Of a stretch of DNA of 64,000 nt, positions 1 to 64,000 are shown piece after piece. Made by a program: the position numbers and the translations under genes. Location of the stretch: contig JAPDPQ010000001.1 in assembly GCA_034506395.1 (NCBI GenBank), positions 4,435-68,434 on the forward strand, in the 5' to 3' direction. The DNA comes from Candidatus Zhuqueibacterota bacterium. Its GTDB lineage: Bacteria > Zhuqueibacterota > Zhuqueibacteria > Thermofontimicrobiales > Thermofontimicrobiaceae. A model generated the notes under the pieces. The model did not search any database. It was not told where the DNA came from and was given only the letters and a program-made list of their open reading frames with translations. Each line of letters starts with the position of its first letter. Position 1 is the stretch's first letter.

Positions 1-1
1 G

Positions 2-760
2 GTTGGCAATGCCGGCTGTGCTGGTTGTGCCAATGGTCAGATCGGTCAAAATGGGCCTGGCGAAATCACGATTAGCACTGGTAATCGTAATTTTGCTGGC
101 AAGCAGGGGAAGGGGGAGGTCTATTTGGCTTCACCCGCTACTGTTGCAGCCTCCGCCGTGGCGGGGATCATTACTATTGCCAAACGCATTCCAAAAGACC
201 CAGTGCTGTTTCAGACTGGGATGGCAAAAAGGAGGCAACGCGCGGAGCCACGGACAACTGCTATTGCGAGCGAGAGGCCGACCCGATTGAATGGACGCGT
301 CTGGGTGATCCGCAAGGATAACATCGACACCGATATGATTTTTCACAACCGGTACCTCGCCATCACCGATGTGGCGCAGATGGGACAATACACTTTCGAT
401 AATCTGGCTGGATGGGAGGACTTCGCCCAAAAAGCTAAGCCTGGGGACATTGTCGTGACTGGCAAAAATTTCGGTGCTGGGAGCTCGCGCCAGCAAGCGG
501 TGGATTGTTTCAAAAGCTTGGGAATCGCTCTGATCATTGCAGAATCCTTTGGCGCAATTTACGAGCGCAACGCCATCAATGCTGGAATGCCGATCATTCG
601 ATCCGATTTAGTGCAAACCGATATCCAGGATGGGGAAATCATCGAGATCGATCTAAAAACTGGCAAGATCTTCCGACCTAAAAATCAACAGCAATATCAA
701 GCAGAGCCATTTTCCCCAGTTCAGATGGAGATCTATCAGCGCGGTGGATTATTGGGCTAA
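2..760 (+). CDS. Aconitase-family hydratase with large-subunit C-terminus fused in frame to a small-subunit (LeuD-like) domain; 5' end truncated by the window edge
   Basis: Frame 2 is open from nt 2 to the stop at 760. It reads ...GNRNFAGKQGKGEVYLASPATVAASAVAG (LeuC C-terminal signature), then a ~35-aa linker, then GRVWVIRKDNIDTDMIF...GKNFGAGSSRQQA...AESFGAIYERNAINAGMPII (LeuD/swivel-domain motifs). Confidence 0.8.
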   Translation, partial: VGNAGCAGCANGQIGQNGPGEITISTGNRNFAGKQGKGEVYLASPATVAASAVAGIITIAKRIPKDPVLFQTGMAKRRQRAEPRTTAIASERPTRLNGRVWVIRKDNIDTDMIFHNRYLAITDVAQMGQYTFDNLAGWEDFAQKAKPGDIVVTGKNFGAGSSRQQAVDCFKSLGIALIIAESFGAIYERNAINAGMPIIRSDLVQTDIQDGEIIEIDLKTGKIFRPKNQQQYQAEPFSPVQMEIYQRGGLLG

Positions 761-1072
761 GTTTATTTGGCTGAACATAAAAATTAATCCCCTTGTCATA
801 CGAATCCTTCCTGACGAAGTGAGGAGGTCGATGAGCATGTCTCATTTTTTATCTTTATAGTGCAGTGGCTCGCGATTGAAACGTGAAAAAGCCAATGCGC
901 TCAAGATCAATCTATGCTTTGGCAGAGAACTGAGTTATCTATTGCCAGGCCGCAAATTCAAAATTATCGCCGAGAGTCAATTCTTCTCTCTATCTTCAAT
1001 TTAAATCATTGATCGGCTCTGAATCTTTTTTCCACTGGAAACATCAAATTATCAGAATAATGGAGAGATCCA

Positions 1073-1285
1073 ATGGAAAAAGAAATTGAGCCGATCATTC
1101 AAAAATATTGCGGTGCACTTGAGGAACGGATCGCAGCTTGCCACGACAAAAAGGTTGCTCGGCTCTTGAAACAGTTCCTTTTTAATGAGATTCGGCAACA
1201 CTGTAAAAATAAAGCAACCCTGGCTGCTGTGCGCGCGCATATCGATTCGCTCATTCAAAAGCGATTTCAAAGCAAACCAAACTGA
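1073..1285 (+). CDS. Hypothetical small protein (70 aa)
   Basis: ORF only. Lies immediately upstream of the DUF1858 gene with a 9-nt gap. I recognise no motif. Confidence 0.35.
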   Translation: MEKEIEPIIQKYCGALEERIAACHDKKVARLLKQFLFNEIRQHCKNKATLAAVRAHIDSLIQKRFQSKPN

Positions 1286-1294
1286 AATTTAGCA

Positions 1295-1510
1295 ATGTCA
1301 GAAGTGAACAAAACTATCCCGATTGAAGAACTGGTCGTAAAATTTCCGCAATCGGTCAATTATTTGATGAACAAAGGGATCAAATGCATTGTTTGTGGGG
1401 AACCGATCTGGGGGACGCTTGAGGACGCTGCAAAGGAGCGCGGTTTTAGTGATCACGATATCGAAAGGCTTGTCGACGAGCTGAATCAACAGCTATCGCC
1501 AACCCTTTAA
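1295..1510 (+). CDS. DUF1858-domain protein (ScdA N-terminal-like, hybrid-cluster-protein-associated redox domain)
   Basis: ~70 aa with ...VNYLMNKGIKCIVCGEPIWGTLEDAAKERGF..., which matches the DUF1858 pattern (Hxx..GxxCxxC..TLEEAA). Confidence 0.55.
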   Translation: MSEVNKTIPIEELVVKFPQSVNYLMNKGIKCIVCGEPIWGTLEDAAKERGFSDHDIERLVDELNQQLSPTL

Positions 1511-1713
1511 ATCTTGAAAACTGATCATAGATATGAGGGAATCCTCCATCATAAACCAATTGCGAAAATAAAACTATCACTTGAGTAGATAAAGAAGTCA
1601 CCTCTATCTCATTCATAAAAGTGCCAACAGATGCCTGCAGTCGCAGGCGTGACATTCAGAATGTGGGGACTTATTTTTGGTAGAAGTATAAATTTGATTA
1701 AGAAGGACAGCTT

Positions 1714-2155
1714 TATGAGAGCAAGGATCAAACGAGTTGATGGGTTAAGTTTAATCGGGAAGGCGGATTCGAATCACTGGGTGCCAATGGACACAGTGGA
1801 GGATTTTGGCGGTCATAATGCGGGCACAAAACCGATGGAATTGGTGCTATTGGGGCTTGGCGGTTGTACAGCGATGGATGTGCTATCGATTATGACAAAA
1901 AAACGCGCGCCAATCCAAGATTTTGAAATGGAGCTTGAGGCTGAGCAAGCAGCAGATTATCCAAAAGTATTCACCAAAATCAAAATCACTTACATTTTTT
2001 ACGGGGACAAAGAGAAAATCAAGGGAAAAGATATTGAGCGGGCCATCGAACTCTCACGGGATGTGTATTGCCCCGTCTCCAATATGTTAAAACATTCGGT
2101 AGCCATTGAGCATCACTACGAAATTCGAGAGCCCAAAATTGGTACAGACCAATGA
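1714..2155 (+). CDS. OsmC/Ohr family peroxiredoxin-like protein
   Basis: PMELVLLGLGGCTAMDVLSIMTKKR...DVYCPVSNMLKH carries the two conserved OsmC cysteines. ~147 aa from the ATG at 1714. Confidence 0.8.
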
Positions 2156-2294
2156 CTGTTCTAATATGCGTCCCAGCAGCTACGGACCAATCATTTTTTC
2201 GAGTGAAACTTAGCTCTCGAGATTGAGCATCAACAAAATATGTCTTGTTTTTTTCATGAAAATTTCTATATTTCCGTTAACAAAAAACGGAAAT

Positions 2295-2870
2295 ATGGAT
2301 ATGGAATTGACAGAACAAGAATTGATCCGTCGTGCAAAGCAAGGAGATCGGGCAGCTCAGGCTAAAATTGTAAAAGACCATGAGAAAATGGTCTATAATT
2401 TGGGTCTAAAATTATTGGGCAACCCTGACCAAGCAGAGGGCGTTTTGCAAGAGACCTTCCTCAAGGTATTGCAAGCGCTTCCCAAATTCGAGGAAAAATC
2501 TCAGCTCTCGACTTGGATCTATCGCATCGCGACCAATCAGGCGCTCATGCGATTGCGTTCTCGCAAACGTCGTTTTATTTCAATTGAGGAAAATCCAGAA
2601 TTTGAGGATAAAGATTACACGACCTTCGCTCAATCGTTGGATGCAACCCCACTGGATGACGTGCTGAATCAGGAATTGCGAGAAAAGATGGATCGAGCGA
2701 TTGAGCAATTGCCAGATAATTATAAAACAGTGTTCGTGATGAAGGATATCGAAGGGATGGCATTGAAGGAAATTGCAGAAATTTTAGACCTGTCTTTGCC
2801 TGCAGTCAAATCCAATCTGCACCGCGCCAGAGTTACTCTTCGAAATAAATTGGCTGAAATGTGGAACTGA
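2295..2870 (+). CDS. RNA polymerase sigma-70 factor, ECF (sigma-24) subfamily
   Basis: Region 2 (AEGVLQETFLKVLQALPKF...STWIYRIATNQALMRLR) and region 4 (YKTVFVMKDIEGMALKEIAEILDLSLPAVKSNLHRAR) motifs are present. Confidence 0.85.
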   Translation: MDMELTEQELIRRAKQGDRAAQAKIVKDHEKMVYNLGLKLLGNPDQAEGVLQETFLKVLQALPKFEEKSQLSTWIYRIATNQALMRLRSRKRRFISIEENPEFEDKDYTTFAQSLDATPLDDVLNQELREKMDRAIEQLPDNYKTVFVMKDIEGMALKEIAEILDLSLPAVKSNLHRARVTLRNKLAEMWN

Positions 2871-2880
2871 GGAATTTGCG

Positions 2881-3114
2881 ATGGAATGTTTTGAGTCTCT
2901 GGAAAAAATTTGTGAAGCGCTTGGAGAAGATATCGATAGCCCAATGTGCAAAGAGGTTGAGGAGCATTTGCGCAATTGCCCCCGCTGTTGCGCCCACGTC
3001 GATTCGGTCCGCAAGGTCGTTCGGCTTTATCGACAGATTGGCGATGCGGAGGTGCCTGTAGCCGTGGACGAACGATTGTGGAAAGTGCTCAATCTTTCAA
3101 AGCCACAAGACTGA
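2881..3114 (+). CDS. Zinc-dependent anti-sigma factor (ZAS family, ChrR/RsrA-like N-terminal domain)
   Basis: Starts 11 nt after the sigma gene. Contains the H-x3-C-x2-C motif (EEHLRNCPRCC) plus an upstream Cys. Small 77-aa soluble protein. Confidence 0.65.
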   Translation: MECFESLEKICEALGEDIDSPMCKEVEEHLRNCPRCCAHVDSVRKVVRLYRQIGDAEVPVAVDERLWKVLNLSKPQD

Positions 3115-3368
3115 AGCTTGGCGCAAACCAGCTTCTATCTTTGAGCCCTACTGTTGCGCGCAGCAAATTATTATTATCCCACCGAACCAAACTAAATTCA
3201 TTTTCAAATGCAGTTCAGCCCTCGCTTCCGTTCTTTTGACCCTCCACATTTTGACTCGATCATTCGTCCGCCTTTATGCGCGGAATTACCTTTGGTGACT
3301 TTATATTCATGACTACAATAAGATCGATGCTTGGTGATGAGAAGATGGCAAAAGGCACGATTATTCGC

Positions 3369-3397
3369 TTGACAGATTGCCGATTATTTTGTATATT
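3369..3397 (+). promoter_or_regulatory. Sigma-70-like promoter candidate (TTGACA-N17-TATATT) about 70 nt upstream of the rpiB-deoC fusion gene
   Basis: TTGACA at 3369-3374, a 17-nt spacer, then TATATT at 3392-3397. The same hexamer pair and spacing recur upstream of rpsT. Confidence 0.4.
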
Positions 3398-3469
3398 ACC
3401 GCCGTTTTTAAAATGCATCGCGCATGTGAGAGATCAACCATGTAACAAACGAGAAAGATTCGGAATCAG

Positions 3470-4876
3470 ATGAGCACCCAGCCGGGAATTAAAATCCGAA
3501 AAATTGCTATCGGCGCCGACCATGCGGGATTTGAGCTCAAGGAGAAGCTCAAAAAATATCTTGCTGATCGAGGGCATCATCTTTTTGATTGTGGAACTTT
3601 CAGCACCGAATCCGTGGATTATCCGAAGATCGCCTTTCAGGTTGCACAATTGGTGAGCAGAGGCGAATATGAATTGGGAATCATGATCGACGGTGCGGGG
3701 ATTGGTTCGGCGATGGCAGCCAATAAGGTCCCCGGTATTCGAGCGGCTCTCTGTTACGATCTTTCGACCGCACGCAATAGTCGCGAGCACAACAACGCCA
3801 ATGTCCTCACTCTGGGGGGTGGGCTGATCGGTTTTGAATTGGCCAAACAGATCGTCGATACCTGGCTGGCATCAGAGTGCACAGTCGATCGACACCTGCG
3901 CCGAGTACAGATGATCCATGACATCGAACAAGGAAAATTCACTGTGAATCAGATAACGATGCCTCCAGGTCCCTCATCTGGGTTGGCAATTTCCGAGGAA
4001 GACGTTAAGAAAATCGTTTCGAGAGTCCAAACTTTATTACAGCAGCAGATGGGAACTGGTGCGATGTGGACATCCGCTAGTTGTCAAAATCCCACATGCA
4101 ATTCGTGCGGCCAATGTGCGAATAAGGCCCCTGATGCCGTTCGTCAATTTATTTCCATTGGTGCTGCGCGCATCTCTAATGCTCCAGGTGGCATCGGTGC
4201 CCCGCAGGACATCGCCAAATTTATTGACCACACGCTGCTCAAGCCAGAAGCTACGATTTCGGATATCGAACGGGTTTGTCAGGAGGCAGTGAAATATCAA
4301 TTTGCAGCGGTGTGTATTAATCCCTGCTATGTGAAATTGGCGCATGAATTGACACGTGGATCCAATGTAAAAGTTTGTAGCGTGGTTGGGTTTCCGCTCG
4401 GGGCAAGCATCACCGAGATTAAAGCCCTGGAGGCTCGGCGAGCGATTCGCGACGGGGCGAAGGAGATCGATATGGTAATCAACATCGGTGCACTCAAAAG
4501 CGACAATGATGAATTGGTGTTTCGGGACATCCGGACTGTGGTGGATGCTTGTGTGGATGGAAGCGCAATCTGCAAGGTTATCATTGAAGCAGCGCTCTTG
4601 ACCGATGAAGAGAAAGTGAGGGCGTGCGAGCTGGCAAAGCGGGCGCGAGCCCATTATGTGAAAACGTCGACGGGATTCGGCCCCGGCGGTGCGACTGCGC
4701 ATGACGTCGCGCTGATGCGACAGGTGGTGAGCGGCACACGAATGGGCGTGAAGGCTGCGGGCGGCATCCGATCGCTGGCAGACGCACAAAAGATGATCGA
4801 AGCGGGGGCCACTCGGATCGGCGCCAGCGCTGGCGTGAAAATCGTCCAAGAAGCAGCAAAGGTGGCAAATCCCTGA
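3470..4876 (+). CDS. Bifunctional fusion: ribose-5-phosphate isomerase B (RpiB/LacAB) N-terminal domain + deoxyribose-phosphate aldolase (DeoC/DERA) C-terminal domain, with a Cys-rich linker
   Basis: N-terminus [17 protein letters not shown]...[28 protein letters not shown] (RpiB). C-terminus [12 protein letters not shown]...[10 protein letters not shown]...VKTSTGFG...AGGIRS (DeoC, with the Schiff-base Lys region). The linker holds [20 protein letters not shown] and [12 protein letters not shown]. Confidence 0.85.
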
Positions 4877-5063
4877 TCGCCTCGGTCTCGTTCCCAACAC
4901 TTATCAGGTCACTATCGCTGCATCATCTTTTATTTTTTTATGCAAAAAATCGATGTTACATATAACTGAGAGCAAAACCGAACAAGATTAGTTATTGATG
5001 AGTCAGCCCATTTAAAATCCAAAATTCTAACAATGTTTTGAATTTGTTCACAAGGAGAGCTCT

Positions 5064-5693
5064 GTGGTTGACCTACGCGCTTATGTCTTTTTGGACAATC
5101 TTCAGCCGCAATACGCCGCCTTTTTGGGCACGGTGGCACAAGGGTTCCTGCCAATCGCCCACATGGCGTCGCTTTATGTCGAGATCTCCCCAGGGATCGA
5201 AATCAATCGTATCACGGATATCGCTTTGAAATCGACTCGGGTAACGCCGGGGATGCAAATTGTGGAACGCCTTTATGGTTTGCTTGAGATCCATTCTGAG
5301 TCTCAGGCGGACGTTCGGCAGGCTGGTCAGGCGATTTTGGACGCGTTGGGTTTAAAGGAAGAAGATCGCTGGAAGCCGAAGATTTACTCCAGCCAGGTGA
5401 TCCGACGAATTGATGACCATCAGACGCAATTGATTAATCGCATGCGCCACGGCAACATGATCATTCCGGGCCAGACATTGTATGTGATGGAAGTTGCCCC
5501 GGCAGCTTATGCCGCACTGGCAGCGAACGAAGCGGAAAAGGCCGCCGAAATTAATATCCTAGAGGTTCGAGCTTTTGGCAGTTTTGGACGCGTTTATCTG
5601 GGAGGAGAGGAACGCGATATCGACGTGGGGTGGCGCGCGGCTGTTCATGCCATTGAAAGCGTCACTGGCAAAATGTTTGAAGGAGCGTCTTAG
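5064..5693 (+). CDS. BMC shell protein, BMC-T with tandem circularly permuted BMC domains (PduB/EutL-like)
   Basis: Two repeats each end in a G-x-x-x-DV-x-x-A motif ([20 protein letters not shown] and [21 protein letters not shown]). GTG start follows an AAGGAGAG SD. Sits in the shell-gene cluster. Confidence 0.65.
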
Positions 5694-5916
5694 GTCGCTA
5701 TCCCTCTGCGCCAAAATATTTTATTGCTGATGCGTATCAACCCCATGGGCTTAAAGTTCTTCATCTTTCCATAATGAAAAAATAACGGACGCTTTTAAGG
5801 GAAGCTCATAAATTTTCCAACTTTTTTTCAGACTTCTGTGCAATGAGCCGATATCGATCAATCTCCTGTCACTGTTGAATAGGTAGGAGTCTATTTTATT
5901 TTAACAAGTCACAACT

Positions 5917-5945
5917 CAGGCATGCCCGCATTAACAGGCATGCCC
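5917..5945 (+). promoter_or_regulatory. Two copies of CAGGCATGCCC (each containing the palindrome GGCATGCC) 18 bp apart, upstream of the BMC-H gene; candidate operator
   Basis: Direct reading: 5917-5927 and 5935-5945. The pair is flanked by TTAACAAGT at ~5902 and ~5992. TTGACA at 6015 and an AGGAGG SD at 6050 follow. Confidence 0.35.
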
Positions 5946-6062
5946 CGATTTTGCAATTTATTTGAATTTTATGAAAGTCTCAGTTATTTAGTTAACAAGT
6001 TTAGGACAGCGCATTGACAAATTGGTTTAGAACATTTTACTGGTACTCAGGAGGAATGAAGC

Positions 6063-6383
6063 ATGGCCGAAGCTTTAGGAATGATTGAATGTCGTAGTTT
6101 TCCAGCAATGGTGGAAGCTGCAGATGCCATGGTTAAGGCTGCCAAGGTTGAGTTGGTCAGTTACGAGAAAACTGGGGGAGGATACGTCACTGCGATCATC
6201 CGTGGGGATGTTGCTGCGGTAAAGGCCGCTTGCGAAGCTGGACAAGCTGGTGCCGCCAAAGTGGGTGAGGTCGTTGCCGTGCATATTATCGCTCGGCCGC
6301 ACAGCAATGTGGACCTGGTATTGCCATTGGGCAGAAAGGAACAGGTAGCCGCAGAGCTGAAGAAAACCAAGCGCGATGAATAA
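6063..6383 (+). CDS. BMC shell protein BMC-H (PduA/EutM/CcmK family hexamer)
   Basis: [77 protein letters not shown] is the canonical Pfam00936 sequence. Confidence 0.95.
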
Positions 6384-6612
6384 TCAATAAAGGGCTGGAT
6401 AGAAGCCGCAAGTCAACGACGCTGCAAGTTGCTCTTGTTTGCTTTTAAAAATTTTTCAGCCAAGAGGCAAAACTATTTTTCCTTGCGTTAATAGCGGCTG
6501 AGAAAGAATTGAACTTCTGAAATAGCCCCTGATTCTGAATAGTTGGTAGCGAATAAGTTTGAAGCCATAAATTTGAGACAAATTGCTGCCAGAGTTATGA
6601 GCAGGAAAAGCT

Positions 6613-6912
6613 ATGGTATTAGCCAAAGTAATTGGGACCGTGGTCGCCACGCGAAAAGAAAAGAGCATGGAAGGGCTCAAATTCCTGCTTTTGCGACAGG
6701 TCGACCTCGATGGCAACGAGATTGGGGGTCATATCGTTGCTGCTGATGCTGTTGGTGCAGGTCTGGGCGAAATGGTGCTTTATGCCACTGGTAGCTCGGC
6801 TCGACAAACCGTAATGACTGATAAGCGGCCTTGCGATGCGGTCATTATGGCCATTGTGGATAACTGGGAAGTGAACGGACAGATCAAATACAAAAAAGGA
6901 CAACATGATTGA
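6613..6912 (+). CDS. BMC vertex protein BMC-P (EutN/PduN/CcmL family), copy 1
   Basis: [31 protein letters not shown]...[25 protein letters not shown] is a typical pentamer protein. 99 aa. Confidence 0.9.
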
Positions 6913-7027
6913 CCTGCTCCGCCGCCTAATATTTTCCATTAGCCGTGCAATGACAGATTGTTGAGATTTAAACTCCAATGAAACCGCAGGCTGATTTGGC
7001 ATTTAATGAAATAACAGGTAGCGCAAA

Positions 7028-7594
7028 TTGGATCGACCTTTTTTAATCGGCAAAAAGATCTATCTCCGACCAGTAGAGCCTGAGGATGCGGCATTTCTCG
7101 CTCGGGGGGAAAATCACCCAGCGGTGCGCGAGGCGTTATTTCTGGCATTCCCCGTGAGTATGGGAACTGAGCTGGAGAAGATCGAGCAATTCATCAAATC
7201 CAAAGAAGCAATTGTGCTGATCATTGTAGACCAGCAGACGAATCAACCAGTCGGCCAGACCGCATTCTTTCGCATCGATTTCGTCAGCCGAGCGGCCGTT
7301 TTTTATCTGGCAATCCTCGATCCGAGCCATTGGTCGAAGGGGTATGGCTCGGAGGCCACACAACTCATGGTTGATTACGCATTCGAGACGCTCAATCTCA
7401 ATCGCATCCAGCTTCATGTCTGCGCCGAAAATACCCCTGCCATTCGGATTTATGAGCGCGCTGGATTCAAAAAAGAGGGAGTTTTACGACAGGCTATGTT
7501 TCGCAACGGGGCTTATGTGGATTTCTGGGTGATGGGCATCTTGCGGAGCGATTGGTCGGTGCGATCTCAAAATAGCCAAGTCTTTTCGGCATAA
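7028..7594 (+). CDS. GNAT family N-acetyltransferase (RimJ/RimL-like), embedded in the BMC operon
   Basis: IYLRPVEPEDAAFLA...QPVGQTAFF...WSKGYGSEATQLMVDYAFETLNLNRIQLHVCAENTPAIRIYERAGFKKEG is the acetyl-CoA-binding motif A region. Apparent TTG start. Confidence 0.75.
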   Translation: MDRPFLIGKKIYLRPVEPEDAAFLARGENHPAVREALFLAFPVSMGTELEKIEQFIKSKEAIVLIIVDQQTNQPVGQTAFFRIDFVSRAAVFYLAILDPSHWSKGYGSEATQLMVDYAFETLNLNRIQLHVCAENTPAIRIYERAGFKKEGVLRQAMFRNGAYVDFWVMGILRSDWSVRSQNSQVFSA

Positions 7595-7741
7595 GCCAAT
7601 CAAATCCAGCCATAAATTCATCGACACAATAGGTATTTTTCGCCGGTGGTTGAATGATCTTAATAGTTGATTAGAGACTTTCGTTCACATACAACAATTA
7701 TTTGGTTTATCATGCGATCACTTTAACGCTGGAGCGAACCC

Positions 7742-9187
7742 TTGTCTTTCCTTGGTGAAAATCAGATCGAAACGATCGCCCAAAAAATTGTGGAGATCAT
7801 TATTGGCAAGAGCTCAGTGCCGGACGCGGGTATAAGGAGTAGCTCGGTCTTTCGTTCAGGCTGGTTGGGGATTTTCCCCACCATCGATGAAGCCGTGACC
7901 GCGACTTCGATCGCTCAGCGGCAATTGACCAGCATGACGCTCCGAAAGCGAGATGAGATCATCGCCAGTATCCGAGCCATGATGCTGGAACATGCGCGGG
8001 AGTTGGCCGAATTCGCCGTTGCAGAGACAGGGTTGGGCCGCGTCGAAGATAAGATTGCCAAAAATAAATTGGTGAGCGAGAAGACGCCTGGGACAGAAGA
8101 TCTCTATCCGATTGCCCGATCTGGAGACCACGGGCTAAGCTTGTTCGAGCCAGCGCCTTATGGCGTTATTGGCGCCATCACGCCAATTACCAACCCCACT
8201 TCTACGATCATCTGCAACACGATCGGAATGGTTGCAGCGGGCAACGGGGTGGTTTTCAACGTTCATCCTGGGGCAAAAAACACCTCAATCCAAAATATCC
8301 ATTTAATAAACCAGGCTATTATCCAAGCTGGTGGGCCCGTGAATTTGGTCAGTGGCATAACCGAGCCAACAATTGCAACGGCACAGCAATTGATGCGCCA
8401 TCCTGGGATACGAATTTTGGTCATCACAGGCGGAGGTGCTGTGGTCCGAGAAGCGATGAACAGTGGCAAGCGAGCCATTTGCGCTGGGCCCGGCAATCCA
8501 CCTGTGGTAGTTGATGAAACCGCTGATTTGGAGCGCGCTGGCGAGTTCATCGTGAAAGGCGCATCGTTCGACAATAACATCATCTGTGTGGATGAAAAGG
8601 AACTCATCGTGGTTGAGGCAGTGGCAGACCAATTGCTCAGGATCATGCAGAACAAAGGGGCGATCTTGCTAAAACCCCAGCTTCTCCCCCAGCTCGAGCA
8701 ATTATTGTTCGAGAAAACGAACGGGCCGGCCAAGCCAGGGATGATAAATAAAAGCTTGATCGGCAAAAATGCCAATTTGATCCTCTCGAAATTGGGGCTA
8801 TCGGTCGATGATCGGATTCGATTGGCCGTCATCGAGGTCGATCGCACCCATCCGCTGGTCTGGACCGAACAGATGATGCCAATTTTGCCGATGGTGCGGG
8901 TGGCGAATGCGGATGAGGCAATCGATTTGGCAAAACAGGTAGAAGGTGGAAATTATCATACTGCGGTTATGTATTCCCGAAATCTGGACAATCTCAGCCG
9001 GATGGCCCGGGAAATTAACACGACAATTTTTGTGAAAAACGGTCCCGCCTATGCTGGATTAGGATTTGGCGGCGAGGGATACACTTCTTTTTCTATCGCC
9101 AGCCCAACGGGAGAGGGCTTAACAGGTCCGCGCAGTTTCTCAAGAGAGCGGCGTTGCGTGTTGGTAGATCATTTTCGGATCGTTTAA
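7742..9187 (+). CDS. CoA-acylating aldehyde dehydrogenase (PduP/EutE family) with an N-terminal encapsulation-peptide-like helix
   Basis: Full-length similarity to EutE/PduP, with the catalytic Cys context NNIICVDEKELIV. N-terminal QIETIAQKIVEIIIG amphipathic helix, then a Ser/Gly-rich linker before the ALDH core. TTG start with a GGAGCG SD. Confidence 0.9.
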   Translation: MSFLGENQIETIAQKIVEIIIGKSSVPDAGIRSSSVFRSGWLGIFPTIDEAVTATSIAQRQLTSMTLRKRDEIIASIRAMMLEHARELAEFAVAETGLGRVEDKIAKNKLVSEKTPGTEDLYPIARSGDHGLSLFEPAPYGVIGAITPITNPTSTIICNTIGMVAAGNGVVFNVHPGAKNTSIQNIHLINQAIIQAGGPVNLVSGITEPTIATAQQLMRHPGIRILVITGGGAVVREAMNSGKRAICAGPGNPPVVVDETADLERAGEFIVKGASFDNNIICVDEKELIVVEAVADQLLRIMQNKGAILLKPQLLPQLEQLLFEKTNGPAKPGMINKSLIGKNANLILSKLGLSVDDRIRLAVIEVDRTHPLVWTEQMMPILPMVRVANADEAIDLAKQVEGGNYHTAVMYSRNLDNLSRMAREINTTIFVKNGPAYAGLGFGGEGYTSFSIASPTGEGLTGPRSFSRERRCVLVDHFRIV

Positions 9188-9188
9188 T

Positions 9189-9812
9189 ATGAAACTATAC
9201 CCTGCAATTGCGCTGATCGAGTTTAGTAGCATTGCCACCGGAGTAATTGCTGGCGATGCGATGATCAAAAGAGCGCCGATTTCCATGTTAAAGGCTGGCA
9301 CGGTCAGCCGAGGAAAATATCTGGTGATGATTGCTGGTAGCACAGCAGCGGTCGAGGAATCTTATCGGGCTGGTCTAAGCGTCGGCGAAGCTGCGGTCAT
9401 CGATAAGGTTTTTCTGCCTGATGTGCATCCGCAGGTGCTCGACGCTATCCTTGGAGCAAGAAAAAAAATCAGCTCCGAGGCACTCGGGCTGATCGAAACC
9501 GCATCTATTGCCGCGACGATCGCCGCCGCTGATGCTGGCATCAAAGGGGCGATGGTCGATATCATCGAAATTCGGCTGGGCGACGCATTGGGCGGCAAGG
9601 CATTTGTGATGATGAACGGAACAGTCCACGACGTCACCGCTGCAGTTACCATTGGGCTGAAAGCGATCTCCAATGAAGCGCTTTGGCGCAATCATATCAT
9701 CATCCCATCGTTGCATCACGAAATGGCCCGTCAGATCGACCGTTCGAGCCGATTTGCCCTGGTAGAATATCAAAAATTAGCTGGAGACGAGAGCGAACAT
9801 GTTACTGGGTAA
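9189..9812 (+). CDS. BMC shell protein BMC-T, tandem canonical BMC domains (PduT-like)
   Basis: Two BMC domains (AIALIEFSSIATGVIAGDAMIKRA... and EALGLIETASIAATIAAADAGIKGA...). ATG lies 1 nt after the AldDH stop. No Fe-S-ligand Cys seen in domain 1. Confidence 0.85.
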   Translation: MKLYPAIALIEFSSIATGVIAGDAMIKRAPISMLKAGTVSRGKYLVMIAGSTAAVEESYRAGLSVGEAAVIDKVFLPDVHPQVLDAILGARKKISSEALGLIETASIAATIAAADAGIKGAMVDIIEIRLGDALGGKAFVMMNGTVHDVTAAVTIGLKAISNEALWRNHIIIPSLHHEMARQIDRSSRFALVEYQKLAGDESEHVTG

Positions 9813-10089
9813 AGTGATCGGCACTGTTACGCCCTGCGTGGTTTACCCCGGACTCGAAGGCGTTCCGCTTCTGCTGGTTCAGCCGCTGAGTAAAAACTCC
9901 AAAGCGGTCGGCAAGCCCATTGTCGCCTGCGATGCCACCCGAATGGCTGGTCCAGGAGAACTGATCTATTACGAGGGCGGCCGCGAGGCAGCGCTGGCAT
10001 TAGATCCCTGGTTCGTCCCAGTGGATCACACCATCATTGGCATTGTGGATGGCGTCCATCTAATCGATGAAAGCTCTCAGTCCGAGTGA
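9799..10089 (+). CDS. BMC vertex protein BMC-P, copy 2
   Basis: MLLGKVIGTVTPCVVYPGLEGVPLLLVQPL...IVACDATRMAGPGELIYYEGG. Overlaps the BMC-T stop by 14 nt. Confidence 0.85.
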   Translation: MLLGKVIGTVTPCVVYPGLEGVPLLLVQPLSKNSKAVGKPIVACDATRMAGPGELIYYEGGREAALALDPWFVPVDHTIIGIVDGVHLIDESSQSE

Positions 10090-10319
10090 AATTCAACTCT
10101 TTCAACCTCGCAGACAGCAAGTTCCTGCTGCAAAATGTCAAAAAGAGGCTATATTTTCACGCCGGCGAAGGCAGGTATCTCAACATTCGGTTGACCTAAC
10201 GATCAGTTTAGAAGGAGGTTCCTGTGCGCAAGCCAGCGGACAGAAATGAGAGGGCTCAACCATAGCGCTTTTTGCAACAGAAACTCGCTAGCTAATTTGT
10301 TAGAATTGGAGAAAAAGTT

Positions 10320-10592
10320 GTGATTATCGGCAAAGTCGCTGGAGAAATCTACTCCACGATCAACCACAGTTTCTATGATCAAAAAAAACTGCTGATCGTG
10401 GACAAATTGGACCTAACTGGAACGCCCACAGGCGACTATTTGATCGCAGTAGATTCCGTCGATGCTGGGCTCGGTGAAACGGTATTGGTCATTGATGAAG
10501 GCAATTCGGCCCGACAGGTAGTAAGCGATCCCAATGCGCCAATCCGCTCAATCATTATCGGGATCATCGATGCCGTGCGCATTGAGAGGTGA
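10320..10592 (+). CDS. BMC vertex protein BMC-P, copy 3 (GTG start)
   Basis: IIGKVAGEIYSTINHSFYDQKKLLIVDKLD...LIAVDSVDAGLGETVLVIDEGNSAR. 90 aa. Confidence 0.8.
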   Translation: MIIGKVAGEIYSTINHSFYDQKKLLIVDKLDLTGTPTGDYLIAVDSVDAGLGETVLVIDEGNSARQVVSDPNAPIRSIIIGIIDAVRIER

Positions 10593-10840
10593 CTTCAATT
10601 CAAGAGCGAGATAGCAGCGTTCATCCTCCGTTCGCCGTTCCTTCGGTCCTCGCTCAAGCCAGTCGCTTCAGGTTGTCAAATTTATATCGATGCAAAGGAT
10701 GAAATATTTGACGAGCTCAAAGAGATTTGCTTTTACGATTTTGGGCCCTATTTGCATTCTTTCAGAAAAGCGTTATATTTAATTGATCGTTATTTAATCT
10801 TATTTCGAATTGCTAATCGAACCAAGCGTAGAAAGATTAT

Positions 10841-11527
10841 ATGGCGAATGAATGGCAATTGCGACGGGAGATCGTCGCGATTGGCAAAAAGGCTTACGAA
10901 CGCGGGCTGGTGACGGCCACAGATGGGAATATCAGCGTGCGAGTCATGGGAGATCGTTTTCTGATCACACCGAGCGGCAGTTGCCTCGGAGAATTGGCAC
11001 CCGAACAATTGGTTTATGTCGATTTTGAAGGCAAGACATTATCTGGCGGTAAGCCAACTGGAGAGCTGGCCATGCACCTGGCTGCTTATCGAGAGCGGCC
11101 AGACATCCATGCCGTCTTGCATGCACACCCACCAATTACCACGGGCTTTACCATCGCTGGCGAATCACTGGCGCAATGCGTCATCCCCGAGGTTGTGGTG
11201 ATCTTCGGGACCATCCCTACTACGGAATATGCCACTATTTCAACTGAAGAGGGTGCCAAAGTCATTCGGGAATTGATCCGCGACCATGATGCTTTGATAT
11301 TGGATCGGCATGGGACAATTACAGTGGGAAAAACCCTCATCGACGCATATCGCAAACTCGAGAAGGTCGAATATGCCGCCCAGGTCACCCTGGTTGCCAA
11401 ACAATTGGGCAAAGTGAAAACCTTATCGCGTGAACAAATTCAAAAATTGGAAGCCGTCAGGCAAAAATATGGCTATCAGGGCCGAAAATCGCTATGCGAG
11501 GCATGTGGCCTCTGCAATATTTCATGA
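10841..11527 (+). CDS. Class II aldolase/adducin-family protein (FucA/RhaD/AraD/MtnB-like) with a C-terminal extension
   Basis: ATDGNISVRVMGDRFLITPSG...KPTGELAMHLAAYRERPDIHAVLHAHPP...LDRHGTITVG includes the Zn-binding His triad. The C-terminus adds SREQIQKLEAVRQKY...CEACGLC. Confidence 0.85.
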   Translation: MANEWQLRREIVAIGKKAYERGLVTATDGNISVRVMGDRFLITPSGSCLGELAPEQLVYVDFEGKTLSGGKPTGELAMHLAAYRERPDIHAVLHAHPPITTGFTIAGESLAQCVIPEVVVIFGTIPTTEYATISTEEGAKVIRELIRDHDALILDRHGTITVGKTLIDAYRKLEKVEYAAQVTLVAKQLGKVKTLSREQIQKLEAVRQKYGYQGRKSLCEACGLCNIS

Positions 11528-11694
11528 AATCAGTCAGCGCTGACGACTTCATCCAATTGAATTAAAGCATCGACAAATTGCCGTGATCGCCAATTGCGCG
11601 AATTGACCCAATTAACCCAATTTTGCTATTCGCCAAATTAGCTTTATTCGTTTGAATTCGCTGTTTTATTCTATATCCCATCGCGCCAATCCAG

Positions 11695-12588
11695 ATGAAG
11701 GAGAACAAATTTTTGACTGCAAATCAGCAAGAACCGATCCAATCCACATACGACTGTATCCCCTGTGCTATCGGGAGCCTGATCACTCTATTTAAAAAAG
11801 GACTGGTTTCAGAAAGGGATCAGGAAATCGCCATGCGAGCATTATTGCGTTATCTCAGCACCATTGATTTCCATCAATCCCCTCCCCAAATCGGTCAACA
11901 GATGCAACGGATCATTCGACACGTGCTCAATAATCCTGATCCGTATTTAGAAATCAAACAGCAATTCAATCGCTTGCTTCTCGATCATTACGTTGAATTA
12001 AAAGCATGGGTGGACCAGGCGGCAGATCCATTTCAGATGGCATTGCGATTGTCCATCGCTGGAAACGTGATCGATTTCGGTCCGAATCAACGCTTTGATG
12101 TCCACCAAACATTGGAACGGGCAAAGACTATTGTCCTGGCGATCGATGATTCAGAGCCTTTGCGCCAGGCCATCTCGAAAGCAACGCTACTTCTCTATTT
12201 GGGAGATAATGCTGGCGAAATCGTGTTGGATCGTATTTTCCTGGAAACGATTAACCATCCCAATGTCTATTTTGCTGTTCGCAGTGCGCCCATCATCAAT
12301 GACGCATTGCTGGAAGACGCAATCATGGTAGGAATCGACAAAATTGCCCATGTCATCACCAATGGGGATGATGCGCCTGGGACAATCTTAGAGAACACCT
12401 CAGCCCAATTTAAGACAATTTTTGACCAAGCGGATCTGATCATTTCAAAAGGCCAGGGCAATTATGAGGGTCTTAGCTGCGTTGATAAAAATATCTTCTT
12501 TTTGCTAATGACCAAATGCGAGCATGTCGCTAATCATCTTGGAGTAAAAAAAGGTGATTTTGTGGTGAAACAAGGACAAGGTTGTTGA
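11695..12588 (+). CDS. DUF89 / ARMT1-like damage-control sugar-phosphate phosphatase family protein
   Basis: 297 aa with characteristic segments SIAGNVIDFG, LGDNAGEIVLD and KGQGNYEGL. Confidence 0.65.
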   Translation: MKENKFLTANQQEPIQSTYDCIPCAIGSLITLFKKGLVSERDQEIAMRALLRYLSTIDFHQSPPQIGQQMQRIIRHVLNNPDPYLEIKQQFNRLLLDHYVELKAWVDQAADPFQMALRLSIAGNVIDFGPNQRFDVHQTLERAKTIVLAIDDSEPLRQAISKATLLLYLGDNAGEIVLDRIFLETINHPNVYFAVRSAPIINDALLEDAIMVGIDKIAHVITNGDDAPGTILENTSAQFKTIFDQADLIISKGQGNYEGLSCVDKNIFFLLMTKCEHVANHLGVKKGDFVVKQGQGC

Positions 12589-12795
12589 GTTAAACTGTGT
12601 TAAAATTCTTGATGATCATTGCATGAGGGTTCTACAATTGAATCCATTCGAATTTTGCTCGTCGCTGCTAAAAAAGTTTAGGAATCCGTTTTGTCTCATT
12701 CATCGATGTACGCATTGATTTTATTCATAAATTAACAGATGAGCTGTTGAAAATAGCTTTTTGTATTTTGCAGAAATTCCTCAAATGTACAAGCA

Positions 12796-13623
12796 ATGGA
12801 GAAACCCATGTATCCAGTTCTTTTTAGATTTGGTGCCTTTGAGCTCCGCAGCTACGGTCTCGCTCTGGCGCTGAGCGTGGCGCTGGGAATTTGGATTTCT
12901 TTGAAGCGAGCGCCTCGCTATGGAGTCAAAAAAGAAACGATTCTCGATCTGGCTGTGATCATTATGCTGGCAGCGATCATTGGCAGTCGATTCTGGTATG
13001 TGATCTATCATATTGATGAATTTCGCGGGCATTGGTTCGATACCATCAACCCGTTTCAGGGTGGCACGATCGGGATTGCTGGTTTATCCATGGTCGGCGG
13101 GGTGGTTTTGGCAATTCTTTCGGCGCTGGTCTACGCGATGGTCAAGAAATTGGACTTTCTGAAGTTGGGCGATACCATCGCCCCAGTTTTTTTACTTGGC
13201 GAAGGGATCGTCCGCGCTGGTGGCTGCTTTCTGAACGGCTGTTGTTTCGGTCGCCCTACCGATAGCCCGCTGGGCATTGTTTTTCCTCCAGAGGGCGTGG
13301 CTGGTTCGCTGTTCCCTCACACGCATCTTTGGCCTGCCCAACTGTTCGCCTCTGCATTGGGTTTCATTGGATTTGCCCTCGCCCTCTGGCTTGATCGAAA
13401 ATCCAAATTCAAAGGATTTACCTTTTGGCTGGTGTTCGGGTATTATGCAATCGATCGGTTCATCGTAGATCAATTTCGCTATTATGAATCACCTCAAGTA
13501 TTAGCCACATTAGGGCCGATCACTTTTAACGCGAATCATTTGTTGCTGGCCGGATTGTTTATTTTCAGCGTCTTTTTCTTCATTCGAGGCTGGCGCCAGC
13601 AGCAGAGGTCAGAGAGAAAATAG
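12796..13623 (+). CDS. lgt: Prolipoprotein diacylglyceryl transferase
   Basis: Polytopic membrane protein with an Lgt-like GGCFLNGCCFGRPT and an HPTQLYE-like HTHLWPAQLFAS segment. Confidence 0.7.
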   Translation: MEKPMYPVLFRFGAFELRSYGLALALSVALGIWISLKRAPRYGVKKETILDLAVIIMLAAIIGSRFWYVIYHIDEFRGHWFDTINPFQGGTIGIAGLSMVGGVVLAILSALVYAMVKKLDFLKLGDTIAPVFLLGEGIVRAGGCFLNGCCFGRPTDSPLGIVFPPEGVAGSLFPHTHLWPAQLFASALGFIGFALALWLDRKSKFKGFTFWLVFGYYAIDRFIVDQFRYYESPQVLATLGPITFNANHLLLAGLFIFSVFFFIRGWRQQQRSERK

Positions 13624-14628
13624 ATTGATGTGTTCCTGAGTTCGCTCGACTTGATGGAACGCATCCTGTTGTGACCTAACACAAAATCAAAAAAGTTCTT
13701 TCGATGAATTGAATGGGGGACAAGATGAATTGAAATGGCTCAAGGCTGCAACTTTCTTAATTTTCGCTTGGGCACCTTCTTCTTGTACCCTCTTTCTGAC
13801 ATCTTCAATTTACGATCGAATGATTTCTTTCATGAACGCAATGGCAAAATTAGTAGCTCTGAAAAATTTAAATTGCATCCCTGGCATGATCTATGCCCCA
13901 AAGAAAGCTTCATCCTCATCAAATGGCCATTGTCTTCAATTTAATATTGATCGATCATTTTGACTGAGCATTCAATCGTAAAAAGTGATATTCAAAAAGA
14001 ATTTTTCTGCCTGCATAATCTATCTGTGAAAATCAATTTATTGAGCATCTATTGGGTTTTGATCGTCACGACCCATTTGAAAATTTCTAATGAAGCAGCC
14101 TTATTTATCGCCCACAGCTTTTATGGCCCGAACATCAAAATTTGGAATTTAACCTTATTGGCTTATTTCTTGGCTGTTTGAAGATTTTGATCTCCATCCT
14201 CGATATGATAGTCAGCTTTCGAAAACAAAAATAAGGTGCTTTGATTTCACCCGACATGCTATAGCTTCTCCATGTTGCGGATTTGCTTTATCCAGCCACT
14301 AACAATTTTAGGCAGCCAAAGCGCATTTTATCCTATTTCTGGGGAAATCAGCCGAGCAGAGGATTCTGAGAGTAGACACTTTTGGCTCTAGATCCGATTA
14401 GCTTGAAACATTGGGGCGAATGGATGAGCTTCATTGATTTTGATAAATAGCATGCTGAGAATTGCATCCATTGACATGGAATCAACATTGAAAACAATTT
14501 CTGCTGAAGATCTCTCCTCCTTAAAAATTTCAATTTTTCTCGCCCACGGCTGAGTCAAATTATGTGGATATGTGAAGATATGTTTCAATCCTACAAAGCA
14601 GGTGCTAATAATTAGCTGGCAACCAAAG

Positions 14629-15504
14629 CTACATTTTGCGGCATACAATGCAAACATACGGAATGGTGAGGTGCAAAGCGCCGTTCATATGAGCAATGCG
14701 ATTCAATTTTTGTTCAACAATTTCAAACACAGGCTTTCGATCTTCTGGAGAAAGGATCTTTTCCCAACTTTCTAAAAACGCAAGCTTGATGAAGAAATGA
14801 CCGAACATGGCACTGCCATCCAAAAAACTCATCGAAAAATGATCTTCATGAATTTTCTTGATGCGAAAACCTGCAGTGGTGATCATTTTCAGCGTCTGAT
14901 GAAGGGGTCTGCGTTTTTCATGAATATGTTTGTGCATCTCGTCAATTTCCCGCCGCTTTCCCATCTCGCTTAAGGTTTGTTCGAAAATTTGATAAAACTC
15001 CTTCATGGTTCCTGGAAGGTTGACAGTAAGAATAAATTGGGCGTGAGGCTGGCTCACCCGTGCACATTCTGCCAAAACAGCCTCAGGATCGGACACATTA
15101 TTGATCCCATTATTGGACACGATCAAATGAAAAAAGAGAGCGGGAAAAGGCAAATGTTCTCCCAGTGCTTGGATTAAAGCGACATTGGATAGGGCTTGAC
15201 CGTGAGCCTTTAATTGAGCTCGCTTTAGAGCGGCGAACCATGGGTCAATCCCATAAATTTGACATGAGGCACCCATCCGATTGGCCAATTCGATCAATGG
15301 GAAGCCCGCTCCACAGCCGAGATCCAGTACATTCATCTTCGGCTTCATCAAAACGCTATCTAAAAGTCTCAATCCGAATGGCGCAGACCACAATGGGAGA
15401 TCATCCAGAATCGAAACGAGCAATGGATCGTTTGAATCGAACTTCTGACTGACATAATTGTGCATGATTGAGATCCCGTGGTTCGTTGATTTTTTGAATA
15501 TCAC
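14629..15504 (-). CDS. Class I SAM-dependent methyltransferase
   Basis: VLDLGCGAGFPLIELA (motif I) and IVSNNGINNV (post I/II) are present. Confidence 0.7.
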   Translation of the reverse strand: MIFKKSTNHGISIMHNYVSQKFDSNDPLLVSILDDLPLWSAPFGLRLLDSVLMKPKMNVLDLGCGAGFPLIELANRMGASCQIYGIDPWFAALKRAQLKAHGQALSNVALIQALGEHLPFPALFFHLIVSNNGINNVSDPEAVLAECARVSQPHAQFILTVNLPGTMKEFYQIFEQTLSEMGKRREIDEMHKHIHEKRRPLHQTLKMITTAGFRIKKIHEDHFSMSFLDGSAMFGHFFIKLAFLESWEKILSPEDRKPVFEIVEQKLNRIAHMNGALHLTIPYVCIVCRKM

Positions 15505-15642
15505 GATGAGTGATGCGCAGCAGGATCGAAGATCAGCTGCGAGGAATCTTTTATTGCTGGGGAACCCATAAGTTGCCCATCAGTAGAATAGTAAAACTTT
15601 AAATAAATTGCAACCATTATTTAACAATAGGAGTGATTCAGC

Positions 15643-17262
15643 ATGAAAAATTTTCTCCTCGTTGCCCTGGTACTCATGTTTTCACAACTTTTCTCTCCCC
15701 AAACAATTTTTTCCTGTACCAATTATTTGATCACCAAAGGTGCCGCTGTCGATGGCTCGACCATGATCACCTATGCCGCTGATTCGCATGAGCTCTATGG
15801 TGAATTATATTTCACGCCTGCTGCCGATCATCTTCCTGGCACGCTGCTCGATATTTACGAATGGGACACGGGCAAATTTTTAGGCCGGATCAAACAGGTG
15901 GCTCACACATATGCGGTTGTAGGCAACATGAACGAACATCAGGTCTCTATTGGGGAAACAACCTGGGGTGGTCGCGAGGAATTGAAGGATCCAAAAGCCA
16001 TCATGGATTACGGGAGTTTGATGTACATTGCCCTGCAGCGCGCAAAAACCGCCCGCGAAGCCATCAAAGTGATCGCGGATCTCGTTGCTGAGTATGGCTA
16101 CTATAGCTCGGGCGAATCGTTCTCTATCGCCGATCCCAATGAGGTCTGGATCATGGAGATCATCAGCAAAGGACCGAACAACAAAGGGGCGGTCTGGGTC
16201 GCTCGTAAGGTGCCCGATGGCTACATTTGCGCTCACGCCAACCAAGCTCGCATTCGGCAATTTCCATTGAATGATAAAGAGAACTGCCTTTATTCCCCTG
16301 ATGTGATCTCCTTTGCGCGCGAAAAGGGCTATTTTACAGGCGAGGACAAAGATTTCAGTTTTGCAGACGCTTACGCCCCCCTGGATTATAGTGCCTTGCG
16401 ATTCTGCGAAGCGCGAGTATGGAGCATGTTCCGACGTGCAGCCCCATCGTTGAACCTGTCGATCGATTACGTAAAGGGAGTGAAAGGCGCTGAGCCATTG
16501 CCATTATGGATTAAGCCTGATAAAAAACTTTCAGTCCACGATGTTATGGAATTGATGCGCGATCATTTTGAAGGAACCGAATTCGACATGACCAAAGATG
16601 TGGGGGCAGGGCCCTTTCAGCTTCCATACCGCTGGCGTCCGCTCACTTGGAAGGTCGATACCGTTACCTATTGTAACGAACGCGCAGTTTCGACTCAGCA
16701 GACCGGCTTTTCTTTTGTAGCCCAAGCGCGCTCGTGGTTGCCAGACCCAATCGGCGGCGTATTGTGGTTCGGCGTCGATGATACCTATAGCACAGTCTAT
16801 GTTCCCATGTATTGTGGAATTAAACAAGTCCCTCATAGCTTTGCAGTAGGCACTGGATCATTCGATGAATTTAGCTGGGAATCGGCTTTCTGGGTGTTCA
16901 ATTTCGTGGCCAACTATGCATATTCCCGATACAGCGATATGATCAAGGATATCCAAAAGGTGCAGCGTGAGCTGGAGGGAAAATTTTTCGCCGATCAATC
17001 GGAAATCGAAGCTGCTGCGCTGGCGTTATACAAACAATCGCCACAACTGGCCCGAGATTATTTGACCGAATATTCGGTAAAGCAAGGCGATGCCACGGTC
17101 CAGCGCTGGAAAAAATTGGGCGAATTCCTCCTGTATAAATATCTCGATGGAAATGTGAAAAATGAGCTGGGAAAAGTCACCCATCCCGGCTATCCTGAAT
17201 CCTGGTATCGCCGCATCGTTAACGAAACTGGCGAACATTTTAAAATGAAATCACTGCAATGA
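15643..17262 (+). CDS. Secreted C69-family dipeptidase (Ntn-hydrolase, Cys nucleophile)
   Basis: N-terminal signal peptide, then CTNYLITKGAAVDGSTMITYAADS. C69 enzymes start their mature chain at the Cys nucleophile. 539 aa. Confidence 0.75.
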   Translation: MKNFLLVALVLMFSQLFSPQTIFSCTNYLITKGAAVDGSTMITYAADSHELYGELYFTPAADHLPGTLLDIYEWDTGKFLGRIKQVAHTYAVVGNMNEHQVSIGETTWGGREELKDPKAIMDYGSLMYIALQRAKTAREAIKVIADLVAEYGYYSSGESFSIADPNEVWIMEIISKGPNNKGAVWVARKVPDGYICAHANQARIRQFPLNDKENCLYSPDVISFAREKGYFTGEDKDFSFADAYAPLDYSALRFCEARVWSMFRRAAPSLNLSIDYVKGVKGAEPLPLWIKPDKKLSVHDVMELMRDHFEGTEFDMTKDVGAGPFQLPYRWRPLTWKVDTVTYCNERAVSTQQTGFSFVAQARSWLPDPIGGVLWFGVDDTYSTVYVPMYCGIKQVPHSFAVGTGSFDEFSWESAFWVFNFVANYAYSRYSDMIKDIQKVQRELEGKFFADQSEIEAAALALYKQSPQLARDYLTEYSVKQGDATVQRWKKLGEFLLYKYLDGNVKNELGKVTHPGYPESWYRRIVNETGEHFKMKSLQ

Positions 17263-17647
17263 CAATCCAGAATCGAGCACATCGAATCTGGAATGCTCTT
17301 ACAAGAGCTCTGCTCTTCAACTTATGAGTGCTTTCAAAAACCGCAAATTCTGCTATGTACCAATTGGCGCATTTGCTGATTTGAAATTGATTCCCCCAAT
17401 TGGCTAAATTCGCGGCCAAGGTAGAGTGGACTCATTTCTCAATAGCAAAACAATCATAAGACGATGGGAGATCGCTGTTCGGCAGCGATCTTTCATCGAA
17501 TCATCTCTGGTGAATCCTCGGAATCATGGCGTTCGATCAAGTGGCTGGAAAAAACAATTGACATTTGAACGAAAAAATTGTATACTGTGGCGTTCAAGAC
17601 AATCAGATTCGCTCAAACCATCAAGTTAATAACGAGGGAGGAACTCA

Positions 17648-18091
17648 ATGGAAGGCATAATCCAGAAGGCTATGGAGATGTTCGAAATTCCGGCCCATCG
17701 CACTCACTATCTGTTTCTACTTCCTGCTTTCTATGTCGCTAAAGCTGATGGAAAGCTTTCAATGAAAGAAATCATGGCGCTCCGACTTCATGCTGTCACC
17801 CTCGGGCTCATCGGTCCCCAGGATGAGGATAGTGCTGAGTTAGAAACATTTTTTGAAAAAAAGATTGAGCAATTCGGCAAAGAATTGAAACTCAGTGATC
17901 TGGATTTATTGGCCAAGGCAATCAATGCTCGATTGACCAATTACACCCCAGACAAAGCCAAGGCGATTCGCGAGAGCATCTATCAATTATGCATGCACGT
18001 CGCGGATGCATCAGGGCCACTGTTCGGAGAAAATATTACTGAAGAAGAGCGCGAGATGTTGAAACAAATCTTTTATAAGCTGGAAAAATGA
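17648..18091 (+). CDS. Hypothetical protein, TerB-like helical domain suspected
   Basis: 147 aa, helical, with FYVAKADGKLSMKEIMALR reminiscent of TerB/DjlA-N modules. Weak. Confidence 0.35.
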   Translation: MEGIIQKAMEMFEIPAHRTHYLFLLPAFYVAKADGKLSMKEIMALRLHAVTLGLIGPQDEDSAELETFFEKKIEQFGKELKLSDLDLLAKAINARLTNYTPDKAKAIRESIYQLCMHVADASGPLFGENITEEEREMLKQIFYKLEK

Positions 18092-18417
18092 GATCGCCTG
18101 AAACATTTTCTTCAGGGCATGTATGCTGATCTCTGCAGCGCAATCAACTTAAAGCCAGCTCATCATTCGATCGGCAACCATGAGATGCTGCTTTGTAAGC
18201 GCAATCGCCTCAACAGCCAGAAATGGACACGCATCTCAGAATTGGCCCATTTTATCAACAAAGATTGCTGCACTCAAATGGGTCTCTGCGACCTTCGAAA
18301 CATCCCAGCAATGAGTTCTCAGCTTTATCGAAGCCACCTGAAACCTGAGCCAAAAGCGCTGAGGGGATATCTCATTTTGAATAGCAACTTATAACAACCG
18401 ACCTTTGAAATTGGGGA

Positions 18418-18840
18418 ATGAAACAAATGAAATTTTACACTGAATATCTCTGGTTCAATACTGCACGCAAACGGGAGTTCATCAACATCACAGACGAAGC
18501 TGAGAGGGTTTTGAAAAAAAGTGGCATAAAAGAGGGAATGATGTTGGTATCTGCAATGCACATTACAGCAGGCGTTTATGTAAACGATGCCGAGCCAGGC
18601 CTGATTCAAGATATAGAAGATTGGCTACAAAAATTAGCCCCTGAGGGCGTTAATTATCGGCATCATCGCACTGGGGAGGTCAATGGCGATGCCCATTTGA
18701 AGAATCTACTTATCGGGCATCAAGTGATTGTGCCAGTTACTCAAGGCGAGCTTGATCTTGGGCCATGGCAGCAAATCTATTACGCTGAGTTCGATGGTCA
18801 GCGTCGAAAACGGTTGATCATCAAAGTGATGGGGGAATGA
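18418..18840 (+). CDS. YjbQ-family (UPF0047) secondary thiamine-phosphate synthase-like protein
   Basis: [12 protein letters not shown]...[21 protein letters not shown]...[19 protein letters not shown]. Its stop overlaps the nadE ATG (ATGA). Confidence 0.8.
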
Positions 18841-20591
18841 TTCAAATGACAAAAGGCATTCGAATTGCTCTGGCGCAAATTGATGTTACCGTCGGTGATC
18901 TGGCTAATAATGAGCAGAAAATCAAAGCCGCAATCCAACAAGCCAGGAATGCTCAGGCAGATGTAGTTGCGTTCCCGGAATTGGTGATCACTGGGTATCC
19001 GCCAGAGGATTTATTGCTTCGCCGGCAATTCGTTCAGGACAATCTCCATTGTCTCAATCGAATTATTCCAGCAACCCGCGATATTCTGGCGATTGTGGGA
19101 TTTGCCGATCGAGAGGGGAATAAGCTATTTAACGCCGCAGCAGTGATTGCCAATGAAAGATTGGTCGCTGTGTATCATAAAATTCATCTACCCAATTACG
19201 GTGTTTTCGATGAGAAACGCTATTTTGAACCGGGAGAGCGGCCGCTGATTGTGGAGTGGAACGATATCAAGATCGGACTCAGCATCTGCGAGGATATCTG
19301 GATACCCGACAGTGTCGTCGAGACACAGGCTATTTCCACAGGTGCGGAGATCCTTTTAAACATCTCATCTTCGCCATATCATTCAGGCAAGGTGGAAGAG
19401 CGCGAGATTTTGCTCAAAAAAATAGCGGTAAATAACCGCGCCATGGTCTGCTACGTCAATCTCATCGGGGGGCAAGATGAGTTGGTATTTGATGGAAGCA
19501 GCCTAATTCTCAATGAGCGGGGGGAGATTCTCGCTCGCGGAAAACAGTTCGAAGAAGACCTGATCCTATTCGACCTCGATGTCTCGGTGATCCAGGCAAT
19601 CCGAGCAAAGGACGAATCGTTTCAGGGCCGTCGGGCAGCGTTCGATCCACCATTCAAGATTGAACTGATCGACCTTCCAGATCCGAGGCCAATGCCCTTT
19701 GAGCAGAAGCCGAGACTCCCCATTTCGCAAGTTCTCAAACTGGATCCATTGACCGAAATTTATCAGGCCCTGGTCTTAGGTACCCGCGATTACGTTCGAA
19801 AGAACGGTTTTCAAAAAGTCGTATTGGGGTTAAGCGGCGGTATCGATTCGGCATTGACGGCTGCTATCGCGGTAGACGCGTTGGGCTCGAAGAATGTCAT
19901 CGGCGTAAGTATGCCGTCAATATTCTCTTCCAAAGGTAGCATTGAGGATGCCGCCCAATTGGCAAAAAATTTGGGGATCAAGAATCTCATCATCCCTATA
20001 CAAAATACATTTGAAGCTTATCAAAACATGCTTCAAAACACTTTTGACAATCTGCCATTTGATATTACCGAGGAAAACATTCAAGCACGGATCCGTGGCA
20101 ATATCGTCATGGCGCTGTCCAACAAGTTCGGCTGGCTGGCTCTGAGCACGGGCAATAAAAGTGAAATTAGCGTAGGCTATTGTACGCTGTACGGAGATAT
20201 GGCCGGCGGTTTCGCTGTGATCAAAGATGTCCCCAAGACCCTGGTCTATCAATTGGCCAAGAATTTGAACAAGATCAAAGGACGAGAGATTATTCCGCAC
20301 AACACCATGGTCAAACCGCCTTCGGCTGAACTTCGGCCGAATCAGAAAGATGAAGATAGCCTGCCACCGTACGATATTTTAGATCCGATTTTGGCCGAAT
20401 ATGTAGAAAAGGACGCTTCCATCGAAAAAATTGTGGCGCTCGGCTTTGACGAAGCGATCGTGCGAAAAGTGATCCGACTGGTGGATCAGAGCGAATATAA
20501 ACGACGGCAAGGAGCTCCGGGTGTCAAAATTACGCCTCGGGCGTTTGGGAAGGATCGTCGGATGCCGATTACCAATCGCTATCGCTTGTGA
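18837..20591 (+). CDS. nadE: Glutamine-dependent NAD+ synthetase (CN-hydrolase domain + NadE domain)
   Basis: Nitrilase-like N-terminus ([16 protein letters not shown]...ICEDIW) and NAD-synthase PP-loop ([16 protein letters not shown]). Confidence 0.9.
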
Positions 20592-20934
20592 ACCCTTGAT
20601 AATTATCTGGACCACGCAAATAGAACAACCACGGAATTTTTTTGGTCTCAGAACTGAAAGGTCTCAGAAACAAAATTCTGTGAGCTTTCATTGCTGCGAC
20701 CATCCTTTTAAAGAATAACTACAAATGCAAACAAAAATCAATTCAGTTTTCCGCCTTAAGTTGCTTGTAAATCGGTCTTGGTTTATGTATATTGAGGACC
20801 AATAATGCTTCTCGCCCGCTTGCTGATGGCTAAGGGCTGGTTGAGACGATTATTCTACATTGCGATTGTACTTTAAATTTGACCTGAATAAAACGCTGGT
20901 CAGCTATTCCTCCAAAAAAAAATGCAATAGAAAT

Positions 20935-21279
20935 ATGAAACCGATCACGCTACAACAATGTCAGCAACTTGTCGATGACTGGATCACCACCGTCGGCGTG
21001 CGCTATTTTTCCGAATTGACCAACCTGGCGCAATTAATGGAAGAAGTGGGCGAGGTTGCCCGCATCATGTCCCGCACCTATGGGGATCAGAGCTTCAAAA
21101 AATCGGATGAGGCGAAAAAACTATCAGAGGAATTGGCGGATGTGTTTTTTGTGCTCGTCTGCATTGCCAATCAAACTGGCGTGGATTTGACCGAGGCGTT
21201 CTGGCAGGGGATGGAAAAACGAACGAACCGCGATCGGGAACGACATCAAAACAACATGAAATTGAAACAGGGTGCTTGA
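20935..21279 (+). CDS. MazG-like nucleotide pyrophosphohydrolase domain protein
   Basis: LMEEVGEVARIM...ELADVFFVLVCIANQTGVDLTEAF is the EExGE...ELaDv motif set. Confidence 0.75.
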   Translation: MKPITLQQCQQLVDDWITTVGVRYFSELTNLAQLMEEVGEVARIMSRTYGDQSFKKSDEAKKLSEELADVFFVLVCIANQTGVDLTEAFWQGMEKRTNRDRERHQNNMKLKQGA

Positions 21280-21314
21280 TCTTTGATAGACTTAAATCCT
21301 TTCGCACATGAGCC

Positions 21315-22166
21315 ATGGATGCAGATAAAGCGAAAAATGGACCGACCGTGAGCGTGATCATCCCGACCTATAATCGCGCAAATTGGTTGGCAGGTGCAAT
21401 TGAGTCGGTTTTAGTTCAATCTTATCAGGATCTCGAATTGATCCTCATTGATGACGGCTCAACGGATGAAACGCCTGAGTTAGTGGCACATTATGGGGAT
21501 CGCATCCGTTATTATGCGCAAGACCATCGCGGGCCAGCGGCCGCCAGAAATTTGGGCATTCAGAAAGCTCAGGCTGATTTAATCGCGTTTCTGGATTCTG
21601 ATGATCGCTGGCTGAAAGACAAGCTGCAAGCCCAGGTGGATCTGATGCTGAATCATCCGGAAATCAAGATTTGCTACACAGACGAAATCTGGATTCGACG
21701 AGGGGTAAGAGTCAATCCAAAGAAAATTCACCAAAAATATTCAGGGTGGATCTATCAGAGATGTCTGCCATTGTGCATTATCAGCCCATCATCAGTGATG
21801 ATACGTCGGGAGGTATTCGATCGGGTCGGCCTGTTTGATGAACAATTTCTGGTGTGCGAAGACTATGAGTTCTGGCTGCGGATCAGTCATCGGTTTCCGA
21901 TTACATTTATCAATCAGCCGCTGATCATTAAATACGGGGGACATCAAGATCAGCTTTCAAGGCAATTTTGGGGGATGGATCGATTCCGGGTTATGGCGCT
22001 GGAAAAGATGCTCCAAGATCATTCGCTCTCAGAAATTGATCGGAATGCCACAATCCAGATGCTGATCCAAAAATGCAACATCTTGATCAATGGCTTTGAG
22101 AAACGCGGCAAAACAGCGGAAGGCGATCTCTATCGATCGATTCGAGATAAATATCGCACAAATTGA
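21315..22166 (+). CDS. Glycosyltransferase family 2
   Basis: VSVIIPTYNRANWLAGAIESVLVQSY...LILIDDGSTDET...DSDD contains the DxD. Confidence 0.85.
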   Translation: MDADKAKNGPTVSVIIPTYNRANWLAGAIESVLVQSYQDLELILIDDGSTDETPELVAHYGDRIRYYAQDHRGPAAARNLGIQKAQADLIAFLDSDDRWLKDKLQAQVDLMLNHPEIKICYTDEIWIRRGVRVNPKKIHQKYSGWIYQRCLPLCIISPSSVMIRREVFDRVGLFDEQFLVCEDYEFWLRISHRFPITFINQPLIIKYGGHQDQLSRQFWGMDRFRVMALEKMLQDHSLSEIDRNATIQMLIQKCNILINGFEKRGKTAEGDLYRSIRDKYRTN

Positions 22167-22370
22167 ACCATATCGAGCAGATCATGCAGCTCAATGGTCA
22201 AATTGGATCGATCGATTGAGTCTGACTGAAATTTAAGTTTTGGAACCCACGTCATGATGAGTGGATGGATAAAATGGAGCGAATTGAATAGCTAAGTGTC
22301 CGAAAGATTGGGTGCGGGTCAAGCATCATCATGATTGGATGTTTCGGTGGAAACGGCTAACAAAGGCCAC

Positions 22371-23381
22371 TTATAACGAAGTCAATTTCAAGCCAGGGAT
22401 TGGTGCTAGCCCAAAGTCCGAACGAATCCCACGTTTTAGCTTCTGCTGTCCAAGCCAAGCCACCATTGCAGCGTTATCGGTACAAAGGATCGGCTCCGGA
22501 ACATAAATCTTGAAGCCTTCGATCGCTGCGCGTTGTTGAAATGCCGATCTAAGCCGGCGATTTCGTGCAACTCCACCGACCAAACAGATATCGCGCACCT
22601 TTTTGTCGCGGGCGGCTGCCACTGTTTTTTCCACCAGCACCTCGATTAGCGCTGCCTGAAAGCTGGCCACAATATCAGCGATATGAGCCTGGCGCTGGTC
22701 CGTTGGCATTCGTTTGAGATGATATAGGACCGCAGTTTTCAGGCCGCTGAAGCTAAAGTTATAATCATGCGTTTTGATCAGGGAGCGCGGAAAATGGATA
22801 TAAGTTTCATCACCCTGAGCAGCAAGCTGATCGATGATCGGCCCACCAGGGTAGCCCAGCTCCATCATCTTTGACACCTTATCGAACGCCTCTCCTGCCG
22901 CATCATCTAACGTTCGGCCTAAAACTTCATATTGCTCCATGCCTTTCACCAGAACAAGCAGCGTGTGGCCGCCAGAGACAACCAAGGAGATAAAGGGGAA
23001 TTCAAGATCTGGATGATTGACATAGACCGAGAACACATGCCCCTCAATATGATTGATCCCGACCCAAGGCAATTGGAGTGCGTATGCCAAGGCTTTTGCC
23101 GTGTTTAATCCGACCAAAATCGAACCAACCAAACCTGGCCCATAGGTCACTGCAATCCCTTCAAGCTGCGAAAATTCTAAATTAGCATCCGAAAGCGATT
23201 TCTTGATGATGGGCAGAATGAGGCGCATGTGCTCTCGAGAAGCCAATTCTGGAACAACCCCTCCGTACTGCTGATGGATGGTTTGCGAAGCGATGACATT
23301 CGAACGTAAGCCGTCTGGGGTATAAACCGCCGCTGCGGTTTCATCACATGAGGTTTCAATTCCCAAAACAATCATGGTCAA
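22371..23381 (-). CDS. tsaD: tRNA N6-adenosine threonylcarbamoyltransferase
   Basis: VLGIETSCDETAAAV...GPGLVGSILVG...VSGGHT are Kae1/TsaD motifs. Confidence 0.9.
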   Translation of the reverse strand: MTMIVLGIETSCDETAAAVYTPDGLRSNVIASQTIHQQYGGVVPELASREHMRLILPIIKKSLSDANLEFSQLEGIAVTYGPGLVGSILVGLNTAKALAYALQLPWVGINHIEGHVFSVYVNHPDLEFPFISLVVSGGHTLLVLVKGMEQYEVLGRTLDDAAGEAFDKVSKMMELGYPGGPIIDQLAAQGDETYIHFPRSLIKTHDYNFSFSGLKTAVLYHLKRMPTDQRQAHIADIVASFQAALIEVLVEKTVAAARDKKVRDICLVGGVARNRRLRSAFQQRAAIEGFKIYVPEPILCTDNAAMVAWLGQQKLKRGIRSDFGLAPIPGLKLTSL

Positions 23382-23396
23382 TTGGCTCGCTTGGGA

Positions 23397-24338
23397 TTAT
23401 TTGATCTTTTCAACGACAATTTTAAATCGCTTTGGTTTGACATCGCGATAACGAACCCCTTTTGGAGTATCAATATATGCCAGATGGTTCTTGCTTTGTG
23501 AGGCCTTCACTTTTTGATAGTCAATATATGCTCTAATATCATTCTGCGTGACATTCAATAAAATATCAGCTCCTCCCTCCAAAACGAGAGACAAAGTAGA
23601 AGGCAACACCGTCACCCTCAAGTCCGGTGGCTGATTGATGACAGTCACCGGTACCTCCGATAGCGGCTTCTCCATCAATTTCTGGACATTGACATAAAGG
23701 TTTACCTCGCGAGTCAATAGGCGCAGATGCTCGATATCTGGCCTGATCAACCTGAGCTTTTCGGTTAAATTGCGGTTGATATTTTTATACCGACGTCGTT
23801 CAGTGAAAATCGCATCCACCCTTTTGAGCTCAGTGATCGGGATCATTACCTCAGCGGAATCGGGGATTAACTTAACATCATCAACGACGGTATAGCCAGG
23901 AACTGGGGTTACCTCAACATCAGGTACGATTGCAACCTTTGTGGTGATGAGATCCATAATAAGAATTTTCAAAGTTTCGGGGTGTACGATGTTGAGCACT
24001 TCGATATCGCTATCTCGAAGCAATTTCACCTGATTCTTATCCAATACAAGATTGGCTGATCGGAAAACATGGGAGACATCAAGGTTGTAAAAGATATCCT
24101 TTCTGAGCATCGTGGTGAGCAGTGAACGTCCCTTTCCCCAACAAGTGATTTTTACCTTGCTCGGGATATCAGAGCTAATCACTCGATTCGGCCCAAGATT
24201 CGTAATCCGAAGCGGAACATTCAGCTCATATCGGTAATTATCTTCCATCTTCACAAAAAACCATATCACGCTGGCCAAGGCAATTACCGCCAATTTAATT
24301 TTCAGATTGCGAACAATTCCAACATTCATCGGTTTCAT
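23397..24338 (-). CDS. YbbR-like domain protein (CdaR-like), membrane-anchored
   Basis: N-terminal TM helix, then repeated beta-rich YbbR-like segments. 313 aa. Confidence 0.5.
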   Translation of the reverse strand: MKPMNVGIVRNLKIKLAVIALASVIWFFVKMEDNYRYELNVPLRITNLGPNRVISSDIPSKVKITCWGKGRSLLTTMLRKDIFYNLDVSHVFRSANLVLDKNQVKLLRDSDIEVLNIVHPETLKILIMDLITTKVAIVPDVEVTPVPGYTVVDDVKLIPDSAEVMIPITELKRVDAIFTERRRYKNINRNLTEKLRLIRPDIEHLRLLTREVNLYVNVQKLMEKPLSEVPVTVINQPPDLRVTVLPSTLSLVLEGGADILLNVTQNDIRAYIDYQKVKASQSKNHLAYIDTPKGVRYRDVKPKRFKIVVEKIK

Positions 24339-24452
24339 CTCGATCCTTTGGCTCGCTTAACGTGAAAAGAGGGTATCAGGAACTAACTCCTTTTACCCTC
24401 TTCATATGATCGACCCGTGGTAGGAAAAGGATCTGGGCGAGGCGAAGATTCT

Positions 24453-24647
24453 TTATTTATGAGATTGACCAATCACTTTGCCGATACTTAGCTCACCATT
24501 GTCGATTCGAATATTAAAGCCACATTCTGGATTGGTGCAGACCCAGGCTTTATACATAATTGATGAACCCTCACGACCATAGTCTGATAAAGGAATGAGT
24601 ACTCCAGTGGAGCATTTCAAACATTCTGGATAAGCAGTTTCCATCAT
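24453..24647 (-). CDS. Small zinc-ribbon protein (64 aa)
   Basis: CxxC ... CxxxxC (CLKC...CTNPEC). Confidence 0.4.
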   Translation of the reverse strand: MMETAYPECLKCSTGVLIPLSDYGREGSSIMYKAWVCTNPECGFNIRIDNGELSIGKVIGQSHK

Positions 24648-24973
24648 AAAAGACCTCCCCTCACAATTTAACTAGTTCAAGTTTTAAAATCCCCAATGAA
24701 TTGATATTTTTGTGCTATCGCCGTTGGATTTAATAATTCCATCCCTCCTTCAAGAAATGTGAATATCAGGTCTGACAACTCAAAAAATAATTTTCATCTT
24801 CCTCGCCCAAATCCAAATTCATCGGACCAATCCAATGTTCGCCCTTGGCTTAAAAAAAATTTAACATAATTTCTATATAAAGTCAATATATTTTTTGGAT
24901 CAATACTTGTATTTGCCATTATGGTAGTTTCGTGTAAGGTGCAAACTGATTATTGTGTTCTTTTGGCATAATA

Positions 24974-25699
24974 TCACCACAGCAGCCGTACCGATAAACC
25001 AATCGCCATGGAAATCGATAGCGAGGCAATAAGATTGATCATCAGAAGTTGACGGCTTGCTCTTCCATGAAGAATTAGTCTGGGGATAAAAGCAACTGGA
25101 ATGAGAAAGAAGAACCAACCTCCGAAGATCATCCCTAAAGTGGAAAAGAACCGCTCAATATATCCGATGCGCCGTTTGTTGGCATTCGGAAAAATAATGG
25201 ATTGTTCGGCTGTTGGTTGAGTCAATTGATGAATGAATTTTTTGACATAGTAAATAATCACTCCCCCGCCAAACATCGAAACCACCAAGCCAGTGAGCGT
25301 GATAATTACCTTTCGATTCAAATAGTAGTCGGCGACAAAACGGTTCGCGATCTGCGGTGAAGGAATGTGAAATAAATGATAGCATGTGAGCCAAATAAAA
25401 AAGATATGCAATATTTGATCAACTAAAAAAACAAACACCGAATCATTTAGCACATTCCGTGTGAGAACCAGTTTCATCCAGTCTAAAATAAAGTGAATGC
25501 CAAACAGAAACAAGATCGCCAGCCGGAAATTTGCAAACTCCAGAAATGGAAACGCAATGATGATGTTAGTGATCAACGAAATGAAAATATGAGGCAGGAG
25601 CCCCCATTTGTATTTTGATTTTAACGCAAAAATTTTATCTGACTGGAGTGGAAAATCCGCGATAAAATGCGCTAGGAGCAAGAGCCAGAATAAATTCAT
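24974..25699 (-). CDS. DUF3307-family membrane protein
   Basis: N-terminal LLLAHFIADFPLQ signature. Multi-TM. Confidence 0.6.
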   Translation of the reverse strand: MNLFWLLLLAHFIADFPLQSDKIFALKSKYKWGLLPHIFISLITNIIIAFPFLEFANFRLAILFLFGIHFILDWMKLVLTRNVLNDSVFVFLVDQILHIFFIWLTCYHLFHIPSPQIANRFVADYYLNRKVIITLTGLVVSMFGGGVIIYYVKKFIHQLTQPTAEQSIIFPNANKRRIGYIERFFSTLGMIFGGWFFFLIPVAFIPRLILHGRASRQLLMINLIASLSISMAIGLSVRLLW

Positions 25700-25816
25700 C
25701 GATTAGCGGTCCTGGGAACTATTATTGCGATCCATCATAATTGTCTCTCTGGAAAAACCGGCTTAAAATATCGATTGAGAGGCAAGTGCCCTGGGCAATT
25801 CAACGGCATTCGTTTT

Positions 25817-26260
25817 CTATTCTTTCACGACCCATAATTTGATCTTGGCTTCGACTTCGCTGTGCAATTTGATTGGGATATCGTAGATTCCCAATGCCTT
25901 GATGGGTTCATCAAGCAAAATTTTTTTGCGATCGATATCAAAGCCTTTTTCCTTTAGCAAATCGGCGATGTTTTGGCTGGTTACGGAACCGAATACCCGA
26001 TCCTCCTCGCCAACCGCTACAGTGGCGGTACAAGAGACACCATTCAACTTTTGGGCAAGCAGCTCAGCGTTCTTCTTATCTTTATTAAGCTTCAGTTTAA
26101 TTCGTTTTTGTTCTTCTTCTAAAATCTTTAGATTTCTCTGGTCAGCTTTCAGCGCCAAGCCTTGGGGGATTAGATAATTGCGCGCATAACCATCTTTCAC
26201 TTCAATGATATTGCCAGCCGTTCCCAGAGATTCGACATCTTTTTTCAAAATAACTTTCAT
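25817..26260 (-). CDS. rplI: 50S ribosomal protein L9
   Basis: MKVILKKDVESLGTAGNIIEVKDGYARNYLIPQGLA. Confidence 0.9.
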   Translation of the reverse strand: MKVILKKDVESLGTAGNIIEVKDGYARNYLIPQGLALKADQRNLKILEEEQKRIKLKLNKDKKNAELLAQKLNGVSCTATVAVGEEDRVFGSVTSQNIADLLKEKGFDIDRKKILLDEPIKALGIYDIPIKLHSEVEAKIKLWVVKE

Positions 26261-26285
26261 CAGCGATCTTCCCTCATGCAAATGG

Positions 26286-26507
26286 TTATCGACTCATTTC
26301 TGCCACATAAGGAATTAATGCTAATTGTCGAGCGCGCTTAATCGCTTTCACCAGCATCCGTTGATGCTTAGCACAGGTCCCTGAAGTGCGACGTGGAATT
26401 ATCTTCCCTTGTTCGGTCGTAAAGCGCATAAGCTTTTTGTCGTCCCGGAAATCTATATAGATAGCATTCTCCTCACAAAAACGACAGATCCGTTTTTTCT
26501 TTAGCAT
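26286..26507 (-). CDS. rpsR: 30S ribosomal protein S18
   Basis: KRICRFCEENAIYIDFRD...IIPRRTSGTCAKHQRML. Confidence 0.9.
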   Translation of the reverse strand: MLKKKRICRFCEENAIYIDFRDDKKLMRFTTEQGKIIPRRTSGTCAKHQRMLVKAIKRARQLALIPYVAEMSR

Positions 26508-26547
26508 AGCTGTTTGGTTCTCCTAGTTAAATCATCCTTCCTTGGCA

Positions 26548-27075
26548 TCATAAATTTAAGTCCTTATATCCAAAGTCGTATTGCTCTAATTGCGGTTGCG
26601 TTACCGCTGGGGCTGAAGCATGATTGTCATTAATGATCGTTTCCGCCATTTCCGTTTCAGTGGGTTCATAGTCATATTCTTTCTCATCAAATGCCGTGTC
26701 ATACTCATTTTCATCTTTAGAGGAACTTTTTCGATTAAGAAACTGAATGCGCCGGGCTTTAATCTCAACAACATTTCGGCTGGTCCCATCATCGTTCCGC
26801 CAGCTTCGGCTTTGCAGCTCTCCATCGATGATTACCGCGCTTCCTTTGCTCAGGTTTTCGTAGCAGCTTTCGGCCAGTTTATACCAGGCAACTACCCCAA
26901 CATAACAGACATTTTCTCGCCATTGACCATTATTGTCCTTGAATTTTCGATTTGATGCGATGAAAAAGTTGGCCACTGGCGTTCCATTGGTCGTCTTTCG
27001 AAATGATGGATCACATGTCAAGTTCCCTGCAATGAGTACATTATTGATATCAGGCATTTTCAGATTCGACATCAT
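26548..27075 (-). CDS. ssb: Single-stranded DNA-binding protein
   Basis: OB-fold N-terminus (NNVLIAGNLTCDPSFRKTTNGTPVANFFIASNR...VVEIKA) and an acidic/aromatic C-terminal tail. Confidence 0.85.
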   Translation of the reverse strand: MMSNLKMPDINNVLIAGNLTCDPSFRKTTNGTPVANFFIASNRKFKDNNGQWRENVCYVGVVAWYKLAESCYENLSKGSAVIIDGELQSRSWRNDDGTSRNVVEIKARRIQFLNRKSSSKDENEYDTAFDEKEYDYEPTETEMAETIINDNHASAPAVTQPQLEQYDFGYKDLNL

Positions 27076-27198
27076 TTAGAACCTCCCTGAAAATCATTTG
27101 GCCTCAAGTCATTTCTCCATTTTCATCAATTATGACGCTGCACGACTGATTCATCTGCATCTCCATGATGTGAAGAATATGTCTTCCCGAACGAACCC

Positions 27199-27636
27199 TT
27201 ATTCGACGTTTGTTTCGGTGGCAAGCTCGACGGGTTCTTCTTCCGCTTCATCCAGCTCTTCGGTTTCGATCAGTTCTTCTAATTCTGGAATTTCTTTTTC
27301 TTCTGGAACCTGTTTTGCCATTTTGATCTGGTCCAAGTAGGTCAGAGCTTTTTTGCTCAAAGTTACCGTGAGATAGCGCAAGATGTTTTCATCCAATCGG
27401 TAATCTCGCTCTAAAATTTTAACCAGATTACTGGGCGCCTCAAAAATGATCTCCACGTAATAGCCATATTGGCGTTTTCTAATCTCATAAGCCAATCGCC
27501 GCTTTTCCCAACGATCTACATTGAGCACTTTACCACCATTGTTATTGATGATCCTGAGGATCTTTTCAATAGTGGCTTCGATCTCTTCGCTCTTTAAAAG
27601 TGAATCAATAACGACAACAGTTTGATAGGTTCTCAA
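27199..27636 (-). CDS. rpsF: 30S ribosomal protein S6
   Basis: [14 protein letters not shown]...RRLAYEI plus an acidic C-terminal tail. Confidence 0.9.
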
Positions 27637-27665
27637 ATCATTTACCTCCTGACTAATTTCCTAAT

Positions 27666-29726
27666 TCAAAATAATGGCGCGATAACTAGGGAAATAATGC
27701 TCATCAATTTTATCAAGATATTGAGGGATGGTCCCGATGTGTCCTTGAACGGATCGCCCACAGTATCTCCGACAACAGCAGCTTTATGGGAAGGAGACCC
27801 TTTGCCGCCAAGCGCACCGCTTTCAATATATTTTTTGGCGTTATCCCATGATCCACCCGCATTGGCCATAAAGATCGCCAACAACACGCCAGAGACAGTA
27901 GTTCCCGCCAGCACTCCTCCCAGCATTTGCGGCTTATTAAGGACCAAGCCGAAGAATACTGGAGTGAGTACAGCTAAGAGCCCTGGGGCGATCATCCGTT
28001 TGATTGCTGCTTTGGTCGCGATGTCTACACAGCGCGCATAATTGGCCTTTGTTTTTCCCTCGAGAAGGCCAGGAATTTCTTTGAACTGACGCCTCACTTC
28101 CTCGATCATATCGAAGGCCGCCCTTCCCACCGCACGTAGCGCGAACGATGAAAACACAAATGGCAGCACTCCACCAATGAACAAACCGGCCATTATCCAT
28201 GGATCATCAATATCCAGGCTCAGGTTATGGCCAATTGCCCGAGCCGCGGTTTCACGGTACGCAGCAAACAACGCCAGGGCCGTCAACGCCGCAGAACCAA
28301 TGGCAAATCCTTTACCGATAGCAGCGGTGGTATTGCCTACCGCATCCAATTTGTCGGTTCGGCTTCTCACCTCCTGAGGCAGTCCCGACATTTCGGCACA
28401 CCCGCCAGCATTATCGGCGATCGGCCCATAAGCATCAATCGCCAATTGGATGCCGGTGATCGAAAGCATGCCCAACGCGGCAATGGCAATTCCATATAGA
28501 CCGGCAAAAACGTAAGACACAATGATCGCAACCGCAATCGCAATGACTGGCAGTGCAGTTGAGAACATGCCATTCGCTAATCCAGCGATAATATTGGTTG
28601 CTGCCCCTGTTTCACTCGCCTTAGCAATCATTCGCGCTGGCCGGCGTGATTCTGCTGTGTAATACTCTGTCAGCAACCCGACAGCAATTCCCGCGATCAA
28701 TCCTGCAACGATCGCACCATACACAGAATGAGCACCAACCATCAAATTTTCGCCAGCCCTCCATTGAACGGGTTCTGGAACAAAAAATCGAATCACGAAA
28801 TAGCTAGCGATAAGCATCAGCAACCCAGCGATCCCCGTCCCAACATTCAATGCGGTTTGTGGGTTCCCCCCCTCTTTGGTCTTCACAAAAAAAGTGCCGA
28901 TGATCGAAACAATAATTCCCATCCCTGCAAGCATCAAAGGCAGTATCACAAAATTGCTATGCCCAGCACCCGCTGCCAAAACCATTGCGCCGATAATGGC
29001 GCCAACATAAGATTCAAACAGATCTGCGCCCATCCCAGCGACATCGCCGACATTGTCTCCGACATTATCAGCAATGGTAGCAGGATTCCGCGGATCATCT
29101 TCAGGAATGCCGGCTTCCACCTTTCCAACCAAGTCCGCACCAACATCAGCCGCCTTGGTGTAAATGCCACCTCCCACGCGGGCAAACAAAGCGATGCTGG
29201 AAGCCCCCATTGCAAATCCCGATAGGATCGTCATCACTCGTGACAAATCAGCATTGGCCTTCAACCCACCATATAAATAGAACAGCAGGGTAATGCCGAT
29301 GATCCCCAGCCCTACAACGCTCATGCCCATTACCGAGCCACCGCTGAAAGCGACTTTAAGCGCTGCATTCAAGCTGGTACGCGCTGCTTGCGTGGTTCGG
29401 TGATTGGCTGAGGTTGCAACCCGCATCCCAAAAAGCCCAGCTAAACCGCTACATAAAGCTCCCACAATGAACGACACCGCTACCAAACTTGTTCCCTGGG
29501 AGGCATTCCCCATTGCCAAAAGGATGGCTACTGCAATCACAAACACAGCCAAGACTTTATATTCTCGGGCCAAGAACGCCATTGCACCCTCGCGCACCGC
29601 TTGTCCAATCGACTGCATTGTCTCATTTCCAGGGTCCTGCCGATTAATCCAGCGTGACTTAATGAAAGCATACAATAATGCCAGCACACCGCTTGCTAAT
29701 CCCAACCAGACCAACTCGCTCCGCAC
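27666..29726 (-). CDS. hppA: Membrane-bound proton/sodium-translocating pyrophosphatase
   Basis: 686 aa polytopic protein with [32 protein letters not shown] and [12 protein letters not shown]. Confidence 0.95.
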
Positions 29727-29842
29727 GCTTCATCCTCCTCATAAAATTTAAACCTTACCCGATTGTGATCTTATCAGTATCATAATTCATAACAGGCCTT
29801 TGATGCGATGCGCACCATCACCATATTAAAGCCAGGATTTTA

Positions 29843-30472
29843 TTACTCCTCTTTTTTCTCAGTCACTGGTGCTTTCTCAGCTTCAGCAGCAGCTTCTACC
29901 ACCTCTGGTTTCACTTCTTTTTCAACGGTTGGCGGTAATACGTTCACGATAGGCTGATCTAAGTCACCAACGATTGTGGCTTTTTCAATTGACAAAGAAC
30001 GCGCGGTAATCGTATCACCGATATTCAGCTTCGTCACATCGATCTCAATCCGATCAGGAATATCCAATGGCAAACACTCAACTTCGAGTTCCCGGAGATA
30101 TTGATGCAAAATTCCACCTTGCTGTTTCACCCCTATCGCTTCTCCGACCAGAACGATGGGCACATTGATAGTGATCTTTTCTTCGAGACTGACGCCTTGT
30201 ACATCGATATGAACAAGCGTTTGTTTGACTGGATCCACTTGAACATCTTTTATGATGGCTTTTTGTTTGCGTTTCTTGCCAAGTTGAAAATCAATTAAAC
30301 CGGATTCAGAACCTAAAATCTTTAACGTTTCTCTTTGATCGAGTGCTATCGGAATTGCTTTTTCGCCATGACTGTAAAAAATCCCAGGGATTTTCCCTTC
30401 TCTGCGCAATTTTTTAGCAAATCCCTTACCAGTTTTTTCACGGGGTTGAGCTTGCAATAAAAGTTCAGACAT
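29843..30472 (-). CDS. rplY: 50S ribosomal protein L25 / general stress protein Ctc
   Basis: REKTGKGFAKKLRREGKIPGIFY with an acidic/Lys-rich C-terminal extension. Confidence 0.85.
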   Translation of the reverse strand: MSELLLQAQPREKTGKGFAKKLRREGKIPGIFYSHGEKAIPIALDQRETLKILGSESGLIDFQLGKKRKQKAIIKDVQVDPVKQTLVHIDVQGVSLEEKITINVPIVLVGEAIGVKQQGGILHQYLRELEVECLPLDIPDRIEIDVTKLNIGDTITARSLSIEKATIVGDLDQPIVNVLPPTVEKEVKPEVVEAAAEAEKAPVTEKKEE

Positions 30473-30502
30473 TCTCGTTCTCCATTCAATTCCTAAAATT
30501 TA

Positions 30503-31438
30503 TCAATCAAATAAAATACTAATGGATTCCTCATTATGAATTCGCTGGATGGCATTCCCGAATAAATTCGCCACCGATATTACTTTTAATTTATCGAACA
30601 TCTTTTTTTCATCCAACGGGATCGTATCAGTAACAACGATTTCAGAAAAAAAGGAATTTTTCAATTTTTCTGGCGCATTCCCAGACAAGATAGCATGGGT
30701 ACACCCGGCATAAGCACCTTTTGCCCCCTCCAAAAACGCTGCCTCAGCCGCTTGCAGCATTGTCCCTCCGGTATCGACAATATCGTCGATAATAAGGATG
30801 TTTTTATCCTTCACTGAACCAATGATACTCATGACCTCCGCTTGGTTTGGCTTTGGTCGGCGTTTGTCCGCAATCGCAAGGGGAATATGAAGTCGTTTCG
30901 CATAAGCCCGGGCAAATTTGACGCCGCCAATATCGGGAGATAGCACCACCAAATCCTCTATCCCACGTTTCAAATAATAGTCGACCAAAATCGGTGCCGA
31001 ATATAAATGATCCAGTGGGATATCAAAAAAACCTTGAATTTGGGCAGCATGAAGATCCATGGTCAAAACGCGATCTGCCCCAGCAGTGGTGATCAGATTT
31101 GCCACCAATTTCGCGGTGATCGCCACGCGCGGCTGATCTTTTCGATCTTGCCGGGCATATCCATAATATGGAATGACAGCGGTGATCCTTTTAGCCGAAG
31201 AACGACGCGCTGCATCGATCATGATAAGCAATTCCATCAAATTGCTAGATGGCGCATTGGTTGACTGAACGATGAAAACATCACAACCACGGATATTCTC
31301 ATTATACTTCACCCAAATTTCACCATCGCTAAAGTATTGGATGCTGGAATCCCCTAGCGGGATACCCAAGTAATCGACAATCTTCTTGGCCAATTGCTTT
31401 CCATTCGTTCCAGCGAATACCTTCAAAGAATTGCTCAT
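30503..31438 (-). CDS. prs: Ribose-phosphate pyrophosphokinase (PRPP synthetase)
   Basis: LKVFAGTNGKQLAKKI...DLHAAQIQGFF...IDDIVDTGGT. The start is taken at the internal MSNSLKVF. Confidence 0.9.
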   Translation of the reverse strand: MSNSLKVFAGTNGKQLAKKIVDYLGIPLGDSSIQYFSDGEIWVKYNENIRGCDVFIVQSTNAPSSNLMELLIMIDAARRSSAKRITAVIPYYGYARQDRKDQPRVAITAKLVANLITTAGADRVLTMDLHAAQIQGFFDIPLDHLYSAPILVDYYLKRGIEDLVVLSPDIGGVKFARAYAKRLHIPLAIADKRRPKPNQAEVMSIIGSVKDKNILIIDDIVDTGGTMLQAAEAAFLEGAKGAYAGCTHAILSGNAPEKLKNSFFSEIVVTDTIPLDEKKMFDKLKVISVANLFGNAIQRIHNEESISILFD

Positions 31439-31615
31439 CAATTCAAGGTCCTTAGATAAAAAATGACGAGAAAACTTATGGAGCCAGCACCAAAACGATC
31501 TCAGGGGAACATAAAGTTTCCGTTTGACAGGTTGGGACATCACCCGTGATGTCGGCTCCAATACCGCTTTTCGTCATTCACCATACAATAAAGAGCTATC
31601 ACAATCAAAAACAAG

Positions 31616-31686
31616 CTGGGGCGGGAGGATTCGAACCCCCGATACAGGGACCAAAACCCTGTGCCTTGCCGCTTGGCCACGCCCCA
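31616..31686 (-). tRNA. tRNA-Gln (anticodon TTG), CCA not encoded
   Basis: The reverse complement reads TGGGGCGTGGCCAAGCGGCAAGGCACAGGGTTTTGGTCCCTGTATCGGGGGTTCGAATCCTCCCGCCCCAG. It has a 7-bp acceptor stem, a TTTTGGT anticodon loop and a GGTTCGAATCC T-arm, and is close to E. coli tRNA-Gln. Confidence 0.8.
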
Positions 31687-31707
31687 GTGTTGGACAATTC
31701 TAACATA

Positions 31708-32007
31708 TTAATACAGCTCATCCTCAGAGGTGGACTCTTCGACTGGAGCTCCTGATTGCAATTTTCGATTGTACTCTTCAAGGATGACTTTTTCAATCAA
31801 CTGACGAAACTCGTTGTTGATTGGATGGGCAATATCTCGAAAGGAACCATCAGACATTCTTCGACTGGGCATACTGACAAAATAGCCGTTTGCCCCTTTT
31901 ATGACTTTCATTCCGCGGACAACAAACTGATTATCAAACGTTACATTAACAAAAGCTTTCAGCTTTTCTTCGTTGCGTAGGGTAACGTTGACTTCTGTTA
32001 TTTCCAT
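31708..32007 (-). CDS. spoVG: Septation protein SpoVG
   Basis: MEITEVNVTLRNEEKLKAFVNVTFDNQFVVRGMKVIKGANGYFVSMPSRR. Confidence 0.85.
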   Translation of the reverse strand: MEITEVNVTLRNEEKLKAFVNVTFDNQFVVRGMKVIKGANGYFVSMPSRRMSDGSFRDIAHPINNEFRQLIEKVILEEYNRKLQSGAPVEESTSEDELY

Positions 32008-32200
32008 TCCTCTCTCCTGCAATACTAATAAAATCTAAAAATGGCTGCTTGCTTTGTTTTGGCTTCTTGTTGTCTACTCTATTGGAGCATGTTCCTATCA
32101 TATTGCCCTTGGTTGCAGTTCCAATAACATTTGATAACAGAAAAAATTTGTCCCGTCTAATTATTTGTCCCCTACTCGTCTCCACTCCCGAAATCTCAAA

Positions 32201-33082
32201 CTACAGATGGGTCGTTGTTATCATTGGCATTGCAACGATAATTTGGTAGGGCATAAATCCTGACCTCTCCACCGCCACCGCATCTGTATAATTATCAAAC
32301 AATCCATAAATGGTTGATCCACTGCCCGACATACTAGCGAAAAATGCGCCTCGATCATATAGCATTTGTTTGATCTCGCCAAGCAATGGATAGCGCCGAA
32401 GAACCACCTCCTCTAAATCATTTCGAACGACCTTTCTTAGATCAGAAATTGTCATACCCTTGAAAAATAAGTAGGATAATTTAATACTTTTTTTTGTCTT
32501 TGTCAAGCTAAAATTATAATTACTAAATGCCCATCTTGAAGAAATTTCAATATTTGGATATACGAGAACACAAAAAAAATTAAATGGTAATTCAATCGGT
32601 CGAATTTGATCCCCGATCCCTGTGCCTAATGCTGTACCACCATACAAGAAAAACGGCACATCCGCACCCAGCTCTTTAGCCAGTTCATGGAATCGATCGA
32701 GCGATAAATCCAATCGCCAAAGGCGAGATAAGCCCCTTAAGACTGCCGCCGCGTCACTGCTTCCACCCCCTAATCCTGCTGCTAATGGAATGTGCTTATA
32801 AAGCCGAATCAAGACACCGTCATTCCGACCACTATGCTGGCGAATTAATTTTGCTGCCTGAACGCAGAGGTTCGATTCGCCCAAAGGCAGCCTTGCATCA
32901 TTACTCCACAATTCGATCCCATGATGATCCGTTTTTTGGATTATTATCTCGTCATAAAGATCAATTTGTTGGAAAATCGTTTCAATCTCGTGATAGCCAT
33001 CGGAACGTCTGCCTAAAATTTGGAGCCCAATATTGATTTTCGCATAAGCTCTCTCGTAACATTCCTCCATAATGGCGATCAC
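32201..33082 (-). CDS. ispE: 4-diphosphocytidyl-2-C-methyl-D-erythritol kinase
   Basis: AKINIGLQILGRRSDGYHEIETIF...IPLAAGLGGGSSDAAAVL is the GHMP kinase motif. Confidence 0.85.
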   Translation of the reverse strand: MIAIMEECYERAYAKINIGLQILGRRSDGYHEIETIFQQIDLYDEIIIQKTDHHGIELWSNDARLPLGESNLCVQAAKLIRQHSGRNDGVLIRLYKHIPLAAGLGGGSSDAAAVLRGLSRLWRLDLSLDRFHELAKELGADVPFFLYGGTALGTGIGDQIRPIELPFNFFCVLVYPNIEISSRWAFSNYNFSLTKTKKSIKLSYLFFKGMTISDLRKVVRNDLEEVVLRRYPLLGEIKQMLYDRGAFFASMSGSGSTIYGLFDNYTDAVAVERSGFMPYQIIVAMPMITTTHL

Positions 33083-33352
33083 TATTATTCAATGTCACTA
33101 ATTTGTCAGAATAAGCTGTTACCCGAAAGCTATAAACAAGCATCTTCGCTGATAATAAACAAAAACTCCATTAAGATGGAGCTCACATTCGTTATGCAAT
33201 TCATTTCGAACGATCTTTTTATTCGGTCAAAAATTAAGAATTTTTTTTGAATTTGTCAACATTTATTTCTCTCTCCGTACATTTATCTTGCAATCGTTGC
33301 TTTGTTTTTGTATCTTATCACACCAATGAATGAAACTGGGGTGGAGCTGGAG

Positions 33353-34078
33353 ATGGAAAAGATATTTTTTATTTCGGATCTTCACATCGGTGCTGGTACC
33401 AGAAGCGAAGAAGAACTTAGGCTGAAGCGACTCTTTTCATTTTTTCATCATATCAATCAACCTGGCAATCAGCTTTTCATAGTTGGAGATCTGTTCGATT
33501 TCTGGTTTGAATATCGGCATGTGATCCCAAACCAATATTTCAATGTCCTTTATCGCATTCATCAGCTTATCGAGAGCCAGGTGACGGTTCATTTCCTCCC
33601 AGGAAATCATGATAGCTGGATTAAAGATTTCTTTGCCAAACATGTCAAAATGCGGGTTCACCCAGAAATGGCCGAGCTTGTAATCCAATCGAAAAAATTG
33701 TTATTGTTTCATGGGGATGGTATTTCCAAAAAGGATGTGGGGTATCGAATTCTAAAAAAGATCTTTCGCAATCCAGTAAACATATTTTTATATCGGTTGG
33801 TTCATCCTGATATTGGGATCCCGCTGGCAAAGCTAATGTCCCAGGGGAGTAGAAAGCATACCGCTGGGAAAATCCTTAATGATGAAGAAGACTACTGGAA
33901 CTTCGCCATGGAGAAATTTCAATTGGGTTTCGATTATGTGATCGTCGGTCATTCTCATAACCCATTATTCAGGAAATTCGGAGACCAAGCGTTTTTAAAT
34001 TTGGGGGACTGGATCAATCATTTTAGTTATGGGGAATTACATCGCGGTGAGTTAACTTTGCGCTATTGGAACAGTTGA
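33353..34078 (+). CDS. Calcineurin-like metallophosphoesterase, UDP-2,3-diacylglucosamine diphosphatase (LpxH)-like
   Basis: IFFISDLHIG...FIVGDLFDFWFEY...GNHD are LpxH-family motifs. Confidence 0.7.
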   Translation: MEKIFFISDLHIGAGTRSEEELRLKRLFSFFHHINQPGNQLFIVGDLFDFWFEYRHVIPNQYFNVLYRIHQLIESQVTVHFLPGNHDSWIKDFFAKHVKMRVHPEMAELVIQSKKLLLFHGDGISKKDVGYRILKKIFRNPVNIFLYRLVHPDIGIPLAKLMSQGSRKHTAGKILNDEEDYWNFAMEKFQLGFDYVIVGHSHNPLFRKFGDQAFLNLGDWINHFSYGELHRGELTLRYWNS

Positions 34079-34287
34079 TTTTTCCTTGTCGTTTAATTCA
34101 TGAATTTTGAGCATGCAAGGGAATAAATTTTCGCTGATTATAGCGAAACTTCAAATGAGAACATTTTTTTCTGGATTACCACTTCTGCCCGAGTGCCTTG
34201 ATTGGGCTTGTTAGGCTCGTGATAGATTCACTAGGCTCTTAAAGCGAAAGCACTGTTGAGGAGCAAATGCGGAGATATAGACGAATT

Positions 34288-36471
34288 ATGGAATTAAACA
34301 ATTCTTCAAGTCCATCACAACAATTCTCCACACTAAACTTTCAAAGCTGGAAAGTCAGGATTGCAATCATATTCGGACTGTTGATATTGTTTCTTATTAT
34401 TTATATCGCGATTTTGAGTCAGGACCTACCTTCGTTAAGTCAATTGGAGAACTACGATCCTGAGCTGGCGACCAAGCTTTACTCTCGGGATGGGGTGGTG
34501 ATTAAAGAGCTCTTTACCAAAAAGCGGATCTTCATCCCGTTGGAGCAAATTCCGGACAACATGATTAAAGCAGTGTTGGCCACAGAGGACCGCATTTTTT
34601 ACAAGCATTGGGGCATCAATGTAAAACGCTTTACTTACGTGATGTTGGTCAATCTCATTCATTTTCGTTATCAACAGGGAGCAAGCACCATTACCCAGCA
34701 ATTGGCCCGACAATTATATTTGAATTTGGAAAAGAAAATCTCGCGCAAGATCAAAGAGTGGATCACGGCCATCCAGATTGAACGGACCTATACGAAGAAT
34801 GAAATCTTGGAGATGTACCTGAACCAGATGAATTTTGGTCAGGGCAATTATGGGGTGCAAGCTGCAGCATTGGATTTCTTCGGGAAGAACGCACGAGATT
34901 TGACGCTCGAGGAATGTGCTTTGTTGGCTGGATTATTGCAGCGACCTGCCTCATACTACCCCTACCGCTATCCAGAGCGCGCCATGCAGCGGAGAAACGT
35001 GGTGTTGCATAATATGTTGGAGCAAAAATACATTACTCGGGAACAGTATGAGCAGGCTAAAGCCCAGCCGCTTCGATTGAAGCCTTATGATCCAAAGGCG
35101 ATCTACGGGATCGCTCCATATTTCACTGAATATGTACGCCAGCAACTGCAGGATCGTTATAGCATGGACCTTTATAAAGGGGGCTATTCAGTATATACTA
35201 CGTTAGATACCAGAGTGCAAGCAGCAGCCGAGCGGGCGATGCAAAACCAGCTCCACCAATTGCAGAAAAAATTTAACAAACGGCTCATTTCCAGCAATCG
35301 ATTTAAAAAATTGATTCCAGAAGAGGTTTTAGCCGAAATTCCTCTTGAGCGGCTTAAGAGCAATGAACGACTACTGGACTCGCTTTTAACAGAATATGTG
35401 CCAATTCAAGCGGCGCTGATCGCCCTTGATCCGCGGGATGGACAGATCTTAGCAATGATCGGAGGACGAGACTTTGAAAAATACAAGTTCAATCGTGCCC
35501 TTCAAGCAAAAAGGCAGCCAGGATCAACTTTTAAACCGATTGTTTACACGGCTGCGATTGATAATGGATATCCGCCATGTTACGAACTTTTGAACCAGCC
35601 AGTGGTGCTATATCTTCCAAACGGTGATCGATGGGCACCACGCAATTATGACAATTCCCAGGGCGGGCCAACTACGTTGCGTGAAGCCTTACGACGTTCG
35701 CTAAATCTGGTGACCGCTCGACTGGTCCAAGAACTTGTTCCACCGAAAACGGTAGCTGATTATGCAGAAAAATTGGGCATTACCACCCCTGTTCCGCCCT
35801 ATGAGGCCGTTGCCCTTGGCTCGGCGGATGTAATTCTGGCCGAAATGACAGCTGCCTTTGGCGTTTTTGCCAATCAGGGAATTCTCACCAAACCCTTTGG
35901 CGTCTTGAGAGTCGAGGATAAATACGGCAATAAATTGGAAGAAAATAAGCCCGAAATCAAAGAGGTGCTTCGTAAGGAAACAGCCTATATCATGGCGGAT
36001 ATGCTCAGAACCGTTGTGGATCATGGCACTGGGGTCGCAGCCCGGACGACCTTTCATTTCTATCGACCCGCAGGTGGTAAAACTGGGACAACGAATGGTT
36101 TCACCGATGCGTGGTTCATTGGCTTTACCCCACAAATCGTTGCTGGAGTTTGGGTCGGCTTCGATGACCCAGCGCTGTCCCTCGGAGAAGGACAAGCTGG
36201 CGCTGTCGTTGCGCTGCCGATCTGGGCGCCGTTCATGAAAACCGCCCACGATACCCTCGAGCTCCCAGTACTCGATTTCGAAATGCCCCCTGGGGTGGTC
36301 CGTTTGGAAATCTGCAAAGAAACAAAAAAATTGGCGTCCGAATATTGTCCTGAAATCATCTCCGAGCTATTCGAAACCCGGTTTGCCCCGACCGAGCATT
36401 GCGATGTTCATACGGGATTCCATGACAGGAAAAAATCCCAGGAAAACATCCGCAAACGCATTCGCTTCTGA
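34288..36471 (+). CDS. Class A penicillin-binding protein (PBP1A; glycosyltransferase + transpeptidase)
   Basis: N-terminal TM. GT51 motifs (EDRIFYKHWGIN, STITQQLAR) and transpeptidase motifs (STFKP, SLN, KTGTT). Confidence 0.85.
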   Translation: MELNNSSSPSQQFSTLNFQSWKVRIAIIFGLLILFLIIYIAILSQDLPSLSQLENYDPELATKLYSRDGVVIKELFTKKRIFIPLEQIPDNMIKAVLATEDRIFYKHWGINVKRFTYVMLVNLIHFRYQQGASTITQQLARQLYLNLEKKISRKIKEWITAIQIERTYTKNEILEMYLNQMNFGQGNYGVQAAALDFFGKNARDLTLEECALLAGLLQRPASYYPYRYPERAMQRRNVVLHNMLEQKYITREQYEQAKAQPLRLKPYDPKAIYGIAPYFTEYVRQQLQDRYSMDLYKGGYSVYTTLDTRVQAAAERAMQNQLHQLQKKFNKRLISSNRFKKLIPEEVLAEIPLERLKSNERLLDSLLTEYVPIQAALIALDPRDGQILAMIGGRDFEKYKFNRALQAKRQPGSTFKPIVYTAAIDNGYPPCYELLNQPVVLYLPNGDRWAPRNYDNSQGGPTTLREALRRSLNLVTARLVQELVPPKTVADYAEKLGITTPVPPYEAVALGSADVILAEMTAAFGVFANQGILTKPFGVLRVEDKYGNKLEENKPEIKEVLRKETAYIMADMLRTVVDHGTGVAARTTFHFYRPAGGKTGTTNGFTDAWFIGFTPQIVAGVWVGFDDPALSLGEGQAGAVVALPIWAPFMKTAHDTLELPVLDFEMPPGVVRLEICKETKKLASEYCPEIISELFETRFAPTEHCDVHTGFHDRKKSQENIRKRIRF

Positions 36472-36933
36472 GGCCCAAGGCCTTTGGGAGACATTGCGGT
36501 TATATGGCCATTAATGTTTTCTAGGTCAAACAATCAGTGATTTGCAATGAATTGCGCCCGCTCCACCCCTTCGACCAGCACATTGACTCCGTCCTAGCTT
36601 GCGCAACTCATTCGGATCGCGTGAATTATTTGTAGGTCAGAAGTAGCAATCCTTTATTTATGAAGAGGGATGGAATAGTTTTATCCGCCTCACCTTCGAA
36701 TTGCAAAGCTCTCGAATTTATTGATACAAAAAATCTCTCGGGAAAACTATTTTATGATTCTTCATCCCTAACTTGTAGAGCTCTGCAAATTGAGCAAATT
36801 GCCTATAAGCAAATGTCCCTCTGCTGACGCATGACTCGCATTTATTTAAACACCCAATAAGTTAGCAGATCCCTACCTCTCCAGGGATGATATCGATATT
36901 GCGATATTTTTGAGCTATGAAGGCAATCGCAGG

Positions 36934-38229
36934 TTAGTGAATGGAGCCCAATATCAATCTTGGGACCTGACATGGTGCTTCATCAATTTCAATTGCCGAT
37001 CGTAAAGCGTGTTCAATTTGCTCAGCATTCATCACTTTTGAGTGATAGATTTCAGCCAAAGGCTCACCGCGTTCCACGCGATCACCGACTTTATGGCACA
37101 AAACGATCCCCGCGGTGGGATCAATGGGATCTCCAATTTTTGCCCGACCAGCGCCGAGTTCCATGGACAACAAGCCGATCTTCAGCGCATTTATCTCGTG
37201 AACATAACCTGATTTGGTGCTGAGCACGGTTTCATGATATTGGCTGAAGGGATATCGAGCAGGATTTTCAACGACTGAAATATCACCTCCCTGGGCAGTT
37301 ACCATCTCAATAAATTTATTATAGGCAGCTCCATTGGCTAATAAAAATTGCAATTGATCAGAATGATGAATTGGCTTTCCCGCCAATCGCAGCATCTCTG
37401 CCGTGAGCGCCAAAGTAATTTCAACTAAGTCATTTGGGCCACCACCATGCAATGTATCAATTGCTTCTTTAACCTCCAGCCAATTCCCAACCGCATAACC
37501 TAAAGGCTGATCCATGGCCGTCATCATGGCCGTAGTGGGCAGGCCGAAGCTTTTTGCAATCGAGATGAATGTCTCGGCTAATTGGTTCGCTCGGTCAAAT
37601 GAGCTAAAAAATGCTCCACGACCAGTTTTAACATCCAACACCAGGGCCTTTGCACCTTCTGCGATCTTTTTGCTCAATATGCTGGCAACAACTAAAGGGA
37701 TCGATGGCACAGTTCCTGTGCGATCGCGTAACGCATAAATCTTTTTGTCCGCCGGGACAATCTCATCGGTTTGCCCAATCATGGCAAGGCCGATTTTTTC
37801 AACTTGTTGAACGAACTCTGTCAAGCTCAACTGGGTTCGAAAGCCGGGGATCGATTCTAATTTGTCCAATGTCCCACCAGAATGGCCCAATCCACGACCA
37901 GACATCATGGGAACTGCTACCCCTGCCGCGGCGGCCAATGGGGCCAAGACCAATGACACCTTATCACCGACCCCTCCAGTGCTGTGCTTATCGACAGGCA
38001 TCCGATCTAAATGGCTGAAGTCTACCGTCCGGCCCGATTGAACCATGAGCTTGGTCAATGCTTGAGTCTCTTCTATGCTCATGCCCTGAAAATAAATGGC
38101 CATCAATAAAGCGGCCATTTGGTAGTCTGGGACCAAACCAGCGACATAGCCATCGATTATTGATTTCAACTCTGCCTCTGAAAGGTGAGATCCGTCTCGC
38201 TTTTTCACAATCAATTGTTCAATATTCAT
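36934..38229 (-). CDS. deoA: Thymidine / pyrimidine-nucleoside phosphorylase
   Basis: IIVKKRDG..LS..E..SII..GYV...KHSTGGVGDKVSLVLAPLAAA...MMSGRGLGHSGGTLDKLESIPGF. Confidence 0.9.
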   Translation of the reverse strand: MNIEQLIVKKRDGSHLSEAELKSIIDGYVAGLVPDYQMAALLMAIYFQGMSIEETQALTKLMVQSGRTVDFSHLDRMPVDKHSTGGVGDKVSLVLAPLAAAAGVAVPMMSGRGLGHSGGTLDKLESIPGFRTQLSLTEFVQQVEKIGLAMIGQTDEIVPADKKIYALRDRTGTVPSIPLVVASILSKKIAEGAKALVLDVKTGRGAFFSSFDRANQLAETFISIAKSFGLPTTAMMTAMDQPLGYAVGNWLEVKEAIDTLHGGGPNDLVEITLALTAEMLRLAGKPIHHSDQLQFLLANGAAYNKFIEMVTAQGGDISVVENPARYPFSQYHETVLSTKSGYVHEINALKIGLLSMELGAGRAKIGDPIDPTAGIVLCHKVGDRVERGEPLAEIYHSKVMNAEQIEHALRSAIEIDEAPCQVPRLILGSIH

Positions 38230-38319
38230 CGTTCCTCTTCCTTTTTCCAAAAAACAAAGAAGCAATCAAACAACGATTGCTTCTTTAATTTTGTTTTCAT
38301 TCTATAGCTCTATTTCGTG

Positions 38320-39681
38320 TCAACTAAGAGCGCTCAATTGCTTAATCTCCTCAACAAATTGATAAGCCAGTGCATTGGCTTGGTCCATGGTTTTCGCCTC
38401 AGCGTAGATTCGGATAATTGGCTCTGTATTGGACGGTCGAATTTGCACCCAGCGATCGGGCCATAGGATCTTCAAACCGTCCGTCAGATCGAGACGCTGG
38501 TTATTGTATTTATTGGTCATCGTCTTCAATAACTCGCCAATATTCACATCGGCCAATTCAATGCGACTCTTAGCGATCACATATTGCGGCAAAGATCGTT
38601 GCAATTCGCCAATAGAGCCCCCAAATTCAGCCAATTGCTGCAAAGTTAAGGCAATTCCCACTGGTGCATCTCGGCCTAAATGAAGCTCCGGCAAGATAAC
38701 TCCTCCGTTTCCTTCCCCACCGATCACCGCCTTCACTTCCTTCATCTTTTTTGCGACATGAATTTCCCCAACTTTGGTTCGAAACACCTCAGCGCCATAT
38801 TTGGCAGCAATTTCGTCGATCGCCTGGGTGACCGAGACATTGACCGCCACTGGCCCGTGTCTTTTTTGAAGCACATAATTCACAGCTAACGCCAAAGTAT
38901 ACTCCTCGCCCAGGGGATTGCCGTGCTCATCGACAATGGCGAGCCGATCGACATCCGGATCCACTGCAAAGCCCAGATCGGCACCAGTGCGCTTCACTGT
39001 CTGGCATAATTCTTTGAGATTCTCTGGCAATGGTTCTGGTGGATGCGAAAATAACCCAGTTGGATCCTCATTGATAAATATCACATCGCATCCCAGGCGT
39101 TGCAATAATTGGGGTAAAATGGTCCCACCTGCTCCATTCACACAATCTACGACAACCCTAAATTTCCGGGCAGCTATCTTCTCTGGTGAAATCAAATCTA
39201 ATCGCAAAATGGCATCGATATGATGCCGAATAGCGGTGTTATTAAGTTCGATCTTTCCAATTTGATCCCAAGGGACAAAGCGAAATTCTGCTTCGTCGGC
39301 AAGCTGAATGACTTTCTTGCCTTGTATCTCATCGAGGAACATGCCAGAGGCATCGATCAATTTCAACGCGTTCCATTCGATTGGATTATGGCTGGCTGTG
39401 ATGGCAATGCCTCCACGCGCCTTAAAATGCTCCACCGCCAATTCTACCGTTGGCGTTGGGCAAATGCCGATATCAATTACATCGCATCCCATGGCCGTCA
39501 GGCCAGAGAGCACCGCATGCTTGACCATGGGTCCAGTGATTCGGGAGTCTCTTCCTACCACCACCTTTCCTCCACCCAAATAAGCCCCGAATGCCTGGGC
39601 GTATCGGAGGACCACCTCTGGGGTTAACCCATCTCCAACCACGCCTCTTATTCCCGAGATGCTAACCATTAATTTCGCCAC
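38320..39681 (-). CDS. Alpha-D-phosphohexomutase family protein (PGM/PMM/GlmM-like); candidate phosphopentomutase by context
   Basis: SGIRGVVG...GIAITASHNP (phosphoserine loop)...FAVDPDVDRLAIVDEHGN (metal loop)...GGEGNGG. Confidence 0.8.
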   Translation of the reverse strand: MAKLMVSISGIRGVVGDGLTPEVVLRYAQAFGAYLGGGKVVVGRDSRITGPMVKHAVLSGLTAMGCDVIDIGICPTPTVELAVEHFKARGGIAITASHNPIEWNALKLIDASGMFLDEIQGKKVIQLADEAEFRFVPWDQIGKIELNNTAIRHHIDAILRLDLISPEKIAARKFRVVVDCVNGAGGTILPQLLQRLGCDVIFINEDPTGLFSHPPEPLPENLKELCQTVKRTGADLGFAVDPDVDRLAIVDEHGNPLGEEYTLALAVNYVLQKRHGPVAVNVSVTQAIDEIAAKYGAEVFRTKVGEIHVAKKMKEVKAVIGGEGNGGVILPELHLGRDAPVGIALTLQQLAEFGGSIGELQRSLPQYVIAKSRIELADVNIGELLKTMTNKYNNQRLDLTDGLKILWPDRWVQIRPSNTEPIIRIYAEAKTMDQANALAYQFVEEIKQLSALS

Positions 39682-39720
39682 TTCAACCTCCGTTGCAGTT
39701 TGTTATCAGCCAGTGCCATT

Positions 39721-40296
39721 TTAGAACCGATTATAATGAACAATATCGCTTAATCTTCTTTTAGGGACATGCAGAACACCTTGATCGTCCTTCCAATATT
39801 TAATTGAATCTTTCACTTCTTCCACTACTGGCGACTCATCGGGATAGCCCAATGCCACTACCGAGTCGATTTGATAATGCTGGGGGATGTCAAAAACCGA
39901 TCTCAATTGATTCCGATCGATCGATCCCAGCCAGCAAGATCCTACATTTTCTTCCAGGGCTGTCAGGATCATGTTTTCGATAGCCGCGGCTGCGTCCACG
40001 CTGCCGTTCCCCGATTTGATCTGAGTATTGACCAACACCACAATATACGCCACTGGACGTTTTCCTTCAGGGGGATTCCCCGCAGGAGCAATATAACCTG
40101 CCCATTTCAAAGCAGGAAATACCTTGTTCACCATCTCCGGATCATCGACAATAATGAATTCCAATGGCTGCAGATTTGCCCCCGATGGCGCTAATCGTCC
40201 TGCGTTGACTAATTTTTCCAATAGCTCCAAAGAAAGCGGTTCTTGTTTAAACCGGCGAATCGTTCGACGCTTCAGAATTATCTCATAAACGCTCAC
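39721..40296 (-). CDS. Nitroreductase-family protein
   Basis: LKRRTIRRFKQEPLSLELLEKLVNAGRLAPSGANLQPLEFIIV. Confidence 0.8.
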   Translation of the reverse strand: MSVYEIILKRRTIRRFKQEPLSLELLEKLVNAGRLAPSGANLQPLEFIIVDDPEMVNKVFPALKWAGYIAPAGNPPEGKRPVAYIVVLVNTQIKSGNGSVDAAAAIENMILTALEENVGSCWLGSIDRNQLRSVFDIPQHYQIDSVVALGYPDESPVVEEVKDSIKYWKDDQGVLHVPKRRLSDIVHYNRF

Positions 40297-40739
40297 TTTT
40301 AACTCCTATTGATTGGCAAAAATTAGTAAATGATATAAACGAATATCAACGCTATCTGAGACGGGCCAAAATCAATTGCAAGGATAATTCAACCCGGATC
40401 AGTATTCTCCGAGCCGCCTTTCTTTTTTGCCGGATATAAGCATAGATTTTCGCCTGGATTCCTGCATTCGCAGAAATGACATCATGTTATCTGAATTCGA
40501 TTTTTATATTAGAAACAAATTAGTGTCTGAACGAAAACTTACCTCTCTGTCATTTCGATTGCAGGGCGAAATCTTCAAAAGAATCTCAAAGTAGTAAGAT
40601 TCCTCCCTTCGTTCGCAATGACATTTTTAATTCAAATTTAATGGTTTTCATTCAGGCATTGATTAATTTGACATTGAAAATTTTGCCGCAGCAAAATATA
40701 TTGAAAATTTGGTCGAAAATCAATAGTAAATTTGAACCT

Positions 40740-41669
40740 CTATTCTGAGTGAAACCGATCGATTAATAGCCCATGCCGCACTCCCCTATCGCTAATGATC
40801 ACTGACTTGCTCTGCATCTGTTTCATTATCGCCGAGACAATCATCCCACCAGCCAGAATCACATCCGCCCGATCAGCAGGCAGTCCAGGCATCCGCTTGC
40901 GTTCGGCAATGGTTTTTGATTTCAATGCGCTCACTAGCGTAGTGACGTCGTGATATGAAAGCTGCAATCCATGAATCAGATTTGCTTGATAACGACGCAA
41001 TTGGTGCTGCATTGCGCCCAGGGTGGTCATCGTTGCACCGACACCCACCAGAACGCTGATTGGCCCGGACCATGGAATCGCTTGGAATGCTGCTTTGATA
41101 GATCGATCAGCCAATTGAACTTCCTCATCGGTCACAGGATCTGAGATCAAAATTTGCTCCGTCAACCGCACCACACCGATATTCAAGCTGATCTTACCTA
41201 ATAGTTGCCGATCCTGGCTGAGAATGAATTCGGTGCTCCCGCCGCCCACATCGAAGATAAGCCACCGTGCTTTCGGGACAGGCAAACTGGAAATAACCGC
41301 CAGCCAAGAGAGGCGCGCTTCCTCTTCACCATCGATGATTTGGATGTTCAAATTAGCTTCTCTGCGCAACCGCTCAACGAAATCTTGTGCATTAGCAGCA
41401 GTGCGCAGCGCCATCGTACCGACTGCCAGAATGTGATCCACTTGTTGCTCTCGGGCAATGCCCAGAAACTTCTGAATTGCAGCGATGCTGCGTTCCATTG
41501 CAGCAGTATTGAGAAGACCGCTGCTATGCAATCCTTGCCCCAATCGTGTTACCTGAGAGGTATCCAGCACCGTTTCCCAATCTCCGTGGGCATTCTTTTC
41601 GGCAATCAGAAATTTTATCGCGTTGGTCCCAATATCGAGAACCGCTGCTCTTCGGATCTCCAAAGCCAT
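40740..41669 (-). CDS. Ppx/GppA-family phosphatase (exopolyphosphatase / pppGpp phosphohydrolase)
   Basis: AAVLDIGTNAIKFLIAE...IDGEEEARLSWLAV...FDVGGGSTEF are ASKHA-fold motifs. Confidence 0.8.
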   Translation of the reverse strand: MALEIRRAAVLDIGTNAIKFLIAEKNAHGDWETVLDTSQVTRLGQGLHSSGLLNTAAMERSIAAIQKFLGIAREQQVDHILAVGTMALRTAANAQDFVERLRREANLNIQIIDGEEEARLSWLAVISSLPVPKARWLIFDVGGGSTEFILSQDRQLLGKISLNIGVVRLTEQILISDPVTDEEVQLADRSIKAAFQAIPWSGPISVLVGVGATMTTLGAMQHQLRRYQANLIHGLQLSYHDVTTLVSALKSKTIAERKRMPGLPADRADVILAGGMIVSAIMKQMQSKSVIISDRGVRHGLLIDRFHSE

Positions 41670-41733
41670 GTTCCTCTCAACGAATTAATTCCACCGTTTC
41701 TCTCTGATCACTGATCACTAAAACCCCTTTCAT

Positions 41734-43947
41734 CTATTCCTCCCCAATTTCTTTTCCCAGAAAATTGCGAAACCAGAATTGAACATTCTCTCGCGTAGAA
41801 TGATTTCGCTTTGTCCCGCCAACACCATGTCGAGCATTTGGATAGAGCATCAATTCAAAATCTTTATCAAGGTCCTGAAGTTTGCTGATAAGCTGAATGG
41901 TATTTTGCATGTGAACGTTATCATCCATGGTCCCGTGTGTGATCAAAAGATGTCCTTTGTATTTATCGGCGTGAGTGAGCACTGAACCAAATTCGTAGCC
42001 CTGAGGATTTTCGTCAGGCCGGTCCATGTAGCGTTCCGTATAAACGCTATCGTACAATCGCCAATCGACCACAGAATATTCGGCAATTCCATGGGTGAAG
42101 TAGTCCGCACCATAGGTCAACGCCATGCATGTGGTGTAACCGCCATAGCTTCCCCCGGCGATACCGATACGATTGGGATCAATAAAAGGCTGGCTGCGCA
42201 ACCATTTTGCCGCCTCGATGAGATCATTCATCTCCCATTTCCCCAGATTGCGATGCATCAGCGCCACTCCTTTTTTTCCGAAATGACCTGAGCCACGATG
42301 ATCGACGCTGATCATGATGATGCCATGTTGCGCAAAATAGTGCCATCTCAACGATGGGAACGAATTCGACACAGTAGCGGCGGCCGGACCGCCATAGATC
42401 TGAAACAGAACTGGGTAACGCTGAGAAGGATCGAAATTCGGTGGCAAGACCCAAATAGCGGGTAAATCATAGCCATCGCCGGATGGGATGCTAAATAATT
42501 CCACCTTGCCCAGATCATATTCGTCAAGTAGAGGTGTCCTTTCGGTCCCGAGCGTACGGATGATTTTTCCTTCGGTATCGCAGAGATCGAGTTGGCTCGG
42601 ATGATGAATACTTTGATGCCGATCGATAAAATATTTTCCGCCCGGCGCAACTTGGCATCGGTGGCTGCCAGGGGTTTTTGTGAGTCGCTTCAAATTTTTA
42701 CCTTTTAAATCGACGACATAAAGATGGTTTTCGGTGGAGCGCTCTTTTGACCCATGGAAATAGACTAGATCATTCGCCTCGTCCACCAGCGCTATATCAT
42801 TCACATTCCACTCACCGCTGGTCAGCCGCTGTTTCAATTGACCATCCAAGTCGTGATAATAAAGATGTGCCCAACCGTCTTTATTCGAGCGAAGCAACAT
42901 CCCTCTGCCGTCTTTGAATAAATAGAGATCCTCAAAAAACTCAACCCAGCTATCCTGATGCTCTTGATAAATCAGCTTGATTTGACCGGTATTGGGATCA
43001 GCCGAGTAGATAATCAATTGATCCTGCCCACGATTCATCCATTGAAACAATAATTGTTTGCTATCTGGCGTCCAAAACGGCCAGGCCACATAGTGATCCG
43101 CCCGCTCATCGAGATCGACCCAGACCAGCTTGTTCTGATCGAGATGATAAATTCCCAGCCGGACATAAGGATTTGGATCGCCTGCTTTGGGATAGCGAGT
43201 GATCTCAAGTTCGCCATGCACACCATCAGCCCGATAGAGCGGGAAAGTCGGTACAGGGCTATCATCGAATCGCAGGAACGCGATCATGTTGCTATTCGGC
43301 GCCCACCAGAATGCTGCATAGCGCGAGGCTCGGCCTAAGATCTCTTCATAATACACCCAAGAGGCATAACCATTGTAGACCGTCTCGGACCCATCACAGG
43401 TCAGTTGGCGCTCAAGCCCGCTCTCCAGGTCCAATGCGTAAAGGTTATTTTGTCGCGTATAGGCAACATAGCGCCCGTTGGGCGAAAACTTCCCATTTTT
43501 CTCTGGAGCTGGTGTGGCAGTGATCTGTCTGAAGATTCGTTTCAAAGGAGAATAATAATAAAGATCATTTTCAGAGTTGAAGAGAAAACCGCTGTAATCC
43601 TCCAAACGATCTTCAAAGCTTTGCAACGAAAATCCCTCTGACAGGAGATCCTTGTGCTTCTCCTCGTCAAAATAAATCGATGACTCTCCAGTGCGGGCAT
43701 TGACTCGCAGCACCTTCCGAGTCGCTTTTGGACCTGTTCCAACTATTTGCCACTCCAGGTAATGTTTCTCATCCAGCCATCCAACGATCATGGGCAAATT
43801 TCCCAACAATTTTGGCTCAGCTCCTTTGAACACCTGGTTGAACGTGAGTCGCTTTTTTTGTGCCCAATTGTCCGAATAGGTCATTCCAAGTAATGAAAAA
43901 GTAACGAGCCAGAAAATAATCTTACCAAATCTCCCTTCCATGGTCAC
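41734..43947 (-). CDS. S9-family serine peptidase, dipeptidyl-peptidase IV-like (beta-propeller + alpha/beta-hydrolase)
   Basis: Signal peptide. C-terminal GGSYGGY nucleophile elbow plus Asp and His contexts (GTMDDNVHMQN...HGV). Confidence 0.85.
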   Translation of the reverse strand: MTMEGRFGKIIFWLVTFSLLGMTYSDNWAQKKRLTFNQVFKGAEPKLLGNLPMIVGWLDEKHYLEWQIVGTGPKATRKVLRVNARTGESSIYFDEEKHKDLLSEGFSLQSFEDRLEDYSGFLFNSENDLYYYSPLKRIFRQITATPAPEKNGKFSPNGRYVAYTRQNNLYALDLESGLERQLTCDGSETVYNGYASWVYYEEILGRASRYAAFWWAPNSNMIAFLRFDDSPVPTFPLYRADGVHGELEITRYPKAGDPNPYVRLGIYHLDQNKLVWVDLDERADHYVAWPFWTPDSKQLLFQWMNRGQDQLIIYSADPNTGQIKLIYQEHQDSWVEFFEDLYLFKDGRGMLLRSNKDGWAHLYYHDLDGQLKQRLTSGEWNVNDIALVDEANDLVYFHGSKERSTENHLYVVDLKGKNLKRLTKTPGSHRCQVAPGGKYFIDRHQSIHHPSQLDLCDTEGKIIRTLGTERTPLLDEYDLGKVELFSIPSGDGYDLPAIWVLPPNFDPSQRYPVLFQIYGGPAAATVSNSFPSLRWHYFAQHGIIMISVDHRGSGHFGKKGVALMHRNLGKWEMNDLIEAAKWLRSQPFIDPNRIGIAGGSYGGYTTCMALTYGADYFTHGIAEYSVVDWRLYDSVYTERYMDRPDENPQGYEFGSVLTHADKYKGHLLITHGTMDDNVHMQNTIQLISKLQDLDKDFELMLYPNARHGVGGTKRNHSTRENVQFWFRNFLGKEIGEE

Positions 43948-44260
43948 CTCTTTGAATTTCGATCAAAATTAATATCGGCAAATATAAGTGGAACTTTGCT
44001 AGGCCTAATTCTTTCGATTGGCCTAATAATAACGAAAATTATTTTTAATTTCAAGCATAAAATCCCTCATCAGAAAAAAGATCACGAAATGGAATTTCAT
44101 AATTAGATGTCGTTTCTCAGTCACTTAATTAAAAAAAATCGAATGGAGGATTTCAACAATTGATCTTCATCGAACCTTATTCTTGCTTTTTTAAATTTAT
44201 TTTTGTACATTTGCCATCGCTTTAAAATTGTGGTTGATCATTTCTATACGGATTGATGGA

Positions 44261-44761
44261 ATGAAGCTGAATCGACTGAAAGTTGCACTATTGTTCACAT
44301 TGGTGATACTTTGCACTGGATGCGACCTGACAACCAAATGGTTGGCTGCTCAACATCTCCAATGGGCCAATCCCGTGACCATTATTCCCAATTTGATCGA
44401 ACTTCGCTATACGGAAAATGAGGCCATTGCGTTCAGTATGTTGCGTTCGATCGATTCTGGGACGCGGAGGTGGATCATCTATTCGCTGTCCACTTTTGCG
44501 TTGATCTTCCTTGTGCTGATGATTTGGGAGGTACGAAAAGATTCATTCCTGGGATTGACAGCGTTGATGCTGATTCTCTCGGGTGCAATTGGCAATCTGA
44601 CCGAACGGATCTTCCGCGGCTATGTGATCGACTTCATTCACCTCCATTATTATGATCGGTTCAGCTGGCCAATCTTCAACGTTGCGGACATTCTGATCAC
44701 CTGCGGCGGAATTCTATTGGCAATCCTGATGCTCCGCAGAAAGAAAAAACATACTGAATAA
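44261..44761 (+). CDS. lspA: Lipoprotein signal peptidase (signal peptidase II)
   Basis: TKWLA...LIELRYTENEAIAFSML...LGNLTERIFRGYVIDFIH...FNVADILIT. Confidence 0.85.
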   Translation: MKLNRLKVALLFTLVILCTGCDLTTKWLAAQHLQWANPVTIIPNLIELRYTENEAIAFSMLRSIDSGTRRWIIYSLSTFALIFLVLMIWEVRKDSFLGLTALMLILSGAIGNLTERIFRGYVIDFIHLHYYDRFSWPIFNVADILITCGGILLAILMLRRKKKHTE

Positions 44762-45013
44762 TTTGGCCACTATCAATTGGATGAAACAATATAATAATCG
44801 GCACGCCATTGCTGCCGCCAATTTGATGTCATTATTAAAATGATTTTTTATCGTTTTTTGAAACGATCTTTCCCCTCCAAAATCGCTCTATGCATCCTTT
44901 TCGCGCGATTCGAGCGGTGAACTCATGATCATTTCATCTCGATAATGCAAATGGGGCATAGGGGGATCAATCAAATTCATTTGTGTAAACCATGGTTTCT
45001 TCGTGAAGAGGCA

Positions 45014-45769
45014 ATGATGATGGATTTCAGCGTTGTTCCCACAGCACCAATTGATGTCGATCAACTAAAAGCTCAATTGATAAACTTATGCGACCAATTC
45101 AATATTACCCGATTTGAACCGGATGACATCGTTGAACTCATTGAAGATGGAGAGACTGTCGACTGGATTATCAGTCAATTGCGATTGGATAATGCGGAAC
45201 TGGATGGGGCGCAATTCGAATCAGTACTAAATGGGCTGGCATCGGTCCTTGCCCCTCCAAAAGAAGCGGAATTGATCGAGGAAGCGGGGGTTGAGGCTGG
45301 TGAGGAACAGCCTGAAGTCGGCGAGGTGGAAGAAACGGAGGCAGCAGAGGCGATCCCAAGCATTGATCTTTCGCAGCTTGATCTCGGACAATTGGCCCCT
45401 CAGCTGGAAGAGTTGATGGGCGCGAAGTTGCCTCCTGGGATTAATTTGAAACAGATCCAAAAAATGATGGCCTCTCCTCAGGGCGCTTTTTTGGCCGATT
45501 TCGGATTGTTCTGTCAGGAGCAGGGGTTCGATATGAACGCCATATCGGATCCAAAGCAGCTTGAGGCATTGAATGAGCAATGGATGGCAACACCGAGACC
45601 AGCCTTTGAAGGCAAAACTCCTGCCGAAGTCGCCCGAGAAAACCCAACGCTTTATTCGTTTAAAAAAGTGGAAACATACCGCCGAACCGAACCGCGCATT
45701 GGCAGAAACGACCCTTGCCCCTGCGGTAGTGGGAAAAAGTACAAAAAATGTTGTGGGAAAGGGAAATGA
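45014..45769 (+). CDS. Acidic protein with a C-terminal SEC-C metal-binding motif
   Basis: C-terminus [21 protein letters not shown]. The central region is highly acidic. Confidence 0.5.
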
Positions 45770-45896
45770 CGAATTGAAACTTTTCAGATATCATAAATCA
45801 CAAATCCCTTAGCAGCAGGCGACGATGATTTTTAGGGAAAAAATGCTGGAAATTGAATCAAGATAGGCCATAAATTATCACAAATCCCTTCTCTCC

Positions 45897-46496
45897 ATGC
45901 CAGGGCATCAGTTATGGTCAAAGTTTATTGTGCTTCTTTATATCGCTATGAAATTATCAGAGTCCGAAAGCACCTTGTTTTTTAATTTGTACCATCCTTT
46001 GCTGCTGTTTGCAAATCAGCAATACCCAGTGATCAACGACGTGTTTACTGTGGATGGGTTGCGAAAAAAGTCTTCCGAGCAGTTGAGCGCGCTGCGACAG
46101 GTGCTCTACCAGTATCCAATTTTATTCGATCAGTTCGTTGCTGCGAATCCATTTCATTTTTTACCGCATGAACTGGAACTCATCAAAAGCTGGCAACGTT
46201 GGATCGTTGGGCGTTTTTTTATTTTCAGGGAGACCAATTATTACACCATTTTTCTTTCGAACATTCGGCCAATCCGAGCTTACGCGGTTCTGGCGCTCAA
46301 CTCCCGATTCTCTGAAATCTTTGCTGCCTCTTTGCCCGTTTATGTTGAAACAGCTCTATTGCCCTTTCGCGACAAAATAATCGCTGATGGAATCTTCAGC
46401 TATTTTCGATTGCAATTCAGCCATGGCTTCATCCGTAAATTGCATCAATCCTATATGGAGGCGATTGATCACGAAGGCATCATCACATCACTTTAA
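45897..46496 (+). CDS. Hypothetical protein (199 aa)
   Basis: ORF only. I recognise no motif. Confidence 0.35.
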   Translation: MPGHQLWSKFIVLLYIAMKLSESESTLFFNLYHPLLLFANQQYPVINDVFTVDGLRKKSSEQLSALRQVLYQYPILFDQFVAANPFHFLPHELELIKSWQRWIVGRFFIFRETNYYTIFLSNIRPIRAYAVLALNSRFSEIFAASLPVYVETALLPFRDKIIADGIFSYFRLQFSHGFIRKLHQSYMEAIDHEGIITSL

Positions 46497-46752
46497 TCCT
46501 TTAGATCATTTTGGGATCGAGTTTTCAAATCCAAAGTAGATTCGACCTTCATTCCAAAAATTTCATACCGCTTACTTCGCAGCACACCCTTAGCTGTGAT
46601 CGAAATCGATCGTTTAATATCTGGTAGTGCCAATTTCATGCGGTCATTAGCTTTTCATTTCATCATTTCTTGCTATTTTAGCATTCAGCGGCGAGACCAT
46701 TCTCCGATGACCCTTGCTCAGCCACAAGCTGCGTTTGTTGTCGGTTTGCAAT

Positions 46753-47697
46753 TTAGATCATGTTTAGGGTTTTGAGGAGAAAGATGCCCAAGGAGATAGT
46801 AATGATCGATCCAAGGGTGGTCATGACGATGATGTTGCCGGCCAATTCGCTATTGCAGCCCATTGCTTCCGCCATAACAAAGCTGACGATGGCGGAGGGG
46901 GTGGCGAACAAGAGAAATACCACCCCCAGGTCCTGACCAGAAAGACCCAATCGAAAGCCCAGCACTGCGATGGTTGCAGGGATAATGACGATTTTCAAAA
47001 TGGTAGCGACCGCCGCCAATCGCGCATCTTTTTTGATTTGCTCAAAATCCAATGAACCGCCGATCCCGAGCAGCGCCAGGGGCAATGTAATAGCCGCCAG
47101 GCTATTGATGGTTGTGATCAAAAACTGAGGTAACTCGATGTCGAAATACGAAAATGGCAGGGCGATGATGGTCGCAAGGATAAGTGGGTTGGTGAAAATT
47201 TCGGACAACATCTGCTGGAGCGTCAACTGTTTGTCGGCCCGGATCGGTACCGTCAATGCGATGATTGCCAGAATGTTATAGAGTGGCATGACGAACGCCA
47301 ACAAAATGGCCGCCTTACTCAGCGCTGCCGGACCAAACATGTTAGCGATCAGGGCAAAACCGATAATTGCAAAATTGCTGCGAAAACTGCCTTGAATAAA
47401 TGAAGCGCGATCCCGACCATTATTTGACAACCCCAGAGAGATCAGCCAGCTCAATGCAAAAAAAAAGAGCACACTGAGATAAACAAACAGGATCAGCTTT
47501 AGGCTGAAAGTCATTTTCAAATCGGTGCGCGAAAGGCTCTCGAATACCAGTGCTGGGGCGGCAACGGTGAACACGATTTTCGAAGAGATGCTCACAAAAT
47601 TGCCATTGATTAACCCCTTTTTCTTCAATCCATATCCCAAAAAAATAATCAAGAATACCGGGGCCACCCCATTGAATGAGAAAATCAGATTTTGCAT
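46753..47697 (-). CDS. AEC-family (auxin-efflux-carrier-like) transporter
   Basis: ~10 TM helices. Shows the N- and C-terminal AEC repeats (VAPVFLIIFLGYGLKKKGLI...). Confidence 0.75.
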   Translation of the reverse strand: MQNLIFSFNGVAPVFLIIFLGYGLKKKGLINGNFVSISSKIVFTVAAPALVFESLSRTDLKMTFSLKLILFVYLSVLFFFALSWLISLGLSNNGRDRASFIQGSFRSNFAIIGFALIANMFGPAALSKAAILLAFVMPLYNILAIIALTVPIRADKQLTLQQMLSEIFTNPLILATIIALPFSYFDIELPQFLITTINSLAAITLPLALLGIGGSLDFEQIKKDARLAAVATILKIVIIPATIAVLGFRLGLSGQDLGVVFLLFATPSAIVSFVMAEAMGCNSELAGNIIVMTTLGSIITISLGIFLLKTLNMI

Positions 47698-47753
47698 CGA
47701 AGGTTCTCTATTTCTCTCAAGGATTTTCATCGCGACAGATCGGTTGAAAATCC

Positions 47754-48833
47754 TCATTGTAAAATATTCTGTTTTTGCTCCAAATAATAAATATAATTCT
47801 CGAAAGAGACATCGGAGGGCACACGATGATCGACCATCGGGATATAGCCTCCCTGGTCTACCAGCGGAGCAATTCGCTCCAGCTCCCGATCGATGGCTTC
47901 TTTGCCTTTGATCAATGCTGTTTTATCCACACCGCCCATTAATAATATCGCATTGCCATATCGCTGTCGCAGCAGAACCGGATCGGTATGGAGCGCCTCG
48001 ATCGGAAACATGCAATTGATCCCTGCCTCCAACCAACCAGGCACTAACTCATATATACAGCCATCGCAGTCAAGCACATTAATATCGACGCCATATTTTT
48101 GCAGCGCTGCCGTAACCCGTTTATAGCGTGGCACCATCAGTTCCTGAAACAGCTTGGGCGAAATCAACGGCCCGCGATTATAACACATATCCTCCCACCA
48201 CCAGGCCATATCGACTCGAATTCCTGGGAGACTTTGCTCGATCAGCTGCAGTGTCAATTGGGTCAGATGCTCCATCATCTCTTCCACCCAGTCGCGATCA
48301 GTCATGATCGCAATAGACAGGTTTTCCATCCCCATCCAGTTTCGGAGAACGCCATAAAGGGAGCCGGCATCGAATCGGATTGGCATCCCGATCGCATGAG
48401 CTTCCACCACGGCTGCTCGAACATCTCCGATTCGCTCAGCGAAATTCGGATCGAGATGCTCAGTTCGATAGCGTTCCCAATCTTCCCGGGTCTCAATACC
48501 GAATTTCAGATAGCGAGGGATGGTCTCACCAAATTTTGGTGACTGACAGATGATCCCTTCTTCATTTTGATAGACCCTGTAGTCGGCTCCTTCCTCTAAT
48601 ACACGGTAGTCGAACCGCGGACAAAGGCCATTTTTAGCAGGTAGCCAGGGGATAATCTCTACGCCCTCCAACCCCAAATATCGTTCGACATCTTGGTTCG
48701 TTTTCACATGAACTGGCAGACCTTGCGTATGCCATTTCTCGATCGTCTCATCCCAATAGCCGAATTCCATATTAGGAACGCGATCTGGCTTTTGCCAGTG
48801 CATCACTCTATAAAAACGTTCTTGGGTCGTCAT
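47754..48833 (-). CDS. Uroporphyrinogen-decarboxylase (URO-D)-like family protein
   Basis: 359 aa. PDRVPNMEFGYWDETIEKW... and ...DCDGCIYELVPGWLEAGINCMFPIE are typical of the URO-D/MtaA-like TIM-barrel family. Confidence 0.7.
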   Translation of the reverse strand: MTTQERFYRVMHWQKPDRVPNMEFGYWDETIEKWHTQGLPVHVKTNQDVERYLGLEGVEIIPWLPAKNGLCPRFDYRVLEEGADYRVYQNEEGIICQSPKFGETIPRYLKFGIETREDWERYRTEHLDPNFAERIGDVRAAVVEAHAIGMPIRFDAGSLYGVLRNWMGMENLSIAIMTDRDWVEEMMEHLTQLTLQLIEQSLPGIRVDMAWWWEDMCYNRGPLISPKLFQELMVPRYKRVTAALQKYGVDINVLDCDGCIYELVPGWLEAGINCMFPIEALHTDPVLLRQRYGNAILLMGGVDKTALIKGKEAIDRELERIAPLVDQGGYIPMVDHRVPSDVSFENYIYYLEQKQNILQ

Positions 48834-49224
48834 TTTCGTCTCCAGTCATTGGTTTGACTTTAGCCGTCTGCAAGATTCCAAAATGCTACCCTGGGAATGT
48901 AGACACATCTGAATTTGCCGTTCAAAAAAATTAACGATGATCTTGCATTCGGAGCAATGTTTGGATCGATTTGAATCGCTTAATATAGTGCTCTCGCCCT
49001 AAAATAGCAAGCAAAACTTTCTGTTTGATCCAAGCCATATGAGACAAAAGTTTTCCTTGAAATTTTGGTTTTTTTTCTTAAATTGAATCTATAAGCATAT
49101 CGATCTCGATAAACTGCTCTCCATTTTTATGATGAGCAGAACTTTTTGCAATCTCAAGGAATGATAGATCGAAATATTAGGATTGGAGCAATAGAACGAA
49201 TCGTCAAAATAGGAGCGAATATCA

Positions 49225-51588
49225 GTGACGCCGAGAGTTGAGAAATTAAGAAGACAAAGCCTGGAGACTCCGACATCGATTACAGCAGAGCGAGCGGTTT
49301 TAATCACCGAATTCTATCGATCGCATGATGCATTGACTATCTCAGCGCCGATGCGCCGGGCATTGGCGTTCAAATATCTGATGGAACATAAAGCCGTTTG
49401 CATCAACGATGGTGAGTTGATCGTTGGCGAGCGCGGACCGGCTCCTCGGTCAACCCCAACATTCCCAGAGATCTGCTGCCATACGATTGAGGAGCTTGAG
49501 ATCCTCAATTCGAGGGAAAAAGTGAGCTACGCGGTCTCTGAAGAAACCAAGCGGATTTATCGCGAGCAAATTATTCCCTATTGGAAGGGAAAGACTATTC
49601 GGGAAAAGATCTTTGAGGAGATGACCGATGAGTGGAAAGCGGCCTATCGCGCTGGGATTTTTACCGAGTTCATGGAGCAACGCGCTCCTGGTCATACAGC
49701 ATTAGATGACAAAATTTACTTGAAAGGCTTTTTGGGATTTAAGAAAGAGATCGAAGAGCAACTGAGTCGATTGGATTATCTAAACGATCCGGAAGCGTAC
49801 GAGAAGCAGGAACAGCTCAAAGCCATGGCCATTGCTGCGGATGCCATCATTCGCTATGCCGAACGACATGCCGAACTCGCCCAACAAATGGCCCGCAAAG
49901 AATCTGATCCAGTCAGGAAACGCGAACTTGAGCAAATTGCAGAAATCTGCGCCTATGTCCCAGCCAATCCGCCACGAACCTTCTGGGAGGCGCTGCAGGC
50001 GTACTGGTTCACCCATGTTGGGGTGATTTCGGAATTAAACACCTGGGACGCCATCTGCCCTGGCCGATTCGATCAGCATTTTTATCCGTTTTACAAAAAG
50101 GACATTGAGTCTGGTCTATTGTCTCGAGAGGCCGCTAAGGAGCTTCTGCAATGCTTCTGGATCAAATTCAACAATCAGCCCGCCCCTCCAAAGGTGGGCG
50201 TCACTGCTCAGGAGAGCGGGACTTATAACGATTTTGCGCTGATTTCGCTGGCCGGACAAACGCGCGATGGAAAAGACGGTGCCAACGAGCTCTCCTATTT
50301 ATGCCTCGATGTATTGGAGGAATTGCGGCTGGTGCAGCCCCACTGTTGCGTTCAATTGAGCCAGCAAAATCCCGATCGCCTGCTGAAGCGTGCGCTCGAG
50401 GTCAATCGCACTGGTCTGGGTCAACCCTCGATCTTCAATCATGACGCCGTGGTCCAGGAGCTTATTCGCCAGGGCAAATCTATCGAAGACGCGAGGACCG
50501 GCGGCACCAGTGGGTGTGTGGAGACCGGGGCATTGGGCAAGGAAAATTACAATCTCACCGGCTACTTTAATATGATGAAAGTGCTGGAAATCACGCTCCA
50601 CAATGGCGTCGATCCCCGTACTGGAGAAAAGATCGGGATCGAAACCGGGGATCCCACTCGATTTGAAAATTTTGAGCAATTATTCGAGGCTTATAAAAGA
50701 CAGCTTCGGCACTTCATCGACATTAAGATCCGAGGCAATAACATCATCGAAAAAATCTATGCGCAATATATGCCCACGCCGTTTCTTTCATTGTTGATTA
50801 GCGATTGCATTCAACGTGGTAAAGATTATCACAATGGCGGAGCGCGCTACAATACAAGCTACATCCAGGGCGTTGGTTTGGGCAGCATTACGGACGCCAT
50901 GAGCTCATTGAAATATCATGTTTACGATCATCGCAAGCTCACCATGGAGCAGATGCTCAGCGTCCTTAAAGATAATTATGAGGGCCATGAAAGGATTCGG
51001 CAGATGATGCGCTATCAGACACCCAAGTACGGCAATGACGATGATTATGCCGATGAGATTATGAAGCGGGTATTTGAAGCCTACTTTGAAGCGATCGATG
51101 GCAGGAAAAATATGAAAGGAGGAACTTATCGCATCAACTTGCTCCCGACGACGGTTCATGTCTACTTTGGCTCAGTGGTGGGAGCAACTCCCGATGGTCG
51201 AAAGGCAGGAGACGTACTCTCTGAAGGGGTGTCTCCAGTTCAGGGGGCGGATCGAAACGGTCCAACAGCAGTGATTAAATCGGTAGCCAAAATCGATCAT
51301 TTACGCACGGGCGGCACTTTGCTGAATCAGAAATTTTCACCTTCGCTACTGAGCAGCGATAACGGACTCGCTGGACTCGCCCATTTGGTACGATCTTATT
51401 TTAAAATGAACGGACATCACATCCAATTTAATGTGGTGACCGCTGCTACGCTCCGAGCGGCTCAGCAGCACCCAGAGAAGTATCGCGACCTGATCGTTCG
51501 GGTGGCAGGATATAGCGATTATTTCTGCAACTTGAATAAAGGCCTGCAGGATGAGATCATCGCCAGGACCGAACATCAAAGCTTTTAG
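49225..51588 (+). CDS. Glycyl radical enzyme, PFL2 / dehydratase-eliminase type (Cys-x-Glu active site)
   Basis: 787 aa. C-terminal glycyl radical motif RVAGYSDYF. Active-site loop GGTSGCVETG. GTG start with an AGGAGCG SD. Confidence 0.9.
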   Translation: MTPRVEKLRRQSLETPTSITAERAVLITEFYRSHDALTISAPMRRALAFKYLMEHKAVCINDGELIVGERGPAPRSTPTFPEICCHTIEELEILNSREKVSYAVSEETKRIYREQIIPYWKGKTIREKIFEEMTDEWKAAYRAGIFTEFMEQRAPGHTALDDKIYLKGFLGFKKEIEEQLSRLDYLNDPEAYEKQEQLKAMAIAADAIIRYAERHAELAQQMARKESDPVRKRELEQIAEICAYVPANPPRTFWEALQAYWFTHVGVISELNTWDAICPGRFDQHFYPFYKKDIESGLLSREAAKELLQCFWIKFNNQPAPPKVGVTAQESGTYNDFALISLAGQTRDGKDGANELSYLCLDVLEELRLVQPHCCVQLSQQNPDRLLKRALEVNRTGLGQPSIFNHDAVVQELIRQGKSIEDARTGGTSGCVETGALGKENYNLTGYFNMMKVLEITLHNGVDPRTGEKIGIETGDPTRFENFEQLFEAYKRQLRHFIDIKIRGNNIIEKIYAQYMPTPFLSLLISDCIQRGKDYHNGGARYNTSYIQGVGLGSITDAMSSLKYHVYDHRKLTMEQMLSVLKDNYEGHERIRQMMRYQTPKYGNDDDYADEIMKRVFEAYFEAIDGRKNMKGGTYRINLLPTTVHVYFGSVVGATPDGRKAGDVLSEGVSPVQGADRNGPTAVIKSVAKIDHLRTGGTLLNQKFSPSLLSSDNGLAGLAHLVRSYFKMNGHHIQFNVVTAATLRAAQQHPEKYRDLIVRVAGYSDYFCNLNKGLQDEIIARTEHQSF

Positions 51589-51741
51589 TTGTCGACCTCA
51601 ATGAGCTGTTTCACCTCTTATTTCAAAACGAAACGGGTGATGACCAAATTATCAGACCCGATTTCTATCGCGCGACCAATCGAGTAGCTGTCAGTTTGTT
51701 TTTGCCTTGGCATTGATTGAATAGGAACTTTTTGCCAGAAT

Positions 51742-52842
51742 TCATTGGTAATAGACCACGATGGCCTTGATCAGCCCAAACAATTTTTTATGAAGTTCCC
51801 ATGGGATACCATCGACTGACATAGCTGGGTGGCCAAGTTTGCCGTCAACGGCGATTCCAGTTTGAAAATAGCTCTCGATGAGTTTCGTTTCCGCAGCTTC
51901 ATCGAAAAGCTCGAGAAACTCATCGGCTCGATTCAGACAGAGATATAACCCAGCGATCAGTGCATAAGCTGCCCAATTGGACACTCCGGCCACGATAGTC
52001 GCATCGGCTGCCACGCGACAGGCAAATTTGCCCGCGTGGGCTGAGGCGATGTTGCACGCAATAACACGCCATGGAATGGAACCCATGCCGATTTCATTTC
52101 CTCCATCACCAATGCCAATCGTAAAAATCGGTTTCGAGGCGATCGTTTTGTTCTCGAATAACAGATGAATGGGGGCTGTGTCCTGACCAACCGGAAGGCC
52201 GTTCATCGTGAAGGGCTCGCCTTGCGATTCGCCCGGCCCTTGGGAAAGAAACCTGTTGAAATTGGATTCATCTGATAAATTTTCTTGCTTGGAGAACGAT
52301 TCGAGGGTATGGCTGGGTCCCACCCGTTCGATCGCGATCAAACAGCTCAGACGGTCATGGTTCAAGAAGAAATTTCGAACTTCTTCCATCATCATGTTGT
52401 TGTTGGCATATCGAATATCTTGTGCAGCCACATGATCGGACCGCGACCATTGAGAAGGGAATTCGATCAATTCACAATGATCCAGTTGATTGGCATAAAG
52501 GTGAACTCCCTGTGCCAGCAAGGGGAGGCCATAACGATCACTGATGAGCAAGACAGGGTATCCCAGCCGATTCAATCCTCGGGCCAGAAATAATGCACCA
52601 GGTGGGCCATCGTTCTCTGGCGCTGGTGGCTGTACATTCGGAATAAAAAAACCTGTCACAATGCCCACCTCATTGCCAGGATGCTCGATCAGAAATTGGA
52701 TCGCTTTCGCCAAATGACCTTGGGTCCTGGTACAGAGATTATCCTCTGGGATTCGGTGAATTCCGCGGCACCCCACATCGGTTTGAATGAGCCATTCCAA
52801 TTGCGCAAGCTGCTGCATTTTTATTTGGTCAGAAATTTTCAT
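51742..52842 (-). CDS. Conserved hypothetical protein (366 aa), possibly DUF4392-like
   Basis: ORF with conserved-looking blocks (GIVTGFFIP, FTIGIGDGGNEIGMG). Family assignment not secure. Confidence 0.45.
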   Translation of the reverse strand: MKISDQIKMQQLAQLEWLIQTDVGCRGIHRIPEDNLCTRTQGHLAKAIQFLIEHPGNEVGIVTGFFIPNVQPPAPENDGPPGALFLARGLNRLGYPVLLISDRYGLPLLAQGVHLYANQLDHCELIEFPSQWSRSDHVAAQDIRYANNNMMMEEVRNFFLNHDRLSCLIAIERVGPSHTLESFSKQENLSDESNFNRFLSQGPGESQGEPFTMNGLPVGQDTAPIHLLFENKTIASKPIFTIGIGDGGNEIGMGSIPWRVIACNIASAHAGKFACRVAADATIVAGVSNWAAYALIAGLYLCLNRADEFLELFDEAAETKLIESYFQTGIAVDGKLGHPAMSVDGIPWELHKKLFGLIKAIVVYYQ

Positions 52843-52916
52843 TCCAGCAGGATCATTGCCTCATAAAAGAACCATCCCATCAATGCTCATCTTCTTTTCG
52901 GAGCAGGTTCGTGATA

Positions 52917-55900
52917 TTATCTTGCAATCACCATTTTTCGCGTGAGCCGTTCAGTCGGCGTAATTAAACTATAAAAATAGATACCGCTCACAACACTCTC
53001 TCCCAGATCATCCCTTCCATCCCAATAGATTGTGTAAAAACCAGCTTTATGAAACTCATCAACCAGCGTCTTGATCTTTCGCCCCAGCACGTTGCTAATC
53101 ATGATTTTCACCTGACCATCGGTTGGGATCTCATATTTGATCGAAGTCTGGGTGTTAAAAGGATTGGGATAATTTTGCCATAGCATGAATTTTTCTGGTT
53201 TGGGCGCTGTAAGAGCAATGACGTTGTGAAATTTTTTCTTGCCGGTCAAGCTCAACTGTTCCAATTTGTAAAAATAGGTTTTTCCCGCCTCAGCGGTGCG
53301 ATCCTGAAACGAATAATGCTCCTTTCCCGTGATGAGCTGATCGGTGAGCCGGGTGAAGTCCTTGTTGGGTGATTCGCTGCGATAAAGATGAAACCCTGCA
53401 CAATTGGTTTCATAGCTAATGATCCAAAAAAGATCAATGGTGGCATCGCTATTGATGCGGCCGAAGAAATTATCGAGCTGGGCAAATTGCGGATAATAAG
53501 AACAAGCCAAATTGCACTTTCGAAATCCAGATTGATAACCATTACTTGTCAACAACTTGACACGCCAGTAAAACGGTCGATCAATGCTGATCCGCTCAAA
53601 CCCGATCAATTGATTCAAGTTGATCCTCTTCGTTCGGCAGGTGTCGGTACTGATCAATTTTGAAAATGTGCTGTCCCAGCTGAGCTGAATCACATATCGG
53701 CACTTCGTGAGATCAATGTCCTGCGAAAGTAACGAATCATTTTCCCAAATGAATAGATCTTCCTCGTGAATTCGACCTCCTTGAATTGGGAAGATCAACC
53801 GAGGGGCAGGTAACTGGATTTGTTTGGCTGGATGAATCACCCAATGGTGCATGACTGTGGTATCGCGACCTTCGACAACGAGCCATACAGTATCACTCAT
53901 TGAAATGGCTGAATTGACACGATAACAAAAACTGCTGTCCTGGCCGATTTTCATAAGCTGCTGACCGATCGACCAACGATATTGAAGAACATCGCGATCT
54001 CCTTCGCGCACCCCAACCGAAAGGGTGAGGCTATCTGGTGGAGTAATTGAGAGTTCCTCTTCCTTGGGGTAAAATGCCAATCGGAATGGGCGAGCTTCCA
54101 GCATCTTGGCCTTTTGGATATACCAGCGATGAACGATCGCGCTATCTCCATGTTCGATCAGCACTGTAATTGTATCGATTTTCGAATCGCGAAAGACAGG
54201 ATGATAGACGAAAATCGAGTCCTGGGCTGAGGAGTCGATCTGATGATTAACTTTCCATCGAAACCGAAAGTCATTCTTGGCATGGCGAACCAGAAAGACC
54301 AAACTATCGCTCAAAACTACTACCGAATCCTGGGGCAGATAGTGAATTTTTTTGCTCTCGGCGATGGAATCGAGCGGGCTGGGCCATAAGATCCATTGCA
54401 AATAAATGGCAGTATCGGCATCGGTGATACTGAGCCTCAGGGTATCGACAGTTGAACGATTTTCGGTGCAGCTAAAAACATATTGGTGCTGGCGGGCTGA
54501 GCGATCGATCAGGCCATTGAGTGACCAACTATATCGCAAACTGTCATGATCCGGATCCTGGCACAGCACTTGAAATTGAATGCTATCGCTTTTGACGATG
54601 AACGAATCAAGCGGGGGAGAACAATACCGGATTTGAGGTGCTCGATTTGGCCGCACTTTTGTGCTTACAATCCAGCGATGCGTCATGGAGCTATCCTGAT
54701 CCGCAATTTCGACTACAATCGTATCTAGGACTGTCGATTTATCCCCTTTGATAAATTTGTAGCTTGGCTCAACGGCAATGTTATCTTTCTTGCCATTGAT
54801 CAACCAACGCCAGTGATATTTCCCTCTCGCAACAGAATCAGCTAAAACCGATAGGATCAGAGTATCCCCAAATGCAATAGTCGTGTCAGATTGGGGCAGA
54901 AATCGCAAATCATTCAGGAGCCGGCGCGCCACGATCAAATCTACGATCCATTGATGTCTTAAGGTGGTATCTGAGGCAATAATGGTCACTGCAATAACAT
55001 TCTTGCCGGAGACGAGGGAATCGGAGGGGATCAATACCCAAGGATTTATGCTTGGTGCAAAAATTCTCTCATTAACCTGCCAGCGAAAAGAGAGCGAATC
55101 GACATCGGACGAGAACGTTTGTATTGAACATTTGAGCCGATCACCTATCCTTATGGTTGTATCTGATTTGGGGAATGTCCCAACAATAGCGATCTTGTTG
55201 GCGCTTTTCTGAGGCCACAAAATCCAGGAATGAATCAGAGTAGTGTCTTCATCAAAATGTCTGATTTTTACCGTGATGGTATCATTGGGTTTCTGTTCGA
55301 ACTGGTATGATTGAAAGGCAATTCGATTCGAATCATTCGAAATGGGCTTTCTATTCAACAGCCATTGAAATGAATATTTTTCTGAATCAATTGGCACGAC
55401 AGCAAAAGATATCGACGCCCCTTTTAAGATTGATGTATCTTGGGAGGGAAAAAATTGGAATAGGGATCGCAGCTCGGGATGAACAAACACAACATTGGAT
55501 CTTGTGATTTCATGAGCGACCGAATCAAAAGCAGAGATATAATACCAGTAGCGCTGATTCGGATTGGTGTTGACGTCTGTGAAAAGAGTATCCGAAGCCG
55601 GGAATTGAGAGATGGGTCGAAACGATCGCTGATGCTCCTCTTTTCGGAAGAGACAATAGCCCGCAAACTCAGGATCGCCAGTCCACTGCAAACTTGGAGG
55701 AAATCGATTAACGATTGTTAAACTGGGTGGTTGGATAATTCGGTTTATGAACGTAAACTCTTTCTCACAACGAAAACCCTCTTGTGTTGATATTTCGAGC
55801 ACAAGTCTGGCTTTATAGCCATGCGGACAATCGCCATTCATCGTTAATATCATCGGCGCCAATTCGTTGGTGAATTCCTGATTGTATTCCAATACAGGAA

Positions 55901-57449
55901 GAGTCACGTTCGAATTTTCGATGGCGACTTGAAGATCGCGGCTGAAGAGTTGCATCGATATCCCATGGGCAGTTGAAGAGAGATTTTTGATCTTGAACCA
56001 GATTGGAACCGAAAGACAATTTGATTTATGATCTTTTTCGCCAGATAGATCAAACTGGATTTGTCGAACGACGATATTCGGCAGGAATTGGGAATTGACC
56101 GCACGGAAGAAATTGATTCTCCCAGCTCCCAGTTGGCCATAATAACCAGAGTTTTTCTGATAAATATTGTCACTGCTCCATAGAATTCTTTTCTTCAAGC
56201 TGTCGGTGGTGATGATTTTTTCATTGGACAACAATATCCCAGCTAAGCAAGTGACATGGGCAGCGGCGATGGATGTGGGTGAAGGCCAATATTTAATCGA
56301 ATCTGTTGCACTGATGGATGCGAAAAGCTGAGCAGGGGCAGCCAGATCGATCCAGGGCCCGAAATTGCCGGATGAAATTTTTTGGTCATATTGATCTGTT
56401 GCCGTGACTGACCAGACCTCAGGAAAGGCGGCTGGATAAGCCGGCGCTTGGGCAAAATAATCTCCAGCAGCAGAGATGATCACCACATCGCGCTTGGCAG
56501 CGTATCGGATTGCGTGGTGAAGCAATCGAGAGGAATCTTCTCCAGCCCAACTCAAACATATAACTCGAGCGCCGTGATTAGCCGCGTAGACGATCGCTTG
56601 GGCTGCTGCAGCAGCGGGTACCAAGATTTTGCCTTGTCGCGTCAACAAACCTGCTTTCAACGCCATCAGCGTCAATCGACCTCCTGAGCGAAAACTCGTC
56701 CAATTAAGCAGCGGCTGCATGATCATTCTTGCCAGAGAAGTTCCGTGTCCTGACTCGTCAATGGATTGATTGGTCCAATCGATCCCGTATCGGACCATCA
56801 TTTCCCTGGGCACAAAATTCCAGCCACAAAGATCATCAACCAGGCCATTGCCATCATTATCTTTTCCATCAGCCTTTTCTAGCCGGTTATGCCAGAGAAT
56901 TTCGCTCAAATGGGGATCGGTCTGATCGACCCCAGCATCGATACTGGCAATTGTCAGCGAATATTTTGGGCTCAGCTTTTCTAACAGATCGATTGTTTGC
57001 ATTTCCAACGGCATAACGATCGGCGGATTCGTCGTCACTTCCGCATAATAAAAATAATTGTAATCGACCCAATCAACATCTTTTAATTTTTCATAACTGC
57101 TCCTGATCCTCGAGGCCGCGATCCCGTTGGAAAATCGCAACAAATAACAGCGATCCAGAGGATTTCCATTAATCGGTCCTCTGCTGAACAACGGAATTAT
57201 CTCTTTTAACCGATAAATCGCGTTAAGAGAATCTAATTGAAAAACTCCAGTCAAAAATGGCGACTTGCTCAGATTGATTTTCAATGGAGACTTCAATCGA
57301 ATAATGAGTTCGTTACGCGCATATTGCTCTGATATTACGGAAGGCTGAGCATAAACGACTTGCGGAACGATAAAAAGTTGGCGGGGCGCTAAGATGGAAA
57401 TACTCAGCACAATAAATCCAGCTATAATTTTTATACCAACCTTCTTCAT
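52917..57449 (-). CDS. Large secreted subtilisin-like (S8) peptidase with multiple Ig/FN3-like repeats and a T9SS (Por) C-terminal sorting domain
   Basis: Signal peptide. Asp (SIDAGVDQTDPHL), His (DESGHGTSLA) and Ser (PTSIAAAHVTCLAGIL) contexts. ~800 aa of repetitive beta-rich modules. C-terminal ...GFYTIYWDGRDDLGESVVSGIYFYSL... matches the T9SS CTD. Confidence 0.8.
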   Translation of the reverse strand: MKKVGIKIIAGFIVLSISILAPRQLFIVPQVVYAQPSVISEQYARNELIIRLKSPLKINLSKSPFLTGVFQLDSLNAIYRLKEIIPLFSRGPINGNPLDRCYLLRFSNGIAASRIRSSYEKLKDVDWVDYNYFYYAEVTTNPPIVMPLEMQTIDLLEKLSPKYSLTIASIDAGVDQTDPHLSEILWHNRLEKADGKDNDGNGLVDDLCGWNFVPREMMVRYGIDWTNQSIDESGHGTSLARMIMQPLLNWTSFRSGGRLTLMALKAGLLTRQGKILVPAAAAAQAIVYAANHGARVICLSWAGEDSSRLLHHAIRYAAKRDVVIISAAGDYFAQAPAYPAAFPEVWSVTATDQYDQKISSGNFGPWIDLAAPAQLFASISATDSIKYWPSPTSIAAAHVTCLAGILLSNEKIITTDSLKKRILWSSDNIYQKNSGYYGQLGAGRINFFRAVNSQFLPNIVVRQIQFDLSGEKDHKSNCLSVPIWFKIKNLSSTAHGISMQLFSRDLQVAIENSNVTLPVLEYNQEFTNELAPMILTMNGDCPHGYKARLVLEISTQEGFRCEKEFTFINRIIQPPSLTIVNRFPPSLQWTGDPEFAGYCLFRKEEHQRSFRPISQFPASDTLFTDVNTNPNQRYWYYISAFDSVAHEITRSNVVFVHPELRSLFQFFPSQDTSILKGASISFAVVPIDSEKYSFQWLLNRKPISNDSNRIAFQSYQFEQKPNDTITVKIRHFDEDTTLIHSWILWPQKSANKIAIVGTFPKSDTTIRIGDRLKCSIQTFSSDVDSLSFRWQVNERIFAPSINPWVLIPSDSLVSGKNVIAVTIIASDTTLRHQWIVDLIVARRLLNDLRFLPQSDTTIAFGDTLILSVLADSVARGKYHWRWLINGKKDNIAVEPSYKFIKGDKSTVLDTIVVEIADQDSSMTHRWIVSTKVRPNRAPQIRYCSPPLDSFIVKSDSIQFQVLCQDPDHDSLRYSWSLNGLIDRSARQHQYVFSCTENRSTVDTLRLSITDADTAIYLQWILWPSPLDSIAESKKIHYLPQDSVVVLSDSLVFLVRHAKNDFRFRWKVNHQIDSSAQDSIFVYHPVFRDSKIDTITVLIEHGDSAIVHRWYIQKAKMLEARPFRLAFYPKEEELSITPPDSLTLSVGVREGDRDVLQYRWSIGQQLMKIGQDSSFCYRVNSAISMSDTVWLVVEGRDTTVMHHWVIHPAKQIQLPAPRLIFPIQGGRIHEEDLFIWENDSLLSQDIDLTKCRYVIQLSWDSTFSKLISTDTCRTKRINLNQLIGFERISIDRPFYWRVKLLTSNGYQSGFRKCNLACSYYPQFAQLDNFFGRINSDATIDLFWIISYETNCAGFHLYRSESPNKDFTRLTDQLITGKEHYSFQDRTAEAGKTYFYKLEQLSLTGKKKFHNVIALTAPKPEKFMLWQNYPNPFNTQTSIKYEIPTDGQVKIMISNVLGRKIKTLVDEFHKAGFYTIYWDGRDDLGESVVSGIYFYSLITPTERLTRKMVIAR

Positions 57450-58337
57450 CGCAACCCTTTGCTCTGCTGCAGTGCTTCAGGATGGATTTCTGGAGAAACC
57501 GATTGAAGATCTATCTGAGATAGGATTAAAATGATGTTTAGAAGAAAAATTAGGTCGTATCAAATCTTCAATAACAATTTCTCCAAAATTATTTTTCTTT
57601 CGATGATTTGTAAAGTCTTTGGGTTCAGCAATCTCTTTTCATTGCTATCTTTTCTCCAAAACTTTACGAGCTTTTCAATGAGCGTTTCTTTTTCTCATTG
57701 AAGGTCTAATCATTTTCCCTCTGTCTTGATCTGAGCTACCCCCTCTCCTAAAGGATTGGCCAGCATTGAATCGTCATCCTTGAATGAAGCCATTTGGCGC
57801 CCATTTTATTTCGAAAAATAGCTCCCGAATCATCACGCTATTTATATACCAATTAGTTTGGATATTGTCAAGTAGTTTGTTAGTTTAAAGCAAAAAATGA
57901 TCAATCAAACCTATCTGCCTATCGATCACGAAAATTTCGATTTGCTGCAACCATTTTAAGAGAGATCAAACCAACCTCTCTCATTCGTCCTTCTTAATAG
58001 AATTACTGCATGCAATTTTCATTTGTTCCAAAGGAGAGGGGTTATGTTTGAGGGTTTACCAAGATGTTGATTCAACCAATGCTTTCTTACACATTTTTTT
58101 TCACTAAACCACTTTCTCAAGCTGAAGGATTAATAGATTGCCTGATCCCCAATATGCGGGTGAATCGCGAGCCTAACCCAATCTAAATTGCATTCCCTTC
58201 TTGGAAAGCTGAAATTAACGAGGTCATCCACTCCGATTGCATGATTGCAAATGATAATTTTTCTAAAAGGGAGAAGTTCGTTGCTTCTTAAAGCACCTTT
58301 GCGCCCTTTTCCGCTTGATATTTGACAAAATTTTCTA

Positions 58338-58366
58338 TTGACATTCTTGATATTTTTTCTTATATT
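58338..58366 (+). promoter_or_regulatory. Sigma-70-like promoter candidate for rpsT (TTGACA-N17-TATATT)
   Basis: TTGACA at 58338-58343, a 17-nt spacer, then TATATT at 58361-58366, about 48 nt upstream of the ATG. A second TTGACA lies at 58322. Confidence 0.4.
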
Positions 58367-58413
58367 CTGCCTGCCTTAATGATAATGAATTAAAATTTAA
58401 AACGAAGGAGTCT

Positions 58414-58671
58414 ATGGCACATCATAAATCGGCAATCAAGCGGATAAAAACCAGCCGAAAACAGAATCAACGCAATGTGAGCTATAAATCTCAGATGAAG
58501 ACCGTAATAAAGAAGGTATTGGGCATTAAAGATAAAGATGCGGTTCAGAATGAGGTGAAAAAGGCATATAAGCTGTTGGATAAGCTAGCAGCAAAGGGGA
58601 TTATACATAAAAATAAAGCTGCAAATAAAAAGTCCAAATTAGCTAGACATGCTAACAAAATAGCTGCATAA
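58414..58671 (+). CDS. rpsT: 30S ribosomal protein S20
   Basis: MAHHKSAIKRIKTSRKQNQRN... Confidence 0.9.
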   Translation: MAHHKSAIKRIKTSRKQNQRNVSYKSQMKTVIKKVLGIKDKDAVQNEVKKAYKLLDKLAAKGIIHKNKAANKKSKLARHANKIAA

Positions 58672-58750
58672 TTTGATATTTCATTTTTCTTTTGAAATCT
58701 ATCTACGACTGGCATTAGATCTGATCAACAATCAGATCATGAAAAGCTGA

Positions 58751-58826
58751 GGCCGGAGTGGCTAGCCAAAACCGGTAACTCCCCCTAATCCCGGGATGGC
58801 ATTATAACTCCGGTCTCTTTTTTTTG
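58751..58826 (+). terminator. Putative structured rho-independent terminator downstream of rpsT
   Basis: CCGGAGT (58753-59) pairs with ACTCCGG (58807-13) and is followed by TCTC and a T8 run (58818-25). The inner loop has the additional palindromes GGCTAGCC and CCCGGG. Confidence 0.45.
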
Positions 58827-58988
58827 TCTATAAGGGTTTTGCAAATATTCAATCTACAGGATAACAATCATGCCTTAAAACAAAGGGCAACCAATCATTT
58901 CACTGCCTGCCTCAGAATGCGACAAAAAGGGGTCCCGCCTAATCAACACACCTTCCTTGAATATGCAATTTTGCTGTCCTCAATTCTT

Positions 58989-60473
<1,485 letters not shown>

Positions 60474-60629
60474 TCAAAACTAATTAAAATTTATCGATTG
60501 AAAGCATTCCTAACGAGCAATCTTTTTTATTTAAGCTGCCGTTAACTCTTCAAAAGCAAATTTGATCAATCAATTCGGCTGAACCATCAGGAGATAATCG
60601 AACCAAGCAGAATTCACCGAATTCTTCCT

Positions 60630-60989
60630 TTGGTTCAACCTTCATTTTTTTTTGATGGGCCTTCTATAAAAATAAAGTTGTCCAATAATACTAAATATTT
60701 TGCTCAGAGTCAACTATTTTTCAGCAATCTCTCAGTTGACACGTTCAATGACATCCGTTTATCGACCATAATAGGGATCACTCAATATATTAAGACGGTT
60801 TTAAACAACTCGCTCACAATCAACTGGAATAACCGATCCATGACGCTAAATAAAAACCTCAAAGAAGGGCATATTGAAAAAGGAGATGTACTGGTCTCAA
60901 TTCACCTCAACTACAAGCGACCAAGATTATCAATCATGGAAGAAATTCTGCAAAATCTGCCTAGTGAGAAGCAGGCGATGATGAGATAG
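60630..60989 (+). CDS. Hypothetical protein (119 aa)
   Basis: ORF only, AT-rich and low complexity. Weak. Confidence 0.3.
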   Translation: MVQPSFFFDGPSIKIKLSNNTKYFAQSQLFFSNLSVDTFNDIRLSTIIGITQYIKTVLNNSLTINWNNRSMTLNKNLKEGHIEKGDVLVSIHLNYKRPRLSIMEEILQNLPSEKQAMMR

Positions 60990-61076
60990 GCTTGATTCAA
61001 AATTTAGTATTGATTTATTCGGAAAATTTTCCTATTATTGGTGACTTTAAAAAGTAATTAGTAGCGGTACAAGGTA

Positions 61077-62882
61077 GTGAACAATATGTCAATCGAGCTC
61101 ATTAGAAATTTCTCAATTATCGCACATATCGATCACGGAAAATCGACGTTAGCGGATCGGTTATTGGAGGCAACTGGCACGCTTCGCAAAGAGGAGATGG
61201 TCGATCAGGTTCTCGATAGTATGGATTTGGAACGGGAACGGGGGATTACAATCAAGGCCCATGCCATTACCATGACTTATCATGCTGACGATCATAAAAC
61301 CTACACCTTGAATTTGATCGACACTCCAGGCCATGTCGATTTTTCTTATGAAGTTTCGCGCAGCTTGGCGGCGTGCGAAGGCGCAATCTTGGTAGTTGAT
61401 GCCACGCAGGGCGTCGAAGCCCAAACGATTAGCAATCTCTATTTGGCGTTGGAAAACAATCTCGAGATCATTCCCGTGATCAATAAAATTGACATGCAGA
61501 ACGCCCGAATCGATGCGGTAAAACAACAGATCGTCGAAATCATGGGAATAGACGAGCGTGATATTTTATTATGCAGTGCTCGGGAGGGAATTGGCATCCA
61601 TGAGTTACTGGAGGCGGTTGTCCATCGGATTCCACCGCCGAAGGGCGATCCAACCGCACCGTTGCAAGCATTGATTTTCGATTCCATGTTTAATAGTTAT
61701 CGAGGCGCGATCGCTTATATCCGGGTTTTTCAGGGGGAGATTTATACAGGGATGCCCATAAAATTCTTCTCTCATGATAAAATTTATGAAGTGGCTGAAG
61801 TGGGCATTTTGAAATTGAAGAATATCCCTCGCGATCGATTAACTGTGGGAGAAGTTGGATATGTTATCGCTGGTGCAAAAGAGGTAAAGGATACTAAGGT
61901 CGGCGATACCATCACCTCCGCAGAGAATCCAGCGCCAAAACCGCTGCCTGGTTATCGAGAAGCCAAACCTATGGTGTTTAGCAGCCTCTTTCCAGCAAAA
62001 AATGAGGATTATGAAGATCTTCGGGATGCTTTGGAGCGTCTTAAGCTCAATGATGCTGCATTGGTATTTGAACCTGAGAATTCGCTCGCCCTCGGTTTTG
62101 GGTTTCGCTGTGGCTTTCTGGGATTGCTCCACATGGAGATCATTCAGGAGCGGCTAGAGCGTGAATATCATCTAAATTTGGTCAATACCCTTCCCAGTGT
62201 CGCGTTTCGAGTTCATAAGACCAATGGGGAAATCGTCATGGTGGATAACCCTGTTAAAATGCCTCCAGCAGGAAACATCAAGTTGATCGAAGAACCCTAT
62301 GTTCGCGCTGACATTTTAACTCCTATTGAATACATCGGTAACATCATGAAGATCGCACAGGAGCGGCGCGGCATATATAAAAACACCGATTACCTCGATC
62401 CCACGCGGGCGAATCTTCATTATGAGTTTCCCTTAGCAGAGATCATTTATGATTTTTATGACAAATTGAAATCGGTGAGCAAAGGTTACGCATCTTTCGA
62501 TTATGAATTTCTCAATTATCAGCCGGGCGATCTAATCAAATTGGATATTCTAATCAATAAAGAACCTGTGGACGCCCTGTCGATCATCATTCATCGTTCC
62601 AAGGGTTACGAATGGGGCCGAAAGGTTTGCCAGAAGCTCAAGGAACTGATCCCTCGGCAAATGTTTGAAGTGGTGATTCAGTCGGCAATTGGAAGCAAAA
62701 TCATTGCAAGGGAAACAATTCGACCATTGCGGAAAAATGTTACCGCGAAATGCTACGGAGGCGATATCACGCGCAAAAGGAAGTTGCTGGAAAAACAAAA
62801 GGAGGGAAAAAAGCGGATGAAACAATTGGGGAGTGTCGAGGTGCCTCAGGAAGCGTTCTTGGCGGTGTTAAAGGTGGATTGA
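61077..62882 (+). CDS. lepA: Elongation factor 4 (LepA)
   Basis: [22 protein letters not shown]...DTPGHVDF...NKID, plus the LepA-specific C-terminal domain. Confidence 0.9.
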
Positions 62883-63221
62883 ACTTATTGGACCATATCG
62901 AGCTGAGCGAATTAAATATGGCTCTTGACGATCCGCATCGAAAATCAATCAGAGGTCTGATTGTGAACTTTTGAAGCCTCTTGACTGATTGAAATCATGA
63001 GAATGTCCTGGACCTATGAATCCAAGGCTCTTGGATAACTTATTTGGCGGATGAAATAAATCGGGTTGCAAAGGAGACAAGCTCGCGGATGAAGCGACTG
63101 CGGATCAATATCGCTTCTTTGCCTGATCTGTAATGGTGAAACCGCGCTCAACCGTCTCCCGTATTGAAAGGTCGCATTTTTATAATTCTCAAAAAGATTT
63201 TCAAGCGAAAGGAGCTCTCCG

Positions 63222-63980
63222 TTGATCGAGGCAATTCATCTAACCAAGCGATTTGATGGGCTGGTAGCTGTTAATGATCTCAATCTCCAGGTTCATAGAG
63301 AACTTTTTGTATTTCTCGGTCCGAATGGCGCAGGAAAAACGACAACCATTAAAATGATGACGGGGCTATTGCGCCCGAATTCTGGAACGGTTCGAATCGA
63401 GGGCTATGATCTGTTACAGCAACCCATTGAAGCCAAGAGAATGTTCGGCTTGGTCCCAGACACCCCAGTGCTTTACGATAAATTGACACTCAAGGAATTT
63501 TTGCAGTTCATCGCCGATCTGTATGAAGTGGAACGTTCGACCTTCCGTCGACGTTTTGCCAATCTTGTAGAATTGTTTGAGCTCGAAGATAAGATCGATG
63601 AATTGATCCAAAATTTTTCTCACGGCATGAAACAAAAGGCAATTTTGGCCGCCGCGCTGATCCATGACCCAAAAGTGTTATTTTTAGATGAACCGACTGT
63701 GGGATTAGACCCTAAGAGCGCGAGAAAATTGAAGGATCTGCTCCGAGGCTTGATAGAACAAGGGGTCACAATATTCATGTCCACGCACATTCTTGAAATT
63801 GCCGAAGCGATGTGCGATCGCGTGGGAATCATCGATAAAGGGAAATTGATAGCCTGCGGCACGATGCAGGAATTGCGTTTAAAATCTAAAAGACATGACA
63901 CCAGTTTGGAATCTATTTTTCTGGAACTCACTGGGGGCGATGAATATCATGATGTAATCAAATATTTGGAAGAAAAGTAG
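63222..63980 (+). CDS. ABC transporter ATP-binding protein (ABC-2 / CcmA-like)
   Basis: Walker A GPNGAGKTT, signature FSHGMKQK and Walker B LFLDEPTVGLD. Apparent TTG start. Confidence 0.85.
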   Translation: MIEAIHLTKRFDGLVAVNDLNLQVHRELFVFLGPNGAGKTTTIKMMTGLLRPNSGTVRIEGYDLLQQPIEAKRMFGLVPDTPVLYDKLTLKEFLQFIADLYEVERSTFRRRFANLVELFELEDKIDELIQNFSHGMKQKAILAAALIHDPKVLFLDEPTVGLDPKSARKLKDLLRGLIEQGVTIFMSTHILEIAEAMCDRVGIIDKGKLIACGTMQELRLKSKRHDTSLESIFLELTGGDEYHDVIKYLEEK

Positions 63981-64000
63981 CCATGAACTTTCATCAGCTT

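Follow-up and report, generated by a model that had tools for sequence, protein, structure and literature searches.

A catalogued SPU3-type microcompartment operon, probably for deoxyribose phosphate breakdown, that ends in a class II aldolase gene

How are CoA and NAD+ recycled by a bacterial microcompartment (BMC) whose locus encodes no enzyme for doing so, and is such a locus unusual? The question is raised by positions 3470-12588 of a 64-kb stretch of DNA (the window), in which the original prediction saw an SPU-like BMC locus of unusual composition that is supplied by two aldolases. The region (mainly ~3369-11527) is a genuine BMC operon for deoxyribose phosphate breakdown and belongs to the catalogued SPU3 subtype. 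The best explanation, which we consider probable, is that a single operon (~3369-11527) of a candidate division KSB1 bacterium encodes an SPU3-type metabolosome that exchanges its cofactors through the shell.

Results

All eleven genes called in the original prediction, including the six for shell proteins (BMC-H, a permuted BMC-T, a PduT-like tandem BMC-T and three BMC-P), were located where it had placed them, and profile searches showed that each passes curated thresholds in at least one profile library (Table 1). The permuted BMC-T(dp) falls just under the Pfam BMC threshold (24.2 vs 24.5). It matches the solved CcmP structures 5LSR/4HT5 with 286 bits, the ERLYGL segment aligning identically, and this alignment shows that the gating pair Glu68-Arg69 is conserved. 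In these respects the protein resembles β-carboxysome CcmP, although its context is a catabolic metabolosome rather than a carboxysome. The tandem BMC-T(s) can be aligned with PduT homologues over its full length. Its translation, however, contains no cysteine; in the alignment with 3NWG the sequence GTVSRGKY lies opposite KPVCPGKY, placing Ser at the Cys through which PduT homologues bind a 4Fe-4S cluster, and a PduS partner is missing. Pairwise identity among the three BMC-P proteins is only about 30-33%. A strong Shine-Dalgarno site, AGGAGGAA, precedes the BMC-H gene and is invariant in four relatives, while the rest of that spacer is not conserved. Judged from their sequences, these genes supply a complete shell set: a single BMC-H, three distinct BMC-P and two BMC-T proteins, of which the BMC-T(dp) is gated and CcmP-like and the BMC-T(s) is free of cysteine.

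Table 1. Features of the SPU3 operon and other genes of the window considered here.
Feature	Position	Strand	Evidence
ECF sigma factor	2223-2870	+	Family profile call; directly upstream of operon
Small zinc-type anti-sigma factor	2881-3114	+	Family profile call; sigma/anti-sigma pair spans 2223..3114
Sigma-70-type promoter (TTGACA, 17 nt, TATATT)	3369..3397	+	~70 nt upstream of first gene; 11/12 consensus positions
Fused RpiB-like/deoxyribose-phosphate aldolase (DERA), SPU signature cargo	3470..4876	+	LacAB_rpiB 183 bits; DeoC TIGR00126 281 bits vs cut-off 117
CcmP-like permuted double-stacking BMC-T(dp)	5064..5693	+	NCBIfam NF053796 (CcmP) 343.7 bits vs cut-off 340
BMC-H, sole hexamer gene	6063..6383	+	Pfam BMC 100 bits
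BMC-P paralogue 1	6613..6912	+	EutN_CcmL 101 bits
GNAT acetyltransferase (Acetyltransf_3, RimJ/RimL/SpeG-like)	7028..7594	+	Family profile calls
CoA-acylating aldehyde dehydrogenase (AldDH; EutE/PduP type)	7742..9187	+	PRK15398 659 bits vs 403
PduT-like tandem BMC-T(s)	9189..9812	+	Two BMC domains
BMC-P paralogue 2	9799..10089	+	EutN_CcmL 66 bits; 14-nt overlap with end of BMC-T(s) gene
BMC-P paralogue 3	10320..10592	+	EutN_CcmL 84 bits
Class II (FucA-family, metal-dependent) aldolase	10841..11527	+	Aldolase_II 170 bits; ends in LCEACGLC
DUF89/ARMT1 damage-control phosphatase	11695..12588	+	ARMT1-like_dom 214 bits
Pyrimidine-nucleoside phosphorylase	36934-38265	-	TIGR02644 548 bits
PGM/PMM-family mutase	38320-39681	-	TIGR03990 558 bits; adjoins phosphorylase (pair 36934..39681)

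The DERA domain of the fusion protein matches solved DERA structures with 266 bits. Residues D334, K369 and K398 are invariant across 52 homologues and presumably correspond to E. coli D102, K167 and K201, as matched by eye to the E. coli sequence. In the RpiB domain Asp74 (MIDGAGIG), nearly invariant across 52 homologues, by our reading occupies the position at which E. coli RpiB has its catalytic Cys. The same Cys-to-Asp change holds for all SPU RPIs, and an SPU RPI that was assayed had negligible ribose-5-phosphate isomerase activity (Dwyer 2024, PMC11585597). An internal amphipathic helix (~residues 174-193; helix 176-193 and a disordered stretch 193-246 in the AF2 model) is followed by the motif C205-x4-C210-x2-C213-G-x-C216. 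The DERA domain thus appears to keep its catalytic Asp/Lys/Lys behind an RpiB-like domain with the SPU-typical substitution. The view that the AldDH is CoA-acylating and carries an N-terminal encapsulation peptide is borne out by its PRK15398 score and by an extension of ~45 residues, in which an amphipathic helix (residues 5-22; hydrophobic moment 0.43) precedes a Pfam domain that starts at residue 48. The N-terminal consensus is kept in 45 SPU3 AldDHs, and an acylating AldDH with such a targeting extension is universal among the SPU3 loci compared.

The core gene order, fusion, BMC-T(dp), BMC-H, BMC-P, AldDH, BMC-T(s), BMC-P, BMC-P, is found again in dozens of loci that span many phyla, among them Planctomycetota, Acidobacteriota, Marinimicrobia, Calditrichota, Verrucomicrobiota and Chloroflexota. 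We assign the locus to SPU3 because it matches the published description feature by feature. [quoted passage not shown] The locus shares with SPU3 (PMC8217296; PMC11585597) the AldDH and fused core with its inter-domain helix, the same shell, in which two genes of the BMC-P triplet are adjacent, the RPI-domain Asp and the absence of phosphotransacylase (PTAC), and KSB1 is one of the host phyla in the catalogue. That the window stems from a KSB1 genome is indicated by LepA, which has 100% identity to a KSB1 protein. The SPU-type assignment, made from DERA, RpiB and AldDH, was therefore correct, but the composition is not unusual, since shell set, gene order, fusion and lack of PTAC all match published SPU3 (Sutter 2021; Dwyer 2024). 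The prediction had also allowed that the order might prove to be that of a standard SPU subtype with PduL nearby; the order is indeed catalogued as such, whereas PduL is missing from SPU3 as it is here. What distinguishes the present locus is a GNAT gene that separates AldDH from the first BMC-P gene, long spacers, a ferredoxin-like motif, CxxCGxC, that the fusion and the class II aldolase (the two aldolase cargo proteins) both carry and for which we found no published description, and, in ninth place, the class II aldolase gene, which does not appear in the published SPU3 text and is of low occurrence in some SPU types (Dwyer 2024, PMC11585597).

The window and three relatives (L081, L082 and L085) have the promoter block ATTC-CTTGACA...TATTTTGTATATTA in identical form, while its flanks diverge. 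As this is the single invariant upstream promoter, and no conserved internal promoter was found in the two internal spacers that were aligned, the genes are taken to form one transcription unit. The intergenic spacers are long (119-373 nt) and unconserved, and may leave room for internal regulation, none of which was detected; in relatives they hold unrelated passengers, for example an aspartic protease gene or toxin-antitoxin genes. The ECF sigma/anti-sigma pair upstream is also present in L081, L082 and L085 and missing in L083 and L084, and is thus conserved in the close clade only; the operon promoter is sigma-70-like, not ECF-like. The DUF89 gene, originally described as interleaved with the shell genes, instead lies after the operon. 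Among relatives, L081 and L082 alone have it downstream, with a methyltransferase gene between it and the aldolase, and L084-L088 lack it; it is probably a neighbour rather than an SPU3 component.

The class II aldolase gene is recurrent and conserved, closing a variant of the SPU3 operon that has nine genes and is widespread. It occurs in 7 of 37 complete loci, follows two BMC-P genes in L001, L010, L032, L057, L081, L082 and L084-L088, and three distant homologues, all that were checked, sit in the same operon type. A comparable module, in which a PF00596 aldolase directly follows adjacent BMC-P genes, occurs in HO type II main loci, HO type I and MIC3 satellite loci, ACI and SPU5 (Sutter 2021, PMC8217296). 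SPU5, however, lacks RPI, whereas here the module forms the tail of an SPU3 operon with both DERA and RPI. The aldolases of SPU5, ACI and MUF end in an amphipathic helix, as do longer homologues of the window aldolase, in which it resembles an encapsulation peptide; the window copy lacks this helix and terminates right after its Cys motif.

Discussion

Does the second aldolase make this a hybrid SPU/PVM compartment, in which DERA (releasing acetaldehyde) and the class II aldolase (releasing DHAP and lactaldehyde or a similar aldehyde) feed one AldDH? We regard this as possible but rather unlikely. Read by eye, the aldolase sequence retains metal and acid/base residues of the FucA type. The gene is a conserved ninth member of many SPU3 operons, and longer homologues of the protein carry the terminal helix. 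Its best solved relatives are 6VOP/6VOQ and 6BTD (~100 bits; FucA, 80 bits), and 6BTD is a 5-deoxyribulose-1-phosphate aldolase that releases acetaldehyde. OtnC-like, DrdA-like and FucA-like relatives nevertheless score similarly, all NCBIfam equivalog scores are below cut-off, encapsulation of the helix-less window copy is only putative, and the operon encodes neither a kinase nor an isomerase to supply a ketose 1-phosphate. The fucose/rhamnose compartments of Planctomycetes-Verrucomicrobia (PVM) do share a class II aldolase, an acylating AldDH and a BMC-P triplet with the locus. Their shell, however, has two BMC-H and three BMC-P with no BMC-T listed, PTAC is implied by the description of MUF2 (Sutter 2021, PMC8217296), and they lack DERA and RPI. 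The aldolase, termed PVM-style in the original prediction, is not of PVM ancestry; its clade travels with SPU3 operons.

The recycling puzzle is real, although it is not peculiar to this locus, having already been recognised for SPU3 (Dwyer 2024). A Pfam scan of the window's remaining non-overlapping ORFs, down to a length of 90 aa (PF06130, PF01515, PF00871, PF00465, EutJ-like and PduS-like) found no PduL, Pta, Ack, ADH, EutJ or PduS in the 64 kb, in agreement with the original prediction. PF06130 was also absent among the scanned representatives of 20 recurrent accessory-gene clusters. It is improbable that a housekeeping Pta/PduL-type PTAC and an alcohol dehydrogenase encoded elsewhere, in the manner of a satellite locus, recycle the cofactors inside the shell. 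Satellite loci are common among BMCs, EUT1 relies on a housekeeping-type PTAC, and pta, ack and adh, together with acs, are reported across all clades of the host phylum (PMC11683472). Against this, satellite loci are not common for SPU3, for which no PTAC is listed (Sutter 2021, PMC8217296), no related locus examined has a PTAC nearby, and absence of PTAC correlates with presence of BMC-T(dp), which points to exchange: SPU types without PTAC typically encode BMC-T(dp), where acetyl-CoA could exit (Dwyer 2024, PMC11585597). Passage of CoA and NAD(H) through this pore is a published hypothesis.

It is very unlikely that the GNAT substitutes for PTAC by regenerating free CoA in or at the compartment, passing the acetyl group to an amine or protein N-terminus. 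Two lineages do carry an Acetyltransf_3 GNAT within the SPU3 operon: in the KSB1 subclade it is found in the window, L081, L082 and L085, with a fragment in L083, and in Ardenticatenales (Chloroflexi) in L057. The two genes are unrelated, share only 33 bits and differ in position, which looks like independent recruitment. Most SPU3 loci, however, lack the gene, among them the KSB1 locus L084 and each of the three distant operons with nine genes; when the sequence was read by eye, no amphipathic extension of the encapsulation type was recognised; catabolic flux would require an acetyl acceptor in stoichiometric amounts, of which there is no sign; and the spacers of relatives collect other passengers as well. 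The GNAT is a lineage-specific passenger of the operon, found in the KSB1 subclade and one Chloroflexi locus. Least likely of all is a condensing direction, reportedly proposed in similar form for Atribacteria compartments, in which DERA, and perhaps the class II aldolase, fix toxic acetaldehyde onto triose phosphates to yield sugar phosphates: the aldolases are reversible and the absence of PTAC and ADH would be accounted for as no recycling is needed, but the universal acylating AldDH with its targeting extension would have no role, and the SPU DERA activity that has been measured is cleavage of deoxyribose 5-phosphate.

Catabolism is further indicated because, in other genomes, the SPU3 operon is directly followed by genes for a nucleoside phosphorylase and a cytidine deaminase. 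[quoted passage not shown] The phosphorylase-mutase pair of the window might provide the deoxyribose 5-phosphate, the mutase acting as a putative phosphopentomutase. Within this scheme the class II aldolase would be a conserved accessory cargo of the nine-gene SPU3 variant.

SPU3 assignment and gene order

The microcompartment operon belongs to the sugar-phosphate-utilising (SPU) family, as the original prediction had proposed, and fits the description of subtype SPU3. ORF listing and profile searches recovered every gene that had been named, each at its predicted coordinates and all on the + strand. The enzymes of SPU3 comprise only AldDH, PF01791 and PF02502 (Sutter 2021, Supplementary Data 2, PMC8217296). 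In 12 loci PF01791 is fused behind PF02502, and the stretch that joins them may hold an encapsulation peptide. The shell consists of one BMC-H, a BMC-P triplet, a CcmP-like BMC-T(dp) and a BMC-T(s) that lacks a PduS partner or pore cysteine; hosts include candidate division KSB1 (PMC8217296). The same enzyme core, shell set and KSB1 host are found here, although the locus exceeds the published minimal enzyme set by a class II aldolase and a GNAT acetyltransferase. The window's LepA matches a protein of a candidate division KSB1 MAG at 100% identity. The locus is thus a member of the known SPU3 subtype, an aldolase-bearing variant with two lineage-specific hitch-hikers, and adds no new kind of system.

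More than 120 cluster representatives share 59% identity or more with the RpiB-like/DERA fusion protein, and use of the fusion as a query against one genome per species returned, among the matches listed, at least 80 loci from many phyla. Comparison with these loci showed that the eight-gene order of the window is nearly universal in them; most complete loci among L001-L088 display the order fusion, BMC-T(dp), BMC-H, BMC-P, AldDH, BMC-T(s), BMC-P, BMC-P. Neighbouring ORFs were labelled by comparison with the window's proteins; the recurrent unlabelled neighbours, examined as 20 cluster representatives, are SorC/DeoR-type, winged-helix and GntR regulators together with unrelated genes, and none of the scanned representatives is a phosphotransacylase (PTAC). 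In one KSB1 relative, L083 (CP070762.1, a complete genome; 10001-14334), the operon ends at a truncated GNAT gene followed by unrelated genes on the opposite strand, and the AldDH half has therefore been lost or lies elsewhere.

Features of the SPU3 operon and associated genes (window coordinates unless a related locus is named; single values are those by which each gene is designated)
Feature	Position	Strand	Description
ECF sigma factor and anti-sigma factor	2223-3114	+	Directly upstream of the operon
Sigma-70-type promoter	3369-3397	+	TTGACA, 17 nt, TATATT
RpiB-like/DERA fusion	3470-4876	+	One ORF; LacAB_rpiB residues 12-149, DeoC residues 250-460
Cysteine motif, fusion	4082-4117	+	Residues 205-216, C205-x4-C210-x2-C213-G-x-C216
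BMC-T(dp)	5064	+	NF053796 (NCBIfam CcmP) 343.7 against 340; solved CcmP structures 286 bits, whole length
BMC-H	6063	+	Single hexamer gene (profile search)
BMC-P	6613, 9799, 10320	+	EutN/CcmL (EutN_CcmL)
GNAT acetyltransferase	7028	+	Acetyltransf_3
AldDH	7742	+	EutE-type acylating, PRK15398 659 bits
BMC-T(s)	9189	+	Two-domain, PduT-like
Class II aldolase	10841	+	Profile search
Cysteine motif, class II aldolase	11503-11523	+	Residues 221-227, C-terminal L-C-x2-C-G-x-C
DUF89/ARMT1 phosphatase	11695	+	Profile search
Pyrimidine-nucleoside phosphorylase and PGM/PMM-family mutase	36934-39681	-	Adjacent genes (profile searches)
Spacer inserts in KSB1 relatives	L083 11523-11738; L084 11415-12549; L085 11453-11641, 13336-13716		Toxin-antitoxin or aspartic protease

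The class II aldolase had been described as PVM-style, a label that the comparison does not bear out. PVM microcompartments combine such an aldolase with a PTAC in a shell built only from BMC-H and BMC-P, and occur in Planctomycetes or Verrucomicrobia (Sutter 2021, PMC8217296), whereas the window locus lacks a PTAC, has two BMC-T genes and resides in a KSB1 host. In 7 of 37 complete loci among the matches listed, the aldolase gene comes after the last BMC-P gene; this frequency is rough because every locus in the sample was fished with the fusion protein and the relatives covered had 61% identity at most. The same position is occupied in the KSB1 loci L084 and L085. Three of the more distant aldolase homologues were also chosen (identity 59-66%; one lies in a complete Phycisphaerales genome), and each proved to be encoded as gene nine of this operon. 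This recurrence across loci indicates that the aldolase belongs regularly to a common SPU3 variant and is not a PVM-type addition. Class II aldolases have been reported only at "low occurrence in some types" of SPU (Dwyer 2024, PMC11585597).

The GNAT and the DUF89 phosphatase, by contrast with their original inclusion as locus components, are lineage-specific in distribution. The GNAT gene lies between the first BMC-P and AldDH only in a close KSB1 subclade (the window, L081, L082 and L085, with a fragment in L083) and is missing from the KSB1 locus L084. Only the two closest relatives (L081 and L082) have DUF89 downstream, with a methyltransferase gene between it and the aldolase, and it is therefore treated as a neighbour. 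An unrelated Acetyltransf_3 GNAT is tightly packed between the BMC-T(s) gene and one BMC-P gene of the Ardenticatenales (Chloroflexi) SPU3 operon L057 (14872-15438), near which a class II aldolase is also encoded. This second case hints that the family has been recruited more than once.

Shell proteins and core enzymes

Judged from sequence, the shell gene set of the window is complete. The BMC-T(dp) ORF scores 24.2 on the Pfam BMC profile, just under the threshold of 24.5; it is assigned as a permuted double-stacking BMC-T because it passes the CcmP model and matches CcmP structures over its full length. Alignment to these structures shows that the ERLYGL segment, with its gating Glu-Arg pair, is retained. 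The BMC-T(s) contains no cysteines, a serine aligning with the pore cysteine of the PduT homologue 3NWG, and profile scans of the window's ORFs detected no PduS-like gene. The three BMC-P proteins are divergent (∼30-33% pairwise identity), and the genes at 9799 and 10320 are adjacent with that at 6613 set apart. In the published SPU3 triplet two BMC-P genes, of the grey and orange clades, are adjacent, and the third belongs to the green clade (Sutter 2021, PMC8217296).

The DERA part of the fusion scores 281 bits against the deoC equivalog model TIGR00126 (cut-off 117) and 266 bits against solved DERAs. Asp334, Lys369 and Lys398 are invariant in 52 homologues; matched by eye to the E. coli sequence, they are presumably the equivalents of Asp102, Lys167 and Lys201. 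Judged from sequence, the DERA domain is probably catalytically intact. In the RpiB-like domain Asp74, which is nearly invariant in the 52 homologues, occupies what we take to be the position of the catalytic Cys66 of E. coli RpiB. Aspartate is reported to replace the catalytic cysteine in all SPU RPIs, and an SPU RPI displayed negligible ribose-5-phosphate isomerase activity (Dwyer 2024, PMC11585597). In the AldDH a 47-residue extension precedes the Pfam domain, and its amphipathic segment (residues 5-22), conserved in 45 homologues, is a putative encapsulation peptide.

Cysteine motifs on the aldolase cargo proteins

Both aldolase cargo proteins carry a cysteine motif. In the fusion it directly follows an internal targeting-type helix, and 71 of 120 close homologues have the pattern C-x(3-5)-C-x2-C-x2-C, as do a few loci from other phyla. 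In the class II aldolase, CxxCxxC occurs in 81 of 120 homologues, 33 of which continue into an amphipathic targeting-type helix. Ferredoxin-type cluster sites share the C-x2-C-G-x-C spacing. A literature text search found no paper on the motif in microcompartment aldolases, and no discussion of it was found in Sutter 2021 or Dwyer 2024; the word "cysteine" in the latter refers solely to the RPI active site (PMC11585597). An AlphaFold2 model of the fusion, built from a 52-sequence alignment, displays both enzyme domains with confidence and is silent on whether the four cysteines form a knuckle because residues 193-246 have pLDDT values below 50. That the two motifs bind an Fe-S cluster or other metal, as a cargo-assembly or redox module, is a speculative proposal that we consider distinctly unlikely.

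Proposed cofactor exchange and possible substrate supply

The canonical aldehyde metabolosome core consists of a signature enzyme, AldDH, PTAC and alcohol dehydrogenase (ADH), with PTAC regenerating CoA inside the shell and ADH or PduS regenerating NAD+; PTAC, ADH and PduS are all missing from the window. When the non-overlapping ORFs of 90 aa or more were scanned with Pfam, none proved to be PduL, Pta, acetate kinase, iron-type ADH, EutJ or PduS, in agreement with the original prediction that PduL, acetate kinase, ADH and EutJ are absent from the 64 kb, and no PF06130 or PF01515 protein was found within the 64-kb window. The accompanying claim, that recycling of CoA and NAD+ is unexplained, stands in so far as the window encodes no recycling enzyme, but this is a trait of the whole catalogued subtype, for which a working answer has been published. 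CoA and NAD+ handling in PTAC-less SPU subtypes is already a recognised question; the PTAC-less types are those with a BMC-T(dp), which has been hypothesised to provide the exit route (Dwyer 2024, PMC11585597).

In the proposed mechanism deoxyribose 5-phosphate would enter the shell, DERA would release acetaldehyde from it and AldDH would convert the acetaldehyde to acetyl-CoA. As there is no PTAC, ADH, PduS or cluster-bearing BMC-T, CoA and NAD+ would have to be exchanged with the cytosol, probably by way of the gated BMC-T(dp) pore. Completion of the pathway in the cytosol is plausible because pta, ack, adh and acs are reported in all clades of the phylum (PMC11683472).

It is possible that DERA and the class II aldolase both feed the one AldDH. 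Against this, the substrate of the aldolase is not assignable from profiles or solved structures, with all NCBIfam equivalog scores under their cut-offs and OtnC-like, DrdA-like and FucA-like relatives scoring about equally, and the window's enzyme lacks the terminal helix of longer homologues. A PTAC or ADH encoded at a satellite locus is unlikely, given that such loci are uncommon in SPU3 (Sutter 2021, PMC8217296). The GNAT, although located within the operon of the close clade, is a very improbable CoA recycler because its distribution is patchy and it has no recognisable targeting peptide. A condensing, aldehyde-scavenging compartment is hardly credible, as the universal AldDH would then serve no purpose.

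Directly downstream of the SPU3 operon, several genomes encode a pyrimidine-nucleoside phosphorylase and a cytidine deaminase, an arrangement that supports the published view that these compartments consume nucleoside-derived deoxyribose 5-phosphate. The PGM/PMM-family mutase of the window passes the archaeal-type GlmM model; its pairing with a pyrimidine-nucleoside phosphorylase suggests that it may serve as a phosphopentomutase supplying this substrate.

Elsewhere in the window (49225-51588, + strand) a glycyl radical enzyme scores 1321 bits against the trans-4-hydroxy-L-proline dehydratase model (cut-off 1100), and no radical-SAM activase for it was seen among the scanned ORFs. A 1510-residue subtilase (52917-57449, - strand) has a weak, sub-threshold match to a Por/T9SS C-terminal sorting domain, which would fit descent from the FCB superphylum.

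Promoter and operon spacers

The promoter of the operon is invariant across the window, L081, L082 and L085, while its flanks have diverged. An ECF sigma/anti-sigma pair lies upstream in the same four loci only; the anti-sigma factor has 77 residues, an H-x3-C-x2-C motif and a weak RsrA-like match. Control by the ECF sigma factor was dropped as the main model because the conserved promoter is sigma-70-like and not of the ECF type.

The spacers within the operon are unusually long (119-373 nt), AT-rich and unconserved, whereas the loci of other phyla are tightly packed. When the BMC-T(dp)-BMC-H and GNAT-AldDH spacers were aligned to three relatives, ribosome-binding sites alone proved to be conserved, including a strong site ahead of BMC-H, and neither spacer contained conserved internal promoters or RNA elements. 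A 14-nt repeat containing TTGACA is present in three copies in the long spacers, and the sole Rfam match in the window is a tRNA outside the operon spacers. In relatives the spacers hold toxin-antitoxin genes (NTP_transf_2/HepT, RelB-like) or an aspartic protease gene; relics of such genes were not detectable in the window's spacers.

Significance

The SPU compartments, which rank with the most widespread organelles of bacteria, are thought to allow feeding on DNA debris. Across phyla the nine-gene SPU3 variant that includes a class II aldolase is common and keeps a strict order, and the GNAT and DUF89 should be left out of SPU3 component counts. For the expression of SPU3 shells, the locus offers a clean KSB1 case whose promoter is defined. 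The cysteine motif shared by two cargo enzymes is possibly a new detail and, if it binds metal, would represent an undescribed component in the cargo packing or electron handling of SPU3 compartments that have neither PduS nor PTAC.

Follow-up and report, generated by a model that had tools for sequence, protein, structure and literature searches.

We analysed a stretch of DNA of 64,000 nucleotides (hereafter the window). The gene at positions 3470..4876 of its forward strand is the first of a microcompartment locus of SPU3 type, in a bacterium of candidate division KSB1. Compartments of the SPU (sugar-phosphate-utilising) type rank among the most widely distributed in bacteria, and homologues are now found in Asgard archaea. 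As in other SPU loci, DERA and aldehyde dehydrogenase (AldDh) genes lie beside BMC-H/T and BMC-P shell genes. The assignment to SPU3 was made by gene content, with the subtype criteria taken from the SPU literature: there is a BMC-P triplet (three EutN_CcmL ORFs), a CsoS1D/CcmP-like BMC-T(dp), and an RPI fused to DERA. The genes are listed below, where EP stands for encapsulation peptide.

3470..4876, + strand: RPI-DERA fusion gene, 468 aa, the signature enzyme of the SPU-type microcompartment locus (ORF, Pfam, homologues and PDB matches)
5064..5693, + strand: CsoS1D-like double-stacking BMC-T shell protein (weak BMC Pfam match; the syntenic 209-aa gene of locus L001 carries PF27545 CsoS1D_N)
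6063..6383, + strand: BMC-H shell hexamer (Pfam, 5e-29)
6613..6912, + strand: BMC-P pentamer 1 (Pfam, 4e-29)
7742..9187, + strand: aldehyde dehydrogenase with the N-terminal EP-like helix ENQIETIAQKIVEIIIGK at nt 7757-7810 (Pfam and sequence inspection)
9189..9812, + strand: BMC-T with tandem BMC domains (Pfam)
9799..10089, + strand: BMC-P pentamer 2 (Pfam)
10320..10592, + strand: BMC-P pentamer 3 (Pfam)
10841..11527, + strand: class II aldolase, whose C-terminal tail holds the EP-like helix LSREQIQKLEAVRQKY (nt 11423-11470) and then C-x2-C-G-x-C, SLCEACGLC (nt 11495-11515) (Pfam and motif scan)

Two further loci, L001 and L002, share the synteny of the window locus. Following the SPU papers of 2014, 2021 and 2024, the neighbouring AldDh would turn acetaldehyde into acetyl-CoA.

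The fusion gene is one uninterrupted ORF of 468 aa with an ATG start and no internal stop. Pfam places LacAB_rpiB at aa 12-149 (2.4e-54) and DeoC at aa 250-460 (6.6e-19), and PDB sequences match as RpiB across aa 10-155 and as DERA across aa 245-462; aa 156-245 had no match among PDB sequences. The initial annotation had described a single ORF joining two complete domains, and the open frame and the Pfam and PDB matches to both domains agree with it. Such a fusion is already known: Axen 2014 first reported it in Marinimicrobia (PMC4207490), and it was later found in 20 SPU3 loci (Dwyer, Sutter and Kerfeld 2024, Commun Biol, PMC11585597).

GenBank entries of KSB1 MAGs annotate only a 227-aa DERA that begins at Ile242 (ATC), which would fit separate RPI and DERA genes and a fusion produced by misassembly or a frameshift. 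However, this short call is a start-site artefact of the kind described in PMC11585597. The identical 468-aa protein is also present on independent Logan contigs, and all of the best 120 homologues are uninterrupted fusions (425-523 aa). Our survey of SPU loci, which the initial annotation had recommended, found fusions in 53 of the 80 loci of a species-level sample, covering more than 15 taxonomic groups. A frameshift or stop between the domains, which the annotation had named as its possible refutation, is ruled out by the uninterrupted frame, the 120 fused homologues and the Logan contigs. We regard separate genes as next to impossible.

Within the fusion, seven segments were distinguished, using among other evidence an AlphaFold2 (AF2) model built with a 73-sequence alignment.

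3497..3934, + strand: RpiB/LacAB-like domain, aa 10-155 (Pfam, PDB RpiB matches, E. coli RpiB alignment, pLDDT >90)
3935..3988, + strand: variable low-confidence spacer, aa 156-173 (length and sequence vary in the alignment; pLDDT 58-65, and <50 at aa 168-173)
3989..4051, + strand: conserved amphipathic helix, a putative internal encapsulation peptide, aa 174-194 (conserved motif, AF2, likeness to cargo helices)
4052..4081, + strand: hypervariable spacer, aa 195-204 (alignment; pLDDT <50)
4082..4117, + strand: Cys cluster C205-x4-C210-x2-C213-G-x-C216, followed by A-N-K-A-P221; aa 205-216, a putative metal (Fe-S or Zn) site (sequence, alignments, profiles)
4118..4204, + strand: anchor of the DERA extension, aa 217-245, composed of a helix, the strand AARIS and NAPGG (conservation, AF2, hhalign)
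4205..4855, + strand: DERA class I aldolase TIM barrel, aa 246-462 (PDB DERA matches, E. coli DeoC alignment, Foldseek)

The RPI domain belongs to the RpiB/LacAB family of sugar-phosphate isomerases (PF02502; 183.5 bits against a cut-off of 24.7), with PDB RpiB matches at 1e-41 and a fold that Foldseek superposes on RpiB at TM 0.9-0.95 and rmsd 1.1-1.9 A. Its catalytic base is missing: C66 of the E. coli enzyme aligns to D74, while E. coli His99 aligns to His107 and is kept. The domain is thus whole as a fold, as had been claimed, but not as a catalytic unit. No EP was found at its N-terminus. The same Asp substitution has been reported in all SPU RPIs, and the activity of a stand-alone SPU RPI as an R5P isomerase was negligible (PMC11585597). 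Judging from the SPU papers of 2014, 2021 and 2024, the RPI-like domain would be mainly a packaging partner.

The second domain is a DERA (deoxyribose-5-phosphate aldolase; PF01791, EC 4.1.2.4; Pfam 68.9 bits; PDB DERA 1.6e-77, identity up to 63%). The catalytic triad is kept, with D334, K398 (Schiff base) and K428 corresponding to Asp102, Lys167 and Lys201 of E. coli, and these three residues are invariant among 73 homologues. A Foldseek search of the PDB with the fusion model returned only DERA and RpiB matches.

The residues between the two domains had been annotated as a linker of ~90 aa. Dwyer and colleagues have shown that such a segment extends every microcompartment DERA at its N-terminus, and they proposed that its helix is the encapsulation peptide (PMC11585597). 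In the window protein, aa 156-245 are this extension rather than a linker, made up of spacer, amphipathic helix, Cys-rich loop and anchor helix-strand. It is wholly missing in 52 of 150 representative DERAs and in all PDB DERAs. Because an SPU6 DERA without the extension is a soluble, active enzyme (PMC11585597), the extension is not catalytic.

The EP-like helix lies exactly where it had been placed (aa 174-194, nt 3989-4051), and AlphaFold2 models a helix at aa 176-193. The motif [LI]SxxD[ILV]xxI[AV]xR[IV] and the hydrophobic i/i+3/i+4 pattern are kept in 120 of 120 homologues. The amphipathicity was overstated as strong; it is only moderate, with an Eisenberg muH of 0.44, a value that shuffling of these 18 residues reaches in 7.6% of cases. 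The helix resembles the N-terminal EP helices of the AldDh of the locus and of stand-alone SPU RPI and DERA. Its flanks (aa 156-173 and 195-204) are poorly conserved, and its position is internal (174-194 of 468), being N-terminal only relative to the DERA module. Compared with the canonical terminal EPs of Pdu, Eut and PVM compartments (Aussignargues et al. 2015), as these are cited in PMC11585597, it shares the short amphipathic helix, the poorly conserved linkers, the absence from non-compartment homologues and the presence of similar helices on other cargo of the same locus. It differs from them, as so described, in being internal and in having a Cys-rich loop and anchor on its C-terminal side instead of a plain linker. 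In keeping with the SPU papers of 2014, 2021 and 2024, the helix would target the whole fusion as its encapsulation peptide.

The anchor contains the invariant residues G231 and R234; in the AF2 model, aa 216-229 form helices and aa 235-237 a strand (pLDDT 67-81). Compared by hhalign with the C-termini of plain DERAs, the anchor is similar to the helix-strand unit that closes the DERA barrel (95.6%, E 1.2e-8). This likeness comes from the profile-profile comparison, since a pairwise alignment of the anchor with the barrel's last helix-strand within the window protein alone was not significant (p = 0.14).

In both the window protein and the published SPU3 RPI-DERA chimera (PMC11585597), RPI precedes DERA and has no EP at its N-terminus, its catalytic Cys is replaced by Asp, and the inter-domain segment is the DERA extension with its amphipathic helix. 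They also share the locus type, with a CsoS1D-like or CcmP-like BMC-T, BMC-P triplet, AldDh and class II aldolase; the window copy differs in its origin, candidate division KSB1. Neither the fusion nor the internal helix adds anything new, both having been published already. The extension of the published chimera was described as "a helix and two low-confidence beta strands", with no mention of cysteines or metals (PMC11585597), whereas the loop of the window fusion holds a ferredoxin-like Cys4 motif that is common to most stand-alone SPU DERAs. We found no description of the Cys cluster in the texts of the SPU papers searched.

The four Cys lie at aa 205-216, precisely at the annotated nt 4082-4117. 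Alignments to the E. coli enzymes put the catalytic residues of RPI and DERA elsewhere, and the view that these Cys have no role in either active site is borne out. The cluster is far beyond chance: of 17,017 twelve-residue windows in the ORFs of 100 aa or more (59 in the whole 64 kb), it alone has at least four Cys, and the binomial probability is ~1e-5 per window. Only the four Cys and one Gly form columns with a majority consensus in the loop. Among 121 close fusions the Cys counts are bimodal: at least four in 80, three in 3, two in 20, and none or one in 18. At least four Cys also occur in 42 of 63 extended DERAs with the anchor helix (50%-identity representatives) and in 34 of the 80 species-level loci.

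The cluster sits just N-terminal of the conserved anchor helix in three DERA architectures, namely the RPI fusion, the stand-alone enzyme and a flavoprotein-like fusion, and on this sequence evidence a four-Cys, ferredoxin-like loop is widespread in the microcompartment DERA family. The bacterial flavoprotein-like fusions (P0125-P0155 and others) carry the Cys4 between the accessory domain and DERA, and one with the cluster sits in an SPU locus that contains PduS. The Hodarchaeales flavoprotein-DERA fusions of archaeal SPU compartments (bioRxiv 2025, PMC12747264) are likewise DERA signature enzymes with an N-terminal accessory domain, flavoprotein-like there and RpiB-like in the window protein. 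Their EPs were predicted at the termini or between the domains, and GFP recruitment tests showed that these are needed for shell association; no Cys cluster is mentioned (PMC12747264).

The spacing of the Cys differs by lineage (x4-x2-x2, x2-x5-x3, x3-x4-x3, CxCCx3Cx3C). The motif C-x3-C-x4-C-x3-C is found in 15 of 18 Chloroflexota loci, and the exact spacing C-x3-C-x2-C-x2-C in six family members. One clade has a Cys2His2-like set, C...C...HxxH (GGTC-x8-C-x10-HYGH), described from alignments only. The initial annotation had made its reading depend on conservation of these Cys in orthologues. The KSB1-like clade retains all four, as do most stand-alone SPU DERAs (21 of 27 in the species-level sample have at least four), but they are missing or degraded in about half of the species-level orthologues, with 0-1 Cys in 27 of 53 fusions, and the annotation's refuting condition applies in part. 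The cluster is lost or decayed in Thermoanaerobaculia (7/7), Woeseiaceae (5/5) and Verrucomicrobia (3/3), with partial losses in Planctomycetes, and hairpin-like sequences replace the loop in some lineages. Since whole lineages have lost it, the cluster is not essential. Its loss leaves the synteny unchanged; the Cys-less orthologue P0064 in L002 has the same locus as Cys-containing ones.

The loop could bind no metal at all, being a flexible spacer with lineage-specific Cys or a source of disulfides that cross-link cargo. AF2 models the loop poorly, and the Cys are lost in about half of the species-level orthologues while the locus stays unchanged, both of which would fit. However, three architectures retain the four Cys even at <50% identity, although all intervening residues vary, and the Cys counts are roughly all-or-none. 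The hosts are also mostly anaerobes, in which cytoplasmic disulfides are unlikely. We consider a metal-free loop very unlikely, and, judged by its conservation, the Cys site is under selection.

On the sequence evidence, the Cys cluster is most likely a non-catalytic metal site, at which Fe-S is favoured over Zn because the register C-x2-C-G-x-C-x3-A-P with the upstream Cys copies the ferredoxin [4Fe-4S] motif. The initial annotation's idea of a metal- or Fe-S-binding site is thus still plausible and has gained some ground. The core is C210-N-S-C213-G-Q-C216, and the family consensus is CxxCGxC. Where ferredoxins have their fourth Cys before Pro, the window protein has Ala (Ala220-Pro221), and the upstream Cys205 is a possible substitute ligand. 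A profile of the Cys loop and anchor found almost only 2x[4Fe-4S] proteins among its non-DERA matches in the PDB (PsaC, ferredoxins, RnfB, PscB; E 0.03-0.3); about two-thirds of the 60 PDB matches listed are Fe-S proteins and one is a zinc-ribbon protein. By hhalign, the C. pasteurianum ferredoxin scored 66% (5.6e-5), its segment DTCIDCGNCANVCP being aligned with the Cys loop, and PsaC scored 50% (1.6e-4), against 1.5% (0.035) for rubredoxin; all the ferredoxin scores lie below database-wide significance. The isolated linker had no Fer4 match in Pfam, only a sub-threshold one to the Zn domain AZUL (E 0.04).

Short peptides can hold such a cluster: [4Fe-4S] assembles in vitro on a 16-mer with C-x3-C-x2-C-x2-C and also on the still shorter 11-mer CGGGCGGCGGC (PMC10946529). 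The ferredoxin motif CxxCxxCxxxCP and the 16-mer maquette KLCEGGCIACGACGGW share with the window protein the C-x2-C-G-x-C, the Gly after the second Cys and the Pro five residues after the third. An additional Cys lies upstream in both the maquette and the window protein, with a spacer of x3 in the maquette, x4 in the window protein and x3-x8 in its relatives. Unlike a bacterial ferredoxin, the window site has no surrounding ferredoxin fold and no significant Fer4 match, besides the Ala in place of the fourth Cys. AF2 leaves aa 194-212 unmodelled (pLDDT <50), as would be expected if folding of the loop depended on a ligand. A glycyl-radical enzyme encoded by the host implies that it lives anaerobically. 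A second cargo enzyme of the locus, the class II aldolase, also has a helix with C-x2-C-G-x-C, and this tail motif is kept in 81 of 120 homologues.

In our proposal, C205, C210, C213 and C216 would chelate the metal centre, which would fold an otherwise disordered loop into a compact knuckle and so fix the EP helix relative to the anchor and the barrel. The role would be structural or assembly-related and possibly redox- or O2-sensitive, not catalytic. Taken as a whole, an SPU3 signature cargo enzyme with a metal-chelating Cys quartet (Fe-S favoured) that acts in structure or assembly and is dispensable in some lineages is a reading to which we give slightly better than even chances. If the loop holds Fe-S or Zn, the insolubility of full-length SPU DERA produced aerobically in E. 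coli would be explained, the purification and engineering of SPU cargo modules would gain a handle, and the encapsulation-peptide concept would acquire a metal-dependent element. Should the loop be only a structural Zn site or dispensable, it would be an ordinary family detail.

A single structural Zn2+ held by the four Cys, in a mini zinc knuckle or a treble-clef-like arrangement, might only rigidify the junction between EP helix and barrel, with no Fe-S chemistry. CxxCG is also the classical Zn/rubredoxin knuckle, and the variants C-x2-C-x5-C-x3-C-helix and C-x3-C-x4-C-x3-C resemble a knuckle with a first helix turn. The spacing that varies between lineages fits a cubane no better than a tolerant Zn site. 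The recurrent loss or decay with unchanged synteny is a pattern typical of structural Zn sites, as is the replacement by hairpins, and repeated exchange for metal-free hairpins has a known parallel in the C+/C- zinc ribbons of ribosomal proteins and of the adenylate kinase lid. These observations count against Fe-S, and the Cys2His2-like clade and the weak AZUL match also fit Zn. The cluster has one CxxCG knuckle and two further Cys within 12 residues, where a zinc knuckle or ribbon has two CxxC or CxxH half-sites forming one tetrahedral site. On the other side, its x2-x2 Cys triple, with Gly after the second and Pro five after the third, is in the ferredoxin register rather than a CxxC...CxxC pair. 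The profile and hhalign comparisons given above also match ferredoxins and not Zn proteins or rubredoxin. We hold the structural Zn reading to be unlikely.

In a CxxCxxC scan of 83 loci, the motif was recurrent only in DERA and the class II aldolase. In a wider proposal, the Cys motifs beside the encapsulation helices of two non-redox cargo enzymes, in most SPU subtypes DERA and in the present subtype also the class II aldolase, would bind [4Fe-4S] as a redox or O2 switch for cargo condensation or encapsulation, or as an electron conduit where PduS is missing; we judge this improbable. As an electron path for re-oxidising the NADH that AldDh makes in a compartment without PduS or alcohol dehydrogenase, or as an O2/redox switch for condensation of the cargo, redox-active Fe-S on both enzymes is distinctly improbable. 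Several facts fit it: the motif is ferredoxin-like and adjoins EP-like helices on two non-redox cargo enzymes; the sister architecture has its Cys cluster directly after a flavoprotein-like domain; and NAD+ recycling is unexplained because PduS, PTAC and alcohol dehydrogenase are missing from the locus. The cluster is also missing in lineages with many aerobes (Woeseiaceae, Verrucomicrobia, Acidimicrobiia), but this lifestyle correlation comes from MAG taxonomy alone. Moreover, the locus has no NADH-binding or flavin module to feed the cluster; a Pfam scan of ~50 window ORFs found no Fe-S or flavin partner such as PduS, a result that also counts against the main Fe-S reading. The BMC-T shell proteins of the locus lack Cys and hence a cluster that could receive electrons, and Cys-less and Cys-containing DERAs occupy identical loci.

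We also considered an obligatory redox partner for the Cys cluster. It was rejected because the ~50 scanned ORFs include no PduS, PTAC or Fe-ADH, because the locus of P0064/L002 is the same without the Cys, and because the motif recurs only in the two enzymes. Coupling between the DERA and aldolase motifs is ruled out by L002 and L003, in which their Cys states are uncoupled. If the wider proposal is true, [4Fe-4S] motifs beside EP helices would form a new functional class of encapsulation module, an "EP + Fe-S knuckle".

The reading frame at 3470–4876 (+) begins with ATG and runs for 468 codons without an internal stop, as the initial annotation had claimed. Pfam placed LacAB_rpiB on aa 12–149 (2.4e-54) and DeoC on aa 250–460 (6.6e-19). 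A PDB sequence search matched aa 10–155 to solved RpiB structures and aa 245–462 to solved deoxyribose-phosphate aldolases (DERAs; best 1.6e-77), and the extension between them (aa 156–245) had no match in PDB or Pfam. The 120 best homologues were all uninterrupted fusions of an RpiB-like isomerase (RPI) and a DERA, and the identical 468-aa product was found on independent Logan contigs. Together with the open frame, these results rule out a frameshift or two separate genes. GenBank entries from KSB1 MAGs (MDZ7331688.1 and others) annotate no more than the C-terminal 227 residues, from the ATC codon of Ile242 (4193–4195) onward. Dwyer, Sutter and Kerfeld (2024, PMC11585597) have described start-site artefacts in microcompartment enzymes with extensions, and the 227-aa annotation is of this kind. 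Public annotation thus shows neither the fusion nor the helix nor the Cys cluster.

Axen et al. (2014, PMC4207490) first noted an aldolase-isomerase fusion in Marinimicrobia, and Dwyer et al. reported the RPI-DERA fusion in 20 loci of SPU3, a type of sugar-phosphate-utilising (SPU) microcompartment; our gene, from candidate division KSB1, adds a member to this known family. Dwyer et al. also reported that Asp replaces the catalytic Cys66 in SPU RPIs, that their R5P isomerase activity is negligible, and that DERA without the extension is a soluble, active enzyme. Our own alignments reproduced the Asp-for-Cys66 and related points for the fusion: C66 and H99 of E. coli RpiB correspond to D74 and H107, and D102, K167 and K201 of DERA correspond to D334, K398 and K428, so that the DERA active site is intact. 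From the architecture, the active site and the literature, we infer a signature enzyme that cleaves deoxyribose-5-phosphate.

The fusion is the first gene of a microcompartment locus that includes shell proteins (BMC-H, BMC-T and BMC-P):

3470–4876 (+), RPI-DERA fusion
5064–5693, CsoS1D-like BMC-T
6063–6383, BMC-H
6613–6912, BMC-P
7028–7594, GNAT acetyltransferase, between BMC-P and aldehyde dehydrogenase
7742–9187, aldehyde dehydrogenase
9189–9812, BMC-T
9799–10089, second BMC-P
10320–10592, third BMC-P
10841–11527, class II aldolase

This gene order is shared with two fetched loci, L001 (fusion 84% identical) and L002 (60%), and is the SPU3 pattern known from the literature. The GNAT acetyltransferase gene is present in L001 and absent in L002. 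No PduS, PTAC or alcohol dehydrogenase was found by Pfam in ~50 ORFs of the window, those of the locus (1–16000) included, and the BMC-T proteins of the locus contain no Cys.

The anatomy of the extension was derived from alignments of 121 fusions and of 150 representatives at 50% identity. A variable spacer is followed by a conserved helix, then by a hypervariable stretch with the Cys cluster at its end, and finally by an anchor. Dwyer et al. described the DERA extension as a helix of ~25–30 residues and two low-confidence strands. The helix lies at aa 174–194 (nt 3989–4051), where the initial annotation had placed it, and has the consensus [LI]SxxD[ILV]xxI[AV]xR[IV]. AlphaFold2 with a 73-sequence alignment also predicted a helix (aa 176–193). 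By hydrophobic moment (0.44, reached by 7.6% of shuffles) its amphipathicity is moderate, not strong. The internal helix is a putative encapsulation peptide (EP), a published proposal that seems reasonable. For SPU compartments of archaea, a 2025 preprint (PMC12747264) used GFP recruitment to assay EPs "as linkers between two domains". The fused RPI lacks the N-terminal EP-like helix that stand-alone RPIs of SPU6 carry in the fetched loci. The anchor, k-P-x-x-V-R-x-F-I-x-x-G-A-x-R-I-S-x-x-P-G, runs into the first barrel strand IDHTLLKP; its pLDDT was 67–81, and that of aa 194–212 was <50.

The Cys cluster was correctly located at aa 205–216 (nt 4082–4117). Of the 17,017 12-residue windows taken from every ORF ≥100 aa of the 64-kb stretch, only this one holds at least four Cys (binomial P ~1e-5 per window). 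Loop Cys counts were bimodal in the 121 close fusions (at least four in 80, three in 3, two in 20, none or one in 18). At least four were also found in 42 of 63 extended DERAs keeping the anchor (50% representatives). With one genome per species, 53 fusions gave at least four in 13, three in 8, two in 5 and none or one in 27, and 21 of 27 stand-alone DERAs had at least four. The spacing is mostly C-x3-8-C-x2-C-x2-C, with C-x2-C-x5-C-x3-C, C-x3-C-x4-C-x3-C and CxCCx3Cx3C in a minority. The conservation on which the initial annotation had staked its proposal holds in many lineages but fails in whole others: the cluster is absent in Thermoanaerobaculia (7/7), Woeseiaceae (5/5) and Verrucomicrobia (3/3), Planctomycete sequences have lost one or two Cys in different ways, and in other clades hairpin-like sequences replace the loop (NIVCSDGKNVIIHYGH, FRYGECVVTCDGKDL, MDGRGVGVEK). 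This pattern indicates that the Cys are under selection in many lineages, yet are not essential. In an Ignavibacteria, Elusimicrobia and Zixibacteria-like clade (loci L007 and L023; proteins P0052–P0082), GGTC-x8-C-x10-H-Y-G-H stands in place of the Cys4 loop. All ten sequences listed have both Cys and the second His, and nine of them have the first His; these residues could form an alternative metal site of the Cys2His2 type.

Axen et al. (2014), Dwyer et al. (2024) and the archaeal preprint make no mention of cysteines or metals in the extension. The best reading of the cluster is that the DERA extension holds a metal site without a catalytic role. The stretch C210-N-S-C213-G-Q-C216-A-N-K-A220-P221 is in register with the bacterial ferredoxin motif C-x2-C-G-x-C-x3-C-P, although its fourth Cys is replaced by Ala; four residues before the motif there is an additional Cys, C205. 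We searched PDB with a profile of the loop and anchor. The anchor part matched DERA C-termini, and the other matches were almost only to 2x[4Fe-4S] proteins (PsaC, ferredoxins, RnfB, PscB, PFOR delta subunit; E 0.03–0.3), which is suggestive but below significance. With hhalign, C. pasteurianum ferredoxin gave 66% (E 5.6e-5; aligned ferredoxin stretch DTCIDCGNCANVCP), PsaC 50% (E 1.6e-4) and rubredoxin 1.5%. The ferredoxin and PsaC sequences used here are consistent with the profile's PDB matches. In vitro, [4Fe-4S] clusters form on peptides of 11–16 residues that have the spacing C-x3-C-x2-C-x2-C (PMC10946529). However, no Pfam Fer4 model matched, CxxCG is also a Zn-knuckle signature, and the varying spacing and repeated metal-free replacement are typical of structural Zn sites. 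We consider an Fe-S cluster about as likely as not, which makes it the favoured reading, and Zn binding rather unlikely. That the cluster binds no metal appears very unlikely. These estimates overlap our finer division of the rivals. The putative metal site would have a structural or assembly role; a redox or O2-switch role is distinctly unlikely.

The module of helix, Cys cluster, anchor and barrel occurs in three architectures. The first is the RPI fusion seen here. The second comprises stand-alone DERAs of ~300 aa, such as the Chloroflexota SPU6 type with C-x3-C-x4-C-x3-C. The third (430–500 aa; P0125–P0155 and others; locus L084, 10001–11386), from bacterial SPU loci, joins an N-terminal EP helix, a ~150-aa domain, Cys4, the anchor and a DERA barrel. 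Its ~150-aa domain gave weak Flavoprotein (PF02441) matches in some members. P0130 has this architecture but no such match of its own, and its locus, a classical SPU, encodes PTAC, PduS and, separately, an RPI. The C-terminal residue was Tyr in 8/8 members with full sequences examined. The preprint reported similar Flav+DERA fusions in Hodarchaeales and termed them "uncommon in BMC".

The anchor (aa 217–245, nt 4118–4204) is similar to the final helix-strand of the DERA barrel (aa 441–457, nt 4790–4840). Against the C-termini of extension-less DERAs, hhalign gave 95.6% (E 1.2e-8, 24 columns), and the pairwise comparison within the window protein alone was not significant. The anchor may have been left over from a tandem duplication of DERA.

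The class II aldolase (10841–11527) also has Cys in its tail (nt 11423–11515), where an EP-like helix, LSREQIQKLEAVRQKY, is followed by SLCEACGLC (C-x2-C-G-x-C). Of 120 homologues, 81 retain C-x2-C-x2-C in the tail, mostly in the form C-x2-C-G-x-C; members of a 260-aa subgroup have it between the core and a further EP helix at the terminus. We found no description of this motif in the literature searched. L002 keeps the aldolase motif and lacks the DERA cluster, and the fetched locus L003 shows the reverse; the two motifs are thus uncoupled.

An ARMT1-like damage-control phosphatase (11695–12588), directly 3' of the aldolase and near the locus in L001 too, could handle sugar-phosphate side products. 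Directly upstream of the fusion (2223–3473) lie an ECF sigma factor, which may regulate the locus, and small ORFs without annotation. The window and L001 share this succession of genes (aconitase, OsmC, ECF sigma, small ORF, fusion). Some 32 kb away from the locus, a pyrimidine-nucleoside phosphorylase adjoins a PGM/PMM-family mutase (36934–39681, −), and it is plausible that this pair supplies deoxyribose-1-phosphate, then deoxyribose-5-phosphate, to the compartment. A pyruvate-formate-lyase-like glycyl radical enzyme (49225–51588) indicates an anaerobic lifestyle of the host.

Follow-up and report, generated by a model that had tools for sequence, protein, structure and literature searches.

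An SPU3-type metabolosome locus with a BMC-P triplet in a Candidatus Zhuqueibacterota genome

Described systems closest to the window locus

The loci of EutN, PduN, GrpN and CcmL, from single-pentamer metabolosomes and the beta-carboxysome, have one pentameric shell protein (BMC-P) each, whereas three, here called P1, P2 and P3 in gene order, are encoded in the window (the whole stretch of 64,000 nucleotides that was analysed); all share the PF03319 fold family and the docking motifs. The alpha-carboxysome likewise has more than one, since its two adjacent BMC-P paralogs, CsoS4A and CsoS4B, always co-occur; unlike the window proteins, however, they form a pair rather than a triplet, belong to the purple clade and serve an anabolic BMC. 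On the CsoS4 models, which have cut-offs of 89-120 bits, P1 and P3 reached weak scores of 23-43 bits and P2 had no match. Haliangium ochraceum (HO; one BMC-H, three BMC-T and three BMC-P; 5V74) resembles the window in having a single BMC-H, several BMC-T and three BMC-P, two of which have their genes paired beside that of an aldolase, like P2, P3 and the aldolase here. In type I HO, however, this pair and its aldolase lie in a satellite locus, there are two BMC-Tdp, the main locus has no DeoC or RpiB, and the synthetic shell contains one BMC-P only.

The SPU3-type metabolosome is a sugar-phosphate (deoxyribose-5-phosphate)-utilising BMC. As far as the SPU3 entries in the supplement of PMC8217296 go, its loci combine the aldehyde dehydrogenase AldDh, a pfam02502-pfam01791 fusion with an internal encapsulation peptide (EP), a BMC-H, a CcmP-like BMC-Tdp, a BMC-Ts without PduS, and a triplet of green, grey and orange BMC-P, and candidate division KSB1 is among the taxa given there. 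In the same paper, the signature enzymes are AldDh together with pfam01791 (DeoC) and pfam02502 (RpiB), these two frequently forming a fusion in which RpiB is N-terminal, and the grey and orange BMC-P are described as always co-occurring and always adjacent. Such a triplet is the minimum for every SPU locus according to Dwyer et al. 2024 (PMC11585597).

One catalogued example, the BMS3Abin05 SPU3 locus (GCA_002898015.1, BMS3Abin05_0208x-02092; Sutter et al. 2021, PMC8217296), has the gene set and order of the window: RpiB-DeoC, CcmP-like BMC-Tdp, BMC-H, a 99-aa BMC-P, AldDh, PduT-like BMC-Ts, two adjacent BMC-P and a class II aldolase. The proteins are 56-87% identical between the two (87% for BMC-Tdp, catalogued as ccmPlike), and both loci are without PduS or PTAC. 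They differ in four respects. The window has a GNAT gene between P1 and AldDh; the last two BMC-P genes overlap by 4 bp in BMS3Abin05, whereas in the window a 230-bp spacer precedes a P3 with a GTG start; the upstream regulator is SorC-type in BMS3Abin05 and an ECF sigma factor in the window; and a nucleoside phosphorylase and mutase pair lies directly upstream there but ~26 kb away in the window.

Gene content and order of the window locus

The window locus runs from the RpiB-DeoC fusion through the CcmP-like BMC-Tdp, BMC-H, P1, AldDh, BMC-Ts, P2 and P3 to the class II aldolase (Table 1), and its content and order are those of SPU3 as far as the supplement of PMC8217296 describes it. Both signature enzymes were recovered with Pfam and NCBIfam profiles; the linker between the RpiB and DeoC domains carries an EP-like (encapsulation-peptide-like) helix, the published SPU3 fusion also having an internal EP, and the N terminus of AldDh is EP-like. 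The SPU3 shell set is present (basal BMC-H, CcmP-like BMC-Tdp, BMC-Ts), a Pfam scan of 30 window ORFs found no PduS-type domain, and the locus is collinear with that of KSB1 4572_119 (L005), catalogued as SPU3. Scanned in all six frames over its full length, the window yielded exactly three BMC-P, one BMC-Ts, one BMC-Tdp and one BMC-H, with no further BMC-H, in agreement with the first-pass annotation, which had listed two kinds of BMC-T beside a single BMC-H. The window locus is an SPU3 locus, and its three distinct BMC-P genes, consolidated in one place and 32-35% identical to each other in their products, are very probably the BMC-P triplet that characterises SPU3-type metabolosomes.

Table 1. 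Genes and spacer of the SPU3-type locus, in window coordinates
Feature	Coordinates	Strand	Profile evidence or remark
RpiB-DeoC (ribose-5-P isomerase / deoxyribose-phosphate aldolase) fusion, SPU signature enzymes	3470..4876	+	PF02502 183.5 bits; PF01791 68.9 bits; TIGR00126 deoC 280.9 bits
BMC-Tdp shell protein, CcmP-like	5064..5693	+	NCBIfam CcmP NF053796 343.7 bits (cut-off 340)
BMC-H (hexamer), sole one in window	6063..6383	+	PF00936 100.4 bits
BMC-P P1, 99 aa, ATG start	6613..6912	+	PF03319 101.3 bits
GNAT acetyltransferase, between P1 and AldDh	7028..7594	+	PF13302 76.9 bits
Acylating aldehyde dehydrogenase AldDh, metabolosome core enzyme	7742..9187	+	PF00171; NF011927 658.6 bits
BMC-Ts, tandem BMC domains, PduT-like	9189..9812	+	PF00936 twice, 105.5 bits; TIGR02526 86.6 bits, below cut-off
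BMC-P P2, 96 aa, ATG start	9799..10089	+	PF03319 65.7 bits
P2-P3 spacer, 230 bp	10090..10319	.	no detectable RNA element; not conserved
BMC-P P3, 90 aa, GTG start	10320..10592	+	PF03319 84.4 bits
Class II aldolase, EP-like C-terminal helix	10841..11527	+	PF00596 169.7 bits

Within the locus, the last 14 bp of the BMC-Ts gene overlap the start of P2. Among 80 related loci, the GNAT insertion is limited to the window, L001 (its closest relative) and L002; the gene is lineage-specific and lies outside the conserved SPU3 core. A class II aldolase also follows the P2-P3 pair in L001, L003, L005, L014, L016, L038, L041, L066, L068 and L081, and a search of genome contigs found 434 relatives of AldDh.

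Intactness, divergence and conservation of the triplet

The three BMC-P genes exist as open reading frames where the first-pass annotation had placed them. The two findings that it named as refuting its claim, a pseudogene among the three or a score short of PF03319 (EutN_CcmL; gathering score 25 bits), do not apply: all three are intact, score above that value and cover the profile end to end, positions 1-83 of 83. They clearly differ in sequence, as had been claimed, with identities of 32.6% (P1/P2), 34.8% (P1/P3) and 31.8% (P2/P3). Each is under strong purifying selection, dN/dS against L001 being far below 1 (0.025, 0.053 and 0.064 for the three genes), values that are rough because dS is saturated. 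In a neighbour-joining tree with reference pentamers, P1, P2 and P3 fall into three deep, separate orthologous groups (bootstraps of 100 for P2, 98 for P3 and 96 for P1 together with HO), with identities of 60-67% within groups and 30-36% between them. P1 clusters with the HO BMC-P, CcmL and GrpN, and P3 is weakly nearest to EutN (bootstrap 47); P2 and P3 are deep clades of their own, 28-50% identical to the single-pentamer reference proteins.

The pattern recurs in related genomes. P1, P2 and P3 occur together in 58 of the 60 related loci whose flanks were long enough, and the triplet is therefore a hallmark of the family and not a peculiarity of the window locus. The MAGs that contain these related loci carry the labels KSB1, Acidobacteriota, Planctomycetota, Verrucomicrobiota, Kiritimatiellia, Chloroflexota and Fibrobacteraceae, among others. 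After correction of three long-ORF artefacts, the order Tdp-H-P1-AldDh-Ts-P2-P3 was counted in 56 of the 58 triplet loci, the other two differing just by the placement of Tdp/H or Ts/AldDh. The first-pass annotation had regarded a multi-pentamer locus as unusual; the three paralogs are real, but the premise of rarity has been overtaken by later work (Sutter et al.; Dwyer et al. 2024, PMC11585597). The pattern is already known as the catalogued 'BMC-P triplet' of SPU loci, so that the finding itself is ordinary, and the window locus is one more example, probably related to KSB1, beside the several hundred SPU loci catalogued.

The gap of 230 bp between the end of P2 and the start of P3 was also described correctly in the first pass, as was the GTG start of P3. 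This GTG is preceded by GGAGAAAAAGTT and is credible because the Pfam match starts with the first residue; in L001 a TTG stands at the same position behind GGAG. Of 70 relatives, about 50 show a 4-bp overlap between P2 and P3, and gaps of 230-350 bp are confined to L001, L003, L006 and L038. Comparison with relatives revealed no conservation of the spacer beyond the ribosome-binding site and start codon, Rfam gave no match in it, and folding gave no sign of RNA structure (z-score -0.22). This spacer is specific to the lineage and unconserved.

Possible roles of the three pentamers

Judged by its sequence, P1 is a canonical green-clade pentamer. It is 78% identical to BMS3Abin05_02090, labelled 'viridian2' (green clade) in the catalogue, and of all PDB entries the HO shell pentamer 5v74 matches it best (E 1.2e-32, 66% identity), a homolog of solved position whose closeness suggests that P1 would be the main vertex cap, closing the icosahedral vertices as that protein does in the H. 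ochraceum shell.

P2 and P3 lie side by side, fall into distinct deep clades and have their orthologs in the adjacent pair of the catalogued SPU3 locus. They would be the ancient grey/orange pair, as far as the published account of that pair goes, an assignment made by position, adjacency and exclusion and not from the published colour-coded tree. Each is an orthologous lineage of its own, maintained by purifying selection. P2 is the most divergent of the three: its PDB relatives are all distant (best E 8e-10), and its AF2 monomer model is poor (pLDDT 60.5, the C-terminal third below 50). Foldseek with this poor model returned BMC-P in 34 of the 34 top PDB matches (GrpN, CcmL, HO, EutN, CsoS4B), but at E 1.4e-3 or worse. 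P2 has 3672 homologs, those listed among the matches being 73-91% identical and spread over several phyla. Its orthogroup signature is PC...QPL...RMAGPGE...EGGREAALALDPWFVPVDH, with RMAGPGE and GGREAA as group-specific motifs; GGREAA stands in place of the otherwise conserved GSSARQ, and a single residue is inserted before AGPGE, changes that could alter oligomerisation or docking. The best PDB match of P3 is EutN 2hd3 (E 1.6e-13), and its group-specific features are sTInH, DEGngARQ and D75->R, within the orthogroup signature sTInHpfY...DEGngARQ...aP.R.

The I(V/I)D motif, which reportedly has a role in the docking of BMC-P onto BMC-H, reads IVD in P1, IVD in P2 and IID in P3, and the docking loop reads GAGLGE, MAGPGE and DAGLGE, respectively; both are at least 90% conserved within each orthogroup. 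Loops of the GAGxGE type dock against the KAA and (A/P)RPH motifs of BMC-H (PMC13370225), and KAAK and ARPH can be read from the translation of the window BMC-H. Since they retain the acidic AGxGE loop and I(V/I)D, P2 and P3 most likely are shell-inserted pentameric caps too, docking onto the same BMC-H motifs, alongside or instead of P1, and would not be free cytosolic proteins. The solved HO shell needs just one BMC-P, a point against reading them as caps.

The role of the extra BMC-P lineages is a puzzle stated explicitly by two groups (PMC8217296, PMC11585597): three ancient lineages remain under strong selection, although 12 pentamers per shell suffice. Vertex heterogeneity or specialised pores, raised for this locus in the first pass, are a speculation already in the literature that the present data neither prove nor exclude. 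In that tentative reading, which we consider possible but somewhat short of probable, P1, P2 and P3 would each assemble into homopentamers, placed at separate vertices or exchanged at shared ones as conditions vary, so that vertices differ in the chemistry of their pores, in local curvature or in preference for BMC-H, BMC-Ts or BMC-Tdp as neighbours. It accords with the docking motifs kept in all three proteins (PMC13370225 for the interface), with the invariant signature that each orthogroup has in the loops between these conserved motifs, and with a locus that encodes three types of hexagonal tile and three of pentamer; yet an icosahedron takes just 12 pentamers, and the solved structures include no grey- or orange-clade pentamer.

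CcmK3 and CcmK4 form heterohexamers, a model for a hetero-oligomeric cap. P2 and P3 might similarly act as one unit and not as independent caps, either as a hetero-oligomeric cap or as an assembly factor, stacked or paired, by which the shell is nucleated or closed, but we consider this unlikely. The 4-bp overlap of their genes in most relatives implies coupled translation, their adjacency and co-occurrence are constant as far as PMC8217296 describes them, and in the HO system the pair lies, with an aldolase, outside the main locus. However, the non-conserved spacer of 230-350 bp uncouples the two genes in the window and its nearest relatives, the mirror-tree partial correlation of P2 and P3 (0.26) is not above that of unrelated operon pairs (Tdp-H 0.41, AldDh-Ts 0.49), and BMC-P hetero-oligomerisation is unreported according to PMC10681173. 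Equally doubtful is a reading in which the two proteins, instead of being spare vertex caps, make up an obligate module of two components with a task of its own, for example a pentamer that is mixed or asymmetric, or a factor controlling shell closure or size; the 230-bp spacer and the GTG or TTG start of P3 in this lineage would then allow independent control of the P2:P3 ratio.

That the genes are recent duplicates or decaying copies without separate function is scarcely credible: an HO model shell can be built with one BMC-P, but the reading is refuted by paralog identities of 30-36% as against 60-67% for orthologs at the same locus position across many phyla, by the low dN/dS of each gene, and by mean divergences (P1 0.33, P2 0.33, P3 0.40) close to the value for AldDh, a core enzyme (0.35).

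For solving the triplet puzzle, the window locus is no better than any other SPU, HO, PVM or ACI locus. The signature motifs of each orthogroup, the docking loop present in all three proteins and the prevalence of the 4-bp P2/P3 overlap may be useful for that question.

The BMC-P triplet of an SPU3 locus

P1, P2 and P3 are the canonical BMC-P triplet of an SPU3 (sugar-phosphate-utilising) metabolosome locus, and the locus itself agrees with the published SPU3 description gene for gene. Each of the three covers the entire 83-position profile of Pfam PF03319 (EutN_CcmL; gathering score, 25), with a mutual identity of 32–35%, and scanning the whole 64 kb in six frames found exactly three BMC-P and a single copy each of BMC-H, BMC-Ts and BMC-Tdp. 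The first-pass annotation, which had described three pentamer genes of clearly differing sequence, two kinds of BMC-T beside a single BMC-H, and a third pentamer gene set off by a 230-bp gap and begun by GTG, is correct in every detail. As grounds against its own reading it had named a pseudogene, or a failure to pass PF03319, among the paralogs; this applies to none of them, as Pfam scores, full-length matches and dN/dS rule out a pseudogene or spurious reading frame. The last 14 bp of the upstream BMC-Ts gene, its stop included, are shared with the start of P2. The GTG of P3 is preceded by GGAG and is replaced by TTG at the same position in the nearest relative, L001.

Features of the BMC locus and of other regions of the window discussed in the text
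Feature	Position	Strand	Evidence or remark
ECF sigma factor	2223-2870	+	upstream of BMC operon
RpiB-DeoC fusion	3470-4876	+	Pfam + NCBIfam
CcmP-like BMC-Tdp	5064-5693	+	343.7 bits, cut-off 340
BMC-H	6063-6383	+	Pfam + NCBIfam
P1 (BMC-P)	6613-6912	+	99 aa, ATG; PF03319 101.3 bits
GNAT acetyltransferase	7028-7594	+	Acetyltransf_3, RimJ/SpeG-like
Acylating aldehyde dehydrogenase (AldDh)	7742-9187	+	Pfam + NCBIfam
PduT-like BMC-Ts	9189-9812	+	Pfam + NCBIfam
P2 (BMC-P)	9799-10089	+	96 aa, ATG; PF03319 65.7 bits
60-aa ORF	10067-10249		
P2-P3 spacer	10090-10319		230 bp
P3 (BMC-P)	10320-10592	+	90 aa, GTG; PF03319 84.4 bits
Class II aldolase	10841-11527	+	Pfam + NCBIfam
ARMT1-like (DUF89) damage-control phosphatase	11695-12588	+	directly downstream of aldolase, same strand
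Pyrimidine-nucleoside phosphorylase	36934-38265	-	adjoins the mutase; ~26 kb from BMC locus
PGM/PMM-family mutase	38320-39681	-	adjoins the phosphorylase; ~26 kb from BMC locus
PFL-like glycyl radical enzyme	49225-51588	+	PF02901 805 bits + Gly_radical

The paralogs are real, but the unusualness attributed to them did not stand, since the three-BMC-P pattern is an already known, published hallmark of the family. Every SPU locus has at least such a triplet (Dwyer et al. 2024, PMC11585597), the SPU3 taxa include candidate division KSB1 (Sutter et al., PMC8217296), and the imbalance of one BMC-H to three BMC-P was noted in Haliangium ochraceum (HO) as early as 2014 (PMC4207490). The catalogued SPU3 locus of BMS3Abin05 is collinear with the window, at 56–87% identity per protein (77% for P0105, its P2 homolog), and another related locus, that of KSB1 4572_119 (L005), is catalogued as SPU3 too. 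Why there should be several paralogs is, according to PMC11585597, unknown, and the functional speculation of the first-pass annotation is the one already found in the literature. In the catalogue's BMC-P tree, a green-clade entry was found for the BMS3Abin05 locus; the question of the grey and orange pentamers is a genuine one, but the window makes it no easier to answer.

Conservation and divergence of the three pentamers

A scan of genome contigs with AldDh as the query gave 80 related loci, the closest being those of unclassified MAGs (76–78% identity) and of candidate division KSB1 (72–77%). Conservation of the multi-pentamer pattern in related genomes, proposed earlier as a check, was found in 58 of the 60 loci with enough flanking sequence, which carry orthologs of P1, P2 and P3 alike. 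The order Tdp-H-P1-AldDh-Ts-P2-P3 is kept in 56 loci, with three long-ORF artefacts corrected, and the remaining two triplet loci deviate only in the placement of Tdp/H or Ts/AldDh. In L015, L018 and L039, P3 seemed to precede P2, but only because stop-to-stop frames run long in high-GC genomes; these loci in fact have P2 then P3. Among the 60 loci, the triplet is absent only from those of two Anaerolineae MAGs (L057 and L072), whose loci stop after AldDh, without Ts-P2-P3; this suggests a locus that is presumably split, and the catalogue mentions split loci for some SPU3 members (PMC8217296).

Comparison with known pentamer clades, also suggested at first pass, placed P1, P2 and P3 in three separate clades. 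In a neighbour-joining tree of the window proteins with orthologs sampled at every fourth locus and five pentamers of solved structure, bootstrap values were 100 for P2, 98 for P3 and 96 for P1 together with the HO shell pentamer. P1 groups with CcmL and GrpN, P3 weakly adjoins EutN (bootstrap 47) and P2 forms a long isolated branch. Identity is 60–67% within the groups as against 30–36% between them. The best PDB match of P1 is the HO shell pentamer 5v74 (1.2e-32), and the solved relatives of P2 and P3 are distant only (8e-10 and 1.6e-13, respectively). Measured against L001, dN/dS was 0.025 for P1, 0.053 for P2 and 0.064 for P3, values that are approximate because dS is saturated; mean divergence over 61 loci was 0.33, 0.33 and 0.40, respectively, with a similar 0.35 for AldDh. 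A recent tandem duplication is ruled out by the depth of the clades, whose orthologs span many phyla. Each of the three genes is old and has been maintained separately.

In all three orthogroups, conservation is at least 90% for both the AGxGE loop and the I(V/I)D motif. According to a 2026 review (PMC13370225), a GAGxGE-type loop contacts the (A/P)RPH and KAA motifs of BMC-H through a salt bridge and hydrogen bonds, and the BMC-H of the window has both KAAK and ARPH. These motifs fit a picture in which all three pentamers could dock into the BMC-H lattice while differing on other surfaces. P2 is marked by a one-residue insertion (RMAGPGE), by GGREAA in place of GSSARQ and by an invariant LALDPWFVPVDH stretch, and P3 by sTInH, DEGngARQ and, at alignment column 75, Arg in place of Asp. 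An AlphaFold2 monomer of P2, built with 40 homologs, had a low-confidence pLDDT of 60.5, because the alignment was too shallow (homologs 73–91% identical); the best Foldseek PDB matches of this model were all BMC-P proteins, but weak ones.

The spacer between P2 and P3

The P2 and P3 genes overlap by 4 bp in about 50 of 70 relatives, and spacers of 230–350 bp were seen only in the window, L001, L003, L006 and L038. When the window gap was aligned with those of L001, L003 and L006, only the ribosome-binding site and the start codon proved conserved, and the 60-aa ORF falls in an unconserved stretch. The gap had no Rfam match at the gathering score or at E<=1, its RNA folding was no better than that of shuffled sequence (z -0.22), and a promoter/terminator scan placed no site in it, with overall counts at or below shuffle expectation. 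A functional element in the gap was rejected on these grounds. We take the gap to be a spacer specific to the lineage, whose sole plausible consequence is the uncoupling of P3 translation from that of P2. In the L006 spacer (L006 10331-10700), CAATTGACAATTGTGAATTGATAATT...GGAGAAATAATGATCTTGGGTCGAGTTTG occurs twice as an internal direct duplication, as though the start region of P3 had been copied.

Proposed working of the compartment and its neighbours

Following the model of PMC11585597, DeoC would convert deoxyribose-5-phosphate into glyceraldehyde-3-phosphate plus acetaldehyde, the latter of which AldDh would then turn into acetyl-CoA within the shell. By analogy with its HO homolog, P1 probably acts as a vertex cap, and P2 and P3 are likely to be further pentamers that dock into the shell; these two may occupy distinct vertices, form a hetero-oligomeric unit, or aid closure and size control. 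The mirror-tree signal of P2–P3 co-evolution (partial correlation 0.26) is not distinctive. The phosphorylase/mutase pair is consistent with deoxyribose-5-phosphate being supplied from nucleoside; in BMS3Abin05 the same pair is found immediately upstream of the SPU3 locus (L081 1-2240), whereas in the window it is distant. The two also differ in their upstream regulator, a SorC/DeoR-type sugar-binding protein in BMS3Abin05 and an ECF sigma factor here, which suggests a different regulatory input in the window lineage.

Downstream of the BMC locus lie the ARMT1-like phosphatase, which has no counterpart in the 80 related loci, and Lgt. No shell genes adjoin the PFL-like glycyl radical enzyme, so its region is not a GRM-type BMC locus. 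The GNAT gene sits between P1 and AldDh, within the shell and enzyme operon, an insertion shared among the 80 loci only by the closest two (L001 and L002). In a locus type without phosphotransacylase, it is curious to find an acetyl-CoA-consuming enzyme next to AldDh, which produces acetyl-CoA; no encapsulation peptide (EP) was evident in the GNAT protein. The class II aldolase ends in an EP-like amphipathic helix (EQIQKLEAVRQKY), present in all relatives that have the aldolase, followed by an SLCExCGxC cysteine motif; this CxxCxxC tail occurs in the KSB1-like group only (L001, L003 and L005). The RpiB-DeoC linker (residues ~155-245) likewise has an EP-like helix, in agreement with the published internal EP, and a cysteine motif; of 52 fusion orthologs, only 5 have a Cx(2-5)CxxCxxC motif resembling it.

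Follow-up and report, generated by a model that had tools for sequence, protein, structure and literature searches.

Cysteine clusters on two aldolases of an SPU3 microcompartment locus: a C-terminal triad beyond the FucA-type fold and its counterpart in the RpiB–DERA linker

SPU microcompartments, with over 280 loci across 26 phyla, are counted among the most widespread BMC types (PMC8217296), and the organisation of their cargo is barely characterised. The SPU3 type is defined in PMC11585597, where its RPI–DERA chimera is described and the helix of the DERA linker is called a putative encapsulation peptide (EP). According to that paper, full-length DERA was insoluble in E. coli, and the whole DERA extension was deleted to obtain soluble protein. 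The published view of this extension is "helix plus two poorly predicted strands", and the linkers of the aldolases are regarded as unconserved. C-terminal EP extensions of BMC class II aldolases are covered in Aussignargues 2015, Sutter 2021, and PMC11585597. In the accessible portion of the table of Aussignargues 2015, the aldolase EP linkers contain 5.5% Cys, the top value among the cargo classes given there, and it stands without comment.

The SPU3 locus and its class II aldolase

The window, i.e. the whole stretch of 64,000 nucleotides analysed here, contains a shell and cargo block with the following genes and comparison element:

3470..4876, + strand: RpiB–DERA (DeoC) fusion, the SPU3 signature enzyme (Pfam PF02502 and PF01791; NCBIfam deoC, 280.9 bits, above cutoff)
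5064..10592, + strand: shell and core block (Pfam, NCBIfam), consisting of the next eight genes
5064-5693, + strand: CcmP-like BMC-Tdp (NCBIfam CcmP, 343.7 bits versus a cutoff of 340)
6063-6383, + strand: BMC-H (PF00936)
6613-6912, + strand: BMC-P (PF03319)
7028-7594, + strand: GNAT (Pfam)
7742-9187, + strand: aldehyde dehydrogenase, AldDH (PF00171)
9189-9812, + strand: BMC-Ts (Pfam)
9799-10089, + strand: BMC-P (PF03319)
10320-10592, + strand: BMC-P (PF03319)
7757..7810, + strand: AldDH N-terminal EP, ENQIETIAQKIVEIIIGK, lacking a Cys cluster (comparison element)
10841..11527, + strand: class II (FucA-type) aldolase gene, 228 residues, closing the shell and cargo block

The locus agrees with the SPU3 type in its enzymes, an RPI–DERA chimera and an acylating aldehyde dehydrogenase with an EP (N-terminal amphipathic helix), and in its shell, which comprises BMC-H, three BMC-P, a tandem-BMC protein of 207 residues, and a CcmP/CsoS1D-like Tdp. 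The shell/cargo gene order recurs in loci L081–L085. The BMC-Ts has SRGK where CPGK is expected and contains no Cys, and no PduS/MNdh was found in the window. An anaerobic lifestyle of the host is suggested by its gene for a PFL-type glycyl radical enzyme.

The aldolase matches Pfam Aldolase_II (PF00596) with E = 8e-50 over residues 9–183 (model positions 1–182 of 183), and its PDB matches to FucA have E values of 1e-21 to 5e-28. All NCBIfam equivalog cutoffs are higher than its scores (best, 143 bits versus a cutoff of 250), and no NCBIfam model matches the protein beyond residue 213, leaving the tail uncovered. Foldseek superimposes it on E. coli FucA with a TM of 0.90 over 209–214 aligned columns, and the FucA-type fold is kept through residue ~210 (TM 0.88–0.91, normalised to target length). 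Glu75, His94, His96, and His157 are of the catalytic type and invariant in a 40-sequence alignment (A1). In the PDB alignment, they are offset by about +1 to +2 from the corresponding positions of E. coli FucA, which we take to be the catalytic Glu73 and the three metal ligands His92, His94, and His155.

The last helix of the fold and the cysteine triad

The initial annotation flagged the aldolase tail at 11426-11527, where 11426 is the first base of Leu196. The C-terminus reads ...LSREQIQKLEAVRQKYGYQGRKSLCEACGLCNIS* and is divided as follows:

11426..11473, + strand: C-terminal helix LSREQIQKLEAVRQKYG (LSREQIQKLEAVRQKY-G), residues 196–211, ending in Tyr210-Gly211 (alignment, AF2, Foldseek)
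11474..11494, + strand: spacer YQGRKSL, residues 212–218, variable in composition and roughly constant in length among homologues
11495..11515, + strand: Cys triad CEACGLC (CxxCGxC), residues 219–225, with three TGY codons read directly
11516..11527, + strand: NIS, residues 226–228, and the stop codon; neither linker nor EP follows the triad

The helix of residues 196–211 is the ordinary last helix of the FucA-type fold and not an EP. Up to residues 211–213, the aldolase aligns with the regular C-terminal ends of non-BMC FucA-family proteins of known structure, and residues 197–210 match, residue for residue, the C-terminal helix of 4c24 (...LPDEEMELMAEKFKTYG, the chain stopping 3 residues later) and that of 6btd (...LPEDEMENLAKKFEGYGQQ). 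AF2 places the helix 197–210 within the fold at pLDDT above 90. By an offset reading of the alignment, Tyr210-Gly211 is probably the equivalent of Tyr209-Gly in E. coli FucA. An EP is expected to be an amphipathic helix of ~15–20 residues that is missing from non-BMC homologues and set off from the core by a flexible linker of low conservation; the aldolase helix occurs in such homologues and has no linker before it. By hydrophobic moment, this core helix could not be told apart from true EPs. Their mean hydrophobicity gave a partial separation: the aldolase helix is more polar than the others (-0.46, compared with +0.15 to +0.19 for the EPs of AldDH and of P0065, a related aldolase with triad and EP), yet the DERA linker helix is also negative (-0.23). 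The initial annotation had placed the helix beyond the FucA fold and regarded it as EP-like. Neither view survives the alignment to 4c24 and 6btd, AF2, and Foldseek, since the same helix ends non-BMC FucA-type aldolases. The aldolase therefore does not repeat a helix-then-Cys module, as had been proposed, and its helix should be neither annotated nor engineered as an encapsulation peptide.

The true extension is only ~15 residues long (214–228), and none of the solved FucA-family chains among the PDB matches aligns past residue 213. It holds Cys219 (11495-97), Cys222 (11504-06), and Cys225 (11513-15). CxxCxxC motifs occur exactly twice in the window, in the aldolase tail and in the RpiB–DERA linker, whereas 0.016 are expected by chance (46 window proteins, 16,229 residues, 0.99% Cys). 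The three Cys are invariant in 40 aligned relatives, drawn from CxxCxxC-bearing clades, and the Gly after the second Cys is nearly invariant in alignment A2, with varying residues around it. The claim that a Cys cluster lies beyond the fold is thus upheld by its conservation, its position outside the FucA alignment, and its excess over chance.

The triad was found in 115 of 201 aldolase relatives; exactly three Cys are present in 121 of the 201 tails, and two in only 14. When relatives are reduced to 50%-identity cluster representatives, 21 of the 146 aligned ones carry the triad, namely 18 of the 77 long-tailed and only 3 of the 69 short-tailed (ordinary) ones, and 56 of the latter 69 have no Cys at all. 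Most of the long-tailed triad-bearing representatives end in an EP-like helix, as judged by inspection. One cluster representative carries two triads. In the Hydrogenedentota, the spacing varies to C-x4-C-x-C-x3-C. AF2 confidence for the triad is contradictory: the tail of the window aldolase has pLDDT 74–82, i.e. it is not predicted to be disordered, versus below 50 for the triad of P0065. This AF2 evidence consists of pLDDT and secondary structure.

Cys179 was considered as a fourth ligand and rejected. It also occurs in the non-BMC proteins 4c24 and 6btd and in non-triad representatives (nine listed), and in none of the 21 triad representatives. Position 179 is Cys in 44 of the 45 members of the window's clade and Ala in the window aldolase only. 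No conserved fourth ligand for the triad was found in the alignment of the cluster representatives.

The RpiB–DERA linker and the tails of related aldolases

The other CxxCxxC motif of the window lies in the linker of the RpiB–DERA fusion:

3989..4048, + strand: EP-like amphipathic linker helix, residues 174–193, hydrophobic moment 0.52
4082..4117, + strand: four-Cys cluster C205-x4-C210-x2-C213-x2-C216, residues 205–216, just before the first DERA helix

The pattern LSExDLxRIAxRI is conserved in the linker helix of RpiB–DERA homologues. Of 120 homologues, 106 have at least four Cys in the stretch that joins the EP helix to the DERA core (of the others, 4 have three, 2 have two, and 8 have none). 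The spacing among the 106 is 4-2-2 in 69, 3-2-2 in 17, and other in about 20; C-x-CC-x3-C-x3-C is found in some homologues. The Cys motif runs on as xxx-[A/N]-P in homologues. A Cys cluster beside the EP of AldDH is absent in the window and in those AldDH ORFs of related loci that have an intact N-terminus.

The initial annotation had correctly described the RpiB–DeoC linker as a helix (residues ~174–193) followed by a Cys cluster (Cys205, Cys210, Cys213, and Cys216). Its proposal of a shared targeting or metal-bridging module holds for the Cys cluster, which is common to the two cargo enzymes and for which a metal or redox function appears plausible from the sequence, but not for the targeting helix. 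As to whether the aldolase tail is ordinary or its Cys are missing from BMC-associated homologues, the helix proved to be ordinary, whereas the Cys are kept in most, not all, of these homologues. The Cys motif is not mentioned in the SPU and EP literature searched, including the available parts of PMC11585597, PMC8217296, and PMC4594438; for the Cys cluster, this agrees with the initial annotation, to which such a module was not familiar from described BMC systems.

In sister lineages with the SPU3 gene order, the aldolase consists of core, triad, disordered linker, and amphipathic EP, the last of which the window aldolase lacks. The sister clades have 15–60 extra residues past the triad that end in an EP-like helix, and the window's clade has the triad only, with no EP. 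The AF2 model of P0065 is modular, with the core followed by the low-confidence triad, a low-pLDDT linker (225–249), and an EP helix (250–266). A midpoint-rooted NJ tree is compatible both with loss of the EP in the window's clade and with its absence there from the start. The aldolase relatives (core, three Cys, linker, EP) mirror DERA (EP, linker, four Cys, core).

Aldolases with a terminal triad (P0024 and P0002) and with triad plus EP (P0065) have one common gene order, RpiB-DeoC / CcmP-like / BMC-H / BMC-P / AldDH / BMC-T / BMC-P / BMC-P / aldolase. The triad is nevertheless dispensable, because the aldolase is tail-less in L006, L012, and L053, which have the same gene order, and Phycisphaerae aldolases in this order have a single Cys and no triad. 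Many EP-bearing aldolases among the cluster representatives also lack the triad. For the triad-bearing aldolases of L004, L007, and L030, the 10 kb to each side are free of shell genes, and gyrA, an S8 protease, GH113, and a secretin are neighbours at shell-less triad loci. The 80-genome sample shows no enrichment of the triad beside shell genes: of the loci with two long flanks, 5 have such genes and 8 do not. This lack of association arises because many EP-bearing aldolases occupy satellite positions: five of the eight shell-less triad loci bear a clear C-terminal EP, and satellite cargo genes are therefore common in the family.

Putative metal sites and comparison with known systems

From the sequence, conservation, and fold position of the clusters, together with gene order and mirror arrangement, we infer metal binding. 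The aldolase combines the helix of its fold with an added triad, and the Cys clusters of the aldolase and of RpiB–DERA would both be small thiolate metal sites at the junction of core and tether. We assign this reading as a whole a probability of roughly 55%. The triad is the core-proximal element of the C-terminal extension on microcompartment aldolases of this family. As for the metal, an Fe–S cluster of the [4Fe-4S] type is the best guess, with Zn as the alternative, and the site would fold and pin the junction of the enzyme core with its tether. In the aldolase, the triad starts 9 residues past Tyr210, and the Tyr at this position in FucA is said, from mutagenesis work, to belong to a mobile active-site lid. 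Because of this proximity, the metallation or redox state of the triad could alter how mobile the lid is, how cargo proteins associate with one another in the lumen, or both.

CxxCxxC is the canonical [4Fe-4S] motif (PMC9059760, PMC3320576), and the 16-mer ferredoxin maquette FdM, KLCEGGCIACGACGGW, binds [4Fe-4S] (PMC6374738). The maquette spacing, C-x3-C-x2-C-G-x-C, is identical in 17 DERA homologues and close in 69 others. With regard to the fourth Cys of a ferredoxin-type site, the DERA linker has four Cys at maquette-like spacing, and the aldolase has three. A Pfam search with ten tail/linker peptides (E up to 10) gave no Fer4 match to the window tail or the DERA linker; the lone Fer4 match was sub-threshold, in the tail of a Zixibacteria homologue (E ~1e-3). 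Zn-finger models also matched below threshold, GATA to the aldolase tail (E = 0.004) and AZUL to the DERA linker (E = 0.027), and the sub-threshold peptide matches (Fer4, GATA, AZUL, NifU) are mutually inconsistent. In a bolder version that the sequences allow, and that we consider rather unlikely, both aldehyde-releasing enzymes, RpiB–DERA and the aldolase, would carry maquette-like Fe–S clusters at the tether base, and these clusters would either switch cargo condensation or lid closure according to oxygen or iron status, or relay electrons in an unconventional way. Redox-active or O2-labile clusters would then reside on lumenal cargo in a compartment without PduS/MNdh and without an Fe–S-binding BMC-T, a cargo-borne cofactor module that, to our knowledge, has no counterpart in any described BMC.

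The helix and the Cys cluster might instead form one shared targeting module that binds shell or cargo, with the triad replacing the lost EP here. The window aldolase has no EP, yet its gene closes the shell and cargo operon; moreover, the triad is kept where the EP is absent, it is enriched among EP-bearing aldolases, and a true EP adjoins the Cys cluster in DERA. However, non-BMC enzymes have the aldolase helix too, as a normal element of the fold, and the shell proteins offer no partner Cys (BMC-Ts and the CcmP-like protein have none). Considering also the many EP-bearing aldolases without a triad, and the tail-less ones in the same gene order, which imply that the cargo apparently manages without either element, e.g. 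by piggybacking, such a module is quite unlikely. Similarly improbable is a metal-free thiol/disulfide switch or cross-linker that locks the lid tail or cross-links cargo in an oxidising lumen. The closely spaced Cys near a probably mobile tail and their all-or-none conservation would suit it, and the variable spacing in the Hydrogenedentota and some DERAs is easier for disulfides than for a rigid cluster-binding loop. A constant spacing of x2, together with the conserved Gly that follows the second Cys, is, on the other hand, typical of metal-binding turns, and an odd number of Cys (three) is awkward for a pure disulfide device. In addition, the hosts appear anaerobic (PFL), and the DERA variants hold at least four Cys whatever the spacing, resembling a ligand count.

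The triad could also be a lineage-specific decoration without a microcompartment role, i.e. a Zn-stabilised end or metal-buffering tail of an aldolase subfamily. The triad aldolases distant from shell genes and the 5-to-8 count in the 80-genome sample point in this direction, as does the divalent metal that the class II aldolase active site requires. DERA, however, is a class I aldolase, which uses no metal, and it carries a related Cys cluster. The clear EPs at five of the eight shell-less loci, the 56 Cys-free members of the 69 short-tailed representatives, and the end of all FucA-family alignments at residue 213 also argue against a decoration, which we consider very unlikely.

If the metal sites at the junctions, with three or four Cys, are real, they would explain why full-length DERA was insoluble in E. 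coli, because the Cys site would have lacked its cofactor. A cofactor would then also be needed for rebuilding these compartments in a heterologous host, and the sites would provide a concrete handle on cargo core assembly or redox sensing.

The aldolase has its fold in common with the FucA-type enzymes 1FUA (E. coli FucA), 4C24 (S. pneumoniae FucA), 6BTD (B. thuringiensis 5-deoxyribulose-1-P aldolase DrdA), and 6VOP (YgbL). It retains the Glu and three His at the positions of the FucA metal ligands, and the C-terminal helix with its Tyr-Gly is common to both; the comparison enzymes terminate 3–9 residues past Tyr-Gly and have no residues aligned to the Cys triad. With the C-terminal EP extensions of BMC class II aldolases (PVM, GRM5, ACI, HO, SPU5), the window aldolase shares the enzyme family and the extension site, but it has no linker and no EP. 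The aldolase linker is unconserved according to the literature, whereas here its first seven residues are the invariant CxxCGxC motif. The N-terminal extension of SPU DERA, a helix of ~30 residues and two low-confidence β-strands in the available part of PMC11585597, is the same element as the RpiB–DERA linker here: in both, the EP-like helix precedes the segment in which the four Cys of our locus lie, and neither Cys nor metals appear in that part of the paper.

The CxxCGxC core is shared with the bacterial ferredoxin motif, CxxCxxC(xxxCP), and the maquette. The DERA variants C-x3/4-C-x2-C-x2-C reproduce the ligand spacing of the maquette, and the DERA motif continues like the CxxxCP of ferredoxins with the last Cys lost. 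Unlike in ferredoxins, no ferredoxin fold surrounds the window clusters, and the aldolase has only three Cys. The known BMC Fe–S centre, the pore cluster of BMC-Ts/PduT (CPGK) with PduS/MNdh, is Cys-ligated and metabolosome-associated like the putative sites proposed here, and a putative Fe–S motif is present in the PduK tail. In SPU and archaeal AMC loci that have MNdh, such Fe–S clusters serve electron export (PMC12747264). The known BMC Fe–S centres are carried by shell proteins or a flavoprotein, whereas the Cys clusters of this locus belong to two aldolases.

Gene content of the compartment locus

The features of the bacterial microcompartment (BMC) operon, of which the aldolase is the last gene according to the Pfam/NCBIfam annotation of the window, and of the gene that follows are listed below.

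BMC operon and adjacent 3' gene (window coordinates, strand, assignment)
3470–4876, +, RpiB–DeoC fusion (profile matches)
5064–5693, +, CcmP-like BMC-Tdp (NCBIfam, 343.7 bits versus a cutoff of 340)
6063–6383, +, BMC-H (profile match)
6613–6912, +, first BMC-P (profile match)
7028–7594, +, GNAT acetyltransferase, between BMC-P and AldDH within the operon
7742–9187, +, aldehyde dehydrogenase, AldDH (profile match)
9189–9812, +, tandem BMC-T, BMC-Ts (profile match)
9799–10089 and 10320–10592, +, second and third BMC-P (profile matches)
10841–11527, +, class II aldolase, 228-aa ORF (Pfam Aldolase_II)
11695–12588, +, ARMT1/DUF89 phosphatase, directly 3' of the aldolase (profile matches)

Because it encodes an RPI–DERA chimera (DERA is DeoC), the locus is assigned to the SPU3-type sugar-phosphate-utilization compartments, as defined in PMC11585597. 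The GNAT gene is kept in a 92%-identical relative (L085), whereas L081 and L083, which share the gene order, lack it. The ARMT1/DUF89 damage-control phosphatase is also found in L085 and may dispose of the compartment's sugar-phosphate by-products. The BMC-Ts protein has no cysteine and carries SRGK at the position of CPGK, the motif of Fe–S-binding BMC-Ts proteins (PMC12747264). The ORFs scanned in the 64-kb window also yielded no PduS/MNdh, alcohol dehydrogenase, or phosphotransacylase, and the route of NAD+ and CoA recycling is therefore not evident. A pyrimidine-nucleoside phosphorylase adjoins a PGM/PMM-family mutase (36934–38265 and 38320–39681, both on the − strand), and the pair, ~25 kb from the shell operon, could plausibly feed the SPU DERA from nucleoside via deoxyribose-1-P to deoxyribose-5-P. 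A pyruvate formate-lyase-like (PFL-type) glycyl radical enzyme (49225–51588, +) suggests an anaerobic or facultative host.

The C-terminal helix of the aldolase

The aldolase ends in ...LSREQIQKLEAVRQKYGYQGRKSLCEACGLCNIS followed by the stop codon, and the Leu196 codon starts at position 11426. The initial annotation regarded this region as an encapsulation peptide (EP)-like helix, expected to lie beyond the FucA/AraD-type fold, followed by a cysteine cluster. The cluster is a genuine, conserved extension, but the helix is the normal end of the fold. Pfam Aldolase_II covers residues 9–183, and no Pfam or NCBIfam match to the protein reaches past residue 213. In phmmer searches of PDB sequences, the aldolase aligned through residue 211–213 with full-length non-BMC enzymes, whose C termini are ...LPDEEMELMAEKFKTYG plus three residues in Streptococcus pneumoniae FucA (4c24) and ...LPEDEMENLAKKFEGYGQQ plus nine residues in Bacillus thuringiensis DrdA (6btd). 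The AF2 model (pLDDT 92.7) places helix 197–210 inside the fold with pLDDT >90, and Foldseek aligned 209–214 columns with Escherichia coli FucA at a TM score of 0.90. By our offset reading of the alignment, Tyr210–Gly211 is the counterpart of Tyr209–Gly in E. coli FucA, where Tyr209 presumably belongs to the mobile C-terminal lid described in FucA mutagenesis work; the FucA mutant entries Y113F/Y209F and R212A are among the structural and sequence matches. Together, these observations show that the fold normally ends with this helix. Its mean hydrophobicity (−0.46) is the most polar of the helices compared (+0.15 to +0.19 for the EPs of AldDH and the homologue P0065; −0.23 for the DERA linker helix). 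Judged from the alignments and the model, the true extension is only ~15 residues.

The closest relatives in sequence and structure are ketose-1-phosphate aldolases (FucA, the 5-deoxyribulose-1-P aldolase 6btd, and the NCBIfam ribulose-1-P aldolase), which produce DHAP and an aldehyde. This suits a second signature enzyme that generates an aldehyde better than it suits the formation of fructose-1,6-bisphosphate suggested in PMC11585597. Residue 179 (11375–11377) is Ala in the window and Cys in 44 of 45 clade members, a 96%-identical homologue included. Because non-BMC FucA enzymes often have this Cys too, it is probably a core residue, and we rejected it as a specific ligand.

Cysteine clusters on the two aldolases

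Only two CxxCxxC motifs occur in the 46 translated window proteins (16,229 residues, 0.99% Cys), one in the aldolase tail and one in the RpiB–DeoC linker, against a chance expectation of 0.016; the clusters are therefore real and nonrandom. The aldolase triad comprises Cys219, Cys222, and Cys225 (codons 11495–97, 11504–06, and 11513–15). It is present at the aligned position in 81/120 of the closest homologues (82/121 with the window protein). When 80 genome loci were added to these 121 sequences, the triad lay at or near the C terminus in 57 of the 201, was followed by a longer extension in 58, and was absent from 86. Tails had three cysteines in 121 sequences, two in 14, one in 36, and none in 23, which is close to all-or-none. 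Across the triad-bearing clades (40 aligned sequences), the three cysteines are invariant and the Gly after the second nearly so, while their neighbors vary. Longer extensions typically run from CSxCGTCG[KR] through 15–25 Gly/Pro/Glu-rich residues to an amphipathic helix such as VDEEVVDVVTEEVLKVLEEMGVQW. The AF2 model of P0065, one such protein, is modular, with a core, residues 225–249 at pLDDT <50, and helix 250–266.

Searching 1.84 billion cluster representatives yielded 146 that could be aligned, of which 21 carry the triad: 18 of the 77 with long tails, most of which end in an EP-like helix on inspection, and only 3 of the 69 with short tails, 56 of which have no cysteine at all. One representative (P0333) has two triads (CETCGTC ... 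CATCQAC) ahead of an EP-like helix.

Conservation of the motif holds in part. The terminal-triad aldolases P0024 (70% identity) and P0002 (92%) and the triad-plus-EP P0065 share the window's gene order, but so do tail-less aldolases (L006, L012, and L053) and Phycisphaerae aldolases with a single tail cysteine. No shell genes lie within the two 10-kb flanks of the terminal-triad aldolases L004 and L030 (Zixibacteria) and L007 (Planctomycetota), whose neighbors are gyrA, S8 protease, GH113, and secretin. Five Chloroflexi aldolases with a triad and a clear EP are equally distant from shell genes; genes for such cargo thus often lie in satellite positions, and a lack of shell genes nearby is uninformative.

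The RpiB–DeoC linker does have the order that was noted, an amphipathic helix and then C205-x4-C210-x2-C213-x2-C216. In 106/120 homologues of the DERA half, the stretch from the EP-like helix (LSExDLxRIAxRI) to the first helix of DERA contains at least four cysteines, as C-x4-C-x2-C-x2-C (69), C-x3-C-x2-C-x2-C (17), or C-x-CC-x3-C-x3-C and similar (about 20). This retention despite changing spacing looks like a conserved ligand count. Three cysteines remain in four homologues and two in two; of the eight with none, one is N-terminally truncated and seven (P0168, P0174, P0189, P0193, P0197, P0212, and P0222) have LMDGRGVSVEK instead, natural losses of the cluster that offer a useful comparison. 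A stand-alone DERA (L024) also carries the cluster. Phycisphaerae fusions (L043, L045, L051, and L022; ORFs at ~4.0–5.8 kb in each locus) carry an extra insert rich in Cys and Gly ahead of the EP helix, such as CGCSGGSSGPCACGGHG, and the usual cluster retains only three cysteines in L043 and L045.

AldDH has an N-terminal EP but no cysteine cluster, in the window or in related loci wherever the ORF includes the N terminus, which makes the clusters a feature of the two aldolases alone. The proposed repeat of one helix–cysteine pairing on a second cargo survives for the cysteines only. In both aldolases the cluster sits on the side of the tether nearer the core, in mirror-image arrangements.

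A putative thiolate site and known systems

In PMC11585597, the DERA extension is a helix with two low-confidence strands that was deleted to obtain soluble protein, and a C-terminal EP is predicted on SPU5 aldolases; cysteines or metals in these extensions are not mentioned there, nor are cysteines in Sutter 2021. Aussignargues 2015 lists 5.5% Cys for the EP linkers of aldolases, more than in any other linker row retrieved, yet describes the linker as conserved in neither composition nor sequence. Our literature search returned no paper linking EPs, aldolases, and Fe–S or Cys motifs. As far as this search shows, the motif is undescribed, and the cysteine half is a conserved module, new within that scope, that aldolases of SPU-type and related BMCs carry on their cargo extensions.

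Several points argue against a metal site: the aldolase has only three cysteines, Pfam scans of the peptides gave only weak and mutually inconsistent matches, AF2 models the triad with conflicting confidence in the window protein and in P0065, and some lineages can do without the triad. We nevertheless favor a small metal site with thiolate ligands at the enzyme–tether junction of both aldolases, most likely Fe–S with Zn as the alternative, because of the canonical motif, its likeness to a designed peptide, and the anaerobic-type host. The aldolase site would start nine residues past the putative lid Tyr, and its state could thus affect how the lid closes or how cargo associates. Low-potential [4Fe-4S] centers have CxxCxxC as their canonical motif (PMC9059760, PMC3320576), and a [4Fe-4S] cluster assembles on the 16-residue maquette KLCEGGCIACGACGGW, whose core is CIACGAC (PMC6374738). 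The maquette spacing, C-x3-C-x2-C-G-x-C, is that of the DERA cluster in its C-x3 form and close to that of the more frequent C-x4 form, and the aldolase triad matches the maquette core.
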